From positions 88,164,001 to 88,228,000 of the forward strand of contig NC_086373.1 of NCBI RefSeq assembly GCF_036588685.1: a DNA stretch of 64,000 bases, written 5' to 3'. The notes beneath the pieces are model-generated. The model was not told the origin of the DNA, did no database searches, and saw nothing but the letters and a program-made list of their open reading frames with translations. The DNA comes from Mytilus trossulus (Eukaryota). The position numbers and the translations under genes were made by a program. Positions within the stretch are counted from its first letter, which is position 1; each line of letters starts with the position of its first letter. Positions 1 through 64,000 of the stretch are shown here, piece after piece.

Positions 1-94
1 CCATTACTGCAACTTACCAGTACAATGTTTAAATAGATATAAGGAGATATAATTTAGCATGTTTATTTTGTGTTTTATTTTATTTATTTTACAG

Positions 95-3000
95 CAAACA
101 GATTATACAAAAGAAGAACTGAAGACTAAGATAGATTTAGGATGCAACTTTTATGTTCAAGCTAAAGTGTAAGGATGTCTTATAGACCAACAATTTTTTG
201 TTTATAGATATAAGAAGATGTGGTATGAGTGGCAATGAGTGACAACTCTCCATCTAAGTCACAATTTGTAAAAGTAAACCCACAGTGTACAAGCGGACAG
301 TGACACAAAACGGAAGTTGCTGATCTGTCTGACGGCGATCGGCTCGTTGTTTTTCAAAAAAATATAGAATATCAACACAAAGTGTCCCATAATGGATTGT
401 TCAGAAGCTCAAGGTAAGTGAATAACTACAATGATGTATTTTTGACCATTTAAAGCTTATTTTATGCTTTTAGCATCAACCGTTTTTTTAAAATAACTCC
501 TGATCATGAAGAGGGGTCAAAATTTTGCGATTTTTCGAGTCATAAATCTTAACAAAACTCCGAAAATTCAAACATTTTCAAGATTTTTAATCGATACATA
601 GTTGAATAATCATATTCCGCATACACACACAAAAGTTTGGTTCATTTTTTTTTATTATATTGTCACAATTGAATCTTTTCTATTCAAAGTGTACTGTCCG
701 CCTCGTTGCCACCGTATGTTTTCATACTGTCCGATTCGTTGGTCATATTCATGATCGATATCTTAAGCAAAAGTAAGATTGAAACATGCAATTTATCCAC
801 ATTTAAACTTTATTCAACACAGATACTGTCTATGATTATATATGGAAAATATTTATAGATTATATATTCAGCTTGGATCTCGTGTCAATTAAAGGGGGAC
901 ATTGGTCACTCTTCCAGAACCTTTACTCATGTCTGCTGCTCGTATTCATCGTTTGCGGACCTTGTTGTTAGATTCTCTACCAATATAATATTCTAATAAA
1001 TGCATGGTGAATTCAGTACACATGTTCCCTATGACATGATCTTTCTAATTTAATGCAAAATTAAGAGTTTTGATCCAATTTTACGGCCTAATGAACATAG
1101 AAAACGATAGTGCGAGTGGGGCATCCGTGTACTATGGTCACATTCTTGTTTAAAAGTTATTTTAAAACAACAGTAGATGATAGTGAGTGATGCAGCGCAC
1201 TTAAGAACATCAATTAAATAATGTTTTGCTTATATTTTCAGATATACATGATGAGTACTAGTAATCCTTATAGTTGTACAACATGCTTGTTTTCTGTGTC
1301 AAACGTTTATAAATATAAAAAAGAAGATTTGGTGTAATTGCCAATGAGACAACTCTAAACAAGAGAACAAATTAAATGACACAGAAATGAACAACTATAG
1401 GTCACCGTACGGCTTTCAACAATGAGCAAAGCCCATACCGCATAGTCAGCTATAAAAGGCCTAGAAATAACTTTTGTTGCATGGTTGTATTTTTCATGAA
1501 AAGTTATTACCCCTATTTATGTTTTTAAGTGATAAAAATAACAATGTTCCACATGAATGTATGAATAAATATACCATAAAAATCACCTACGTGCCCCATT
1601 TTCCTAAAACAAACTAGAGAAACGTATATTAAATTTTCATGTGCATGCATTAACAATGCTTTTTATATGTAATAATCAGTAACATTTTATAAATGTTGAT
1701 ATTTCCTAGGAAATCGGTCATGAATGTGGATAAATTGCATGTTTCAATCTTACTTTTGCTTAAGATATCGATCATGAATATGACCAACGAATTGGACAGT
1801 ATGAAAACATACGGTGGCAACGAGGCGGACAGTACACTTTGAATAGAAAAGATTCAATTGTGACAATATAATAAAAAAAAATGAACCAAACTTTTGTGTG
1901 TGTATGCGGAATATGATTATTCAACTATGTATCGATTAAAAATCTTGAAAATGTTTGAATTTTCGGAGTTTTGTTAAGATTTATGACTCGAAAAATCGCA
2001 AAATTTTGACCCCTCTTCATGATCAGGAGTTATTTTAAAAAGACGGTTGATGCTAAAAGCATAAAATAAGCTTTAAATGGTCAAAAATACATCATTGTAG
2101 TTATTCACTTACCTTGAGCTGCTGAACAATCCATTATGGGACACTTTGTGTTGATATTCTATATTTTTTTGAAAAACAACGAGCCGATCGCCGTCGGACA
2201 GATCAGCAACTTCCGTTTTGTGTCACTGTCCGCTTGTACACTGTGAAACCATTATGGGTCAAAGGATGGTCTTTAAAAGGGAGCCTTGGCTCATTGAAAA
2301 TTATATATAAACGCGAAAAATTGGTACAAAAGGTTGTAGGATAATAAATTACAACATTACCTCCTTCACTTGTTCAAAAACAAACACAAACACAAACCAT
2401 TAAAAAAAATTCTGAAGCAAGCTTCTATTATTATGCATATAGGTAAGCATTCATGTCTTGCAGACACATCAGTCAATTGAAATATGAGCATTGCATGAAT
2501 TCCATGGAGTGTACAATTTTTATCTTGAAGATAACTCACTACCAAGACACATGTCAATTTATTCTTCATTATTTGAATAAATTTAAAAGTTTATCTAATT
2601 TGGATTTAAATGGCTAAAATTCAAATTTACTTATTAATGTATTTATGAAAAAACACATAAAGAAAGCCAATGTACATGTGTAATTGTTAAAAACAAAGAA
2701 TTGTTATTTATTTTGCAGACCTGACACATCAATGATATTTGTTAATATTGGATTTGGGTTTTATGTAGAACTTACCCATGATGAAGCTTTGAAGTTTATT
2801 ACAAAGAAAACAGATAATTTAGATGAAAAAGCCAAGATCCTGACAAAAGATGCCACATCAGTAAAAGCTCACATAAAAGTAGTATTAGAGGTAAAAAAAA
2901 ATCAACTTTCTGTTCTGTTTTCTATATAATGTCAGTACTATCAATCAACTGAACTGTGATTTATAATGGACAGGTGGCTATTTTGTGTTAATAAGCTTTA

Positions 3001-3916
3001 CATTTAGCTGAGTAACCTATTTCTTTTGGTGTCACTCTATTGATCAGATCCTTCAATTTCCCAAATCTAGTTACAAACTCAGGGTTTTTTTTTGGGGGGG
3101 GGGGGGGGGGGGGGGGGGGAGAAAGGCAAAAAAAAAGAGGGAAGGGGATTCTCTCTAAAATGTAACCTGCAAAATCTACCTCTTAGCACAATATCAGTTG
3201 AAATCATATGTGAACATGAAAAAAGGGAAAAAAGCAAATCATTTGATTGATATATTAATATTAACTTTTGAAAATTTTTAAAATACCTTACTTACTTGCA
3301 GGTATATGATCAGCCATATTTTTGTGTGCTTTCCACAGGTCAGGAACCTTTGGTTTGGTGGTTATCATAGGTTCATGTCTGTTGTATTTGTCTTTCATAT
3401 ACTTTTTTTTACACATTCTTCCTGCTGGTGCCTTTTATAGTTTTATAGCTGACTATCAGTATGTTTTTTTTCTTATTCTGGAGGGCTGTAAGGTAGCCCC
3501 TACAACTGCTTACATGCACTTCTTATCAACTCTGATAGATAGTTGTCTCATCTGCAATCATACCAACTTTTTATATAAGTACAAATATCCCCTGTGTGCA
3601 TACTTGTACATGAGGATATCAGCTGAACATGTACCTTTCCATAAATGCAGAGAATTTTTTAATGTCTTACTCAAGTCATATTTGTAGTCTAAAGCAAGAA
3701 ATAATTATTTAATCATTACAATTGCTAACTGTCGAATCAAATTTAAACAAACAGGATCGAATAATAAAATTCAATTACAGTAGATTAAATACACCAGAAA
3801 TTGTTCACATTTTGTTTGTTGCAATAAAGTTTATTTGTTTATTGCAGGGTTTAAGAGAACTACAACAGATACCAAGGGAACCTGAAAAAAAGCCCTATAG
3901 AGATGTGTTATCTTGA
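95..3916 (+). CDS. UXT: UXT (alpha-class prefoldin-like protein), last three coding exons: 95-168, 2719-2890, 3848-3916; 5' exons lie outside the window
   Basis: Phase-compatible AG/GT junctions give [55 protein letters not shown]...KAHIKVVLE-GLRELQQIPREPEKKPYRDVLS*. The [15 protein letters not shown] and LEGLRELQ motifs are characteristic of UXT. Confidence 0.93.
281..2245. mobile_element. Non-autonomous DNA transposon with CACAGTG termini, 523-bp TIRs (281-803 / 1723-2245) and 5-bp TSD AAACC; Transib/RAG-like superfamily candidate
   Basis: Near-perfect inverted repeats (about 4 mismatches seen). AAACC at 276-280 and 2246-2250. Removing the element rejoins a dispersed repeat that is seen uninterrupted at about 11213-11330. 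Confidence 0.88.
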
Positions 3917-4323
3917 AAAAAAAATGGCATAACATTATTAACTTAACAGAAAACTGTCCTGTAATAATGGAAGAGTACTGGACATCTAGAAAATATTGGT
4001 TCTCATCTCCAAGCATTTGACCTATCTTTTATTTTGTAAAGATGCATGTATAATCAGATGTCAAATAAAAAAAATGTGAAATAAATGCATTAATCAATGA
4101 AAGTTTAGCATTCTAAAACTGGCAACAATTATTTACTTAATCAAATCTGATCAAGTCTAATGAGAAGATACAAATCAAGGTAAAACCCCCCAAAAACTTG
4201 GGGAATCCCATAAACTCCAAGGGAAAATGGGTGTGTATAGACTGGTTAAGCATCTTCTGCTATGCATGCAAATACATACTCAGCCAAAATATCACAGTCT
4301 GAAATAAAATAGACTACCATTCT

Positions 4324-4480
4324 AAAATTGAGAATGAAAATGGGGAATGTTTTAAAGAGACAACAGCCCGACCATAGAACAGACAACAGCAGAAGGTCAC
4401 CAACAGGTCTTTAATGCAGCGAGAAATTCCTGCACCCGGAGGTATCCTTCAGCTGGCCTCTAAACAAATATATATACTAG
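4324..4480 (+). repeat. Dispersed repeat family (aaaattgagaatggaaatggggaa...gagacaacaacccgacc); other copies at about 15980-16103 (-), 53228-53400 and 63827-63990
   Basis: Four recognisably similar copies in the window. Confidence 0.8.
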
Positions 4481-5178
4481 TTCTAGTATTTCAAGATCTA
4501 AGACCATTAAATCATACCATTAGTGAGCTGAGATATATACACTTCATATCAGTCTGGCAGACATGTTCATCTGAATAAATCTTTCTGTTCACAAAATAAA
4601 ATTTACGTATTGCTTAAAGTATTTGAAGGACAAAATCTTAGTTTTTTAAAGCAGTCACCTAACCCTAAAAAAAACAAGGTCAAAGAATGAATATACCGGT
4701 ATGCTAAATTGAATCTTTGTAAAATGAGACATCTGTATACAAGGTATTCAATATTAGAACTTTTGCTTTCTGAAATATAAAGTTTTATACAAAAAGCTTA
4801 CAAAAAAGTTTCATACAAATAAGCTTGCAGTGTGTTTTTTGCAAATTGCTGAAGAATTAACAATGACCTATAGTTACATAAACGTAAAATCTTGTTTCTA
4901 CAATACATAAAAAAGAATCAAAATTGACAACGAGAGCATTCTGAACTAAAAGAATCAAACATTTGTTGATATTGATATGATTCATTTAATTTTAAATTCA
5001 AATGAAATCCTTTGTGGTCACCTCAAACAAAACTGTTTTCAAATTTCAGGAAACTTGGTAATGGATTATAAGATCAAACCACCAATAACTACTAACTCTT
5101 GTGTACTGAATGTTTTATTCCTTCACTTTTAAAGTATTATTAAATGAAATTGGACAGTCAACAGTCTACACAATTGTT

Positions 5179-8100
5179 TCAGTCTGCAGAAAATCCTTTG
5201 AGTTTGAGAGATTCCATCCAATCCAAACATTTCACATTTATACTTCCATCTTTAGTGATTGCTTTGATTTGTCCATCTGTGCCAGACAGATAGCCTGAAA
5301 ATACAGTTTACAACTGTACTATCTATTGAAAAATCAATAAATAAAATATTATATGGGCAATTTGTCCTTCCCCCACTTGCATTTAATTGTATATATAGGG
5401 AAATAAATCAAAAACAGTAACACTGATGCCACCCAAATTCATTCCTGTTTGAGTTTTGTCGTAATAAGCATTGCATATTAGTTGTTTATCATTTGGTAGA
5501 GGGTAACTTATGTTAGAGAAAGGAAAAAAACATTCACAATTTTCTCCCTTTTTAAAGGGACATAATTCAAGAAAGGTATGAGTGACATCAAATTCAAACT
5601 TGATCTGTGTTTTCTTGTAATAAACCTTATGTGTTAGTTTCATAACATTTGGTTGAGGCAAACTAAAGTTAGAGAACAGAAACCTTTTTTTGGGACATAC
5701 TGATGTACAAATTTATGGACAGACAAGGGTAAAACTTAATATCTCCTCAGCTACAGAAAGGGCTTAAAAACTTATTATTCAGGTGACACTTGTTATGGTT
5801 GAACTTGTGTAAAATATACAACACAAACAAATATTACTCCTTTTAGACCTTGAAAAATACCAACACTTTAGACATTTTTTGCAGAACACATAAAATTTAT
5901 CTTGTCATTGTCAAAACATTGTTGTACACTAATTATATTATTTTTGAAATTGCATTAAATCTTTAGTTGTAAACATTTTCAATAGAGTAATTAAAAAATA
6001 TTGATATCGTAAATATAAAAATTAACTATGCTTTTATTTATCCTATTCCAAGGTCAAATTTTGTAAGAAACAATGATTTCATTATGAGGGATTTAAATTG
6101 CAAAATGATATATTTCGATTACATAACTCTCTGATAGATTTACCCAATAGTTTAGATTACAAACATTAAAACAGAGATTCCCATAACTGCATACTAAAGT
6201 TACACAGTTAACTTCAACTTATTAAGTAAGGCAAAAAAAACATTTCTAAAACATGTACAAAGTATGCACAAACCTGAAAGTTTTTCTTTATTCTTTAGAG
6301 ATTCTGTCTTCTTCTCCATGATATCAAGTTTTTCATCACAAGTTACACTGTTCCCTTCTAAATCAAGCGAGGTAGAAGTTTCAGGAATTTTAATATTGAT
6401 ATCACCTGCAACATACAATTTACAATGTTATTACTAATTTTCGTCATATTTATAGCGATGCCCAATGTGCCCAGGGCCCCCTTTTTGTGGGAAAAACTTG
6501 GTTGATTATAGAGAGAATCACTAAAGCATACTGGAGCGATGCAATACCCCTCGTAGGAAGCCAGTGGCCCCCTCTTATAAAATTTCTAGATCCACCACTA
6601 CCATTATTCAATCACATACATTTATGCAGTATTGAAACATCTTCTAATAAAGATTCTTTTTACAAGATAAACTAAACAGGGGAGATAATTTTCACTCGGG
6701 TTATTAAACTAACACATCTTGCTTTATCGTTAACAAAAAAAGGTTCAAGTTTTAAATAAGTCATGTGCCCATGTTTACCTGTTTTTGTTTCTATGGTTAT
6801 AACATCTGGTCTAGAAATAAATATGTCTGTTGATCCATTGTTTACTTTAGCCTCTAAACTACCATCAAGTGAATCTAAAAAAATATATCATACTATAGTC
6901 GCCGTCAGCTGAAACTTGTAGCGGTTTTTGGTAAAAATAATCTAAACTATCAATCACATTCACTCGAGATATAGTTTTTCACATTCCATTCATAAATTGC
7001 TACAAGAAAAACCACTACTGACCTACCTTTAAGTGAACGCACTGTTATAATCCTGACCTTCACATTTTCCAGAATGTTTTCCATTGTAATTCCGCTATCT
7101 TTGTTTCTATGAGGATCATTTGTTAACACATGACATTTGTCACTAACGCAGTTTCCTGAAATGTTCTTTTCATTGATGTGATAAGGTTTCTCGCGATTTA
7201 TGCAAATTTTATGAAACTGAACTCCTTGGAAACACTTCTGGTAAAAACAATGGCGGATTCCACCATTCAAAATTGTCTTGGAAAATGTGAAGGTCAGGAT
7301 TATCACAGTGCAATCACTTTTAAAAAAGGTAGGTCAGTAGTGGTTTTTCTTTTGGCGATTTATGAATGGAATGTGAAAAACTATATCTTGAGTGAATGTG
7401 GTTGATAGTTAAGATTATTTTTATGGATAACCGCAACAAATTTTTCAGCTGACGGCGACTATAGTACTGATCATCAAATGTATTCACTTTGTTCTTCTCT
7501 AAATTTAAGAGAGTGTTTTGTTAACTATTAAAGCACAGTCAAAACTTAAAAAAACCATTCTTATTGCAAAAAAGATCTTGTGTCAACACTTTTCCCACAG
7601 GGATCAGGTTCTATTTTCTGTTTTTATCATTTTTTAATCAGCCTATCAAATTAATTCATTCAGATTTTTGAATGCATTTTCAGTAAGAAAAAAACTTAGG
7701 ACCCTGAAACGTGTCTAAAACAGGAAGATGAATTGAGCATTATAAGATCCTTGTAAGATGTGCAATCACAGTTTATTAATTTTTTTCACAGCTCCCCTCA
7801 CTATAATGGAATGTGAATAATGAATTTGGACTAATCTATACATTGTTTTTACATGTACCTATAATAAGATTTCCTTCATTTACAGTTGTCTTTGATACAC
7901 CATGAGTATTCATAAGATTAATGTTACCATGGTTACATGTAAACTCAGAATCAGTACTATAAACAGAAGTTGCACTTATATTTCCTTCCTCAACACTACA
8001 TTTTATAGTCTGTCCTTGTATTCGGTCTGTTGAAATACTCTGAAAACACAACAGAACATTTCATGATATTTGACAACATCTCATTCTTGTATCAATATGC

Positions 8101-11100
8101 ATGTTCATTTTTATATATTGAATCACTATTGTTATAAATGTTTGAAAGTCCTCAAATGAATGCTAATTTGTAAACAACATGTTACTTGATAGTTTTGACT
8201 TCAATAATCATAGCTATAAAATAAATCAATAAACAAACTTATGACATAGCTGCAGCTGCTGCATAAGCTGATTTTTCTAGACTCATAATCATTATTAGAG
8301 ACTTTCAGTGACCACATCCCTCATTGTACATTTTAGTCAAAAGTTTAATGCAAAAGTTTTTGGACAAAATAAGGGAGCCTTATTAAGAAATGATAAATTT
8401 TCAGCATGACTTATCTCCCCTTGGCCATTTGCTAAGAAAACCTTAAAAAAATACTTTCAATGTTAAATAGGATGGTCAATAACAGAATAGAACTAGTATT
8501 TCAAAAACAAAAGATATTTGACCAATGTCACTTAAGATTTATAAATATCAAAATCACGGGCAGAATCAATTTGCGCCAATTGCAGTTTTGAAAAGGTATT
8601 AATTGTGTCACTCTCTTTTATTTTGATGGTATTAATTGCGCCAATAAATGAAATGAAATTGCACCACATTTACCTGTAAATATTTTTACCTATTTCATAA
8701 ACTGTACATGTTTTACCTATATCATAAACTGTACATGTTTTACCTATATCATAAACTGTACATGTTTTACCTATATCATACTTGTACTATAATTAACCTT
8801 TCCACTTTAGATTTAACTGAATACTCATCAAATTTTTGAAAACTCACCAAAAAATAAATTGCTTACTTATAGAATATTTGTATCTATGCATGGCTTTAAG
8901 AATGGACATTATATTCCTTTAATATGTTGTCTGCTGCCATCAAAATCAGAAGCTTGTTCAAGAACAGTATCAACAACTAATGAGTGAGGAAGTAGACAGA
9001 GGTGAATACATGGATGTGTCTATTCTCAGCTTCAGATACTAGCCTTTAATTCAATGATGAACAGAGACATAACTAATGAGTGAGGAAGTAGGCAGAGGTG
9101 AATACATGTATGTGTCTATTCTCAGCTTCAGATACCAGCCTTTAATTCAATGATGAACAGAGACATAACTAATGAGTGAGGAAGTAGGCAGAGGTGAATA
9201 CATGGATGTGTCTATTCTCAGCTTCAGATACCAGCCTTTAATTCAATGATGAACAGAGACATTTTATGGTTTTTTAAAACTATATTTATACAAGTGACTG
9301 TTTTAATTCAGAATAATTTTTGTTATTTTTAAAAACAACTTTAACCCGTTAGTTGGTAAACTGCCCGGATAAAGGAGGCGGGAAGTCAATCATGTAGTTG
9401 TTATATATAAATAAAAATAAATAAAATTTGCGCAATTAGATGATTATTTTATTGGCGCAAATGATACCTATAGTTTTGAAAATTAGGTGGTGCAAAAGAA
9501 GTATTGGCACAATTTAGTTGTGGCACAAATGAGTTACTTTTTAGCACAAAAAGATATCACCCATAATCACAACCTAGCAATAATAATAAACATCTCATTA
9601 TTTCTCTGATTTTGTATTAGATGAAAAAAAAATATATTATAACCAATGATGAGTCATTATTTTAGTTATAAATATAGATGGATGGCTGTTAAACTCCCAG
9701 TGTCAAGTTAAATGCATATCGAGGACTAGAACGAAGTAATGTAATACAAAATTATTAACCCTGCTTTGTACAAGACCTACATGCTGAGTGGGACTTTAAA
9801 TGTGATAGTCAACAAGGTAATAGTTCACAGGAAGACATGTCATCCTAATTTGACACATTATTTTAATAAGAAGCTGACCAGTCTTTGCTCTTAATCCTAA
9901 ATTACATGTTTTTTTTAAGATGATCGCTACTCCCCTATTAAATAACAAGCTTTTTAAAAGACTGTTATAAATTGATAGCATATAAATAAAGAGACTAAAA
10001 CAGCAGAAAAATATGAAAGACTTGAAAAGGAGTAGGTCCCGTAAGACCCCTTTTTGGCCCCAAAATATAGCAGTTTTACAAATTGTTAAAATGTAAACAT
10101 TTAGTTATTTATTTGACAGAAGGATGCTTCTACTACATAAATATGGGCTGTTTTTGACATTACAATGGACATATATTGGGTAGTAGAACCAGTCATGCTA
10201 AATTACTGAAATCTTCACAATTGTAGCATTTTAGTTAAATTTTAAACTGTTTCCGTGTAAAACAAAAGTGGCCGCATTCGTGTTCATCCTTGATATTGAA
10301 ATGTTAGTTGTACTTGATGATAAAACATAACATATATCATTTGTATATAAAGATTCAGGATGAACACGGATGCAGCCACTTTCATTTTTCACAAAAACCA
10401 CCAGAAAAGTGACATTTTTCGACATATTTGGTAGATTTTTCATTTGTAAGCTTGAATCTGATCGTTTTTAAAGACTAAATCAGTTCAATATTTTACATAA
10501 ACTAATTGAATCAAATAAAATAGACACTTAAAAGTGTTTAAAAAGTGGTCAAAATCTTTCGTCAGATGTACCTGAAATTTGAGGCTAAAAATTGGTCCTT
10601 ACCAGACCTACTCCTTTGGCAGGAAATAAATAGTTCTCTCTAGATTTTTCATATATTTAACATTGGCACTTTTTTTTCTCTCAAAAATGATAAAAAAAAT
10701 AACAAGGAATTTATAATATTTTCATAGATAATTTTTTTTAACTATAATAAATGTTTTCAAATTCTGGAAAGAACAGTAGGGGTTAATGGGCAAAATATTT
10801 TAATGACTCAACATGGATAAAACCAGAGGATTCCTAATATCTGGCAAAAAATCTAAGAGAAGAGTAGCGAAGATCCTTAACTGAGACAATCATTTATAAT
10901 TTGTAAATGCTAAAAGCTTACTCCTGCCCCTGTAACAGCCATGTCCAGATTACCCTGTACAACCTTCTGACAAACAATATCACCAACATTACTCTTTACT
11001 GTCACATTTTCACCCTAAAACAGATAATTTGTATTACTAATAAAATCCTGCATACAAAAACAAATATTTATTGATAGTGAAAAAACAACAGACCATACTG

Positions 11101-14100
11101 TTATATATATACATGAAGTTTAAAATGAAATATGATTAGAATGAACAATTTGTCCATCAAAATATTTAAACTTGAAACAGTTTGGTTGTTCTGTAAAAGC
11201 CCTCTAGGTACTATAGATATAGGAAGATGTGGTGTGAATGCCAATGAGACAACTCTCCATCCAAATAACAATTCATAACAGTAAACAATTATAGGTCAAT
11301 GTACGGCCTATAAAACGGAGCCTTGGCTCACACCAAACAAAAAGCTATAAAGGGCCCCAAAAATTACTAGTGTAAAACCATTCAAACAGGAAAACCAACA
11401 GTTTAACCTTTATAAAAAACGAAACAGAAACACATATAAATTACATAAACAAACAACTACTACTGTACATCACATTCCTGACTTAGGACAGGTGCAATTG
11501 TAACGGTTTATTTCTTCCTCTGTGATATTTTATCCTGAGGATAATTTATCACTGTAATTTTTTTCCAGGCATGGTATTTCACAGGTAGAATTTTTCCGGA
11601 GGAGTGAAAATCTATCTGTGTTATGCGGATAGTATGTACCGGTATATATTTGCCGTATCATATTTCACAGAACCTTGTGAAATATACTCCCAATAACTAG
11701 TATGTCAGTTACTCGCAATCAATATATACCTGACTTTAATTATAAAATGCTTCACAAAGGTAGAACAAATTTGCATAATCTATCAAAGGGAGGTAATTAT
11801 GCGCAATTTATATTTTTAAAGATATTCAATATAATATATTTCTGAATCTATTTCGTAGTAAAAATTTTCTTTGAATTTTATTTTTTATATATTCATTTAT
11901 ATAACAAGATGACTTACAACATATTAGTTTTTAATAAGACAGATATTATTTCACAGGTAAATACTATCCAGCTGTTAAAATTGCTTTTGTGCCAATATAT
12001 TGTTATGCTATAATTTATCTGAATTCCATATAATCAACAACAACATCTTTATCCCAGACTAGTTATATAGTTAAAAATATTATCATAATCAAATTCTTCC
12101 ATTACTGTTAACAGAAGTAATGCAACTATATTTCTACCTTTACATTTTAATTTATATTTGTACTGAGATCTGAAAACAACTCACTTTTACATGTATTTCA
12201 CCTACCTTATTTAATCGTGATATTATTTCACAATTACGATCTTTGAAATTATTTCTGGTTTTCTTTCTTAAGTTTGATAATAATTTTCTTTTTAAAAGAA
12301 TGATATTTACTTGAATTTTTTCAGGAAATGTTTTCAATGATTATTTGTGAAATAAATCCCATTAAAATACTTTTTTTTTACAAAATAGGTTTAATTCAAA
12401 TACACTTTTATCATTTCATAGTATTTGTAAAGGATAATTTTTTCTAATGACTATTCAATAAGTTAACCACCCAGATAGAATTTCATGGCAAAGGAAGAAA
12501 TATCCCAGGGAAATATTTTCCTCCGGATCAAATTTCACCCGGATATAATTTTGCTTTACACAATCATTTGCAGCGGGATTAAACGTTTTAATGTTCTCAT
12601 AAGTTTGACTGTATGGTCAGATATTGTGAGTTTCAAACCTTATAATAATGTTTTACAGAAATGATTTGAAATGTATGTAAATAATATTTTACAGAAATGA
12701 TTTGAAATGTATGTAAACTGTATAACACATACATGTATAATGAAATAAACTGCAAACTTGTGTAAAAAAATATATTTTGAAGATATAAATGACATAGACC
12801 CAACTGATAGTACCATGGGAAATTCCATGAATCAGAGGAGATGTGCTTTTATTGCTGCACTTTACCTTTAAGGAATGTCATCAACCATGAGTAAATTGAG
12901 TTTACATGTACATGTAAGTGTGAATCTACAGAGTAAGTACCTTCAGATTACGTAATGTACATAATGATTTCTTCGTTGCAATGTTGATTTCATTAGTTTC
13001 CAAATTTCGAACAGACACTGATTTCCCGGTACATTCAACATTAAGATCTGTGTAAGAGAAAAAAGAAAAGCTTCTATTTTTATACTGGGAATGATATAGT
13101 TACAAAATAATATTTATGCTAGGAGATTATATTCATTTTAAGTCCAGCCAAAATATTTTATTGTTGTTTGGACTTGCTCACACCTACAATCTCTTGTTGA
13201 AAGTTTAAACTTCAGTTGTTATTCTAATTAAATAGTTTTTTTTTACCTAAAATTATTTGAAAATCCAGCTTTAATGTAAAGGTTTGAGACACCAAAGGAT
13301 TTACTGTGGTATTGCAGTATGGTCACCTGGACTTCTCACACAGGCAAGTAAAAAAATCCAATGTTTTTAAAAATGTTGTGCCTCTTTGACACATTTTGTA
13401 GTGGCGTGTCTATTATAGCTTACTGTATGAGCTTACTCATTGTTGAAGCTATAGATTTACCTATAGTTGTACAACATCTGGATCATTAGGATTCTGGTGA
13501 ATAGTTGTCTCATTGACAGTCACAAAACATCTCAGTATTTAAAAGGAGAAGGACAATTGTTTGACAGTGTGATACATATACTATACCTATATATAATTAA
13601 AAATGATAAAAAAATAAACCTGAGAGAGTGCCTTTCTCTCTTCGTAAAAAAATATATAATAAAAGCTTGAAACATCTCTAAGAGTGGTCCCTACATGCAA
13701 GTGGTCTGTTGCAAGGTAATTTTTCCACAAGTTTTTCATGTGCCTTTCTTGATTTCAGATGATACCCCTACTTGCATATCATATAAAGTTATAGTTGAAC
13801 ATAACTGAAAAACAATAAAAGTGACAATACCCAAATTTGTCCTTGATCTGAGTGTTGTGGTTATAAGTGTTGTGTATAAGTTTCATAATATTTGGTGGAG
13901 GCAAAATAAAGTTAGAGAACAAAACAAAAACAAAAATAGCATTTTTATATTTGTAAAGGGGCATAACTCTTGAACATGGAAAAGTGACACCTCCAAAATA
14001 CAAATTTGATCTGTATTTTGAGAATTAAGCATTGTGTATAAGTTTCATAACATTTGTGTGAGGCTAACTTAGGTAAGCATGGTAAGAGAACAGAAACTAA

Positions 14101-15049
14101 AAATTCAACATTTTTTCCATTTGTAAAGGGGCATAACTCGAAAAAGTTAAAGTAACACTATAATTATTCAGGGTCACAAAAATACAAGGTTACAAAAGTT
14201 CAAAATTGGTATGTATTTTGTGGTAATAAGCATTGTGTGTTAGTTTCCTAACATTTTGTTGAGGCAAACAATTAAAGTAAGGGAACAGAAAGGAAAAATT
14301 TAGCAATTAAGCAATTTTTCCATTTGTAAAGGGGCATAACTTTAGAACAGTTATAGTCATGCCTCCAAACTTTTTTTTATCTGTGTTTTGTGGTAATAAG
14401 CATTTTGTGTGAGTTTCATAAGATTACTCATTAGGTTTAGGCAAACTAAAGTTATAGAACAGAAACCAGCATTGGGATGAACCGACATACAGACAAGGGT
14501 AAAACTTATTGACCGCTTCGCTTTGGCTGGGGACATAAAAATATTTGTGCAATTGCCATAAAATCAACATATAAATAAATTACCATAATTAATTGGCATC
14601 TGTATAGAACAAGTAGCTGGAAAATTCACCATTGTATTGAATTTGGCAGTTATTTTAATGTCATTTTTATCTGATGTATCAATGTTAAAACTGTACAACT
14701 TTGTAAGAGCAGCAAGTGAAATGTTATTGATAGGTTCTGTTTTAGATTCCTTCTCTTCTGGGGTATAATTAAGTCTAATGAACAATTTCCCCATGTCTGA
14801 ATATTCCTGAGGATCTAACGATTCAATATCTAAGCTGAATGGTACCGATATATTTAATCTGCCGAATCTTTCAACACCATGAAACCATGTTTCTAGGAGT
14901 CCTGGTTGAGATGTTTTTAACTTTGAAGTCTCAGTATCCACATTTGTTTTAGATGAGCAAGAATTATGAAATACAAGTATTCTGCACTTCATTGTTTTAG
15001 AGAGTATCATGTGCCTCTGACATAACAAGCTTCGCAATTTAAAGGTCAT
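5179..15049 (-). CDS. FAM185A: FAM185A-like protein, 7 coding exons: 15049-14584, 13047-12941, 11014-10922, 8039-7859, 6874-6779, 6405-6274, 5294-5179 (1191 nt, about 396 aa)
   Basis: All introns are GT-AG with matching phases. N-terminal region LLETWFHGVERFGRLNISVPFSLDIESLDPQEY, repeated beta-solenoid-like T/SxxGxI units and C-terminal DWMESLKL resemble FAM185A. The basic N-terminus is compatible with a mitochondrial presequence. Confidence 0.87.
6893..7464. mobile_element. Foldback MITE with long (about 200 bp) imperfect TIRs CTATAGTCGCCGTCAGCTGAAA..., flanked by TA (Tc1/mariner-like TSD)
   Basis: Inverted arms are directly visible; TA at 6891-6892 and 7465-7466. The mirror-image ORFs 6950-7306(-) and 7178-7405(+) share the peptide GRSVVVFL...IYEWNVKNYI because of the palindrome. 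Confidence 0.85.
8683..8780. repeat. Minisatellite, about 28-bp unit (ttttacctatatcataaactgtacatg), about 3.5 copies
   Basis: Direct tandem copies are visible. Confidence 0.85.
8975..9262. repeat. Tandem repeat, 3 x 96 bp
   Basis: Units start at 8975, 9071 and 9167 (aactaatgagtgaggaagtag...agagacat) and are nearly identical. Confidence 0.92.
10027..10617. mobile_element. MITE with AAGGAGTAGGTC... terminal inverted repeats
   Basis: aaggagtaggtcccgtaagacc at the left versus ggtccttaccagacctactcctt at the right; no clean TSD. Confidence 0.65.
11213..11498 (+). repeat. Dispersed repeat (tagatataggaagatgtggtgtgaatgccaatgagacaactctc...), apparently resuming at about 12565 after an insertion; related copies at about 204-280/2251-2292, 1315-1470 and 56370-56420
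   Basis: Multiple similar copies in the window. Confidence 0.75.
11499..12560. mobile_element. Non-autonomous element with TGT...ACA ends, imperfect TIRs and 4-bp TSD CAAT (Ginger-like)
   Basis: CAAT at 11495-11498 and 12561-12564; tgtaa...ttaca termini; inverted similarity over about 40 bp (gatattttatcctgagga vs tcctccggatcaaatttc). Confidence 0.6.
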
Positions 15050-15333
15050 TGTGTTGCTGGGAACCGTAAACCTAGTTCACTGGTGAGTAGGTTGTTACAC
15101 AATCCAAGACAGGAAACCAACGTTTGCTTATAAATTATATTTCAACGGACAGAACTGAATGGTTCCGGATTAATAAATTTGGTCAGAGTTGTCTTTCTTC
15201 GTATGGAACCTTCCAACAAAAAGCCTTTTTTTTACTTTAACAAAAAGAAAGATGTGGAATAGTTTCCAATGGTATGTTACTATCCACCAGATATCAAATG
15301 CCATAGAGGTTTACAACTATAACTTAGATTTAA

Positions 15334-15724
15334 GGATGTCTGCTGCTCTAATTTAAAATAACAAGGATTTTATGTGGTTGCTTAAAATGAAAACAACTTT
15401 GATATTTAAACAAAATAAAGTAATAAAATCATTAGTCTCGTGTGTAGTTTTCAAAATACGAGACATTTAGAAAATGGCGGGAAAAGGGTTTTCTTCAGAC
15501 TTTACTATTTGTAAACATTGGAATTGTTTTTTACCCTTTAAACCAAGAAAAAATAACAAGGATTTCATGCCGCCGGATCACTAAATCTGAAATGATCTAT
15601 TGAACAGATTTATGAAGACAAAAGTGGGGTGTCGTGTAAAAAAAAAATTAATACATTTGGATGGATAAAACCTGAGAAAATCGAAAATATGACAAGAATT
15701 CAAAAACATGACCAGCAGACATCC
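15334..15724. mobile_element. Non-autonomous TTAA-targeting DNA transposon with GGATGTCTGCTG TIRs (Kolobok-like)
   Basis: TTAA|GGATGTCTGCTG ... CAGCAGACATCC|TTAA. Purine-initial termini with a TTAA TSD fit Kolobok rather than piggyBac. A degenerate relative lies at about 10640-10880. Confidence 0.75.
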
Positions 15725-18406
15725 TTAACATATAAGAACAGTGTCAGTTTAATAAATTGATATTGATTCACTAATAGGGTCTTTGCATCGGAATTAAACA
15801 CATTTATTCTAAAACCAGTTGTTGGCATGACACGGGTTATGTTCTTCTCATATATATATGATGATGATATAATGTTAAACCCCTAACAGGAGGGTTTGTG
15901 CCTGATATTCATATGATGAAGACATAATCTTTCAATCCGGCAGTTTAATTGAGGTCTGGAGATGACATGTCAGTAACTGACATCCGGGTGCGGGAGTTTC
16001 AGTCTCGTTGCATTGAAGACCCATTGGTGACCTTCGGCTGTTTACTGCTCTATGGGCGAGAAGTTGTCTCTTTGACACATTCCTAATTTCCATTCTCAAT
16101 TTTAAGTCTTACTTTACAAAAACCTATAAGAACTTATCAAGGCCTGATTTGTAAACTAAGTTTTACTATACAAATCCTTGGTCTTATATATATAATATGC
16201 ATATCCAGAAATCAACGCCACTTTGCTTATTTGAATATTATACTAAAGAAATCGGATACGGGTCACGGAAATTACTAAAAATGATAGGGTATTTTGAAAA
16301 AAATGCCTTTTTTAATTTTAATTTCAGTGATAGACAGGTTGCCGGGGCAGAAAATGAATATACACAACAATATACACCATTTAAACGAAACATTATGACT
16401 GTTGTTGCAAAAATACAGGTTCCTGAGCTATTTTAAATATCGAAGCGAGAGGCCTTTAACATTGCAGTGTAAAATACAGGCTAAACAAAAAAAAAAAAAA
16501 AAAAAAGAAAATGGCTGAAACGTCAAATTTTCCAACTTCGTGTTGAAAATTGGATTACAAGGTCATTACAAAAACATGTTGCCGGGGTGGATTTTGAAAC
16601 TTGAATTTCCAAAGAATAAGCAAGTCCAAACCTTGTATGTGTAGTCGTTGAACTCTAGGTTCCCACGTAAAATTAAAATGTCACTATTTCAAGAAGAATA
16701 AACTCACGAAAGCACGAAAAAATCACTAAATTCACGTTCATTGTTTTGATTTTGACCGAAAACTGACAACTTTACGGAAGTATCAAAGTGATTGTAAGTA
16801 AGGACTCTGTGACGGGCAACTTATAATATCCGTGTTTTAAAGATTTTAATGATATCAAGCCTATCAAGCCAGTCCAGTTCAAACTACTATCACGTGGTAC
16901 AATTCTCATTTACATATTATGAATATTAATTAGCAAAACCACTACTCATTTCTGGCTATGGATAGTGTAATAGTTCCAAATGAAACGAACTGTCGCTCAG
17001 TCACTCACTGATTGGAAAATGATAGCATGGACATCCCGAACACAATGAGGGAAACATTAGCCTGGTTTTGGCTGAACACTACGCATTTGTTCATAGACAG
17101 TTGTTTGAGTGTGGCGTTCAGTCCAGTTTAGGAAAACATAGTACTAGATCATTTCCTTGAAAAGGGTTTAAGAACACCATATGCTTTAACGGAGTTATGT
17201 AAATTCGAAACTGATAGAATGTCCGAGGATTAACTCGAACTTATCATAAATTAAATATAATGTATCAAAAACTATCATAGATTCAAAAGTCTCTGACAAA
17301 GCAAATCAACCCTGATTGTGGGATAGGGACCAAATGAAATTTTCACAATAATGCGATGTTTTAAAATGCTATTGCATATCAAATAGCTTTGATCTATCAT
17401 AAAATAACCCTGACCTAATCACAAAAGGATTTCTTCGTAATTGACAACTATTATTTCCGAATGTTCAAAATCAAATGACAGAGAGGCATGATATATCACC
17501 ATTCAAATTTATAATTCGAATATTCTTCTCATACAAAATATATTTCTCATCAGGGCTGATTCATTTTAAAGTCCGTTCAATCTTTTTTGAAATTCATACA
17601 TTAATATAACAGCACAAATTGTGTACAAAATTAGCCTATGTCTTATTTCTATAAAGGCCACCAAACCATTAACACTTGAAAATAACATCGAACCACAAAA
17701 CATATATATACAAGAGGGAACATCGTTAAACACAACCAAAATGAAGGATTTTTTACCTTACAGTGAAAAAACTACAGGGGAAATAGAAAATATTTTATGT
17801 CATACCCTGAATCTGTGGGAATCAGTTGTGAATAAAATCCCTTTTCTAAACATTTACTTTATTTTCAATCTTGATTAGGACCGTTTAAGTTAAAATAAAA
17901 ATAAAAATAAAGGAGAGAAAATGCTTAAGCCATGTAACAAAGATGTCACTGAAAAAAATGTAAAGCATGTCAATTTCTTCCTTCCAAGTCTCCATAATGA
18001 CTTTAGCAGATAATGAAAATCTCAAATTTACCAATTACCTACACGAATAAGCAAAAAGAAACAAAAGGAGAAAAAGAATGAAAGGTTGAATATATATGCC
18101 AACGTAACTTAATAACCTATACCTAGAGACATCTGGTTTATAGTACACATTGAGCCTACACGGTCTTTTAGTTTTTAAATAGTTATTGTCAAATAAGTTT
18201 GATATTCTTTTGTTAAAAAAACTATATGATTCGTAATTTAAACCGCGAGGAATTGCCTTTATAGATCAAAATTGACAGAAAGGGCATTGTCTTGGGAACT
18301 GACAACAACTAAAAGTAAAAACAAATCACTTAACCGTTACAAATATTATCTCGTTACAATATTTTTAGACTCAAATGATATCCGTTATTCAAAACGAGGC
18401 AAGGGT

Positions 18407-19727
18407 ATGACCATAATTGACCTAGTACAGCGGGATCCAAAAGGTTCTAACCATTACGTTAAGGTGAAATCTTTTTTGAATACACACTTTATATATGTAC
18501 ACACACACAATAGAACGGTGATTTTGGTTGCACATCATTCAAATACATACATCCGTTAAGCCATCAATGTCAAGACAATGGATTAGAAGTAAACATGCTT
18601 TTAAAATAAGCACAGTTTTGGGGCAAATCCTCTTTAACCACCTTACCATACGACTAACTTACACCTCATTCAAAAGACACTGATTCGGGCATTAATTTTT
18701 TGTATGGTCATTAGGATGAAAAATATCGCATATTTCTGGACTTTAGGTTGTAATATCATTGACACTTCAATTTGTGAAAGGCTAATCTGAATTGGTTATT
18801 TCTGTAGTAAAGTAGCTGTTTGAATGACGTATACCGGAACACCATATTTCATTTAATCATTATATAATATAGTAAAAGTTGTTTTTCTTTCTTCAAAAAC
18901 AAAAGCTGATTACCTTTGCTAATTACATACATATTCGACAAACATTGCATCAAACGTTGACGTCAAAAATGATATAACTACCAATAATTACGGCTTTTAT
19001 TAAGATTATATGAATTAATGTTGATATACTGAAGAGAGAGTCTATCGGCATCCGGACATCAACAAAAGATATACCAGTGTTGTTACGGTAGCTTCTCCAG
19101 ATGGAATAGACCATCTTAAACCAAGAACAACAGATCACCGATGCTCCCTTATAAGCACCATTCATATTGAGAATTGTTTCACTTGACGTATTGTGAAGAG
19201 TTTAATGTGGTCGCTTTCTTGTATGTATCAAAACCGTGTCATAGTTCAACCTTACTAGCATATGTGTTCAAATTGAAAGACGAAAACGTTGTTTCAAATA
19301 TTTTTGATATATGATTGATAAATTTGTATCTTATTCACGGCTTGTTTCACTCTAAATTTTAAATTTTTAGGTAACATTTGAGCATGTTCTGGCAGAAGCA
19401 GAAGGTGTCCACAGTTTAGACTGCACTTGGAACTGTGTTCACAGTACTTATACCGGAGCTCGTAACTGTTGCTATGCAACGCTGACATTTTTTATAGGAT
19501 TGTGTTGCGCACTTTGTTGGGGTTGCCATTTTGGCGTAGTTTCGTTTTTCCATGTATGGTGTATATCACCAACATTAAGTGTCGTGGCATATATGTTGGA
19601 ATGTTGTTACAGCATAATTGGTAACATTGTCATATGTATCTTTGCGCCTATATGCGACACGTGTGGCATCTTGCTTACACGTATTCAAATAGAAAGCCAC
19701 AATTTGTTTAATGCAGATTTTGTTTAA
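18407..19727 (+). CDS. Caveolin family protein A (exons 18407-18463, 19371-19727; 137 aa)
   Basis: MTIIDLVQRDPKGSNHYVK|VTFEHVLAEAEGVHSLDCTW...; DL..RDP..N...K|V.FE.V.AE..G.HS.D caveolin signature; phase-0 GT-AG intron; open to the stop. Confidence 0.88.
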
Positions 19728-19787
19728 GCTTTTTTGTATTATTGAATATTCCAATAAAGTGCATTCTTTGAAAAAAAAATGGCCAAT

Positions 19788-19875
19788 ATCCTCGTTGTCC
19801 ATAGCCACCTCCTTCAATATCTTGGCTGTCCATAGCCACGTCATTGAATATCCTCGTTATCCATAGCCACTTCCT
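19788..19875. repeat. Short tandem repeat, about 31 bp x 3 (tatcctcgttgtccatagccac...)
   Basis: Three imperfect copies just 3' of caveolin A. Confidence 0.7.
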
Positions 19876-20496
19876 TAAATAAAACAATATTGACTGAAAT
19901 TGCACGAAAACTGACGACCAAGATAAGTTGATATGACTTGAAAACAATGGTATGATATAATTCCAAAGTTTGTAAAATACAATAGCTACGTATTGTCTAA
20001 AGTGAAACTGAACTTCTCCTCTATAGCAGTTTGTGTGTTTTTATTATGATTTTAATCGTAAATATAGTTTTATATTTTTATAAGAAGAAATAACAACCAT
20101 ATATATTAACTACGACTTGTTATGTCGTATATATAAGAGCAAGGACATATCAAATATGTAAAAATATACTGAACTCCGAGAAAAATTTAAAACGGAAAGT
20201 CCGCAATCAAATGGCAAAATCAAAAGTTCAAAGCACATCAAATGAATAGATAATAACTGTCATATTCCTGACGTGGTACAGTCATTTATTTGTAGAAAAT
20301 AATAATTTAGTAATTTTGTAGAAAATGATGGAGTAAACCTGGTTTTATAGCTAGCTTAACCTCGCACTTGTATGACAGTCCAAAAAAATTCCATTTTATT
20401 GATACATGTAATACAAACAGACATAATAGGTAAAACATTAAAATAGGGATATATCAATCAACATTGTGTTATAATCTTAAACAATTTAAAAATTAA

Positions 20497-21570
20497 AATC
20501 GCCTAGTTCGTCAATGATTCCTGCTTTGAGATGACTGCGTATGACAAATTCGAGGTATAAGTCTAAAAATGAGGCGGATGAAGCTGTTGGGTCTGTTTTT
20601 TCTTCAATCACTTGTTCTTGTTGATATCAATGCAACCCAATCAGGAATGTTTGGATTGTTAACAGAAAGAAAATCATCAATATATCAGAATGTGAAATTA
20701 AATGATCTGGCTTCTTTCATCTTATTCTTTTTTAAAGTATCTTAAGGAACCCCGACTCATATGAAAATAAGAAGAGGTCGGCAGGGAGAGGCGCACACTT
20801 TGTTCTAAAAGAAATGCCGACAACTTGTTCAAAAAGTCTACCTCAAATTTCACGAATTTGTTGACAATAAGAAACTCCAGCATACTGATAACTTTTCTCT
20901 GTGTAGCATGTTTTACCTTTTTGTTCACTATTAACAAAATATGCCGTATAGTATCCCAAAGTACTAAATGTATAGCGTATGCTACAATTTTTATGTTGGA
21001 AAGCATTGTGCATTATTTCTTTCAGACGATTTTTCAATTTCACATGGGGAACGGTCGTATACAGGGTTGAAAAATCCAAAAGTGTTGATAGAACTAATTT
21101 CCGAAAAAAGATCTAGTAGATATATAAAATTATCCAGAAGCTCTTTACAGTTTTCAATCACTCATGAGTAAACAGTTTCACAGTATTTCTGAAGACTCCC
21201 TTTCACTGTGGAGGTATTTTTTTTCAATCGAACGGACAATTCTTTGGTCGGACACGTAGATAGGCCGGCAATGAACAGTTACTTGTACGGAATTTTATAA
21301 TAAAAGCTTAGTTATCCAATACAAACAAGGTAAGTCGTTTGGTCGTTTTTTCATACATTTTTTCTACTTATGAATGCGACGTTTTATCAGACCTGATTGT
21401 TTTGACCCATTCTGACAAAATGTCCAGTTCAAGTTCTACTCGTTTAGCCCATGTCTCTGGCATTGTCCCTAATGGAATCCATAGTCATCTTGAAATTATG
21501 GTTTCAATTTCTGTGTTTGGGTTCTTTTACTTAGGACCATGAGATATTACCGTTCCGAGATTTACTCAAG
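20497..21570 (-). mobile_element. Degenerate Penelope-like retroelement RT fragment
   Basis: DFSTLYTTVPHVKLKNRLKE motif and downstream F(T)F.YIDD-like remnants, with frameshifts and stops. Confidence 0.8.
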
Positions 21571-22970
21571 ATAATTAAAACATCCTGTACAAAAATTTTG
21601 AAAAAAGGGGGAAGTTTGTTCCTTTATTATCTGCGAAACAAAACATATTTGCAGTTAATAGTATCAAAATTTTGTATTATCTCATATCGACGTACTCAAA
21701 TGGAATATATATACAAATCTTCGAGTCAACTGGTACTCTCATCAACCTATTACAGAGGAAACATAAGAGGCACATTTATAATGATATGTACCCGGATGTT
21801 GTTGACATCGAAATGTAATATTATTGAATAGTATGTCCATATTATTGATTGAAAGATATATATTTATGGTGTTATCGTTCATTTAATTGCGTTTTGAAAG
21901 AAACGTTGAACTCTTACAATGACGTTTAAGAATTATGAAACATAAATCTCACATAAATTTGTTATTTGAAGAAAAGCAATTTTAAAATCCATTTGCAATA
22001 GGTTATTTCAATTTTAAACTTTCTAATTTACCTCCGCAAAATATATGTCAACAAGTTGAGAGAGAAGTGTTTGTAAGTAAAAAAACGTTTGATGTCAGTT
22101 TTACCAGAAGAAATCATTCCTTAATTCAAATTCACAAACTCAATTGTATGAAGTTTAAATTAGAAAAGAAAAATGAAAATGTCCTATTATAATACATAGG
22201 ACATCCTTGTTGGCCATGATTTTTTGCACAACCGAAGGGATATGAGAATCTCCTATATATCATTTAGGCTAAATTTTATTTGAACTGTCTAAAAATTTTA
22301 GACAATTTAAAACATTTAGAGGAGAAATAAAGGCAACAGTAGTATACCGCTGTTCAAAACTCTCAAATCCATGGACAAAAAACAAAATCGGGGTAACAAA
22401 CTAAAACTGAGGGAAACGCATAGAGGAGACATCAAAAACGCCCAAAATGTTATCAGATGAGTCCTACTGACGACTGGTTTGACCAAAAGAGAACAGAAAA
22501 ACTAGAAGCAAAACACATTAACCATAATAAGGTTGTGAACTCAGGTTCACTGGAAAGGTAAGAGCTCCTATACCATTAAAGACTTCTGCCGTGCTGCACA
22601 TGGCATGATTAATTCATGTTCGTTGATAAACGATTCGACATGCGAAACAAATCTATAGTTATCTATGTGATAAATCCACCAAGCAAAACACATATGTTGT
22701 CAAAAATAATAATGGTGACATTTACAGCTAGAATTTTGAGTACATTAAACAACGATTTGGAGACTTTAACTTAAAGTGGTCCAATTTCTGATCGATTTAT
22801 TTATTAAATTGCCTACATTTTGACCAGGCTGTGTGTTCTCTTGACTATCAAATAAAGTCACATTCTGCTCATTGAATTAGATATACATTTATCCTGTATC
22901 CTACAATCAGACAACTATGGCACACATAACAGATACACAGATAGTTTTCTGCTCTATATTTACTTGTACA

Positions 22971-23440
22971 AATAGTTATCAAAGGAACCAGGATTATAAT
23001 TTAGTACGCCAGACGCGCGATTCGTTTACATAAGACTCATCAGTGACGGTCATATTTATTAATCAAAACAAGTACAAAGTTGACGAGCATTGAGGATAAA
23101 AAATTCCAAAACGTTGTGCCAACTACGGCTATGGTTATCTATGCCTGGTAATCTATATAAGAAAATCCATAGTTTTTCGAAAAATTCAAAGTTTTGTAAA
23201 CAGGAAATTATAAAAACGACCACATTATTGATATTCATGTCAACACCGAAATGTTGACTACTGGGCTAGTGACACCCTCGGGGACGAAACGTCCACCAGC
23301 AGTAGCATCGACCCAATAGTGTAAATAGTTATCAAAGGTACCAGGATTATAATTTAGTAAGGCAGACGCGCTTCAGTGACGCTCATATCAAAATATTTAT
23401 AAAGCCAAACAAGTAAAAAATTGAAGAGCATTGAAAACCA
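22971..23440 (-). mobile_element. Non-LTR retrozyme-like repeat, about 1.3 tandem units of about 353 nt, with degenerate hammerhead motifs (23006-23048 mutated; about 23360-23382 core deleted)
   Basis: Unit start aatagttatcaaagg recurs at 22971 and 23324; same family as 45762-46136. Confidence 0.78.
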
Positions 23441-26064
23441 ACAAAGTCTCCCGTTTTCCCCCTCTTCCACGTTGAGAAAGTACCGAAGTACTAGTAGTAT
23501 TTTTAATATTCCCTTTTGCATGACAGTTCATTTTGGGGTCCTCTTCTCGGTCCGCATGTAACTATGTCTAGTTTTTTTCGAAAGAAATCAGACGCGGTTA
23601 TTTTGATTTCAACAACTAAAGCTATAAGTGATGGGTGTTAATTGAAAGACAAAGACCATATTAAATCTCTACGAAACAGGAGGAAGGGTCGGCGACCCGT
23701 GTCTTTCTTCTTGTTTCTAAAGCTCGTACAATTACATTTGATTTTTTCCGACATGTCCTTTGACATGTGGTATACATATGTGAGGTTCACTTTTATTTCA
23801 ATACATCGTTACGGATGAAGACTTTTATTTCAGTTCTCATACATTCACACAGTTTTTTTTTTAAATTTTTCTTACATGAATATTTTAATTCTAATTAAAT
23901 ATAAATTCCTAATCTTCATTAATTCACATGCATGAAATAAAAAAATAAACAAACATAAAAGTACAAGATATAAAAAAAACCCAACAAACACTCATATTTG
24001 TTATTGGTTAACACGAGGCGTTTTTTGGTTAAAGGGAAGAGGAAATGCGTACATATAAAAAATATTTCATAAACGTTTTGATATAGTAGAAATAGACATA
24101 TGAAACTTTATTATGATATCAGTTCTTAGCAACAATAATCACAAACATGAGTTAAAAATTAACATAACCTTCAACCTATTTTCTTTTTGATTGCTGAATA
24201 TTTTTTTCAATTTCATGGTCGACACTTTCATTTTTCTATTTGCTTTTGTGAGAAACCGAAAAGTAAAAAAAAAACGAAAACAAACGGACGCACATAAAGA
24301 CGGACCCAGTCGTCAGTACGTTGGGATTCATACCTATAGGTTTTGTATGTTAGCTGAGGTAGCAATCGGAAGGGTTTGCTATACATGTACTTGTGGTCGT
24401 ATTAACACACAAAAAAAGTCATGTTTTTTTCCTTTGCGTTGCCGATTTCTGCTCGACTCAGTTTGGAATGTGATATCGTCTTCTCTGCCTAGTTAAAAAA
24501 ACCAACAACATTAAAATAAGAATAACGAAAAAAAATGAAAAAATAAACCATGTGGATCGGTCTCGTTGGGTAATTAGGTATATTATCAATCTGAATCTCT
24601 TGTAACTTCTTTATTATTTGCAAAAGACGTTGACATATAAAAATAAAGAGATATACCATGATTGTTTGTCAGTGATTAAATAAAGTTTGCGAGCACTTAA
24701 CCGTTGTCTGGAACATTAATGTTAATATGTGTTTTAATCCATACTAGATATATCCGGCATTGACAGTTATACGAGGAAACCCGTTTTTGAAGGTGACCGT
24801 TTACCAACTTCTAGACACAACGAATTAATGAGTATAAATCACCGTTATGAAGCTGTCTTGAACTGGTCAACACTCATATAAAGCGTAGTTTTTTTATTTT
24901 AAATTTGCTTAACATTTGTTAATTCCACATGTTAGTAATCAGTTTACAATGCACATTTTGAAAATATAAACAAAATAATTCAACTCATATGTTACGATTT
25001 TCGTGGTGTCGTTTAGTGCATGAATACATATATTGCATCACTGTATAGCCAGGTGCATGGGAACAAATCAATTGGTTGACTGGTTTTCTTTGTGAACATG
25101 TTTGCATATTCCAATCTAGCATGTCTCTATGTTTGCACTTTCTGTGCTTAAGTTATGTAAGAGTGAAGTTAAAGAAACAAGCCTTATTTTTATGTTTGTG
25201 TATCATATATCTGTTTGTTGTTGTTGCTTATAATTTATCTCATGTTCAAGCTATTATCCCAAAAACGTATATAAGTAGAGAGATATACCATTGATGTGTG
25301 ATGCGCTATCAATTTTGTTGATATACATAATACGTTTAGCATAACTTTTAAAATTTAAAAACATATATTCATATATACTTTAATTCAAAAAAATTTAATC
25401 TCCAATTTGTAATTCGTCAACCTTGATTAAAACCAAAATTTGAATTATATATCATTAAAATCTTTTGAACTATAACGAGATATTAATGAAATGAAATACA
25501 AATTGTATAGCAACAACATAACATACTATAAACAAGTTAAAATAGAAGTTAAAGAATGCATTACATTTCTATTGAGATCAGGTTTGATATATCTGCCAGA
25601 AATAAAGCCCATGTACCGAAAAATCTTTCCCACATAGATTACTTAAATATAGTTAAAATCGATAGCATCCAAAGACCAAAGTTAACTCATTAAATTTTGG
25701 ATAAACAGAATTTCACTAATAATACTTGTCTTAATAACTCTGTATTTTCATTGACGAAATACATTTATTTTGATTATTATCAGAAGAAATATCAGTATAA
25801 AAGAATGATGTATAAAATATTAATATAAATGGGGAAACACAAAAGCAATGAATCTGATGATTTAAAATTGAAATCAAAACACTCTATGAATTTCGTAGGT
25901 CCAATTCGTCATCTGAAGTTATTTATTAATTTATTATTAATAAATGTCATGTCCATCTTCCCCATCAATATAGGATTGCACAAGTAGTTGAAACAATGTA
26001 CAATGTACAATGATGTATTTACCAACTTCCAAAAAGAAATCACATCTTCATGGAAGCTATGGAT

Positions 26065-27027
26065 ATCTACGACATAACTTGATGACGTCATTGTCAAATA
26101 TACTATATATTCTTGTTAATTATTAGCACAATTTATAATAATATGCTACCAAATAATATCATCATTTTGATTGTCACAGATGATTTTTAAGACGTCCATT
26201 AAACACTGTTTTTTTTTATCCACATATCATTATACGAATATATTATTTATAGTGTCATGTTATCTCACTATGTAAAAATGTGACTTTGACTAGGGGTTTT
26301 CCTTTTTCCTTTAAAACACTTAAAAACACTCTATGAATTTCGTGCCTTCAATTCGTCATCTGAAGTTCCGTTGTAGGTCTATAGGTTATATTCTTATCAA
26401 GATAATAAATGAATTGTCAATTTTGAATTTATAAATTATTCTCATCTATGCAGCAATACACTAGTTTCACCCGCGTTAATAGAATATATTTCTTAACTCA
26501 AGTGTCAAGTCTACTACAAAAATACTACAAGATGGTTTTGAGTTAAAGATTTTAGGTGATGAAGTTGTATATATTTTTATTATTTTTTAGTTTATTCGTT
26601 ATTTATCTCCGTTATATTATGTTTGTTTTGGTTGTATGACTTTTTTTCCATGACTCAGTTTTTAAGCATCCCGCCATCGGATTTTTAGACATTATTGAGG
26701 TGCAATTCGGATAGAAAGTTTTTTTACAGTGTTGTTTCTAGTTTTTTACTCCTTTATTTATATTAAATTTTACTGCATCGAAAACTTGTATATATAATTT
26801 ATACGACATCTATGACATAACTTGATGACGTCGTTGTCAAATATACTATATATTCTTGTAAATTATTAGCACAATTTATGATATTATGCTACCAAATAAT
26901 ATCATCATTTTGATTGTCACAGAGGATTTTCAAAACTTCTGGTAAACACTGTGTTTTTATCCACATATCATTATACGCATATATTATTTATCGTGTTCTG
27001 TTATCTCACTATTTGAAAATGTGACTT
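26065..27027. repeat. Local direct duplication, about 220 bp (26065-26288 vs 26807-27027); a second short duplicate at 25875-25920 vs 26324-26368
   Basis: atctacgacataacttgatgacgtc...aaaatgtgactt occurs twice with scattered substitutions. Confidence 0.85.
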
Positions 27028-27683
27028 AGTATTTTTGTGATTTTACCTTTTTCCACTAGTTTACTCCAAAATAATTGATTGCGATCACATTTGATGTATA
27101 TATATTTAATCAACGCTATCTGCGCCGCTGTACCATACAAAACATTTGACTAGAACCCTAGCATCAATTATAAACAATGATACACGTTAACCAGTTGATA
27201 AATGCTTGAGTAAACCCATGAGTAAATGCTATAAGAAAACCAGTAGGTAAATGCTATAAGAAAACCATGTTTAATCCATAATTCTCTAATTAGAAAATAC
27301 TTGTACCAATTCAGGAATTAATAGTTGTTATCCATTCGTTTGATGTGTTTGAGCTTTGGATTGTGCCAGTTGATAAGGGAGTTTTCTTCTTGAATTTTTT
27401 TCTGGAGTTCAGAATTTTTGTGATTTTACCTTTTGTCATAGAAGTCAATCATTTCGAAATATTAAGCATTTGCCTATATGACAAAAATAATCAGCGAGGT
27501 ATGAATCCCTTCTGATCTTCACTCGCTATTCCCGGAAATGCTTCAAAATATCTTTTGGTTTATAAAAGTAAATTATTGATATTTGCTTTCTTGGTCCTTA
27601 CTTGTGCTTAGTCATATTGTATATATCAATGGAATGCTATTCTTATCTATAAAAGACTGATGTATTTTGTTCTAAACCTGTAC

Positions 27684-27997
27684 TAAATAAACTCATTATA
27701 GATATCAGGATTATATTTTGTTTTATGCCAGACTCGCATTCCGTCTACAAAAGACTCATTAGTCGAATTAAAAAAAGTTAAAAAGGTAAAAAAAGTACTA
27801 AGTTGAAGAGCATTGAGGACCAAAGTTCCGAAATGTTTTGCCAAATACAGCTAAGGTAATCTATTCCTGAGGTAGAAAAGCCTTAGTATTTCAAAAATTC
27901 AAAAGTTTTGTAAACAATTAATTTATAAATATGACCATATCAATGATAATTCATGTTAGCACAGAAGTGCTGACTACTGGGCTGGTGATTCCCTCGG
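27684..27997 (-). mobile_element. Retrozyme-like repeat copy (taaataaactcat subfamily), degenerate hammerhead; other copies at about 31195-31282 (+), 56137-56325, 57895-58040, 58263-58445 and 59990-60176 (+)
   Basis: Colinear similarity to the 45762-46136 unit, including the agactcatcagtgacgctc and gaagagcattgagga blocks. Confidence 0.7.
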
Positions 27998-28189
27998 TCT
28001 AAACCTGTTCTGACAATCAATTAAACTTGAACTTGTTTTTCAGCAACAACGAAATTCATATATTTTTTTAAGAAAGACTTTTAATCAAACAAGATAGTAA
28101 GATAACAAAAAAAAACAAAAAAAAAACATCACAAGTAAAATTATCATGTCGCTTGCATCATTATGCAAATGTTGTCATAGATGTTTTCG

Positions 28190-29409
28190 TTATGACTTAT
28201 TATAAACAGTTATTCTACTGAACCACAGACCACACACTTCAAAGAATGGAGCACAACAACAGTTGATGGTAATTCCACAATATTTCTGTAGGTTCCCCAT
28301 TATTATACTGTATTGACGCAGGAAGGGTGTAGTACACCAGATACAGTTAAAAGCAAGACAGCCAAACTCAAATCCCCAATAAAACGCAATACAACAACCA
28401 CAAAGCGCTGAAGCAAATTTATAACTGCAATTTTTGGCACATTCAAAACACTTGAAACTGCAATCCCACACGATATCAAAGCTGTGGACACCATCAGGTT
28501 CGGCCAAGATATCTTCGAACGCAACCTGCAAGAAATTCAAATAAATTTATTTTACAAAACAAATGATTAACTTAAATTCAAAATATGTATAGGATTTTAA
28601 CAATGGTTTTTGTGTTGTATAATTCATTTAAATTGATACAAAATTTGCATTAGAACCGAGGTGTTTTATGTTCCTATTAGCCATAACCAGTTTTATTTAG
28701 AATTAACTGACGCATTTACTTGAAACATCTATTTAAATGGTGTGTTTTAATTGAGAATAATAATTCAGTTTATGTAAATAATGTGTATTCATAATGGACA
28801 GTAAAAAGACTTACTTAAAACGAGATTCTTTGCAATTGCAAAATGATTTAAAACGTTTTCTCATATTTAAAAAAAAGAGTTAACATAATTTCTTTTTTTA
28901 TTTTTTTAAATCAATGAAAAAGTAAAATCCCCAAAATACTGAAGTCCGAGGAAAATTCAAAACGGAAAAGAACTTATCGAATGACAAAATCAAAAGCTCA
29001 AATGCATCAAACGAATGGATAATTACTGTCATATTGCTGACTTGGTACAGGTATTTTCTATTTAGAAAATGGTGGAATGAACCTGGTCATATTGAAATAT
29101 ATAGTCGTAGATATTTCCATATAATTGTTTCGATAATTTAGCATAAAAGGTTAACGATTTACATTTCCACGAACCTCAAACGTATCGAAATCCTCTTCAT
29201 TAAAATGAACTTCAAAATATGTCGTAAATGTAAATGAAATCAATGATTTAATAAACTCTAGAGCAACAAATTAAAAAAAATACAATAATTTCATCAATCC
29301 ATGTTAACGTATTTTCCACATCCAAATTAGTGTTGCCACTTACCCTAACGTGGTCATTAATGTCATGAGGATCCCTGTGTTCTAGATCTACCAATTGTCT
29401 TGACGCCAT
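28190..29409 (-). CDS. Caveolin family protein B (exons 29409-29344, 28525-28190; 133 aa)
   Basis: MASRQLVDLEHRDPHDINDHVR|VAFEDILAEPDGVHSFDIVW...; near-canonical FEDVIAEP signature; phase-0 GT-AG intron. Confidence 0.93.
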
Positions 29410-29767
29410 TGTCACAAATTCAAAATAACAGAAAGTTCCTTGTAAACTGTTTTATATAGACTGAAAATTCTCTGGCCTCTGATTGAAAGATTTTCAACAG
29501 TTAATCAAGATGAATTTTTAATACACTATATATATATATATATATCAATGGCTTTTTAAATTTCGATGGTACGATGAAAATCGTGTCAACTCTTTCATGG
29601 TTCAGAAGTATAGTATAGATAATTAGAGATGGGAAATCATACCACATCTTACGTCACCAAACAATTATATTCTATTTCAAAATTTAAATAAGTTTTCTTT
29701 TCTTCAAATTTCATTGATTGCATTACATGGAAGTAAATTCTACATGAATTAAACTGAAACATAATAA

Positions 29768-29868
29768 GTCCGTGTATATTTGCGTCCATTCGATAAAATG
29801 TAAATACTTTCGTTTTTGATTTTTTGTTTTTAATGTCTCAAAACGAATGGACGCAAATATAAACGGAC
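29768..29868. repeat. 101-bp inverted-repeat element (25-bp arms), probable miniature MITE
   Basis: gtccgtgtatatttgcgtccattcg ... cgaatggacgcaaatataaacggac, 1 mismatch. Confidence 0.75.
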
Positions 29869-31538
29869 CAAACTTGAAAACCTATAAAAAATTTATATAA
29901 CAATACTTATATATAAATCGTAATTTATCAACATCAAGAAACCTGCATGGCCTAATCAGGTAACACCTGCTTAGCAACATTTTTTGCCCAAGTGAAGTAG
30001 CTTATTTGTTTATATACCTTCAGTTAGCCTAATATAAATATCAGGTTTAACTACTAGTATTAGAACAGGACATCTCACCTGTCCGGAGCACCTGCGTTTA
30101 ACTCCAACAAGAGTTTATCTTGCTTGAGATGTATAGGAAGTGTCAATTGACTGTTGTATGGAAATTTTCATCAAACTTTAAATACGGGATGAAAAATGTA
30201 TCGTATGCCCTTGAGACGCTTTTTACTTCATTATTGTCGTGGGTATTGCCCTCTCAGTCACGTATACCATATGCATTTTCTTAAAAGTTCTTATATATAG
30301 AATACAATACAAGTAAGCAAAGAAATATCAAGCCATAAGAACATTGAATTCACAGTTTCAGCTTCGTGTCTTGTTGAAGTTTCTTATGGAGTATTGCGTC
30401 GCTGCTACTGTTGTTGATGGATTCCTTACACAAAGTCAGCAATATCATGCTGACATGAATTTTTATCGATACGGTTATAATTATAAATTTTTAATTGTTT
30501 ACAAAACTTTGAAGTTTTCCAAATCTAAGGATTTTCTACCTTAGGAATAGATTACCTTAGCTGTATTTGGTAACAGCTTTCGGAATTTTTCGCAATGCTC
30601 TTCAACAGTCAACACCGTATTTTGTGGCGTTTCAACTGTTTTAATTCGCGCGTGATTTTTTTTTAATACGACATTTTTTTAGTCCTAGTATATTTGATGA
30701 GTTTATTTACCAATGTGTTGATGCCTCTGGCGCTGTTGGTCTAATTCCCTAAGGTATCACCAAAACACTAGTTGTGACAATTTAACGATATCTTATTGTA
30801 GTTTTTTTTTTATAGCAACCTATTTGATCATAGAACAAAATGTCAAAATATAAAGTTTTAATCCTGGTGTCTATGATGAGTTTATTTATCAGTAGTAATA
30901 TGTATATAAATAACCAAATTTTAAAATCTCTTTTCACGTTTATCATATAATCACCATTTGACCAACTTTCATCGTATTTCATTAATAGTATATATTGCAT
31001 TTGTACAAAGAGCATCAACAATAGAGATATTTGGCAAATCTCTACTGGATATTTTTTTCTGTGCGATGATCACCACTATCACTGTCACTATCATTATCAC
31101 TATCTCATTTAATGATAAACTGAATTAACATCAATTCTTTCTAAAATAACAAGTCAACAAATAAATATACAATCAGTAAAATATATGCTCTTTCGTTTCG
31201 AGCGTCTCTGGTGAGTCTTTTGTAGACGAAGCGCGTCTGGTGTATATACAAAATATAGTCCTGGTATCTTTGATGAGTTTATACATATATTTTACTTTTT
31301 TATATGAGGGTGAGAAACTGGGGCGAAGTTATACCGCGCTCTTCCCCAGTTTTGTGCCGAAACAAAACAGTGTGTATATTTATAACAATGACCTAATAGT
31401 GGTTTTATACTGCAACTTAAATTAAAGCATTTATAGCTATTTAAATTGAAGCACAAACTTAATCCCGTAATGAACCACTGATTGTGGAAAACGTGTTCCA
31501 TAATGACATAGTCATTGTACAGAATAAAGCTGTGTTAC

Positions 31539-32131
31539 TATTTCCCACTAATATCAGTCGTAAATGAATATAACACAATTCACACCTCAAGTTTATTCCA
31601 AAATATTCCAAGTTACAGTGAAGTGACTGGATCCAAAGTATAAACAGTAAGATGAGATTGACTACAAAGAAAATGCAATCATCATAAGATTTTGTACCAA
31701 AAACAATGTTCAAAACATTCACAAAAATATAAACATAGGTGTGAAAATATAGTAAACAGTCATTGTAACATCTAGGATTTACACAAGCAATGAATAAAGT
31801 TCGTATTTTCGAAAATAAACAATTATCAGATTGGCGATATTTATCATTGTCTCAAGTTCACATTAACGGCATTGAAATAGCTAAATTTACTTTCATATTA
31901 TCACAAAATGCATAGAATAAATGTAAAAATCAACATACCTTATTTGTTGACTCTGATATTTCTATATAATTCAAAATTAAAGGGTTCAAAATTGTCGTGA
32001 CACGTTTCTCAATTTTCAGGGAAAAATATGATGGGGAAAGTAACCAATGTACCTAGATTAGTTTCATCAAAAATCAATAAATTTGCAAAACGAAATTTGT
32101 TACAATTCAAAACAAGAAATTGGCCTTTACA
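31539..32131 (-). repeat. 3' LTR of the BEL/Pao element
   Basis: Direct repeat of 38311-38903, preceded on the minus strand by the purine-rich AGGGGCTGGTA (PPT-like). Confidence 0.95.
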
Positions 32132-32255
32132 TACCAGCCCCTAAATTGGGTTCTTAACTAGAACGCAATTATCAAAAATAAATCAAAAGGACAATTATAT
32201 CATAATGTTCAATAAATGTCTATCATTCCACGAGTTTGGTGGCAGCTGTGGGTTT

Positions 32256-35200
32256 TTAGTCACTTTCTACAAGAAGACACAGTTTCGCAATTGGTCTCGT
32301 TAACACAGAATTTGCGGTTTTCACTTTGACAATTCTAACAACATTGTCCTTGTCTTTGATTAGTTCAATCACACGAGCCATGTTCCACGAATTTCTCGGT
32401 GCATTGTCGGAAATGGGAACTATGTCTCCTACTTGCATATTTCTTGTCGGTTTTGTCCATTTTGTTCTGCGCTGCAATAGAGGTAAGTATTCCTTTCGCC
32501 ATCTAGTCCAAAATAAATCAGCGAGATACTGGATTTGTCTCCATCGCCTTCTGACATAGCTGTCTGTCTTAGAGAACACACCAGGTGGAAAGCTTTCACC
32601 CGCAGGTTGAAGTATCAAGTGATTCGGAGTCAATACATTTAAGTCTGTGATACTATCTGACGCTTCTGTGATCGGACGTCCATTAAGAATACTTTCTACT
32701 TCACAGAATAGAGTCATAAGTCCTTCATCAGTTAGTCGAATGTTCTGTTCGTGCATGACTGAATAGAATACCTTACGCACTGATCTAATAAGGCGTTCCC
32801 ATACTCCTCCAAAGTGTGATGCAGACGGCGGATTAAATTCCCACTGAATGCGTTTCTGAATCATGAATTCCTGTATTTGATTTAAGTTCCATCTTTTTAT
32901 TTCTTCTCCTAGTTCCCTTTCTGAACCAACAAAGTTTGTTCCATTGTCTGTCCTTATAAAGACTGGCACTCCTCTTCTCGAAATAAATCTCCTTATAGCA
33001 TTTATGCAAGAGTCAGTGTCTAATGAATATGCCAATTCGAGGTGTATTGCCCTAATAGTCAGGCATGTGAAAATCACACCATATCTTTTAACTACACTCC
33101 TTCCTTGCTTTACCTCAAAGGGTCCAAAGAAATCTATTCCAATTCTTGTGAAAGGCGGATCATCAGCCTGAAGTCTTTCTTTCGGAAGATTTGCCATTTT
33201 CTGTTTTGAGCATGTTCCTTGATATTTCTTACATCTGACGCATCTAGACACTAAGCCTTTAATAATAGAATTGGCTCCTAAAATCCAATATTTTTGTCTA
33301 AGAACGGCTAAGATTGAATTCTTTCCTAAATGTCCATTTGAACGATGAATGTTCTCAATAATAAGTCTTGATATCGGTGAGTCCTTAGGCAAGACGATAG
33401 GGTGTTTTGATTCGTACGAAATATCCGATCGCTCCAATCGTCCTCCAACTCTAAGCAATCCATCTTTGTCGACAAATGGATCCAGATTGCTCAGTTTAGA
33501 AGAAATTTTGAGAGGACATTTCTTTTCAAGTGTCTGTATATCATCATTAAAGTGTTTATGTTGCACAAAACTAATCAAGGACCTCTCTGCACACTCAACT
33601 ATACTTGTCGTAAGCGTATCAGACATCTTCATACTCGTTTTTCCGTTTCCATCGATTTCAATACTGTCTTTAACACTTCTAAAGTGATTGGCTGCAAGTA
33701 CGAACCGTGCTGCTATGGTGACTAAGCGTTCCCAATTCGAAAAGTAAGAAATAAGACGTTCCATTCCTTCAAATGATTCTACAGTGCAAACAGCCACTGG
33801 TTTCTTAACTTCTGGATCATTGCCGATAAAACTAGTGTCCTCGGTACACTGTGGGAATTTAATGTCTTTATTCCATAAGAAATCTGGCCCACGAAGCCAT
33901 TGTGGATTTCTGTTAAATTGTTCAATAGTCGCTCCTCTCGAAGCTAAATCAGCCGGGTTTTCTTTTGTGCCTACGTAGTGCCATTGCTTTACTTTAGTTG
34001 CTTCGTGAATAACAGCCAAACGATTGGCTACAAAAGTGTGAAAACGTGTCTTTGAGTTTGCTATATATCGAAATACTGACATACTGTCTGAATAGTAATA
34101 AATGTCATCAAATGAGTATTCTATCTCTCTTATAATCATGTTTCCAAGCCTAACGGCACTAGTAGCAGCTGTCAGTTCCATCCTCGGAATAGTCATCGAT
34201 TTAAGCGGTGCTACTCTCGATTTTCCTAACAAAAAGGAACACTGTATACTACCGTCTTCATCGACTAACCGTATGTAAAATACACAACCATAACCTTTGT
34301 CACTTGCGTCTGCAAAACAATGTAGTTGGCATGAAACAATAGACTTGAAGTGTTGAGGCTTGTAGCATCTATCTATTTTAATGTTTTCCAATCCCTTAAG
34401 CTGACTGAGCCATTTGTTCCATGACGAAAGTTCGCTGTTGGGAATTTCTTCATCCCATCCAATTTCTTTCTTACACAATCCTTGTAGTATAGATTTGGCT
34501 GTCAATACAAACGGAGAAACGATACCAATAGGGTCATAGATTGAGCTGACTATGCTGAGAATTCCGCGTCTTGTTGACGGTTTTTCTTTAATGTTTATGT
34601 GAAATCCAAGTTTGTCATCTTTTATATACCAATACACTCCAAGTGCACGGTCGGTGAGACTATCATCTCCACAATTCCATTCCTCTATATTTCTTGCGCA
34701 ATCCTTTTCAGGTATGGATTGCACAACATTTTGACTGTTACTTACCCATTTAGTCATATTGAATCCGCCTTCTTTGCACAATTCAGTTACATTCTTAATA
34801 AGCGATATAGCACTTTCTTCTGTATCGGTAGAACTCAAACAATCATCTACATACATGTTCTTTGTCAGTGTATCAATCACTAAAGAATCAAATCTATCCT
34901 TGTTTTCTTTTGCCGTATTTTGTAGAGCGTAATTACTACAACTCGGTGAAGAAGTAGCCCCAAACAAATGTACTGTCATCCTGTATTCTTTAGGTTCAGT
35001 ATCAACATTTCCGTTTTCCCACCAGTAGAAACGTAAAAAGTCTCTGTCCTCAACTGGAACCTTCACCTGGTAAAACATTGATTCGATGTCACCTAAGACT
35101 GCTATTTTATCCTGTCGGAATCTGATAAGTACGTCTAAAAGATTGTTAGCAAGGTTTGGACCCTGTAATAGCTGACTATTCAAAGAAATGCCCATGTATT

Positions 35201-37181
35201 TTACAGAACAATCGAAAACAACTCGTATTTTGTCCTGTTTTTTCGCATGGTAAACTCCATGGTGCGGTAGGTACCAAACTTTGCCATCATTTCTATCTAC
35301 ATCTTCAGTAGGTACAGGTTCTGCATAGCCTTTCTCAATTATCTTTGACATGCAATCACAGTATTGTTGTTTGAAGTTATCGTTCTTGGCAAACTTGTGT
35401 CGGAGTCCGTTTAGCCTTTTTATGCCTTGTACTGAATTATTCGGAAAAACAACATCCTGGTCTCGAAATGGAAGTGCTATGCAGTAGTGCTGATTTTCTA
35501 AATGTATAGAGCTCTCAACTTGCTGCATGAATGTTTTATCATCAATAGAATTCTTTCTTTTGTCTTCGTTCATTCGTTCTGGAAAGTCTAAGTTAATGCT
35601 CTGCATTAATAAGTTCAACTGTGTTTCATCACATCCTTCATTTTGCATATGAACTCTATTCACTTCAAAGCTTGAACTGTCTCTTATAACATTCCATAAT
35701 ATCCACCCAAGTCTAGTTTTTGTGGCATGTGGGGAGCCGCTCGGTCCCGTGCATACGTTAAACGGTGTATAAGCATCAGGTACGTTGTTACCTATCATAA
35801 TTCCTATGTCCGCACCAATCTCTGGGATATCCACTGATTCCAAATGAGTCCATTTCTTGATTTCTCTTTGAGTAGGAATATGTTCCTTGTATACAGGCAG
35901 GTTTTCCTTAGTATATACTTTAGGCAAATCCACCATGTGTTCCATTGACAGACTAGACACTTGAAGGCCATTAATTGCACATGTATTAATAGTTTGTGTG
36001 TTTCCCATTGTACTTATATATATCTGAGTTTTCTTTCCATTAGCTCCAAGTTGACGCATTAACTTCTGGCTACAAAATGTTATGCTACTGCCTGAGTCGA
36101 AGAAAGCATAAGTCTCGACACTCTGGGATCTATTGTTCAATTTAACTCGCACAGGGATTATTGCCATAGCACAGTTCACATCACTACTAATGGAGCTAAC
36201 TACAACTGGCTGGGTGCCTTCATGATTTGTGGGTATTTGAGGATCATCCTTTTTAACAGATGGCTCTTGCTGTGACGATGATTGTTTGTTAATTTGATTG
36301 TCAATATGAAGTATAGTTGGATGAAGTCGCGCACATATTGAGCATTTGAGTCTCCTATTGCATTTATTACTCATATGGCCTTTCTTAAGACAACCAAAAC
36401 AATATCCCTTAGATTTCAAGTAAGCGATTCGGTCTTCACGTGGACGAGCTGTAAGTCGTTTACATTTGTCTAAAGCATGTGTACCTTCACAATAGGAACA
36501 GCGCATCTCAGTAGGTGCATTTTTTGCCACATCACATACATTTGAAACCTTTTGTCCATGTTGTCGCTGTTGATTCGTATTTCTAGAATTTGAATAATTC
36601 ATGGCAATGTTGCCATATGTCGGATCTGTAGCTTTTTTGGCTTCTGCTTTTACAAAGTTCACAAAGTCATTAAATTTAACTGTTCTATGTGAATCTTTTA
36701 CACGAAAAACAACATTTCTCCAGCGATCATGCATATGGAAGGGCAATTTTGACATTAGACGTTTGATATTTTCAGAATACTCTAAAACACTTCCGGCTTC
36801 CATACTCTCCGTGCCATACTGACATTCAACCAAAAACAATGCAAATTCGTCCAAAGATTGAATATCTCCTGATTTAATATTGGGCCAATCCAATGCCTTT
36901 TTAATAAAGGCTGAGGCCATCACATCTGTATCACCATATCGCTCTTCAAGATGACGCATTGATGCCTTATATGCTCTATCGCCTGGCAGGTGACTGTAAC
37001 TAGATACTACCTTATGTGCTTCTCCAAATGTCAGCTGCTCGAGGTAATTCATCTTCTCATCATCTTGTTCACAGTTCAAAACAACCTTTGATTCAAATTG
37101 TCTTAAAAACTTCCTATATTCCAATGGATTTCCGCTAAATTTCCTTATTTCCGGTGTCGGTTTTCTCAAATGCTGCACCAT
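32256..37181 (-). CDS. BEL/Pao Gag-Pol polyprotein (capsid-like region, three Cys/His knuckles, aspartic protease, RT, RNase H, integrase)
   Basis: 1641-aa ORF: FSGNPLEY; CSYC..H..C, CFGC...GH....C, CSIC...HPTILH; FFDSGS; WYLPHH, KIRVVFD, YVDD; LHCFADAS, TIPRMELTAA; GIDFFGP, RTDNGTNF, GGVWERLIRSV; RPIAKLCLL. Confidence 0.97.
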   Translation of the reverse strand: MVQHLRKPTPEIRKFSGNPLEYRKFLRQFESKVVLNCEQDDEKMNYLEQLTFGEAHKVVSSYSHLPGDRAYKASMRHLEERYGDTDVMASAFIKKALDWPNIKSGDIQSLDEFALFLVECQYGTESMEAGSVLEYSENIKRLMSKLPFHMHDRWRNVVFRVKDSHRTVKFNDFVNFVKAEAKKATDPTYGNIAMNYSNSRNTNQQRQHGQKVSNVCDVAKNAPTEMRCSYCEGTHALDKCKRLTARPREDRIAYLKSKGYCFGCLKKGHMSNKCNRRLKCSICARLHPTILHIDNQINKQSSSQQEPSVKKDDPQIPTNHEGTQPVVVSSISSDVNCAMAIIPVRVKLNNRSQSVETYAFFDSGSSITFCSQKLMRQLGANGKKTQIYISTMGNTQTINTCAINGLQVSSLSMEHMVDLPKVYTKENLPVYKEHIPTQREIKKWTHLESVDIPEIGADIGIMIGNNVPDAYTPFNVCTGPSGSPHATKTRLGWILWNVIRDSSSFEVNRVHMQNEGCDETQLNLLMQSINLDFPERMNEDKRKNSIDDKTFMQQVESSIHLENQHYCIALPFRDQDVVFPNNSVQGIKRLNGLRHKFAKNDNFKQQYCDCMSKIIEKGYAEPVPTEDVDRNDGKVWYLPHHGVYHAKKQDKIRVVFDCSVKYMGISLNSQLLQGPNLANNLLDVLIRFRQDKIAVLGDIESMFYQVKVPVEDRDFLRFYWWENGNVDTEPKEYRMTVHLFGATSSPSCSNYALQNTAKENKDRFDSLVIDTLTKNMYVDDCLSSTDTEESAISLIKNVTELCKEGGFNMTKWVSNSQNVVQSIPEKDCARNIEEWNCGDDSLTDRALGVYWYIKDDKLGFHINIKEKPSTRRGILSIVSSIYDPIGIVSPFVLTAKSILQGLCKKEIGWDEEIPNSELSSWNKWLSQLKGLENIKIDRCYKPQHFKSIVSCQLHCFADASDKGYGCVFYIRLVDEDGSIQCSFLLGKSRVAPLKSMTIPRMELTAATSAVRLGNMIIREIEYSFDDIYYYSDSMSVFRYIANSKTRFHTFVANRLAVIHEATKVKQWHYVGTKENPADLASRGATIEQFNRNPQWLRGPDFLWNKDIKFPQCTEDTSFIGNDPEVKKPVAVCTVESFEGMERLISYFSNWERLVTIAARFVLAANHFRSVKDSIEIDGNGKTSMKMSDTLTTSIVECAERSLISFVQHKHFNDDIQTLEKKCPLKISSKLSNLDPFVDKDGLLRVGGRLERSDISYESKHPIVLPKDSPISRLIIENIHRSNGHLGKNSILAVLRQKYWILGANSIIKGLVSRCVRCKKYQGTCSKQKMANLPKERLQADDPPFTRIGIDFFGPFEVKQGRSVVKRYGVIFTCLTIRAIHLELAYSLDTDSCINAIRRFISRRGVPVFIRTDNGTNFVGSERELGEEIKRWNLNQIQEFMIQKRIQWEFNPPSASHFGGVWERLIRSVRKVFYSVMHEQNIRLTDEGLMTLFCEVESILNGRPITEASDSITDLNVLTPNHLILQPAGESFPPGVFSKTDSYVRRRWRQIQYLADLFWTRWRKEYLPLLQRRTKWTKPTRNMQVGDIVPISDNAPRNSWNMARVIELIKDKDNVVRIVKVKTANSVLTRPIAKLCLLVESD

Positions 37182-37246
37182 ACTTTGAAAGGCTGTTTCT
37201 ACACTACTGTTAGTATTTATAGCTGAATTTTGAATTGGCGCAGATG

Positions 37247-38245
37247 TTATCTTTGAGTTGGTCCGTATGATTCATGAACATTCTCTTTCGGAAGTTTAAT
37301 ATTGTTTTTGATCATGTTGACAGACGGTAGATTCACGAAATCTAACATACTTGTTTCCTTCAAAATATCTGATTTCTTTTTAACTGGTTGAAATACCTTT
37401 GCCATCGGATCTAAAATTGCTGTTTCGATAGCTGGCTGTACTGTACTTTGCAAAGGTTTTGATTTCAATTCAACATTTTCAAGTTTTACTTTTGGAGTTT
37501 CAACATGGTCAATTTCACCCTTTTCAAACTTGTCGTATATCTTAGCTTTTGCATCAGCTACAGCTATTTCAGTTTGCATTTGAAGTTCATCTTCATCTAA
37601 CTGTAATGCCGTTTTTGCCATTTCAAGTTCTCGCTTACGTTTCATTGCTTGTCTTGAAGCCTCAAGCTCAATCCTCTTTTCTTCAACTTCTAGTCGTTTT
37701 GAAGATACTGACGAGCTGTCCGCGCTTCTAACTGACCTCCCATGAACACTTGCCTGCACTTTTACTGGGTTAGCATTGAGATATTCTTGTATCTTGAATT
37801 GACTGTTCATTAGAAAAGTATCTCTTATAGTATGAATTTTCATATAATCTTCCTGCTCAAGGGCATTAAGTTTATCAAAATGAATTCTATGTTGGATATA
37901 AAATTGTTCATATTCCTGCATCCAATTATCATAGCGCAATCTTATTGTCTCGAATGTTTCGTTATCAGAAATTAGTCTTATTATTTTTTCACTTAATCTT
38001 TTTAATCCATCATAGGATTTGGTTATTTGTTCTTCACTAAATTCTTTACCTTTATCGGTATACTTTCTTGGCCTAGCTCCGCCTGTCGCCTCTGAGGTCT
38101 TCTGTGCTTCCTGTTCATCCGTTTTATTTGTTTCAAAGTTCTTATCCATATTTGATTCTGTTTGTACAAAATCTGTGTCCACACTTTTCAAAATTATATT
38201 TTGATCTATTTTGCTGACAACCTTATCTGTGTCCTCACTTTTCAA
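37247..38245 (-). CDS. N-terminal Gag portion of the BEL/Pao element (coiled-coil rich), out of frame with the main ORF
   Basis: 332-codon ORF directly inside the 5' LTR, with a Ser-rich then E/K/R-rich coiled-coil segment typical of Pao gag N-termini. The annotated start is TTG, so the true start is uncertain. Confidence 0.8.
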   Translation of the reverse strand: MKSEDTDKVVSKIDQNIILKSVDTDFVQTESNMDKNFETNKTDEQEAQKTSEATGGARPRKYTDKGKEFSEEQITKSYDGLKRLSEKIIRLISDNETFETIRLRYDNWMQEYEQFYIQHRIHFDKLNALEQEDYMKIHTIRDTFLMNSQFKIQEYLNANPVKVQASVHGRSVRSADSSSVSSKRLEVEEKRIELEASRQAMKRKRELEMAKTALQLDEDELQMQTEIAVADAKAKIYDKFEKGEIDHVETPKVKLENVELKSKPLQSTVQPAIETAILDPMAKVFQPVKKKSDILKETSMLDFVNLPSVNMIKNNIKLPKENVHESYGPTQR

Positions 38246-38310
38246 ATTCTATTAATAGACTGGGTTCTTCCTTCTGTGACGTGCTCATATTCGTCAAATA
38301 AGTCAATGAA

Positions 38311-38903
38311 TATTTCCCACTAATATCAGTCGTAAATGAATATAACACAATTCACACCTCAAGTTTATTCCAAAATATTCCAAGTTACAGTGAAGTGACT
38401 GGATCCAAAGTATAAACAGTAAGATGAGATTGACTACAAAGAAAATGCAATCATCATAAGATTTTGTACCAAAAACAATGTTCAAAACATTCACAAAAAT
38501 ATAAACATAGGTGTGAAAATATAGTAAACAGTCATTGTAACATCTAGGATTTACACAAGCAATGAATAAAGTTCGTATTTTCGAAAATAAACAATTATCA
38601 GATTGGCGATATTTATCATTGTCTCAAGTTCACATCAACGGCATTGAAATAGCTAAATTTACTTTCATATTATCACAAAATGCATAGAATAAATGTAAAA
38701 ATCAACATACCTTATTTGTTGACTCTGATATTTCTATATAATTCAAAATTAAAGGGTTCAAAATTGTCGTGACACGTTTCTCAATTTTCAGGGAAAAATA
38801 TGATGGGGAAAGTAACCAATGTACCTAGATTAGTTTCATCAAAAATCAATAAATTTGCAAAACGAAATTTGTTACAATTCAAAACAAGAAATTGGCCTTT
38901 ACA
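38311..38903 (-). repeat. 5' LTR of the BEL/Pao element
   Basis: Direct repeat of 31539-32131. Confidence 0.95.
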
Positions 38904-38984
38904 GTTACAAAACTTATGAAATAAACACAACTAGTTACAAAATTAATTGTTTTCTGGGTCATTTCATGGGAAATCAATTTGTCC

Positions 38985-39400
38985 AGTGTAAGTACGGTTC
39001 AGAAACATGGAAAACATCTAAAAAATAGAAAGTCGAATCAAAGGATTCGAAGGACGCTATTTGAGACGAATTATTAACATTAGATGGACACAAACAGTGA
39101 ACTATCAGAAGGAACAGGTGTGAAGAATACAGTACACGCGATCATGAGAAGGCCGTGAAAATATATTGGACATATATTGCGTATCGATAACAAACGGCAT
39201 GTGATAAAGGTGCTGGACACCACAAGGGACAAGAAAGTCTGGAAGACCTAAAGGCACATGCAGAAGAGATATAACAGCAGAGATATAAAACAAAAATGGT
39301 TTCACCTGAATTCAGATAGAGAAAATTAGAACCAATTGGTGGTCCCTTGTTGATGCCTTATGTGTTAACGAACATAAAGACGATTAAAGTAAAAAAAAAA
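38985..39400 (+). mobile_element. Degenerate 3' end of a non-LTR retrotransposon (RTE-like LINE)
   Basis: Remnant peptides YGSETWKTSK, LRRIINIRW, GHI, WTPQGTRKSGRPK and WWSLVDALC, followed by a stop and an A-tract. Confidence 0.72.
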
Positions 39401-40326
39401 GCGCTATGTCGCTGTCTAATGAAAAGAGTATGAAAATGTAGGTATTAAAACAGATTCCTCGACGAGGGAATTCATTTTAAAAAAATACATGGTACAATTT
39501 TATAATTCTCTTTGTTTAAAAACATAACACAGAAGTGACTTGTTAAGGGTACGAAAATTTTGATATGCATTTTTTGTACTATGAATAGAGAGTATCATAT
39601 GGCTTTTGCAATATCACAGTATTATTATCTATTTCTAATCACCTATCAGTATCACAAACGGATGAATGAAAAACTATGTGTACTATATGGGACGAATAGA
39701 GTAGTTTAAAACTTTTATCATTTATCTGTGTTATAGATGAGAATTTTGAATATATTGCATAATTTTCAACTCCATTTTACAAGAAAATCAAGGACTGTGT
39801 CTCACTATTTACTTTTTAAATACACTTTCTATAGATGGACAAGTCTTTGATAAGCGAACCGGTTAACCCGCCCAGTCAAGTGTGAGAAATTAAGAAAGAA
39901 TCGTTTACTAATATAGATACCATTATAGATGGCTGATACAGCACTTTTGCCGTTGACCATAATACATATTAAATTTGTCTATATTAATCATTAAGTATAA
40001 AATGAAGATTGTAAGTCGTATTGAACGCTTACAAAGAGACCATAGAATACTTTCCCCATTGATGTATCCAAGAGTGTTGGGTTATTTACAATATCTCAAC
40101 ATTTTCCATATCGATAGTATATTTTGTATAAGTGTTTTGTACGTTAAAATATGTTAATGCTTCAGTGCAAGTTTATCCATCCTTGCTCCCTGTGTTACCC
40201 AATGACGGGCACCAGGTGTGAGTGTAGTCATGGGTCATAACATACACAAATATAAAAAAGATTTTATGTATCGTCAAGGGAGCAAATTGCTGGTGAGAGA
40301 GAACGAAAGTTTTGAATAATTTCAAC

Positions 40327-41791
40327 ATGTCACAGCAACAACAATCAAGTGGAGATGCCTATGGTTTGGATATGGAGAACAGAGATCCTAATGATATAAA
40401 TAATCATATTAAGGTACAGAGTGAGGTCAAACGTATTCGTCTATTCAAATGTTTTCCAATATATTGTATATAAAACTAATTTAAAAAAAAAAATATTTTG
40501 GGCTCATTTTTGGTTTGATTTTAAGCATATTGGTACCAATAGAAGCATAATTGTGACATGTTTATTTGTTTATTTGTTTATAAATTGTTTTGTTATTATA
40601 TTGTTATTATTTTGTTTCATTCATTTTTATTTTTTCACAAGATAAACACAAAATATTATTTTCTGTTCAGAAATTCGCTTTATGTTCAACCAAATTAAAT
40701 TATAAAAAATTATTGTATGTGTTCATATCAAGAGAAAACAAAAACACCTGAGGACAAAACTATTACCAAAGAAACAAACATACTATAGACAATTCTGCGT
40801 CTTGTAAGGCCTTGTTGAACAAAATCCAACCATAAAGCCCTCAAATATTTTTTTTTAAGAAATGTGTTTTTATATTGATTGATAGCAAAAAAAATAAAGG
40901 TGACGAATACTTTTGGCCAGGTACTGTATATTGAAACAAATATTATCATAAATAGTAATTTGAAAAATTTGAAACTACTTTTATAAAAAAAAAATACAAC
41001 AACCGTACCTGTTAAAACGAAAAATATCGAGTATTACCAACCTCGTCATACGTTTAGTATAACTGAACACCATGAATATAAAATATTGTTTTATGAAAAC
41101 TTCTCAAAAAAAAACTTTTTCCAGGAAAAGAAACTGAAAGACAAACAAACATTGACACACTTATAGAAATATTCAGCAATCTGAGTCAAACTTACATTTA
41201 TTACACATATGTAAAAGAAAATATTTTTGTATTTTTGGGGGTTAGATTAATCTGTTGCCAGTAACGAATGAAACGTAATGTATTTGTATGTTTGAGTTTA
41301 GATGTTATCTTTCTGTGGTAAAATCTTTTCTGTTGCGTATGCCACTCGATCAATTTCTAGAAAATAAATAGTATTAGTGATAAAGGGTAACTCAGAGGAT
41401 ATAAAACACACATTAATATAACAGATTTGTTTTCTTCATTATAGCTCTTTCTTTCCAGGTTGCTTTTGAAGACATCCTCGCCGAAGTACAAGGTGCTCAC
41501 GCTATTGATTGTGTATGGAGAAACAGCTACAGATGTTTCGAAGGAGGAAGGAGTTGCTGTTATAAGTTCTTGACAGCCATCTGTGGAATATGTATCGCTT
41601 TATATTGGGGATGTTGTTTTGCCTGTTTGGCTTTCGAGCACATCTGGTGTATCACTCCCAGTTTATCTGCTTTTAGAGTCGAGTGTGGCGCATGGAGAAA
41701 GTATTACAGCATTTGTATGGACTGTTACTATGGTCCGTGTTGTGAGACCATGGGTTTATTCTTCAGTAATATAAAGGTTCAAAACAAATAA
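40327..41791 (+). CDS. Caveolin family protein C (exons 40327-40413, 41459-41791; 139 aa)
   Basis: MSQQQQSSGDAYGLDMENRDPNDINNHIK|VAFEDILAEVQGAHAIDCVW...NIKVQNK*; phase-0 GT-AG intron. Confidence 0.92.
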
Positions 41792-43519
41792 CACGAAAAG
41801 TCAAAACTATGTACGACCAGTTTGTGATATGGATATACCTTGCCAAAAAAACCCGTCCGGTTAAAAAAAATCTGACGATGCTATGTAATCTGATATTATC
41901 TAATTGAATATTTATGTAAATGTAGTTATATTTTAAACAGTTGTCACAACATCAGATAATAAACGAAATAGATTGTAAATTGAAAGCATGGAGCTCCTGT
42001 TTTTACACACAATTTATCACCCATAAGTCACACTTATTGCGTAATTTAAGGATTGAAAAGTTGAATTAAACCATCTCGATAATCTCAATGTGAATGACAT
42101 ATGGTCCTAGCGTGGTCTTTTAAACTCGACCCTATCCGGACTAAAAAAAAATTACATAAGACTTCTGTTCTTCATTGGATTTCATCCAAATGTTGTGTAT
42201 ACGAGAAAACAAACCATGAAATGAAATAATCAAGAGAAACATTGAAAATATGCAACTTACTTAGCTGATATATTTGAAACGTTTTATATATTTTTTTGCG
42301 AAAGCTAGTCGGATTTTTTTTTTCTAAATTCAAATTGGGATTAAAAACAATGAACATTTAAACATTTTGTTAAGAATCAACTCACACCCGACAAATTATT
42401 ATAGAATATTAACGAGAATGTGACCAATGAGTTTATATTTTTCTGCTTTGAGTGCAAACTGTACTAGTGCAGTATTATAGGTTAGTATTTGTAAGAGGAG
42501 ACGATATAATAGGCAGGGGTCTAGGAACGCATACGTACCCATACGATGGGCAATATTTCTTGCTACTAGTATATCCTGAAATATTTTGACTTTGTTTCAG
42601 AAAAAAACCCGTTTCGAACTTAAGATTCAAATGTACACTACATTACTGAATTAATCATCATTATGATCTGTCAGAGATCAGTGCAACTTGTTTGTCACTA
42701 GAATAAATTTAACGCTTTTGAACTTCTACATATTTAGCTAGTCAGTATTGTCTGTCCATATGCCATGCCACACAATCTACTTTCAGTTATTGTTGACCTT
42801 TTCCAAGTTTTGAGTCGCTGTAGTGCAGAAAGTGCTAACTACTACAACAATGAAATCAGAAGCAATATCACTTATCTTATAATTGGGTAGAACTGCATAT
42901 TTCATTCGCCTGACCTAAGGTACATTTTGATATCATATCTTTAGATATTCAAATTGTTCAACAGCAATGCCATAGCATGTGTATTACAAGGGTTCATAAG
43001 ATTTTTTCTTTAAAATAAATGCTGAGTTTATACTTGGCTGAAAATGTACAGTGGGAAAACTGCTGACAGAATATTATCTCTAATCCAAATCGAGTTTATA
43101 GTTTTTTTGCACTTTCTCCTCTGGGCCCGGTGCAATTAATTCAATCAGCAATTCTTGAACTTTTTACCTTTATAAATACTATTACCATACAAAGATTGAT
43201 GGTAAATTCAACTCGTAAGTGCATTCCACATGGTTACACTAATTGTCCTGTTGATCATACTAGTTTTTTAACAATACTATAGGTCTTATTTTAAACATCA
43301 AAGTTAGATGTCCGATTCATATATAAACCATTACATACTTATGTAATTTTAACATATTTGGAATGAAAAGGTTAAACTTGAAATTAGGATTACTAAAGAA
43401 TCAAAACTGCCTGCTTCTTACTATATCTTTTTTCTATAAATTATCATAAATGTACATGACTCAAAATTAAGATCTATAAAAAATCAGTCTTAATAATGAT
43501 TACCTCTACCTTTATTCCA

Positions 43520-44000
43520 ACATGTCTGTTACAGTGTCACATATATATTAACAAAGTCATAGAACTCACATACCAACCGCACTATCACAGACATGTTTAT
43601 TCTGCCATATAACGCACACACCCAAAACAATGTCACAGATATGTTTACTTTCTCATACACTCTTAATATTCGTTACAAGGTCTCGGGCATGTTTACTCTG
43701 TAACAGACCTCACTTGACCATTTTAATGTTTACTGCGTCATAGAACCCTGACACCTATCACAATGATACAGATGTGTTTACTCTATCATAGAATCCACAT
43801 ACCCATCACAATGACACAGATGTATTTACTCTGCCATAACCTCCACGTATTCCTTACAATGTCTCAGACATGTTTATTCTGTCATAAACCCTACCCTACA
43901 TGACCATCATAATGCCACATACATGTTCACTATGTCATGGACTATTTAAAACCTTTACAAGGTCTCTGAAATATTTACTCTGCCATACATCCTTTAATTC
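43520..44000. repeat. Degenerate minisatellite (about 44-bp unit, cacagacatgtttactctgccata core)
   Basis: About ten diverged recurrences of atgtttactct/atgtttattct. Confidence 0.65.
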
Positions 44001-44139
44001 TATTATCGTCTGTATGACATCTTTATTAGATTGTCGTATTGTGGGCAGTGACACGTTCGAAGAGGTATAGACTTGGGTCAGCACGAGAGGTGGTGTAAAT
44101 GCATGGCAGAAGACAAAAACAATCAAAAACAAGGAGTAA

Positions 44140-45300
44140 ACAAAGACTAAAAAACCCAAAGGAACTTTACATCAACAGTTATAAATAATAAATAAGAAAC
44201 TCCACTAAAAAACCGGGAGTGAAATCAGCTGCTCCGGAGGGGTAAGCACTATCTGCATCTTATACGGCACCCGTCGTGTTATTTCTTTGCACAGTTCGGT
44301 AATGATGGAAGGTTATTACGACTGAGGAAGAATATCAGATATGATTTCTGACACACTTTTGTCATAATTGCCAATCAGCTCATGATGGCGACCGTATAAT
44401 TTCTTGAGTGATGACATTAACCTGATTGATTAATTGGTCTGTCTTAGCAATTTTAGAGAAAGCAGTATTCCTTGTTCAACAAAATCAACGTTCTTTGAGC
44501 TAGCTCTTGAGTAACGTATCAAATGAGACACATATACTCCCTATGCTGGTGCAGCTGGGATGTTGCTACACAGAAATTTAAAGTTGACTACAGGAAAATT
44601 AAAATCATCGCGTTTTTCATAAATTTTGGTATTCAACCTACCATCAGTAGTCATTTTGAGAAAAAGGTCTAAATATGAAGCAGATTTATCTGTGTCGGTA
44701 GTATCTTTAATTTCACGTTCACTTGGATATATTAATTGTAAGCGATCACTGAATCTATCATTATTAAGAGACAGTACATCATCAATATACCGAAAGGTGT
44801 AATTAAAAGACTGGGCTAATTTCTTTTCTCCTTTCTGTACACGCCCTAGGACTCTGTATGGTTTTTTACAAAGTAAGCTGACGAGTTCTTTAAGTTGAGC
44901 TTTAAGTTTAGTATGTGAAAAAGTGGTATAAAGAGTTGAAAAATCAAAGGTTTTAATGATTAAGATTCTTTTGAATTTTTCAGTATCCACATCTGATTAG
45001 CACCACTTCTTGAATACGCCGTTTCGGGATTATTTCTGAAGTCCTCCGTTGACTGCAGTGGGTATGGCAGTTAGAAGTTTAGAAAGAGGTTTATTGGAAA
45101 ACTTGGAAAAGAACCTGCAATATACCTTTCCTTGTAAGGATTCTTGTGAAGCTCAGGAATCCAATATAAGGATGGAAATTCCTGGTCTTCATCCTTTGGA
45201 TTAACACCAAAGTAGATTAGAACCGATTTTATTTTGCTTCTCCTGCTTCGTAAGCGTACTTAGTGTATATGTAGGATTTCCAAGTGTGTTACTTATCCCG
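44140..45300 (-). mobile_element. Penelope-like retroelement fragment (RT and thumb plus 3' tail), internally deleted
   Basis: ORF 44541-44990: TFDFSTLYT, FRYIDDVLSLNN, SASYLDL, YEKRDDFNF, SNIPAAPA. An LYWIPELHKNPYK remnant lies upstream. Confidence 0.88.
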
Positions 45301-45761
45301 AGTTCCGTAAATGTTTTACCTTCCGTCGACCTATTTTGGCTATTCCTTTGCAATTCTGACTTTTCATCGCCGAGTATATACTCGTACTGGACTTACGACA
45401 ATGGTAGTTTTCCTCATGTCGGGTTAAAAAAATAAAATAAAGAGACATTCTTAAACTTTTGATGTTAATACTGTCCATTCTAGGTCATGAAGTAAGAAAA
45501 AAAATCAAATATAAATCACTTTCAAAAGTTGTACACAAGAACTTCGGTTGTAAAGTAATTTACGATTTAGAATCTATTAATATAATTATCTTAAACGAAC
45601 ATGAAAGAAAACATTATTAACAATGCAATATGTATTGGTGTTGTGTTTGTCACATTTTATGGTTCTGTCAACACCAAAAATTTGCAGAACTGCCAGTTTG
45701 TAAGCTTTAATTTATAATTTGACTTTTAAAGTTCTATACATCTTAGCAACAAAAGGCTTGA

Positions 45762-46136
45762 AATAGTTATCAAAGGTACCAGGATTATAATTTAGTACGC
45801 CAGACGCGCGTTTCGTCTACATAAGACTCATCAGTGACGCTCATATCAAAATATTTATAAAGCCAAACAAGTACAAAGTTGAAGAGCATTGAGGATCCAA
45901 AATTCCAAAAAGTTGTGCCAAATACGGCTAAGGTAATCTATGCCTGGAATAAGAAAATCCTTAGTTTTTCAAAAATTTCAAAGTTTTGTAAACAGGAAAT
46001 TTATAAAAATGACCACATTATTGATATTCATGTCAACACCGAAGTGTTGACTACTGGGCTGGTGGAAACGTCCACCAGCAGTGGCATCGACCCAGTGGTG
46101 TAAATAGTTATCAAAGGTACCAGGATTATAATTTAG
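45762..46136 (-). mobile_element. Non-LTR retrozyme-like unit (341 nt plus the start of the next unit)
   Basis: Terminal direct repeat aatagttatcaaaggtaccaggattataatttag at 45762 and 46103; contains an intact hammerhead. Confidence 0.82.
45797..45840 (-). ncRNA. Minimal type I hammerhead ribozyme
   Basis: Minus strand reads GCGUCA CUGAUGA GUCU-UAUGU-AGAC GAAA CGCGCG UC UGGCGU: stem I GCGUCA/UGGCGU, full catalytic core, stem II, palindromic stem III ACGCGCGU, GUC cleavage triplet. Confidence 0.85.
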
Positions 46137-46476
46137 AAACCTGGAATACCTCCTTCTAAGAAAATAAGAAGTCTGAACAAATATCTGTTCGGAGTTTGAA
46201 TAAGGAAAAGGAGAGGTCTTCATAGGACAAAAAAAATGGAACTAGATCTTATCAACAGAGACCCGAATGAGCACAATGGTTATATAAAGGTTTGGCACAT
46301 TCTTGTTGTAAAAGTATTGCATAACCGATCCAGATGAAAAATAAGAAAATATCTAACATTGCACACGCTGAACTCTACAAAGCTTTTGAATTTGAAATGA
46401 CTTTCATCAGATATTTTGTTTTTTGTCCATGGATTTATGAGTTTTGAACAGCGGTATACTACTGTTGCCTTTATTT

Positions 46477-48400
46477 ATATACGTTATTACGTACAAAGTA
46501 AGGGGATCTGAGATAACTTTCATCAGATATATACGTTATTACGTACAAAGTAAGGGGATCTGAGATAACTTTCATCAGATATATACGTTGTTACGTACAA
46601 AGTAAGGGGATCTGAGATAACTTTCATCAGATATATACGTTATTACGTACAAAGTAAGGGGATCTGAGATAACTTTCATCAGATATATACGTTATTACGT
46701 ACAAAGTTAGGGGATCTGAGATAACTTTCATCAGATATATACGTTATTACGTACAAAGTTAGGGGATCTGAGATAACTTTCATCAGATATATACGTTATT
46801 ACGTACAAAGTAAGGGGATCTGAGATAACTTTCATCAGATATATACGTTATTACGTACAAAGTAAGGGGATCTGAGATAACTTTCATCAGGTATATACGT
46901 TGTTACGTACAAAGTTAGGGGATCTGAGATAACTTTCATCAGATATATACGTTGTTACGTACAAAGTAAGGGGATCTGAGATAACTTTCATCAGATATAT
47001 ACGTTATTACGTACAAAGTAAGGGGATCTGAGATAACTTTCATCAGATATATACGTTATTACGTACAAAGTTAGGGGATCTGAGATAACTTTCATCAGAT
47101 ATATACGTTATTACGTACAAAGTAAGGGGATCTGAGATAACTTTCATCAGATATATACGTTGTTACGTACAAAGTTAGGGGATCTGAGATAACTTTCATC
47201 AGGTATATACGTTGTTACGTACAAAGTAAGGGGATCTGAGATAACTTTCATCAGGTATATACGTTGTTACGTACAAAGTTAGGGGATCTGAGATAACTTT
47301 CATCAGGTATATACGTTGTTACGTACAAAGTTAGGGGATCTGAGATAACTTTCATCAGGTATATACGTTATTACGTACAAAGTTAGGGGATCTGAGATAA
47401 CTTTCATCAGATATATACGTTATTACGTACAAAGTAAGGGGATCTGAGATAACTTTCATCAGATATATACGTTATTACGTACAAAGTTAGGGGATCTGAG
47501 ATAACTTTCATCAGATATATACGTTATTACGTACAAAGTAAGGGGATCTGAGATAACTTTCATCAGATATATACGTTATTACGTACAAAGTTAGGGGATC
47601 TGAGATAACTTTCATCAGGTATATACGTTGTTACGTACAAAGTAAGGGGATCTGAGATAACTTTCATCAGATATATACGTTGTTACGTACAAAGTTAGGG
47701 GATCTGAGGTAACTTTCATCAGATATATACGTTGTTACGTACAAAGTTAGGGGATCTGAGATAACTTTCATCAGATATATACGTTGTTACGTACAAAGTT
47801 AGGGGATCTGAGATAACTTTCATCAGATATATACGTTGTTACGTACAAAGTAAGGGGATCTGAGATAACTTTCATCAGATATATACGTTGTTACGTACAA
47901 AGTAAGGGGATCTGAGATAACTTTCATCAGGTATATACGTTGTTACGTACAAAGTTAGGGGATCTGAGATAACTTTCATCAGATATATACGTTATTACGT
48001 ACAAAGTAAGGGGATCTGAGATAACTTTCATCAGGTATATACGTTGTTACGTACAAAGTAAGGGGATCTGAGATAACTTTCATCAGATATATACGTTGTT
48101 ACGTACAAAGTAAGGGGATCTGAGATAACTTTCATCAGATATATACGTTATTACGTACAAAGTAAGGGGATCTGAGGTAACTTTCATCAGATATATACGT
48201 TATTACGTACAAAGTTAGGGGATCTGAGATAACTTTCATCAGGTATATACGTTGTTACGTACAAAGTAAGGGGATCTGAGATAACTTTCATCAGATATAT
48301 ACGTTGTTACGTACAAAGTAAGGGGATCTGAGATAACTTTCATCAGATATATACGTTATTACGTACAAAGTTAGGGGATCTGAGATAACTTTCATCAGGT
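46477..48400. repeat. Satellite array, 52-bp unit, about 37 copies
   Basis: Unit gatatatacgttattacgtacaaagtaaggggatctgagataactttcatca with three main biallelic positions; no unique spacers. Confidence 0.97.
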
Positions 48401-49226
48401 ACACTGATACGTACAAAATTTACGAATCTCGGGTACTTTTCATCAAGTATCCTGATACGTGCAAAGTTTAACATGCGTCTTATAAAAGGTGACAGAATCA
48501 CAGGCACTTGTCTCAGAATTTCCCCCCCCCCCATATACCTTAATATAACATTATTATGGGTATTTTTGACACAAGTGCCTGTGGCCAGAAAATATTTGCA
48601 ATGGCAAACTATCTCATGCAAATATTTGTTACATTATAACATCATGGTACCATTGTGAAATATAAAATAATGGAGTTTAAGATAACAGCAGTAATTTCAA
48701 CAATGTCCCGTGGGGTTTTGAAGTGGGTGTGTTTATATGTACTGATGAACGAATACGCAGTTCGATTTTATACATTTACGTCGGACGTTCGATTGGTTTA
48801 TTATAACATGGATTCATATGCATCTCGTTTTATTTGTTGACGAAAGACAAATTCTTAGAAACTCAAAGGAGTACTTTGCTTCATGATGAAATGTTAACTA
48901 TATGCTATTATTATTTCAGGTTGCCTTTGAAGATGAATTGTCTGAACCAGTCAGTGTCTATTCTAATGACTGTGTATGGAATATCAGTTACCGATGTTTC
49001 GAGGCATCAAAAAGTTGTTGCTACAAACTATTGACACTTTTATGCGGCATATGTATCGCATAATGTTGGGGATGACCTATGGCATGTGTTGTATATGAGC
49101 ATATTTGGTGCATCACTACCTTTTTGCGGTACTTTAGAATAGAATGTACAGCTTGGAGGAGATATTACAGCATTATCATGGAGTGTTACTGTGTGCCATG
49201 CTGTGAAACAATGGGATTATGCTTTA

Positions 49227-51344
49227 TGCCCGTGTCACACTGTCCCGATTTTTACGCCGATGGTAACACGGTTATGGAAATTTTCAAAATCGGGTCTGAT
49301 CGTATCCATATCGGGCTATTCGTAGTGCCATCTTTAACCATCATAGAACCATCGGCGAATTTTTCTAGCCTTCGGGGACAACTTCGGGAAGGGTTCTAAA
49401 TTTTTAAACATGTTAAAAAATCCCCGAAGGTGCGTCCGATGTTGAGGGTTCGTATTGAGTTCGTATCACCATCCTCACCATCGTAATGTCACCGGGAATG
49501 CATCTTTGAACATCGTATTGCATTCGTGTTTCCATCGTTTCCATCGGGCAGTTTTGACATTACGATGTCTACACGAATGAATCACGAAGCTACCCGAAGG
49601 TCTTGCGATGGCAGCACGACTACGTGAAGACCTCGTGATCCCGTCGTGTTGCCATCGAATAAAAGTACGAAGGCGACAAGATAGAACTACGACGGCAATA
49701 AATCCAGCTAAATATATTAATGTAAGTTAATTTTCGCGCTTAAATACATTTAAAGTGCTATGCACGATATGCACTGGTCAGTCTAATACGACAGTTAACA
49801 AAGACGTTAACACAACATGGAGCTCATATCATATGATTCTATGAGATCAAGAAAGGCGATAGCGTTGTTTCTATTAATTCAAATGGAACAAGAAGAGCAG
49901 CTATTACAGGCTCAGGATTTATTTATCAAGTCAAATATTATTTTTTATCAATTTTTCATATCAAGTAATATAATGAAAATCCTAAACGCGCCTCTTATAC
50001 CAACAGCAGGTACACATATATAGGGAAACCAACTTTTTCTTCATTATTCTGATATTTTTATGTATCGTCTGAGTTGTTGTCACACAAATGTTTACACCAT
50101 AACCATTTTGTTTTCTATATGTCATATTTTGCCGCATTTGTTGCTTTCTCTACATCCTTCCTTTTGTCTATATTATTATGATTTTCTCCTCGAAAGAGCT
50201 CTTTTTGAATAAAAGGGATCAACATTATCTTACCTTGCAGATAGATCAGTAAACATGGGCATAATTATGGGTGATTATTCAGACTAGTCCAAACATTTTA
50301 CAGTTCAAACCAGTCAATGCCGAGCGTGGCATCCTCTCGTATGTAAGTTAACATATTGGGGACACATATGGACACAATATTGGTATATGACACATGCAGA
50401 AAATGGTAAATTGAATATGCATATTTGATTCATAAACTATTTTTTTTAGAAATCAACCAAAACATTCAGTAACTGGAAATACCTTTAATATTGTCTTTTG
50501 AACCAGCAGGTAAAAATTGAGCAACCAATTTCCTGTGTATTATGCTATTTCAAGGAGAAAAAACAAGTCCATCTGCATCACCTTGGCCTTTGGCCCTGAA
50601 CGTAAAAAATGTCAGATCATTACAAAGAGGAAAAAATGTCAGATCATTACAAGGAGGAACAATATACAAAATGTGGTTAAAATCTTTTGAAGCATATTGT
50701 TTTAGAGTGTCCATAGGGTGATATTGTCTTGTATTACAACTGCCACTGTGACCTTGACATTTGAACTTGAAAGTCAATAGCGCTCAAGATATTCTTAACG
50801 AGTAACACCATTCCAAGTTTTGAGCATTTTTGTTTTAGAGTGCCCATAACAATTTTATCTACACGCAACTTACATGTAGTAGGCGATGGGGATAGTAAAC
50901 TAGTTTGTATAAGAATTAGACAAAAAAATCGATTTCCCGTCATTCATGGCAGATTGTACAGAAACGATATGTTGTCGTAATTCTGTTCGTATCATAAAAA
51001 AGTTCAAAACAGGTAAAAGGTACTTCAGACATCGTATGGCCATCGCGCCATCATCGTAATCTATCGTGTAGCCTTCGTTATCCATCGTGTAGCCTTCGTG
51101 ATCTATCGTGTAGGCTTCGGCTGAGATATGAAGCCTAAATACCCGTCTTCGGATAACCTTCGTATGTCCATCTTTTACTATCGTATTTAATTTCGGCACC
51201 ATCGTATAGACTTCGTTATTCATCGTACTTGCTTCGGTCACTTTTTGGTATTTTAACGAAATCGGGACTAACTCCGTACGAACTTACATTTTTCGCATTC
51301 GGGTGTCCATCTTATATCAAAATCGGGACAGTGTGACGCGGGCA
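49227..51344. mobile_element. Non-autonomous DNA transposon, TIR TGCCCGTGTCACACTGTCCCGATTTT, probable TTA TSD (PIF/Harbinger-like)
   Basis: 26-bp TIRs with 1 mismatch; flanks TTA (49224-49226) and TTT (51345-51347). Excision with one TTA restores the caveolin frame (...MGLCFSKINVKKTQ*). Subterminal catcgt/acgatg repeats. Confidence 0.82.
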
Positions 51345-54300
51345 TTTGTAAAATAAATGTGAAAAAAACCCAGTAGTAATTGATTATTACTTTTAAGAAC
51401 CAGTTGCAGCAGCATAAGTAAAATATAGAATATTTTGAAGACTGAAAAAAATATCATAATGTAACATTTATAATAAAAAGAAGAAACAAAAAAAAATGTA
51501 CGTATTATTGATATTTCAGAACCAATCTAAATGGAAATGGTCTAGTCTCAGTTTCTCAAGTATTTATTCTTGTACAGAAGGACACCATATTTGCCGACAT
51601 ACACGAGACTGGCAAACTTTGTAGTTGGTTGTCTTATGGTCTCTAATCCAATAAATAAAAAATCTTCCACACATTATCTATTAAGGTCATTCAAAATGGG
51701 AGGCTAAGTTAGAATCTTGCATTGGCCAAAAATGATAGTAAGATTTTAAATTCTTTCGATTTTTCTAAGAACATATTAAAGGTACAAGCTCATTTCGAAC
51801 TGTGGAGAGCGACCGACAGGACTACATTTAGACAGTAAAGGTTATAGGAACGTTGCAAATATAGACGAATAAATTCTTCTGTATAGCATATTAATAGATT
51901 TTGTTTAGTTGCAATGGCAAACAAATATTATACAAAAATATTTAAGTAATTTTATTTAGATTGCCAAATAAAAAGCTAGCTGTATATATATAGAGCTTGA
52001 TTAAAATTCTATCAGATGCCCGAGAAAATATTTTTTTCACTGGAGAATACATTTTTTTATTTTTTTTTTCAAAGATAAAGTTTTAGTTATTCACTGGGTT
52101 TGCTTTAACACGTTTTTGTACGATTTCATTTAGATATACAATCAAAATCATGCATGCAAATACATAAACTTAAAATACTTGTTTTAATTGAGTATTTTAA
52201 CCTTTTTTTTTATTAAGTATATACAAATCAAATTGTTATTGACTGTAGGCAAGACTACAAATAAACACTGATTTTTAATTATGTTAGTTTTAATATATCA
52301 TCAAAAGATGTACAATGAAGCTTGACCTTAAGATTCTGAATACATTACAAATCGAACTGAAGGTTTTTTAAGGTTAGATCAATCTTTACAATATTGACAA
52401 CTGTAATTATTCCGTTTCAACTTTTGAATGTTTATTTAAATGGAGTTTCTTTATGCTCTTCACCTACAACGATTGTAATATAGCATAGTTATACGTTATT
52501 TGACACATGAAGGATTTTCAAATATGTGATTTAAAAAAATTTCAATTGTGAAATGTAAAATAAGAATTTATACATTCTTGTCTTAAACTTATTTTAAGGT
52601 CACAATTACTTGACGAAAGTAACAATAATGCATTCTATTTTCAACAGAAACTAACACACGATTTAACTATTTTCATTATAACTATTTTAATATTCGAATA
52701 TTTCTTGAATTGTGATAATTTACATTAACGTTTTTTATACAACAATTACAAATGTTCACTTTTAATTGAAGTTTGATAAATTTTGATGCCTCAGGTTATA
52801 CAGGATCTTCCTACCGTTCTGGAGCAATAAAGGTCATCTATGTTTTTTGAGGGGTTCGTATTGTTCAGTCATTAGTTTTTTATGTTATGATTTGTGAACT
52901 GCTGTGTCTTTTTTTTTGTTCCATGGCGTTCTCAGTTTATTTTGATTGTCCCTATGGTATCATTTGCCTCTCTTTTATGACAACTAGGTTTTTGAACATT
53001 TAGGAACTTTGACTTAGCTGTAAGAAATGAGAGAAAGAAATAGAGCCAATGTCAGCTGATTTTTTCCTAAGCAGTGACCACTTTCTAAGTAGGAGCCAAT
53101 TAACTAAGTATCCTTGAATCTTGACTGAAATACGCCGTGCTATAGATACATGTACCTATAAGTTGTTTAGGGTTTTTAACACAATTGGCATATTTTAGAA
53201 CATTTAGTCAAATTATAAATGCATTATAAAATTGAGAATGGAAACGGGGCATATTTAAAATAGACAACAACCCGACCAAAGCGCAGATAAAATCAGTGGG
53301 CCCATAAATAAAAATGTGTACTAGTTCAGTGTAAATGGACATCATACTAAACTCCAAAACATAAATGAACTAAACTTAAAGAAAACATCAAAACACATAA
53401 AATTCGGTTAACTTTGGATAATGATTGAAATTATATATGCATATACATAAAAAGGAAGCACACTGGTGCATTATTCACATGTTAAATGATATATGCAATA
53501 TATAAGAAAATCATATTTGCGTAATAAGTCTTGTTTAGATTAAATTTCATTAGTGGTGGAGATACAAACATTACCGTCATTCTCGTATAAAGAGGCCAAC
53601 ACTTTAAAAATAAACAAGTGTCCATACCATGCATCAATCTCAAAACCAGTGAAAGTGTGGACAACATTAAATTGAACCAAACACTCACACACAATATTAC
53701 CAAAAGTTGTCTTAATTATTTTAATGGTCATTGCGTATGTATTTGATAGAACTCATATTAAACATTCTACAGTAATTTTAAAAAGAGTTAAGTATGCTAC
53801 ATACTAACTGGCAGTGTGATGAGAAAATTACAACAGTAAGCAATTTTCCTGACAATGTCTATATTCGTTTTGGCAAGTCAATTTATCGAAAGGATGTAGG
53901 TATTTATATTGGCATCATTTGCGCCCCTTAAATAACATGTGGTCTTATTTTTTTTAAATTTTTATAAAAAGCAGTTTTAAACCAAGCTCAATACATATCC
54001 GTCTAGATTCGATATATTAATTCAACAATACTACTAATTACCTTGATGATGTGTTTGCATCAAATAATGAAGCATTCTTTTTATTGCTTTGAAAATCAAG
54101 GGGGAAATTACTTTAAACAAATTTTAAAATATTTAATATGCCCATTTCTATATCTAGATAGTTCTAGTTTCACACGGGAAACCGTACATAAAAATTTCCA
54201 ACAGAATGAACGAATTTCGGCTGTGTTGTTTCATGAGTCCAACGTGTCAAAGGGTTTATATATCCTAACTCTTTCAATTTGATTTTTTTCATTGCAGAAA

Positions 54301-55030
54301 ACAAATTTTATTTAGGAAATGTTTGTGTGTGTGTGTTTGTGGTTATCGGGGTTATAAATCTTCTCTATTTATAGGCCAAAATAAGTAGCATCTCATCGTA
54401 TCAAAGTTTATATTCATTGAAATGCATTGTTAAATGGAGCGAAGGATATATGAATATCAATCATTTCCTTTTTTATATTTAATATTTCCCATTTGATAGT
54501 ATTGTCATATTGAAAAACTGAAATAGCTTGTTATCATTTCAGAAAACACAAAGAATAAAAACATATTGAATTTTGTGAATTCAAATTTTAATAAAAGGTA
54601 CATTCATTTCCCAATCTAAGTTCTACCTGAATAGAGAAGGAGATCTGTTATTATATATTTTATTAGATTTTGATATAAAGGTTTCTATTGGGTTTTATGC
54701 TTCATCGTGCATTCGAGGGTGATAGAGGGATAAATTAGTAGTTTCATTAGATGTTTCGAATCTCTTGATTGTTTTCAACAAAACTGACTTGGGTTCTTAC
54801 TTTTATTAGTTTTGAACTTTTTAGAACAAAAAAGATTTTATTTTCTTTTATCAATGATAACAATATCATATAATGCACTTCATTGAAACCTTCATGTAGC
54901 CTAAAGAGAGCAGAGAATAGTGTAACCATGAGTACTGAGTGGACGTATAAAAGCTAATGTATATGGATGTATACACAGTATTTCATTATAGTTGTTTCGG
55001 TGAACCCTTGGCTTCTTTGAAACCATAAAA

Positions 55031-55976
55031 ATGGCAGACCAATTAGATATGGAAAACAGGGATCCTAATAATATTAATGATCATATAAAGGTATGTAATT
55101 ATGCACTAAATACTTTTATCACAAAATGTTGAATTATTCATTGACTTACCTTCTATTTACATTTGAAATCATTATGCCATTTACATGAACAGTATACCAT
55201 TTACATGATCAAACTACTACTTGAAATTAAGAAATTAATTGTGTGTATGAAAAAGAGAAGGACACCTGATAATTATACAAAAGAAAATAATCTAGCCTTT
55301 TGGTAGTCTGACAAGCTATCCTTCAAGACATTAATGATTATAACTTGTATTCAAATTTTCAAAACAATAACTCCATTACATACTTTTAAGGAAACTTGCG
55401 ACATGTTTTCTGGACATTTATTATTAGGTTAATTCTAATATATTAAATAGAAAATTTTGGCATGTTCGAATAAGATGTTATTGTTCTGTGGTCAAGATTT
55501 GTGATACAAATTCTGTTACGTATACAATTCAAAAACTTTCTTGCAAATACAGATTGTCAGTATAATTAAACGGGAATCAAGAGAATATAAAAACATCGCT
55601 AAAAGAACAGATTTGTCTTTCATTATAGTCAATTTTTTTGTAGATTGCCTTTGAAGATACCATTGGAGAAGTACCAGGGGCTCACGCCATTGATTGTGTA
55701 TGGCGAAACAGCTACAGATGTTTCGAAGGAGGAAAGAGTTGCTGTTATAAGTTTTTGACAGCAATCTGTGGAATATGTATCGCTTTATATTGGGGATGTT
55801 GTTTTGCCTGTTTAGCTTTCGAGCATATCTGGTGTATCACTCCCAGTTTATCTGCTTTTAGAGTCGAGTGTGGCGCATGGAGAAAGTATTACAGCATTTG
55901 TATGGACTGTTTCTGTGCTCCTTGTTGTGAGACCATGGGTCTATTCTTCAGTAACATAAAAGTACAAAACAAATAG
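55031..55976 (+). CDS. Caveolin family protein E (exons 55031-55090, 55644-55976; 130 aa)
   Basis: MADQLDMENRDPNNINDHIK|IAFEDTIGEVPGAHAIDCVW...NIKVQNK*; phase-0 GT-AG intron; close paralog of caveolin C. Confidence 0.92.
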
Positions 55977-58092
55977 CTAAATTGACTTAAAAAATGTTAA
56001 TATCTGTGATAATTATCTTTATTTAAAGACGTTTATGTTTCAAGAAAATAATATATGATTTTATATATTTGTTGTCTTTTATTGTCACTTTCAATGATAA
56101 ATGTACTGGCTGTTTTAAGTAATACATAATCATTGAAATAAACTCATCATAGATACCAGAATTGAAATCTTATATTTGAACAAGACACGCGCATTTCGTC
56201 TACAAAAGACATCAGTGACGCTCGAATAAAAAAAAAGTTAAAAAGAACCAAATACTACGAAGTTATAGAGTATTGAGGTAAACAAAAATCTAAAAGTTTG
56301 GCCAATACAGCTAAGGTAATCTATGCAGAAAAAAAACCATTGCAATTCTTACTAATATGATAATATAAAAATAAGGAGATATGGTAGGATTGCCAATGAG
56401 ACAACTTTCCACCAAAGTTTAAATGGAGTGGATGTAAGCAATTTTATGTATACATATTAATCAATTCATTTCAATATACAAGACATGTGATTAAAAAAGT
56501 TGATAACAGGAGGAGGCAAAAGAGAAAGACATTTAGAAGCATCAAATATAACAGTCTGATGTCATCCTTCGTATATAAATATAAATGAACAATAAATTAA
56601 TTAATAAACATTAAAAATTTATTGAATATACCTAAATTATTATTTTGTTCCAACATTGGATGGATCGGATTTGGAATATTTGACAGAATTTTAAAAAGGG
56701 GCTTGAGTATTCGAAATGTTTGTCAAATTTTCCTCAACTTAAAGGATGACTGTCAAAGTTGACAGAGTTGAGAACATCATTTCATAAACATTTGATGCTG
56801 TAAAATAACCTGTGAAAGTATTGGTCTTCTCTGTACTCACATTTGTAGAAGCTACTTGACAGGCCTTTAAAGGCTTTTACATATGTCATCATCATGCTTT
56901 CGATTATCAGCATAGAGCATAAAAGGGTTACAGAAATTCTGAAATTATTGGACAGTAAAACAAACCACAGCAAACACCAACTCCGAGAAAATAAAGACAG
57001 ACAAACACAGAAATACATTGGCTAGATAGCCCTACTTTGTGTGAAGGCATGCAATTAGGTTGGAATAAAGTTTCACAGAGTCATACCCAATTTCCATATA
57101 CGCAAAATGTCGTAAATGTGAAATTAAAGCACATAAAAAAAGACCACTCGCTTGCTTACTTGAGCCCTGCTGCTGTTATAGCCTATACTATCATCTTTAA
57201 TGGCAAAAGGATGCACTCCCCACAACTCTCTATTTACCCATTATACATTGGATCTACATAAACTCATACATGATGCTCAAGATCAGTACTTGATTTTTGA
57301 ACTGAATGTTTAACAGGTGCTTCAAGCATGAAATCTATATCTGTGTCAGATTTCTGATTGAAATTTCTTTATTATTTCAATAAACTTTACCCTTTTTATA
57401 TGTTTTAGACATTACTCTATAGAAAATATGCACTACCCCTTCAATCTGATTAAAATTCGAAGCATGTAAGCATAACGAAATCAGAGACCTGCATCTTGAT
57501 TACAGTGTTCCTCTCAAATCAAGCATATATAACGAGCTATATATATAACGATCATTGCATTCTCTCTGTACGAGGCACTTGATGTAACAGTCAAATTCCT
57601 ACCTGACGTAGCAGCATTATTTTTTGGTCAAATAATCGCAAACGGATATACTCAATAGAAATGAGTTATAAGAATTGCTGGATAGGACTTCAAGTGTCAA
57701 CTATGTCATACATGTTCAGGACGAGACACTCTACCGAAATGAATAATTGAACCAAACCAATATTTATAGGCATTGGAACGGATGTTTTTAATAATTCATC
57801 GCATATAATCTTAACATCGGAGTAGGCGAAAAACAAAAAAAAGATGATGTATAATAGGACAAGGTGAGCAATTGCTTAAATTTTTCATAATTGTGTACGC
57901 AGGACGCGAGTTTCGTTCACAAAAAACACAGTAGTGACGCTCAAATCAAAATTGTAAAAGGCCAGATAAAGTACAAAGTTGAAAAGCATTAAGGCTTAAC
58001 AATCCCGTAAGGTTTGCTGAATACAGCTGAGGTAATCCGTTCAGAATAATATAGCAAAACAAAACAAAAATAAAAAAAGGTATTGCTAATTG

Positions 58093-58845
58093 AAAGGACA
58101 AGGTACGATAAGGTCCGTTTTTTGACCCCACTATTTTCTTATTTCTTTGCAAATTTTGATTTGGAAAGCTACTGATCACATTAAAATATTCCCTAAGGTT
58201 CGAAGTTTGTTTGGATGAACCTCAAAACCGTTAATTTCAAAAAATGGGTGAGGTGAGGGGGGTAAATAAACTCATCATAGATACCAGGACTATTTTTTTT
58301 AATATACGACAGACGTGCATTTTGTCTACAAAAGACTCATCAGTGACGCTCGAATCCAAAAAAGTTAAAAAGGCCAAATAAAGTACGAAGAATGAAGAGC
58401 ATTGAGGACCAAAATTCCGAAAAAAAAATCAAAATTCAGCTAAGAATGCTAAAAGAGCATAAAAAACGCCAAAGAAGGAAAAATTTCGATTTTTTGCCAC
58501 AGCTTCTCAAAATTTAAAAGCGTACCAATACGTAAATATGGCGATATGGACAGTTCAAACAGTTCCCATGACATTGGAATAAAAAAAAATCTTGGGTCAC
58601 GTTGGCGCAGGCACTTACAAACTAAGATTTCGTTGTACGGAACATCTACAAAGTTAATGATAATTACAATATTTAAATAATAACCGAAATTTTAAACCTC
58701 CCCTCACCGCAAGCGGTTGCTAGAATTGTTTTTTTCCTAAGTTCATCAAAACAAACTTCATACCTCAGGGAATATTTTGACATGATAAGTAGCTTTCCAA
58801 AACCGAATTTGAAAAATGAGAAAAAATGGGGGCCAAAAGCAGTTC
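58093..58845. mobile_element. Degenerate foldback/MITE with about 140-bp inverted arms and a nested retrozyme-like insert
   Basis: tttggaaagctactgatcacattaaaatattccctaagg (about 58160-58199) is inverted as cctcagggaatattttgacatgataagtagctttccaaaa (about 58763-58802). Confidence 0.6.
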
Positions 58846-61800
58846 AAATGACAAATAATCATTGTTTGAGCTTTTATCTGGTTTTCAAACAATTAATCTA
58901 AATAATTTTAAATAGGACAAAACCTCGATATGTTTGCATAAAAACAAAATTGAGAAGTTAACGATCAGATATAATTCGTTCATCCCCTAAATTTCACTAG
59001 GCAGCAATAATTAGAATTAAGAATAAAGAATGCGTATTTTTCAAGTCTATGGAAGTAAAATACCCATGAAGTAGTGATGTATAATTTTTTTATTTCTTGA
59101 CCAAATTGATCCAAAGATGTTCGGTAATAATATATTATCTAATTTAACATATAATTAAAAAAAATAAGTTTATAGCAACGGTTTTTTAGCTTTATATTTA
59201 TTCAATTCATATCAAGGCCAATTCTAACATGTTTTCTTAAATTAACTGGTGCTAACCAATCATTCAAAGGACTCGCTTTTTTATCGATAGGATTTTTTTG
59301 TTTTGTCTTTCGAATACACAGGCGGCGGACAAATGGTTACATCAATTTTCAATCTATGAAAAACGTTTCATTTGTTGACAATAAAAGATTCCATAATTTG
59401 CCATTTTATACGAATGACCTTTTTGGTTCAGATATTTTTTCGGCTAGTAAGATTGAACTAAAAAAGCCTTTAAATCTTACTTAATAAAATGGAACGTCAT
59501 TGACTGTCAATCTTTCTGATATTTCGACTTTTGTAAGTAAAATTAGGTAAGTTTTTTTATATCTAAATATACACTCATTGCGAAACTATTAACCTCCTAA
59601 AAGACATATTTATAATCAATTTACTACCTACATTGGGCAACTCGGTTACGAAGCAGATCTTTAAAATTGTGGGTGACACAAAGGATGGAAAAGAACCAAC
59701 GTTTTATTGTTTGGTTTAGGTCACTGAATCAGACTTACTACAAAATAAATGCTCAAATCAATGATTGTTTTAAACAATAGTTTCCACTAGAATACTATCC
59801 AACCTGACCTTAAAAATATGTTTAATTTGCCTTCACTTCTGTTTGTGTACCTTTTTTTAGACTTACCCACCTGGGTGCTATTATAAGTGGTCACAAAGAG
59901 TTAAACTCAATAGAGGCATACAGTGAAAACACTTTTTCTGGATATGTTTAACAGTTCGGTCATTTTTTTTCAAAGGCGAATAAGTCAGGAATAGATTACC
60001 TTAGCTGTATTTGATCCTTTGTTTTCTATGGGCCTCAATGCTTATTTACTTCTTACTTTATTTAACCTGTTTATCTTTTTGTTTTTAATTCGAGCGTCAG
60101 TGATGAGTCTTCTGGAGACGAAACGCACATCTGGCAAGCACAACGTTAAGCCTAGTATCTATGATAAGTTTATTTACTAGTTCATTTTTCCTGTTGAACT
60201 AAGTTCCCGAGGTGTCATCAGTTGAGTGAGTAATTATGCGGTACTGTCATGACTTATAACATAGAAGTCTTAAAATCGCTGCTGATAAATGAAGAAATTA
60301 TTAAGAAACTGGTTCCAACTCTCTGGCAAAGTTGACCTTAGATTCATAAGGCAAGTAATAGTATGTGTTGATCCGGTTTGATAATCTAGTTCGCATGTTT
60401 ATGACGTATATATCCTTCGATTTCAAACTTTCTCGTTATGGTGTTTATAAATGTCGAGGGAGTGATTTTAATGACTCGACTTGTAACTATCGATTTCATA
60501 GTTTCCCTGTAAGAAAAAAACATCCATTCAAGAAATCATGATTGGAAAAAAATACTCTGAAATATCATATCAAGTACGAAATGTAATCGCTGAAATAATT
60601 TATCGACTGAGATGTATCTTGCCTAAGTAGCTATCCTCTATCAACGAAATCATAATAGGAAAAGCTCAAGAATATTGCATCATTTGGTAGACATTGTTAT
60701 ACTCTATATACAGGCGGATATATAGATATCCATTCACCCATTTCATCATTTTGTCTATATGTTATATGTTTTTATGCACAAAAAAACATTTTTTTTATTT
60801 CAGTTTTATGTGTATATTTATGTTTCAATTGGATACGAAATTGTTTGATTAAGTAAGTCCTCATGATCAATGAAATGTATTAAAAAATAGTAGTTTACTG
60901 ATTTTCAAAACTCATGATCTTTTTTGTTTAACAAAACCAATAAAAAATTAACCGAAATCATCAAATCAAAAGTTACATGTCGCTGTCAAAGTTCCATTTT
61001 TCGATGACATCCCATGTTTGCATGTTTTAACCTCGTTTTTTTTTGTCAAGTAATATCGATATACAACAATTATATTATTGAAATCATGAAAATCAGTTGT
61101 TATATTTAATTGAATGCTCATATCTGTTTTTTAATTCATCTATTTAACCGATGGACATTTTTTAAGAAATATAAATAAGAGGCAACTAAAATGTACCGAT
61201 GTTAAAATTAATATGAAGAGTAAAATAACAAAAACACAGAACCACAAAAAAACTCAAAACTGAAAGTCCCTTCTAAAATGGCAAAATCAAAAGTTCAAAT
61301 TCATCAAACGAAGGGATAACAACTGTCATGTTCATGACTCTGTACAGGCATTTCCTGCTGTAGAAAATTAAGGATTAAACCGAGTTTTACAGTTCTCATC
61401 TGTAGTCAACAAATTGTAATTGTTTACAAATTATTAGTATTCGTTATTTAAAACAAGTTCTTTTATTTGTACCGTATTCCTTTCATCTAATGTTGTCATT
61501 TTAATGTTATATTTAAAACATTGCCATTAATGCGGACAGTTTTGGCTAGCCGCAAAACAAGGTTCAACCCACCATTTTTTTTCTTAAAATGTCCTATACA
61601 AAGTCTCAAAAATGGCCTATGATATATTATAGTTCGTTTCTGTATGTGTTACATTTTAGTGTTGTGTTTCTGTTGAGTCGTAGTTTCCCTCTTATATTTG
61701 ATGTGTTTCCCTCAGTTTTAGTGTGTAACTTGGATTTGTTTTTTCTTAATCGATCGATGAATTTCGAACAGTGCTATACTACTGTTGCCTTTATTCTTCG

Positions 61801-62039
61801 CATTTTTGAAGAAAAAGTGATGTTTAGTAAGAAAATGTAATCTACCGTTCAGTCGAGTATTTGGAATGGTAGTGTAAAGGATCGAAAGATCAAACGTTTT
61901 GATATTAGTATTATCATTTCATATTTACTTATTAAAAGCTGAACGTATGGTTGAACTGCTAAATAAAATTTTTGTTTTAAGTTTGAAATATTCCTAGGAA
62001 TGATTCAGTCCTTTCTTTCCATGGTTGTTGACAATAATT

Positions 62040-63060
62040 TTGACATTATATTGCAATAGCTACATAATTTAGATAAAGTTTAAGGACGGATTTGAGCCAA
62101 AACGACTTATATCTTTAGTACCGATTTCTGAAACTGACATACGTTTGGAGGACGTGTTTTTTCAATAGACTGTCAGAATTTCAATAGAAACCAATTGTGC
62201 CCCTCTTCTTGTCGATTTGTTTCTTTATTATTATGAGGCTGACTTCATACAGGAACTTCTTAGGAAGAAAGCTAAGAAATGAGCAATATCCTTTAACTTT
62301 ACTTTCCGCTATATAGATTATGTTCTCTCACTAAATAATCCAAAATTTGATGACTATGTTGAACGAAACTATCCCATCGAACTAAAGCTAAAGGATACTA
62401 CAAATACAGTTAAGTTTGCACTATATCTTCACTCACATCTAGAAATTGACATGAGGTTCGGTTGAAAACAAAACTTCACGACAAAAGAGACAATTCAAGC
62501 TTCCCGATTGTAAACTTTCACGTTTCTATGTAGCAACATTCCAGCAGCGCCTTTATACGGAGTACATATCTCCTAAATTGATACGTGTTCCTGGGCTTGT
62601 ATTTCCTATCACGATTTGTTTGATAGAGGATTGGTTACAAGGAAGCTATTAAACCAAGAGTTCCAAATGGTAAAGTTTAAATCATCCCATCGTAAATTTT
62701 ACGGACACCATCACGAGACGGTTGACCGTTATGGAATTACCGTTTCACAGATGATATCGGATATGTTCGTTAAATAACTACAATCCCCTTCCCTTTTCAC
62801 AAATATGACCTACCAAATTATACTATTTACCGGATGTATTATCACATAAGCAACACGACGGGTTTCACACGTGGAGCAGGATCTGCTTACCTTTCCGGAG
62901 CACCTGAGATTACCCAGTTTTTGGTGGGGTTCGTGTTGCTAAGTATTTAGTTTTCTATGTTGTGTATTGTGTACTGTTATTTGTCTGTTTGTCTTTTTCT
63001 TCTTTAGCGTTGTCAGTTTATTTTCGCTCTATGAGTTTGACTGTCCCTCTGGTATCTTTT
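62040..63060 (+). mobile_element. Degenerate 5'-truncated Penelope-like retroelement (RT C-half, thumb, 3' tail)
   Basis: Remnants FGGRVF, TNCAPLLVDLFLYYYEADFIQELL, FNFTFRYID, SNIPAAP; the tail ggagcaggatctgcttacctttccggagcacc is shared with the 44140-45300 copy. Confidence 0.85.
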
Positions 63061-63229
63061 ACTCATCCTTTATGAAGCAATATTTTCTTAGTAATATTAC
63101 GCAATGGTTACAAAGTTTACAGTACAATTAAAAGGTCTAACGTTTTTTTAATATTTCGAACAAACCCAAAATTTATTCGAAAATACACTTCAATGATAAG
63201 ACAAATACCCCTTATTCAACTTTAAGGAC

Positions 63230-63630
63230 TAATTCATTTTTTGTACATTGTGAAATATTAACATATTTCATTAGTTATTCATGAAAAATGTAGCAATGCA
63301 TTTTTCTTCTTCATTTTCTCTTGAATGCACTAGATGAAGACATGTTAATTTTTTTGTCTTCATGAACGTCCCTGATGAAGGAAAATTCAAGAAAGCGATT
63401 TTGACGCACCGACTTTATGATATATATTGAATTCATTTTCGGTTCAATGTGAAATATTTACAATTTTTTTAGGTAAATTGTAAAACATGATCAACATGCA
63501 CTATTTCATGTAATTTTTTACTAGAATGTACCAATGTAAAGACATCTTCATTTTGCTATGTAGTTGAGTGTTACTGATGAAGGAAAATTAAAGTAAATGA
63601 GTTTGATGCACGAGCTATATAATATATGTT
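63230..63630 (+). repeat. Two diverged tandem units of about 200 nt, each with a hammerhead-like CTGATGAAGG motif (63372, 63574)
   Basis: ttcatttt...tgtgaaatatt recurs at about 63233 and 63432. First motif: CGUC-C-CUGAUGA-AGG..UUCAA-GAAA-GCGAUU-UUGACG. Confidence 0.55.
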
Positions 63631-64000
63631 TTGTTTTCTAGTACTAAAATGTAAGCTTCATAACCAATAATTACTACTACCTACAGTTTCATCAGCTATG
63701 TAGACAACGTGTAGGAACTGATATGGATTCTGGAATAAATTAACAATTGATAAATTTAGAAAAGTTATGTAACTAATTTTTAAAATTTGTTCTTTTGTGA
63801 ATTTTGGCATTGTTTTACATTATGATAAAATTGAGAATGGAAATGGGGAACGTGTCAAAGAGACAACAACCCGACCAAATAAAAAAAAACAAACAGCAGA
63901 AGGTCACCAACAGGTCTTCAATGTAGCGAGAAATTCCCGCACCCGGAGGCGTCCTTCAGCTGGCCCCTAAACAAATATATACTAGTTATATACGAGTACA

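What the first reader, a model, noticed from the sequence alone, without database searches (positions are those of the whole stretch)
281..2245. Young transposon ending in the exact V(D)J RSS heptamer CACAGTG, with a 5-bp TSD and unusually long (523 bp) TIRs
Seen: both ends read CACAGTG; AAACC is duplicated on each side; the TIRs differ at only about 4 positions; an A-rich nonamer-like ACAAAACGG (305-313; RSS nonamer is ACAAAAACC) follows the heptamer after 17 nt; CGGACAG/CTGTCCG motifs recur inside the TIR. Known: heptamer-like termini plus a 5-bp TSD are hallmarks of Transib and RAG-like (ProtoRAG) transposons, the ancestors of RAG1/2, and their TIRs are normally short. Inference: this is a recently mobilised non-autonomous derivative, implying a recently active Transib/RAG-like transposase in this genome. 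The symmetric long TIRs suggest a foldback made from two copies of one end.
Basis: partly seen in the sequence, partly recalled or inferred. Interest (0 to 1): 0.8.

Follow-up and report, generated by a model that had tools for sequence, protein, structure and literature searches.

The report
P-element-like transposon with RSS-like ends
The element is a real, recently mobile, gutted DNA transposon in a mussel genome, but its family's transposase folds like the Drosophila P-element enzyme rather than RAG1/Transib, so "CACAGTG ends plus a 5-bp duplication" does not by itself mark a RAG ancestor.

Summary
Window 281-2245 is a 1965-bp element with 523-bp inverted ends that differ at 4 positions. 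Its termini are CACAGTG/CACTGTG and it is flanked by AAACC. The genome (Mytilus) holds at least 40 end copies about 99% alike. All 16 paired copies have 5-bp duplications.

The Transib/RAG reading does not hold. The window copy is an internal-deletion derivative that keeps only the first 16 codons of a gene. Longer copies keep up to residue 486 of that gene. Intact relatives at 31-46% identity encode a 1440-1477-aa protein with an N-terminal zinc finger, a YqaJ nuclease domain and a DDE RNase H domain. Those relatives have CAC/CACAGTG ends and, where both ends were read (two families), 5-bp duplications.

The only strong structural match of the DDE domain is the P-element transposase (Z 19.6). 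Transib, RAG1 and BbRAGL score 7, and Hermes scores 5.5. The second, convergent gene is a C2H2 zinc-finger protein, not RAG2-like. No RAG1-core match was found in the genome. No autonomous copy of this exact family was found in the assembly.

The protein family is large (2715 clusters), unnamed, and found in molluscs and an annelid. I found no description of it in the papers searched.

Two other first-stage notes in this genome flagged the same kind of element.

The parts
276..280 (.). Left copy of the 5-bp target-site duplication, AAACC
   Evidence: Read directly. Uninterrupted copies of the host repeat carry AAACC once (loose ends at 280).
281..803 (+). Left terminal inverted repeat, 523 bp, starting with CACAGTG(T)
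   Evidence: At least 40 copies about 99% alike in the genome.
293..301 (+). Subterminal motif GCGGACAGT. It recurs inverted at 693-701 and 726-733, and at 325-331 in the right-arm version. Candidate transposase-binding sites (inference).
392..419 (+). Possible short first exon ending in a consensus splice donor GTAAGT (414-419) inside the inverted repeat. Both ends of family B carry GTAAGT at a similar distance. Inference only.
   Evidence: sequence reading. No RNA data.
804..1241 (+). 5' internal region shared with all longer copies. A pyrimidine tract and an AG acceptor (1240-1241) lie just before the coding start.
   Evidence: Window 281-1294 is 99% identical to the left 1013 bp of copies L058, L032 and L054.
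1248..1295 (+). Remnant of the transposase gene: the first 16 codons (MMSTSNPYSCTTCLFS), which begin the N-terminal zinc finger
   Evidence: Longer copies extend it to 146-486 residues, homologous to the 1467-aa protein.
1290..1294 (.). Internal-deletion junction with 5-nt microhomology (TTTTC)
   Evidence: The left and right alignments to longer copies overlap by 5 nt.
1295..1722 (+). 3' internal region shared with all longer copies. It includes a stretch (about 1301-1500) that is itself a very high-copy repeat.
1723..2245 (-). Right terminal inverted repeat, 523 bp, ending with CACTGTG
   Evidence: Contigs in four runs break exactly at 2245/2246 (table 8).
2246..2250 (.). Right copy of the target-site duplication, AAACC
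   Evidence: The empty-site joint 277->2248 in run X2.

Best explanation
Window 281-2245 is an internally deleted, non-autonomous copy of a young cut-and-paste DNA transposon family of Mytilus.

Shown: the full-length ancestor of the family carried two convergent genes. One encodes a protein of about 1470 aa, built from an N-terminal CxxC...HxxxxH zinc finger, a helical/coiled-coil region, a YqaJ (lambda-exonuclease-like) nuclease domain and a C-terminal DDE RNase H domain of the P-element/THAP9 structural type. The other encodes a small multi-C2H2 zinc-finger protein.

Inferred mechanism: the large protein is the transposase. It recognises the CACAGTG(T) tips and the repeated GCGGACAGT-type motifs in the long inverted ends, through its own zinc finger or through the accessory zinc-finger protein. 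It excises the element and reinserts it with a 5-bp stagger. The fused YqaJ nuclease probably processes transposon or donor-site ends. The window copy arose by abortive gap repair, leaving a deletion junction with 5-nt microhomology, and was then mobilised in trans.

The RSS-like heptamer and the 5-bp duplication are traits of this P-related lineage. They are convergent with Transib/RAG, or very deeply shared, and are not evidence of a RAG-like transposase.
For: **Anatomy and copies**
- Searches give the TIRs, the termini, and 16 of 16 five-bp duplications.
- Element sizes range from 1.6 to 6.6 kb with different breakpoints.
- The window copy equals the left 1014 bp plus the right 956 bp of longer copies, with a 5-nt overlap.

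**Coding remnants**
- The family's internal ORF is homologous to residues 1-486 of a 1467-aa ORF.
- The truncated zinc-finger ORF in copy L031 is homologous to the 204-aa five-finger C2H2 ORF of family B (Pfam).

**Intact relatives with the same hallmarks**
- Family B: two 11.4-kb copies 98-99% alike, ends CACAGTGTGG..., 80-bp TIRs, duplications TAAGG and GGATG. Its only ORFs of at least 100 aa outside the ends are the 1467-aa ORF and the convergent zinc-finger ORF.
- Family C: terminus CACAGTGTAG..., with at least 571 candidate copies; 37 of the 40 scored begin at the first base.
- Family D: 1440-aa ORF, ends CACGGTCG..., TIRs of 485 bp or more, duplication TAAGT.

**Protein identity**
- Pfam YqaJ matches 14 of 19 and 21 of 30 members (best E-value 2.9e-14); TNP-like_RNaseH_N matches 7 of 19 (best 1.4e-5).
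- The AF2 model of residues 700-1467 matches the P-element transposase 6p5a at Z 19.6, rmsd 3.4 A, over 290 residues.
- That is the only Z of 8 or more among 48,161 representative chains. HzTransib, BbRAGL and RAG1 score 7.0, and Hermes 5.5.
- Conserved candidate catalytic residues are SD.DR, SFDGQW and SLEAENFF, plus a D(2)H motif.

**Recent activity**
- Mean pairwise identity of the ends is about 98.5%.
- An empty-site contig is present in run X2.
Against: - No autonomous copy of this exact family was found in the assembly. The longest stops at residue 486, so the enzyme that moved these copies has not been seen.
- The P-element assignment rests on a predicted structure (mean pLDDT 67) and weak Pfam matches. 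Sequence searches of the PDB found nothing.
- CMC, Chapaev and Kolobok transposases have no solved structure, so they cannot be excluded by fold comparison alone.
- Two defining P-superfamily features are absent: a THAP domain and a 7-8 bp duplication.
- The roles proposed for the zinc fingers, the YqaJ domain and the TIR-embedded exon are inference.
- Repbase and Dfam could not be searched.
Confidence: 0.8

Rival explanations
1. It is a non-autonomous Transib or RAG-like (ProtoRAG-type) element, moved by a RAG1L/Transib transposase encoded elsewhere. The P-like gene fragments are passengers.
For: The ends are the exact RSS heptamer and all duplications are 5 bp. These are the hallmarks listed for Transib and for protostome RAGL elements (PMC7204232).
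Against: - The coding remnant lies in the same place in every copy, and its intact relatives carry the same CAC ends and 5-bp duplications with no other large ORF.
- The DDE domain matches the P element at Z 19.6 against 7.0 for Transib, RAG1 and BbRAGL.
- The partner gene is a C2H2 zinc finger, not a kelch protein.
- PF12940 finds nothing in the genome. This is a weak negative, because the control genomes were silent too.
- The ends do not fit the protostome RAGL consensus CACTWMCAAACKTYKBB beyond CAC.
Confidence: 0.03
2. The family belongs to the CACTA/Mirage/Chapaev(/Transib) clade, whose members also have CA..TG ends and 2-5 bp duplications.
For: The CAC...GTG termini and a short duplication fit the range Kojima gives for the 'CMCT' clade (PMC12730594). 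No CMC structure exists, so the fold comparison cannot directly exclude it.
Against: [quoted passage not shown] No such conserved motifs exist in this family; the conserved Cys/His positions there are only the D(2)H motif and single residues.
- As relatives of RAG1/Transib they should match those structures best, but the P element wins by 12 Z units.
- The Pfam matches are to the TNP-like (P/THAP9) RNase H model, not to CACTA models.
Confidence: 0.05
3. It is a separate, so far unnamed superfamily that only shares a distant common ancestor with P. This is a question of rank rather than mechanism.
For: - No THAP domain, and a 5-bp rather than a 7-8 bp duplication.
- A fused YqaJ domain, an accessory zinc-finger gene, and a size of about 1470 aa.
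- Sequence searches do not reach the P-element transposase.
- 2715 clusters form a large self-contained family.
- No paper in the library describes it.
Against: Z 19.6 over 290 residues is strong for a distant relative, and 7 of 19 members touch the Pfam TNP-like RNase H model. A specialist might therefore file it as a deep branch of P. Repbase was not available to check for an existing name.
Confidence: 0.4

Closest known systems
P-element superfamily (Drosophila P, 1360/Hoppel, Galileo; THAP9)
   Same: The RNase H catalytic domain with its inserted domain is the only strong structural match (6p5a, Z 19.6). There are weak matches to Pfam TNP-like_RNaseH_N. Internal-deletion derivatives are abundant. 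Like Galileo, some families have very long inverted ends that carry repeated motifs (PMC4168063, PMC3688188).
   Different: - The duplication is 5 bp, not 7-8 bp.
- There is no THAP domain; a CxxC...HxxxxH finger takes its place.
- A YqaJ nuclease domain is fused upstream of the RNase H domain.
- A second, convergent C2H2 zinc-finger gene is present.
- The protein is about twice as long.
- The ends are CACAGTG or CACGG rather than CATGATG.
Transib / RAG-like (ProtoRAG, protostome RAGL) transposons
   Same: 5'-CAC (here the full CACAGTG) termini, an invariable 5-bp duplication, and two convergent genes between the ends.
   Different: The transposase fold is P-like, with Z only 7 to Transib, RAG1 and BbRAGL. 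The C(2)C and H(3-4)H motifs are absent. The partner gene is a C2H2 zinc finger rather than RAG2L. There is no conserved A-rich block after the heptamer.
ISL2EU (PHIS superfamily)
   Same: It is the only eukaryotic DNA transposon group in the searched literature reported to encode a YqaJ nuclease (PMC4482050).
   Different: ISL2EU has a PIF/Harbinger-type DDE and 2-bp duplications. Here the DDE is P-like and the duplication is 5 bp.
hAT5 (hAT group with 5-bp duplications)
   Same: A 5-bp duplication (cited in PMC12730594).
   Different: Hermes matches at only Z 5.5-6.0, and there is no hAT dimerisation-domain match in Pfam.

Membership tests
Transib / RAGL | Termini beginning 5'-CAC, resembling the RSS heptamer | tested here: met
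   CACAGTG/CACTGTG in families A, B and C, and CACGGTC in family D.
Transib / RAGL | 5-bp target-site duplication | tested here: met
   19 of 19 paired ends across families A, B and D.
Transib / RAGL | RAG1-core/Transib-type transposase | tested here: not met
   The best fold match is the P element at Z 19.6; Transib, BbRAGL and RAG1 score 7.0. There is no PF12940 match in the proteins or in the genome (this genome-wide negative is weak).
Transib / RAGL | Convergent RAG2-like kelch gene (RAGL only) | tested here: not met
   The convergent gene is a five-finger C2H2 protein.
CMCT clade (EnSpm/CACTA, Mirage, Chapaev, Transib) | [quoted passage not shown] | tested here: not met
   No such conserved columns in the 19- and 7-sequence alignments.
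CMC (EnSpm/Chapaev) | 2-4 bp duplication | tested here: not met
   Always 5 bp.
P superfamily | P/THAP9-type RNase H catalytic domain with an inserted domain | tested here: met
   6p5a_A at Z 19.6, rmsd 3.4 A, 290 residues, unique above Z 8 among 48,161 chains. PF21787 matches 7 of 19 members, best E-value 1.4e-5, below the curated cut-off for p48 itself.
P superfamily | DDE catalytic triad conserved | tested here: inconclusive
   D in SFDGQW and E in SLEAENFF are invariant. The first D lies in SD.DR, where either D may be N but never both. Residue-level superposition on the P element was not available.
P superfamily | N-terminal THAP DNA-binding domain | tested here: not met
   No THAP match in Pfam. 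The N-terminus carries a CxxC-x12-HxxxxH finger.
P superfamily | 7-8 bp target-site duplication (PMC4168063) | tested here: not met
   5 bp in 19 of 19.
P superfamily | GTP-binding insertion domain and GTP dependence | not testable with these tools
   The structural alignment spans chain residues 202-565 of 6p5a, but no Pfam match to the GTP-binding-domain model was seen. This needs biochemistry.
Kolobok | TTAA target-site duplication (from my own knowledge of Repbase classification) | tested here: not met
   None of the 19 duplications is TTAA; all are 5 bp of varied sequence.
ISL2EU | PIF/Harbinger-type DDE with 2-bp duplication | tested here: not met
   P-like fold and 5-bp duplications.
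hAT5 | hAT-type transposase with C-terminal dimerisation domain | tested here: not met
   Hermes matches at Z 5.5-6.0, and there is no PF05699 match.

The most novel reading that the evidence does not exclude
These elements represent an undescribed superfamily-level lineage of eukaryotic cut-and-paste transposons. It combines a P-related DDE transposase fused to a YqaJ exonuclease with an accessory C2H2 zinc-finger gene. It is widespread in Spiralia (molluscs, annelids), still active in Mytilus, and has DNA hallmarks (CAC/CACAGTG ends, 5-bp duplication) that duplicate those used to recognise RAG/Transib relatives. The fused nuclease may take part in end processing during transposition.
Probability: 0.4. 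Interest if true: 0.65.

Novelty: new variant of a known kind. Interest (0 to 1): 0.55.

Why it matters
Heptamer-like CAC ends plus a 5-bp duplication are routinely used as DNA-level signatures when hunting for RAG/Transib-type transposons in invertebrates. Here a large, young family carries the exact RSS heptamer and an invariable 5-bp duplication, yet is driven by a P-element-like enzyme. Such signatures need the protein to back them.

The protein family itself appears only as 'YqaJ domain-containing' or 'uncharacterized' in databases, despite 2715 clusters at 50% identity. Linking it to defined transposon ends gives it a function.

It also offers a natural fusion of a DDE transposase with a lambda-exonuclease-type nuclease to study. 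With intact 1440-1477-aa ORFs and near-identical copies, it is a candidate active transposon for molluscs, which lack genetic tools.

Tried and rejected
- **RAG1 in the genome.** A PF12940 (RAG1) six-frame search of the whole genome gave no match, but the tool's control genomes were silent too, so this is a weak negative.
- **Sequence searches of the PDB.** Neither the 1467-aa protein nor a 19-sequence profile found anything below E 0.5.
- **ESM Atlas.** It returned only an unnamed YqaJ cluster at score 0.81.
- **N-terminal domain.** Residues 140-520 were folded (pLDDT 80). Both Foldseek and the wide VIA search returned only generic helical-hairpin/coiled-coil matches, so that domain stays unassigned.
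- **Autonomous copy of this exact family.** The family-specific 370-aa segment matches at high identity only in truncated copies. The longest ends at residue 486.
- **The 22-kb element on contig 26.** Two 22-kb intervals on contig 26 are bounded by these ends with a matching CTTAA duplication. They show no transposase beyond residue 107 in the 10 kb I could read, and no match.
- **Nonamer.** Rejected as chance.
- **Other superfamilies.** ISL2EU, Kolobok, hAT5 and CMC/Chapaev were considered and rejected on duplication length, motifs and fold (see the membership tests).
- **Yuan & Wessler 2011.** The paper is not held in the library.
- **Operators' rules.** No N stretches were met in the region and none were filled.
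Full report
**1. The observation**

Reading the window and the repeat finder confirm the described element.
- The arms are 281-803 and 1723-2245, 523 nt each and 99% complementary, with 919 nt between them.
- The arms differ at exactly four positions: 330, 405, 484 and 733.
- The termini are CACAGTG and CACTGTG, and AAACC flanks both sides.
- CGGACAG is at 294, and CTGTCCG is at 694 and 727. The right arm also keeps a copy at the mirror of 325-331.

The 'nonamer-like' ACAAAACGG is only a 6/9 match. Matches that good occur 2800 times in the window, against about 2450 expected. It is not conserved in related families, so I treat it as chance.

**2. Copies and target-site duplications**

The 523-bp end finds at least 40 scored matches, out of 96 candidates, at about 99% identity across the 1.3-Gb genome.

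Pairing the ends gives elements of about 1.6 to 6.6 kb in at least 15 different sizes. One further interval of 22 kb is duplicated on contig 26.

Every pair I could read has an exact 5-bp duplication of varied, AT-leaning sequence:

AAACC, TTTAT, ATACA, TTAAT, CTTTA, ATATC, GCAAT, AGTAC, CTTTT, ATTAT, AGTAT, ATAAA, ACATC, TTATT, CTCAT, CTTAA.

That is 16 of 16. Mean pairwise identity of distinct end sequences is about 98.5%.

Laying contigs of four public runs on window 1-3000 showed three things.
- The element sits inside a very high-copy SINE-like repeat. Other copies of that repeat run from AAACC straight into ATTATAGGTCAAAG. The window's right flank reads ATTATGGGTCAAAG. These act as paralogous empty sites.
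- Contigs in the runs break exactly at 2245/2246.
- One contig in run X2 joins 277 to 2248, skipping 1970 bp, which is the element plus one duplication copy. This is a single contig with only 27 letters on its shorter side, so I count it as supportive rather than conclusive evidence for an empty allele.

The same ends are abundant in all four runs, which are labelled as four different organisms.

**3. What the window copy is**

The window element equals the left 1014 bp plus the right 956 bp of the longer copies, at 99% identity. The two alignments overlap by 5 nt (TTTTC, 1290-1294). That is a simple internal deletion with junction microhomology.

It keeps only 16 codons (1248-1295, MMSTSNPYSCTTCLFS) of an ORF that longer copies extend:
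- to 146 residues;
- to about 260 residues (L042/L052);
- to residue 486 in one 4.4-kb copy on contig 11.

A family-specific search found no copy that goes further. No autonomous copy of this exact family was seen in this assembly.

**4. The gene these fragments come from**

The N-terminal ORF has relatives at 34-37% identity that sit in open frames of 1474-1494 aa. Four families are distinguished below.

| Family | Where | Large ORF | Identity to family B protein (p48) | Terminus | Inverted ends | Duplication |
|---|---|---|---|---|---|---|
| A | this window and its copies | fragments, up to residue 486 | 40% over 144-486 | CACAGTGTAC... | 523 bp | 5 bp, 16/16 |
| B | two 11.4-kb copies, contigs 41 and 10, 98-99% alike | 1467 aa | query (p48) | CACAGTGTGGGAACGG... 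| 80 bp | TAAGG, GGATG |
| C | contig 4 | 1477 aa | 43% | CACAGTGTAGATAC... | other end not read | not read |
| D | contig 6 | 1440 aa | 31-33% | CACGGTCGCG... | at least 485 bp, 97% alike | TAAGT |

For family C, at least 571 candidate copies match the terminus, and 37 of the 40 scored begin at the first base.

In family B, the only other ORF of at least 100 aa away from the ends is a convergent 204-aa protein with five C2H2 fingers. A 152-aa frame near the right end was not followed up. A truncated homologue of the zinc-finger ORF (35% identity, E 6e-20) lies in the 5.8-kb family A copy L031.

So 5'-CAC ends, a 5-bp duplication and two convergent genes characterise the whole group. The full heptamer CACAGTG(T) characterises the clade A/B/C. 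Long inverted ends occur in some families (A, D) and not in others (B).

**5. What the large protein is**

Pfam results:
- YqaJ at residues 510-660. It matches 14 of 19 and 21 of 30 homologues, with a best E-value of 2.9e-14.
- A weak match to TNP-like_RNaseH_N, the P/THAP9 model, at 795-865. It matches 7 of 19 homologues, with a best E-value of 1.4e-5.
- No RAG1, hAT, CACTA or THAP model matches.

An AlphaFold2 model of residues 700-1467 was built from a 19-sequence alignment. Its mean pLDDT is 67, and the core is mostly 75-95. It was searched three ways:

| Search | P element (6p5a) | RAG1 | HzTransib | BbRAGL | Hermes |
|---|---|---|---|---|---|
| Foldseek, PDB | first, E 4.5e-3 | next, E about 0.1 | - | - | - |
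| VIA second look at Foldseek hits | Z 19.6, rmsd 3.4 A, 290 residues | Z up to 8.1 | 6.6 | - | 6.0 |
| VIA wide, 48,161 representative chains | Z 19.6, the only chain at Z 8 or more | 7.0 | 7.0 | 7.0 | 5.5 |

Conserved candidate catalytic residues, in the numbering of the 768-aa fragment:
- the D of SFDGQW and the E of SLEAENFF, both invariant;
- a D(2)H motif, LLDCHH;
- an SD.DR motif after the first strand. In the sequences matched there, either D may be N but never both: DxD is most common, DxN occurs 8 times, NxD 9 times.

The C(2)C and H(3-4)H motifs are absent. Kojima (PMC12730594) describes these as shared by EnSpm, Mirage, Chapaev, Transib and RAG1.

The N-terminal 140-520 region folds confidently (pLDDT 80). 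It returns only coiled-coil look-alikes, so it may be a dimerisation element. It remains unassigned.

**6. Spread and naming**

The word-based search found relatives named only 'YqaJ viral recombinase domain-containing' or 'uncharacterized' in Mytilus galloprovincialis, M. edulis, Batillaria and Ruditapes.

A profile search of 1.84 billion representatives found 2715 clusters at E of 1e-3 or better, and 692 at 1e-30 or better. Two of ten sampled clusters come from the annelid Owenia.

In the paper library, the only eukaryotic transposons linked to YqaJ are ISL2EU/PHIS elements, which have a 2-bp duplication and a PIF-type DDE. A survey of bivalve transposons reports one Transib element and does not list this group (PMC10294476). 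I could not consult Repbase or Dfam, so an existing name cannot be excluded.

**7. Mechanism, shown versus inferred**

Shown:
- the element is a deletion derivative;
- the family is young and has inserted many times with 5-bp duplications;
- the ancestral element carried a P-like DDE protein fused to YqaJ, plus a C2H2 partner gene;
- related intact elements share the same end and duplication hallmarks.

Inferred:
- the 1470-aa protein is the transposase. It is the only DDE-fold ORF between the ends;
- the repeated GCGGACAGT-type motifs in both orientations are its binding sites, or those of the zinc-finger partner. Multiple THAP sites in Galileo's long ends are a precedent (PMC3688188);
- the YqaJ domain processes ends or assists donor repair;
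- deletions arise by abortive gap repair;
- each inverted end may carry a promoter and a short first exon for its adjacent gene. Consensus GTAAGT donors lie 100-135 nt inside both ends of families A and B, and an acceptor lies just before the ORF. That would explain why the ends can grow long.

The enzyme source for family A is unknown. It may be an autonomous copy missing from this haplotype or assembly. Less likely, it is cross-mobilisation by a relative, since the ends share only CACAGTGT.

**8. Comparison with known families**

The element works like, and structurally belongs near, the P-element group. It fails two of that group's defining features: the THAP domain and the 7-8 bp duplication. 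It also adds a nuclease fusion and a second gene.

It meets the DNA-level criteria of Transib/RAGL: CAC ends, a 5-bp duplication and convergent genes (PMC7204232). It fails every protein-level criterion.

CMC/Chapaev, hAT5, Kolobok and ISL2EU each fail at least one tested defining feature.

**9. Verdict**

'Young non-autonomous transposon' is supported, and 'Transib/RAG-like' is not.

The finding is still of moderate interest. It is a large, apparently unnamed, recently active P-related lineage whose ends and duplication mimic the RAG/Transib signature.

Two other first-stage notes in this genome (s1-818535, s1-826823) describe elements with the same ends. This agrees with the copy census here.

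Noticed in passing
window 200-280 and 2251-2300; also 1001-1200 and 1301-1500: These stretches belong to extremely high-copy repeats, with summed contig depths of 10^5-10^6 in four runs. The transposon inserted into one such SINE-like repeat (it contains ...TGGTATGAGTGGCAATGAGTGACAACTCTCC...). A related stretch lies inside the element's own 3' region in all copies.
   Followed up: partly
window 95-173: A short exon with an AG acceptor at 93-94 and a GTAAGG donor around 168-173. It encodes QTDYTKEELKTKIDLGCNFYVQAK. The transposon lies about 110 bp into the following intron.
   Followed up: partly
G000 contig 26: 2801710-2823734 and 2854960-2877690 (L059, L060, L002, L003): Two 22-kb intervals bounded by family A ends have identical flanks and the same CTTAA duplication. 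This is a very large or composite element that was later copied by a roughly 53-kb segmental duplication. The interior could be read only in part; no transposase was seen.
   Followed up: partly
L048:5049-7352 (protein residues 808-812 of the 1467-aa ORF) and homologues: In the SD.DR motif after the first RNase H strand, the two aspartates vary in a complementary way among the library homologues matched: DxD is most common, DxN occurs 8 times, NxD 9 times, and NxN never. Either position may supply the catalytic carboxylate.
   Followed up: partly
L055 2576-3113 and L031 3372-3770: The long spacer between the zinc-finger gene and the right end carries tandem repeats in family B (about 160-bp periodic self-matches). 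In family A it holds a repetitive TDRQTD/GRTDG-type open frame. Their function is unknown.
   Followed up: no
L050 7583-8033 and 325-611: Family C has 290-460-bp near-palindromic stretches, with self reverse-complement matches at 74-83%, just upstream of the transposase ORF and near the other side of the locus. They may be arrays of inverted binding motifs.
   Followed up: no
G000 contig 1: 87684440-87689062: About 475 kb upstream of the window lies a degraded member of the same superfamily. It has a family C-like end and ORF fragments 42-49% identical to the 1467-aa protein, with stop codons.
   Followed up: no

Follow-up and report, generated by a model that had tools for sequence, protein, structure and literature searches.

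The hammerhead ribozyme at 45797-45840 on the minus strand of the window most probably belongs to a 5′-truncated, single-ribozyme copy of a 355-nt mussel retrozyme that is likely to have been spread by the reverse transcriptase of Naiads, since the retrozyme carries the Naiad start domain. The window is the whole stretch analysed here, 64,000 nt of the Mytilus trossulus genome (contig NC_086373.1, positions 88,164,001 to 88,228,000). The retrozyme itself is known; new with respect to the literature that we found are the fixed 3′ end of its insertions, the Naiad-type domain beside that end and a Naiad as the likely helper. The fixed end and the domain are the informative parts of this locus, whose ribozyme and copy are ordinary. 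The features referred to below are as follows.

45797..45840, minus strand: type I hammerhead ribozyme with intact core, predicted to cut after GUC between 45803 and 45802
45761..46136, minus strand: whole retrozyme insertion of 376 nt, made of one 341-nt unit (45761-46101) and 35 nt of the next
45761..45802, minus strand: 42-nt tail from the cut site to the fixed 3′ end, with a U-rich run at its end as the putative start of reverse transcription
46051..46105, minus strand: Naiad-type start domain with stems P1, P2 and P3, damaged (E 8.7e-07 with the Naiad-only model)
46032..46051, minus strand: hairpin of 8 bp capped by a cUUCGg tetraloop, adjoining the Naiad-type domain on its 3′ side
45760..45763, no strand: GAAA, repeated at 46136-46139, a candidate 4-nt target duplication or microhomology, weak alone
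22970..23434, minus strand: older 1.3-unit copy of the same 355-nt family, with both ribozymes broken and the same fixed end
23258..23326, minus strand: full-length Naiad-type domain in the older copy (61.2 bits, E 5.2e-14), the best match in the window
30702..30771, plus strand: decayed Naiad-type domain in a relic retrozyme copy (E 7.7e-06)
46408..46476, plus strand: end (3′) of an autonomous family B Naiad, which breaks off just short of its start domain
27700-27995, 30448-30771, 31200-31285, 56187-56326, 57895-58037, 58256-58422 and 59986-60177: seven further decayed retrozyme relatives, several of them of family 2 and some ending at the same fixed point

An earlier note, made from the sequence alone, had read an intact type I hammerhead here and had passed over the fixed 3′ end and the Naiad-type domain. 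On stems, core and cut site, a strict descriptor and the Rfam model RF00163 agree with the note. Stem I has 6 bp, two of them G-U, and is followed by CUGAUGA, a 4-bp stem II with a 5-nt loop, GAAA and C17; helix III is formed by the palindromic ACGCGCGU. With a palindromic helix III included, the strict descriptor has its sole match in the window at these positions and none in 100 Markov-simulated windows. The hammerhead model search that the note had proposed as a check gave an RF00163 match at exactly the same 44 bases (33 bits, E 2.6e-06), and the motif has the CUGANGA core, GAAA, NUH and three stems, with stem I open, of the type I class. At gathering score the Rfam scan left the window without any match, because 33 bits is one under the gathering score of 34. 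Folded as a 44-mer, the hammerhead (−5.7 kcal/mol) is not the minimum-energy structure (−9.2 kcal/mol). A second hammerhead candidate on the opposite strand, at ~46055-46085 (GAAACGUC motif), was rejected: CUGANGA is missing, and the sequence is that of the Naiad domain read antisense.

The description of the ribozyme as minimal and acting as a dimer is not supported. Helix III consists of 2 bp and a tetraloop and not of about one pair; the accessible part of a 2020 review keeps ‘minimal’ for hammerhead motifs without helix III; and the cloned M. galloprovincialis repeat, as a monomer, cleaved itself alone at ~0.1 per min (PMC7229834, as far as accessible). The window motif is a real hammerhead and not a minimal one. 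A capacity to dimerize is suggested by the sequences, because the palindrome is kept in all families and its self-duplex has 8 bp (−13.3 kcal/mol). Helix III is palindromic throughout the compared retrozyme families and a neighbouring hammerhead family, and in one family its innermost positions change together though unable to pair in the monomer (a single event). Covariation, which the note had asked about, is present between families: 5 of 13 pairs change on both sides (score 0.45 versus 0.18 shuffled), in a sample of 6 sequences from 4 families, namely the retrozyme families and the neighbouring hammerhead family, with few independent events.

The insertion itself has its fixed 3′ end at ~45761, is truncated at its 5′ end at 46136 and is ~94% identical to the family unit, than which its own unit is 14 nt shorter. 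Its start domain has a 14-nt deletion behind 46064 that has removed the 3′ side of the inner stems. The head-to-tail recurrence claimed earlier stands as regards its periods (341 nt at 45761/46102 and 353 nt at 22971/23324) and falls as regards two full units: the unit from 46102 is only 35 nt long and ends 7 nt before the cut site, and the ribozymes of the older copy are broken, at 22971 by a change of A15.1 to U together with a mismatch in stem II, and at 23324 by deletion of the core. Since there is one intact ribozyme at 45761-46136 and none at 22971/23324, no copy in the window is able to release a unit-length RNA. There is also almost no RNA depth in the unique flanks of the insertion, and the circle formation from these loci that had been proposed is not supported. 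The window copy is a dead end, with one ribozyme, a damaged domain and silent flanks.

Several other elements occupy the window. A decayed 3′ end of a Naiad A copy at ~27400-27440 (plus strand) stops before its own domain, and a young 52-bp satellite (46476-48398, 37 copies, 97% match) starts exactly at the Naiad B 3′ end. A Caveolin exon lies at 41417-41791 (plus strand), ~4 kb from the insertion. The BEL/Pao LTR retrotransposon at 32256-38248 (minus strand), which has an open frame of 1,671 aa (Peptidase_A17, RT, integrase zinc finger, DUF1759 and DUF5641) and an upstream one of 333 aa, is unrelated to the retrozyme.

The assignment to mussel non-LTR retrozymes, also made in the note, proved right: the accessible parts of the literature report the family with self-cleavage and circular RNAs (PMC7229834) and print a sister subfamily sequence (PMC4918200, Additional file 11). 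This mussel non-LTR retrozyme was published in 2016 and 2020, so that its ribozyme and circular RNAs were already known. The family has the hallmarks of metazoan non-LTR retrozymes, with a unit of 150-450 nt, one type I hammerhead, tandem and dispersed copies, and neither ORF nor LTR. In the 1.30-Gb genome we counted 11,294 exact copies of a 35-nt ribozyme core pattern and 2,818 of a loop variant, against 0 for the reversed-pattern controls; copies occur singly and in arrays of up to ~70 units. Family 1 shares ribozyme and domain with the published mussel element, and family 2, compared by eye, agrees with the printed 375-nt element in ribozyme, tail and domain. We also observed a third family (L124:5304-5462, L243:6289-6447, L014, L120 and L169) with a covarying hammerhead (AUGCGCAU helix III), a Naiad domain and the same end point. 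Among 47 units of family 1, divergence in the ribozyme is 1.7% versus 3.8% for the rest (p 0.0009); for the Naiad-type domain, conservation above that of the remaining unit was not significant (p 0.20). Two arrays that lie close to the beginning of the largest contig, one of ~70 units and one of ~15 (G000:C1, ~269,000-295,000 and 113,000-118,400), are candidate source loci; at L046-L048, a 1.3-unit insertion has been amplified inside a larger repeat of ~1,055 bp.

Transcription was followed in four public RNA runs, which carry the species label of the best DNA match and may come from a related species rather than from the species of this genome, and which placed 3,472-8,872 reads on the stretch. 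Three of the four had a ~2- to 9-fold strand excess, consistent with RNA of the ribozyme strand, and the fourth, random-primed run had none; in the same three biased runs the strands at Naiad C 3′ ends were near 1:1. Among the sequencing runs indexed as containing the stretch itself, none is registered as RNA, which counts neither for nor against transcription. Read ends in the four runs did not heap at the hammerhead cut site. Head-to-tail joints were found in the reads; such joints also arise from genomic arrays, so that they do not distinguish circles from tandem read-through. The folding energy of the whole circle lay ~2 SD below shuffles on either strand and did not single out a strand.

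The insertions have a fixed 3′ end. We aligned 50 loci to a concatemer, leaving out one array that fills its whole stretch, and on the ribozyme strand the 3′ end fell at unit phase 350-6, ~42 nt past the cut site, in 47 of 49 loci; of the two exceptions, one carries an internal deletion beside this end. The opposite (5′) ends are spread over the unit, none of the 49 being near the cut site. Such a combination, a constant 3′ end and 5′ ends truncated at varying points, is the hallmark of target-primed reverse transcription. Forty of the loci were the best matches to a 1.1-unit query, so that array lengths are biased and the elements young; two resemble a segmental duplication of each other, and in one the right end falls within a longer array. 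The same end behaviour is seen in ten loci chosen solely by the ribozyme pattern, and for the loop variant (family 2), judged by eye, 23 of 30 loci stop at the same point and 7 run into the next unit. Duplications at the junctions are short yet longer than under random pairing (mean 3.3 versus 2.5 nt over 48 loci; at least 5 nt in 25% versus 5%). Long target-site duplications were not found, a loose test being near its control and a strict one giving only short duplications, and neither did the junctions reveal a fixed target dinucleotide beyond the U-rich end.

Just past this fixed end lies a covarying 70-nt stem-loop that is also common to the 5′ untranslated regions of three Naiad families, where it stands just before the ATG. 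Its fold comprises P1 (6 bp), P2 (6 bp), an invariant core of CUGCUGGU and CCGAG, and the P3 hairpin. Across three Naiad and three retrozyme families, 72 of 72 cells of P1 and P2 pair, and the G-U pairs among them are valid on the hammerhead strand only. In seven related Naiad sequences, 7 of 12 pairs change on both sides (score 0.63 versus 0.34 shuffled and at most 0.26 slid), values that, given this relatedness, are not a probability. A covariance model built from Naiads only ranked the three retrozyme domains of the window at the top (E 5e-14, 9e-07 and 8e-06; next E 0.5); when the closest Naiad family was left out, they scored 4e-07 (23258..23326, 3.7e-07), 0.0025 and 0.25, two of them below 0.01. 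The model found no match in the 60 kb flanking the window, while recovering three retrozyme controls.

By eye, Naiad consensuses of 12 families in the accessible supplement of Craig et al. 2021 (PMC8557442) share this core, at their beginning or close to it: Naiad_Mgal, Mcor, Bpla, CGi, Sglo, Olur, Tgra, the Pmar entry, 1_Skow, 1_Pfla, 2_Pfla and Cmel. Three Acropora-labelled entries in the part of that collection at hand have, again by eye, a longer variant of it. We take Skow and Pfla in these names to stand for hemichordates.

A search for GIY-YIG domains found many Penelope-like elements in the genome, among them Naiad families A, B and C with an N-terminal GIY-YIG endonuclease and a DKA motif. 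The family A protein is nearly identical at its N-terminus to the published Naiad_Mgal, which also points to a Mytilus host; B and C are two further families, ~50% identical in protein, with the same 70-nt element before the ATG. Insertions of all three stop just before the domain (A, 29 of 30 loci; B, 25 of 25; C, 25 of 25; together 79 of 80), and the retrozyme ends in the same register to the domain as they do. Genome-wide, exact end patterns number 2,058 for A, 5,397 for B and 5,118 for C; for A this compares with 42 exact read-throughs into the domain, by patterns that overlap and are not identical. RNA reads on a family C Naiad drop ~hundredfold at the junction, where their ends heap up and their flanks are mixed, and it is there too that reads of the retrozyme are joined to the Naiad domain (58-250 reads per run). 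Intact candidate helpers are present, as many open Naiad frames of 1,056 aa with 97-100% identity, along with family C frames of 978 and 1,000 aa; C is the family closest to the retrozyme in sequence, A the one for which most intact copies were seen. On sequence and by analogy, a Naiad reverse transcriptase is likely to bind the domain and to copy the retrozyme. In a subfamily of Naiad A, the 27-nt retrozyme 3′ end occurs in the untranslated region and has been copied along (L069, L070, L074, L104:3056-3082); this match is a short insertion and not shared ancestry.

These observations can be assembled into a route of propagation. Tandem arrays are transcribed on the hammerhead strand, as RNA reads show for the family, and the ribozyme would cut the multimers into monomers that are ligated to circles, as published for the M. 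galloprovincialis family. Naiad protein would then bind the 70-nt domain, as its shared, covarying structure suggests, nick AT-rich DNA and begin cDNA inside the RNA, at the U-rich run ~6 nt 5′ of P1. We infer this start from where retrozyme and Naiad insertions have their fixed ends, with the in vitro behaviour of Poseidon as the analogy. Since no more than 42 nt separate such a start from the 5′ end of a monomer after cleavage, longer insertions would need a circular or uncleaved template. Judging by the end mapping, copying would continue through the ribozyme site, round a circle or along an uncleaved multimer, and variable drop-off of the reverse transcriptase could yield arrays of one to tens of units.

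It is with the template of this last step that the most durable alternative is concerned, in which the repeat is a detached Naiad 5′ piece with a ribozyme and its template would be long linear multimers made by read-through of big arrays, the circles being a by-product. It alters that step only and is compatible with a Naiad helper. Arrays of ~70 units are there to supply such a template, and ribozyme cleavage was dispensable for Poseidon in vitro (accessible part of PMC11167929). Variants common to non-adjacent units in arrays L010 and L111, with patterned variants also in L143, fit it too and fit poorly the copying of a single monomer circle. Units are, on the other side, closer within a locus than between loci (1.9% versus 4.7% divergence; 80 units, 25 loci), 63 of the 80 have their nearest neighbour in their own locus, and several arrays are nearly uniform; circles are the main form in mussel tissue, as the accessible text of PMC7229834 has it; and the ribozyme is the most conserved part of the unit. 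We consider linear templates doubtful as the main route.

Other readings bear on the helper. Shared ancestry could explain the domain without any current use of Naiad protein, and it leaves unexplained that young insertions end beside the domain. It is improbable that a canonical, hammerhead-bearing Penelope-like element with a C-terminal endonuclease mobilises the retrozyme, the Naiad domain being an inherited passenger. Canonical elements with long ORFs are present in the genome, some of them beside a hammerhead close to that of retrozyme family 3 (L085, L100, L108 and L109), the 42-nt tail past the cut site resembles a Penelope tail, and the accessible text of a preprint ties Xenopus retrozymes to the pLTRs of such elements (bioRxiv 10.64898/2026.07.22.740005). 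Yet in 11 loci, a sample of the Penelope-like families whose endonuclease is C-terminal, the Naiad-only model had no match; the canonical elements in that sample lack a retrozyme-like 3′ end except in inserted copies, which removes them as its source; and the retrozyme end keeps the domain register of three Naiad families. A DNA-level rolling-circle (Helitron-like) element or a locally amplified satellite with an incidental ribozyme would account for tandem arrays, one fixed end and the lack of long target duplications, and is largely refuted and hardly credible given a domain shared with retroelement 5′ untranslated regions and its strand-specific G-U pairs, a covarying ribozyme, strand-biased RNA and no fixed target dinucleotide beyond the U-rich end. 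Separately, we noted a repeat of ~640 nt next to Penelope-like elements whose endonuclease is C-terminal (L085, L096, L100, L108 and L109); its hammerhead is close to that of family 3 (AUCCGGAU helix III), and it is possibly a ribozyme donor. At L107 and L109, a canonical Penelope-like ORF is followed immediately 3′ by a hammerhead whose palindromic helix III is short.

Taking a Naiad as the likely helper, we see a somewhat better than even chance that the 70-nt stem-loop is a general Naiad signal, conserved across mussels, oysters and further phyla, that means ‘bind here, start just upstream’, and that the retrozyme is a chimeric parasite of this signal and a hammerhead, for which a Naiad reverse transcriptase that has no ribozyme rolls round an RNA circle. 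If so, retrozymes would have a named helper and a mapped start site, and the signal would be a portable one by which any RNA circle could be turned into DNA. The route by which animal retrozymes become DNA has been an open question since 2020, with the helper only guessed to be some hammerhead-bearing Penelope-like element; the observations made here favour Naiads instead, elements that have no hammerhead, together with the 70-nt signal and its start site. The signal would also be a first cis element for the transposition of Naiads, a major source of bivalve repeat DNA.

The retrozymes of M. galloprovincialis described by Cervera and de la Pena 2020 (PMC7229834) comprise, in the text accessible, ~5,000 such ribozymes in repeats of 350-390 bp, with abundant circular RNAs ligated by RtcB. 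They agree with ours in a unit of 350-390 nt, a type I hammerhead, tandem and dispersed copies and two subfamilies. The 375-nt element of PMC4918200 Additional file 11 matches our family 2, the window copy being of the 355-nt sister subfamily, and the published construct Mg353 resembles the window family in unit length, a likeness by length only. Larger target duplications are described there, whereas we found only short ones. On the helper, the accessible text says that ‘PLEs are a strong candidate’ and nothing more specific, and it mentions neither the fixed end nor the Naiad domain. Vertebrate retrozymes (Li, Clavereau and Pollet, bioRxiv 10.64898/2026.07.22.740005) are likewise non-autonomous partners of Penelope-like elements; they differ in that their pLTR similarity is to hammerhead-bearing elements of other clades, and the text available includes no mussel, Naiad link or start site. 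Our literature search did not find a link between retrozymes and Naiads, which supplements unseen by us, subscription journals, Repbase or Dfam may hold.

Naiads as described by Craig et al. 2021 (PMC8557442, as far as accessible) share with the retrozyme the 70-nt domain, at the start of the consensus, a fixed 3′ end before the domain, 5′ truncation and partial tandems. They encode EN-RT and have no canonical hammerheads; in the retrozyme a hammerhead is present and an ORF absent. The accessible parts of that paper mention retrozymes in one sentence and describe neither the domain as a structure nor a link to retrozymes. For Poseidon, Frangieh et al. 2024 (PMC11167929) report, in the portion accessible, that reverse transcription starts inside the element's own RNA and needs RNA 3′ of the start, that the binding region lies around and 3′ of the start, that AT-rich DNA is nicked and that ribozyme cleavage is not needed. 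Poseidon PAc resembles the system described here in its internal start near a structured region, in genomic ends that mark the start and in its AT-rich targets; it belongs to another clade, has two start sites inside the ORF region and bears its own hammerhead, and the likeness is one of behaviour. By that analogy, the 70-nt domain is best read as the Naiad equivalent of the internal-start region of Poseidon, and the retrozyme would keep it for the sake of cDNA initiation by Naiad protein at the U-rich run.
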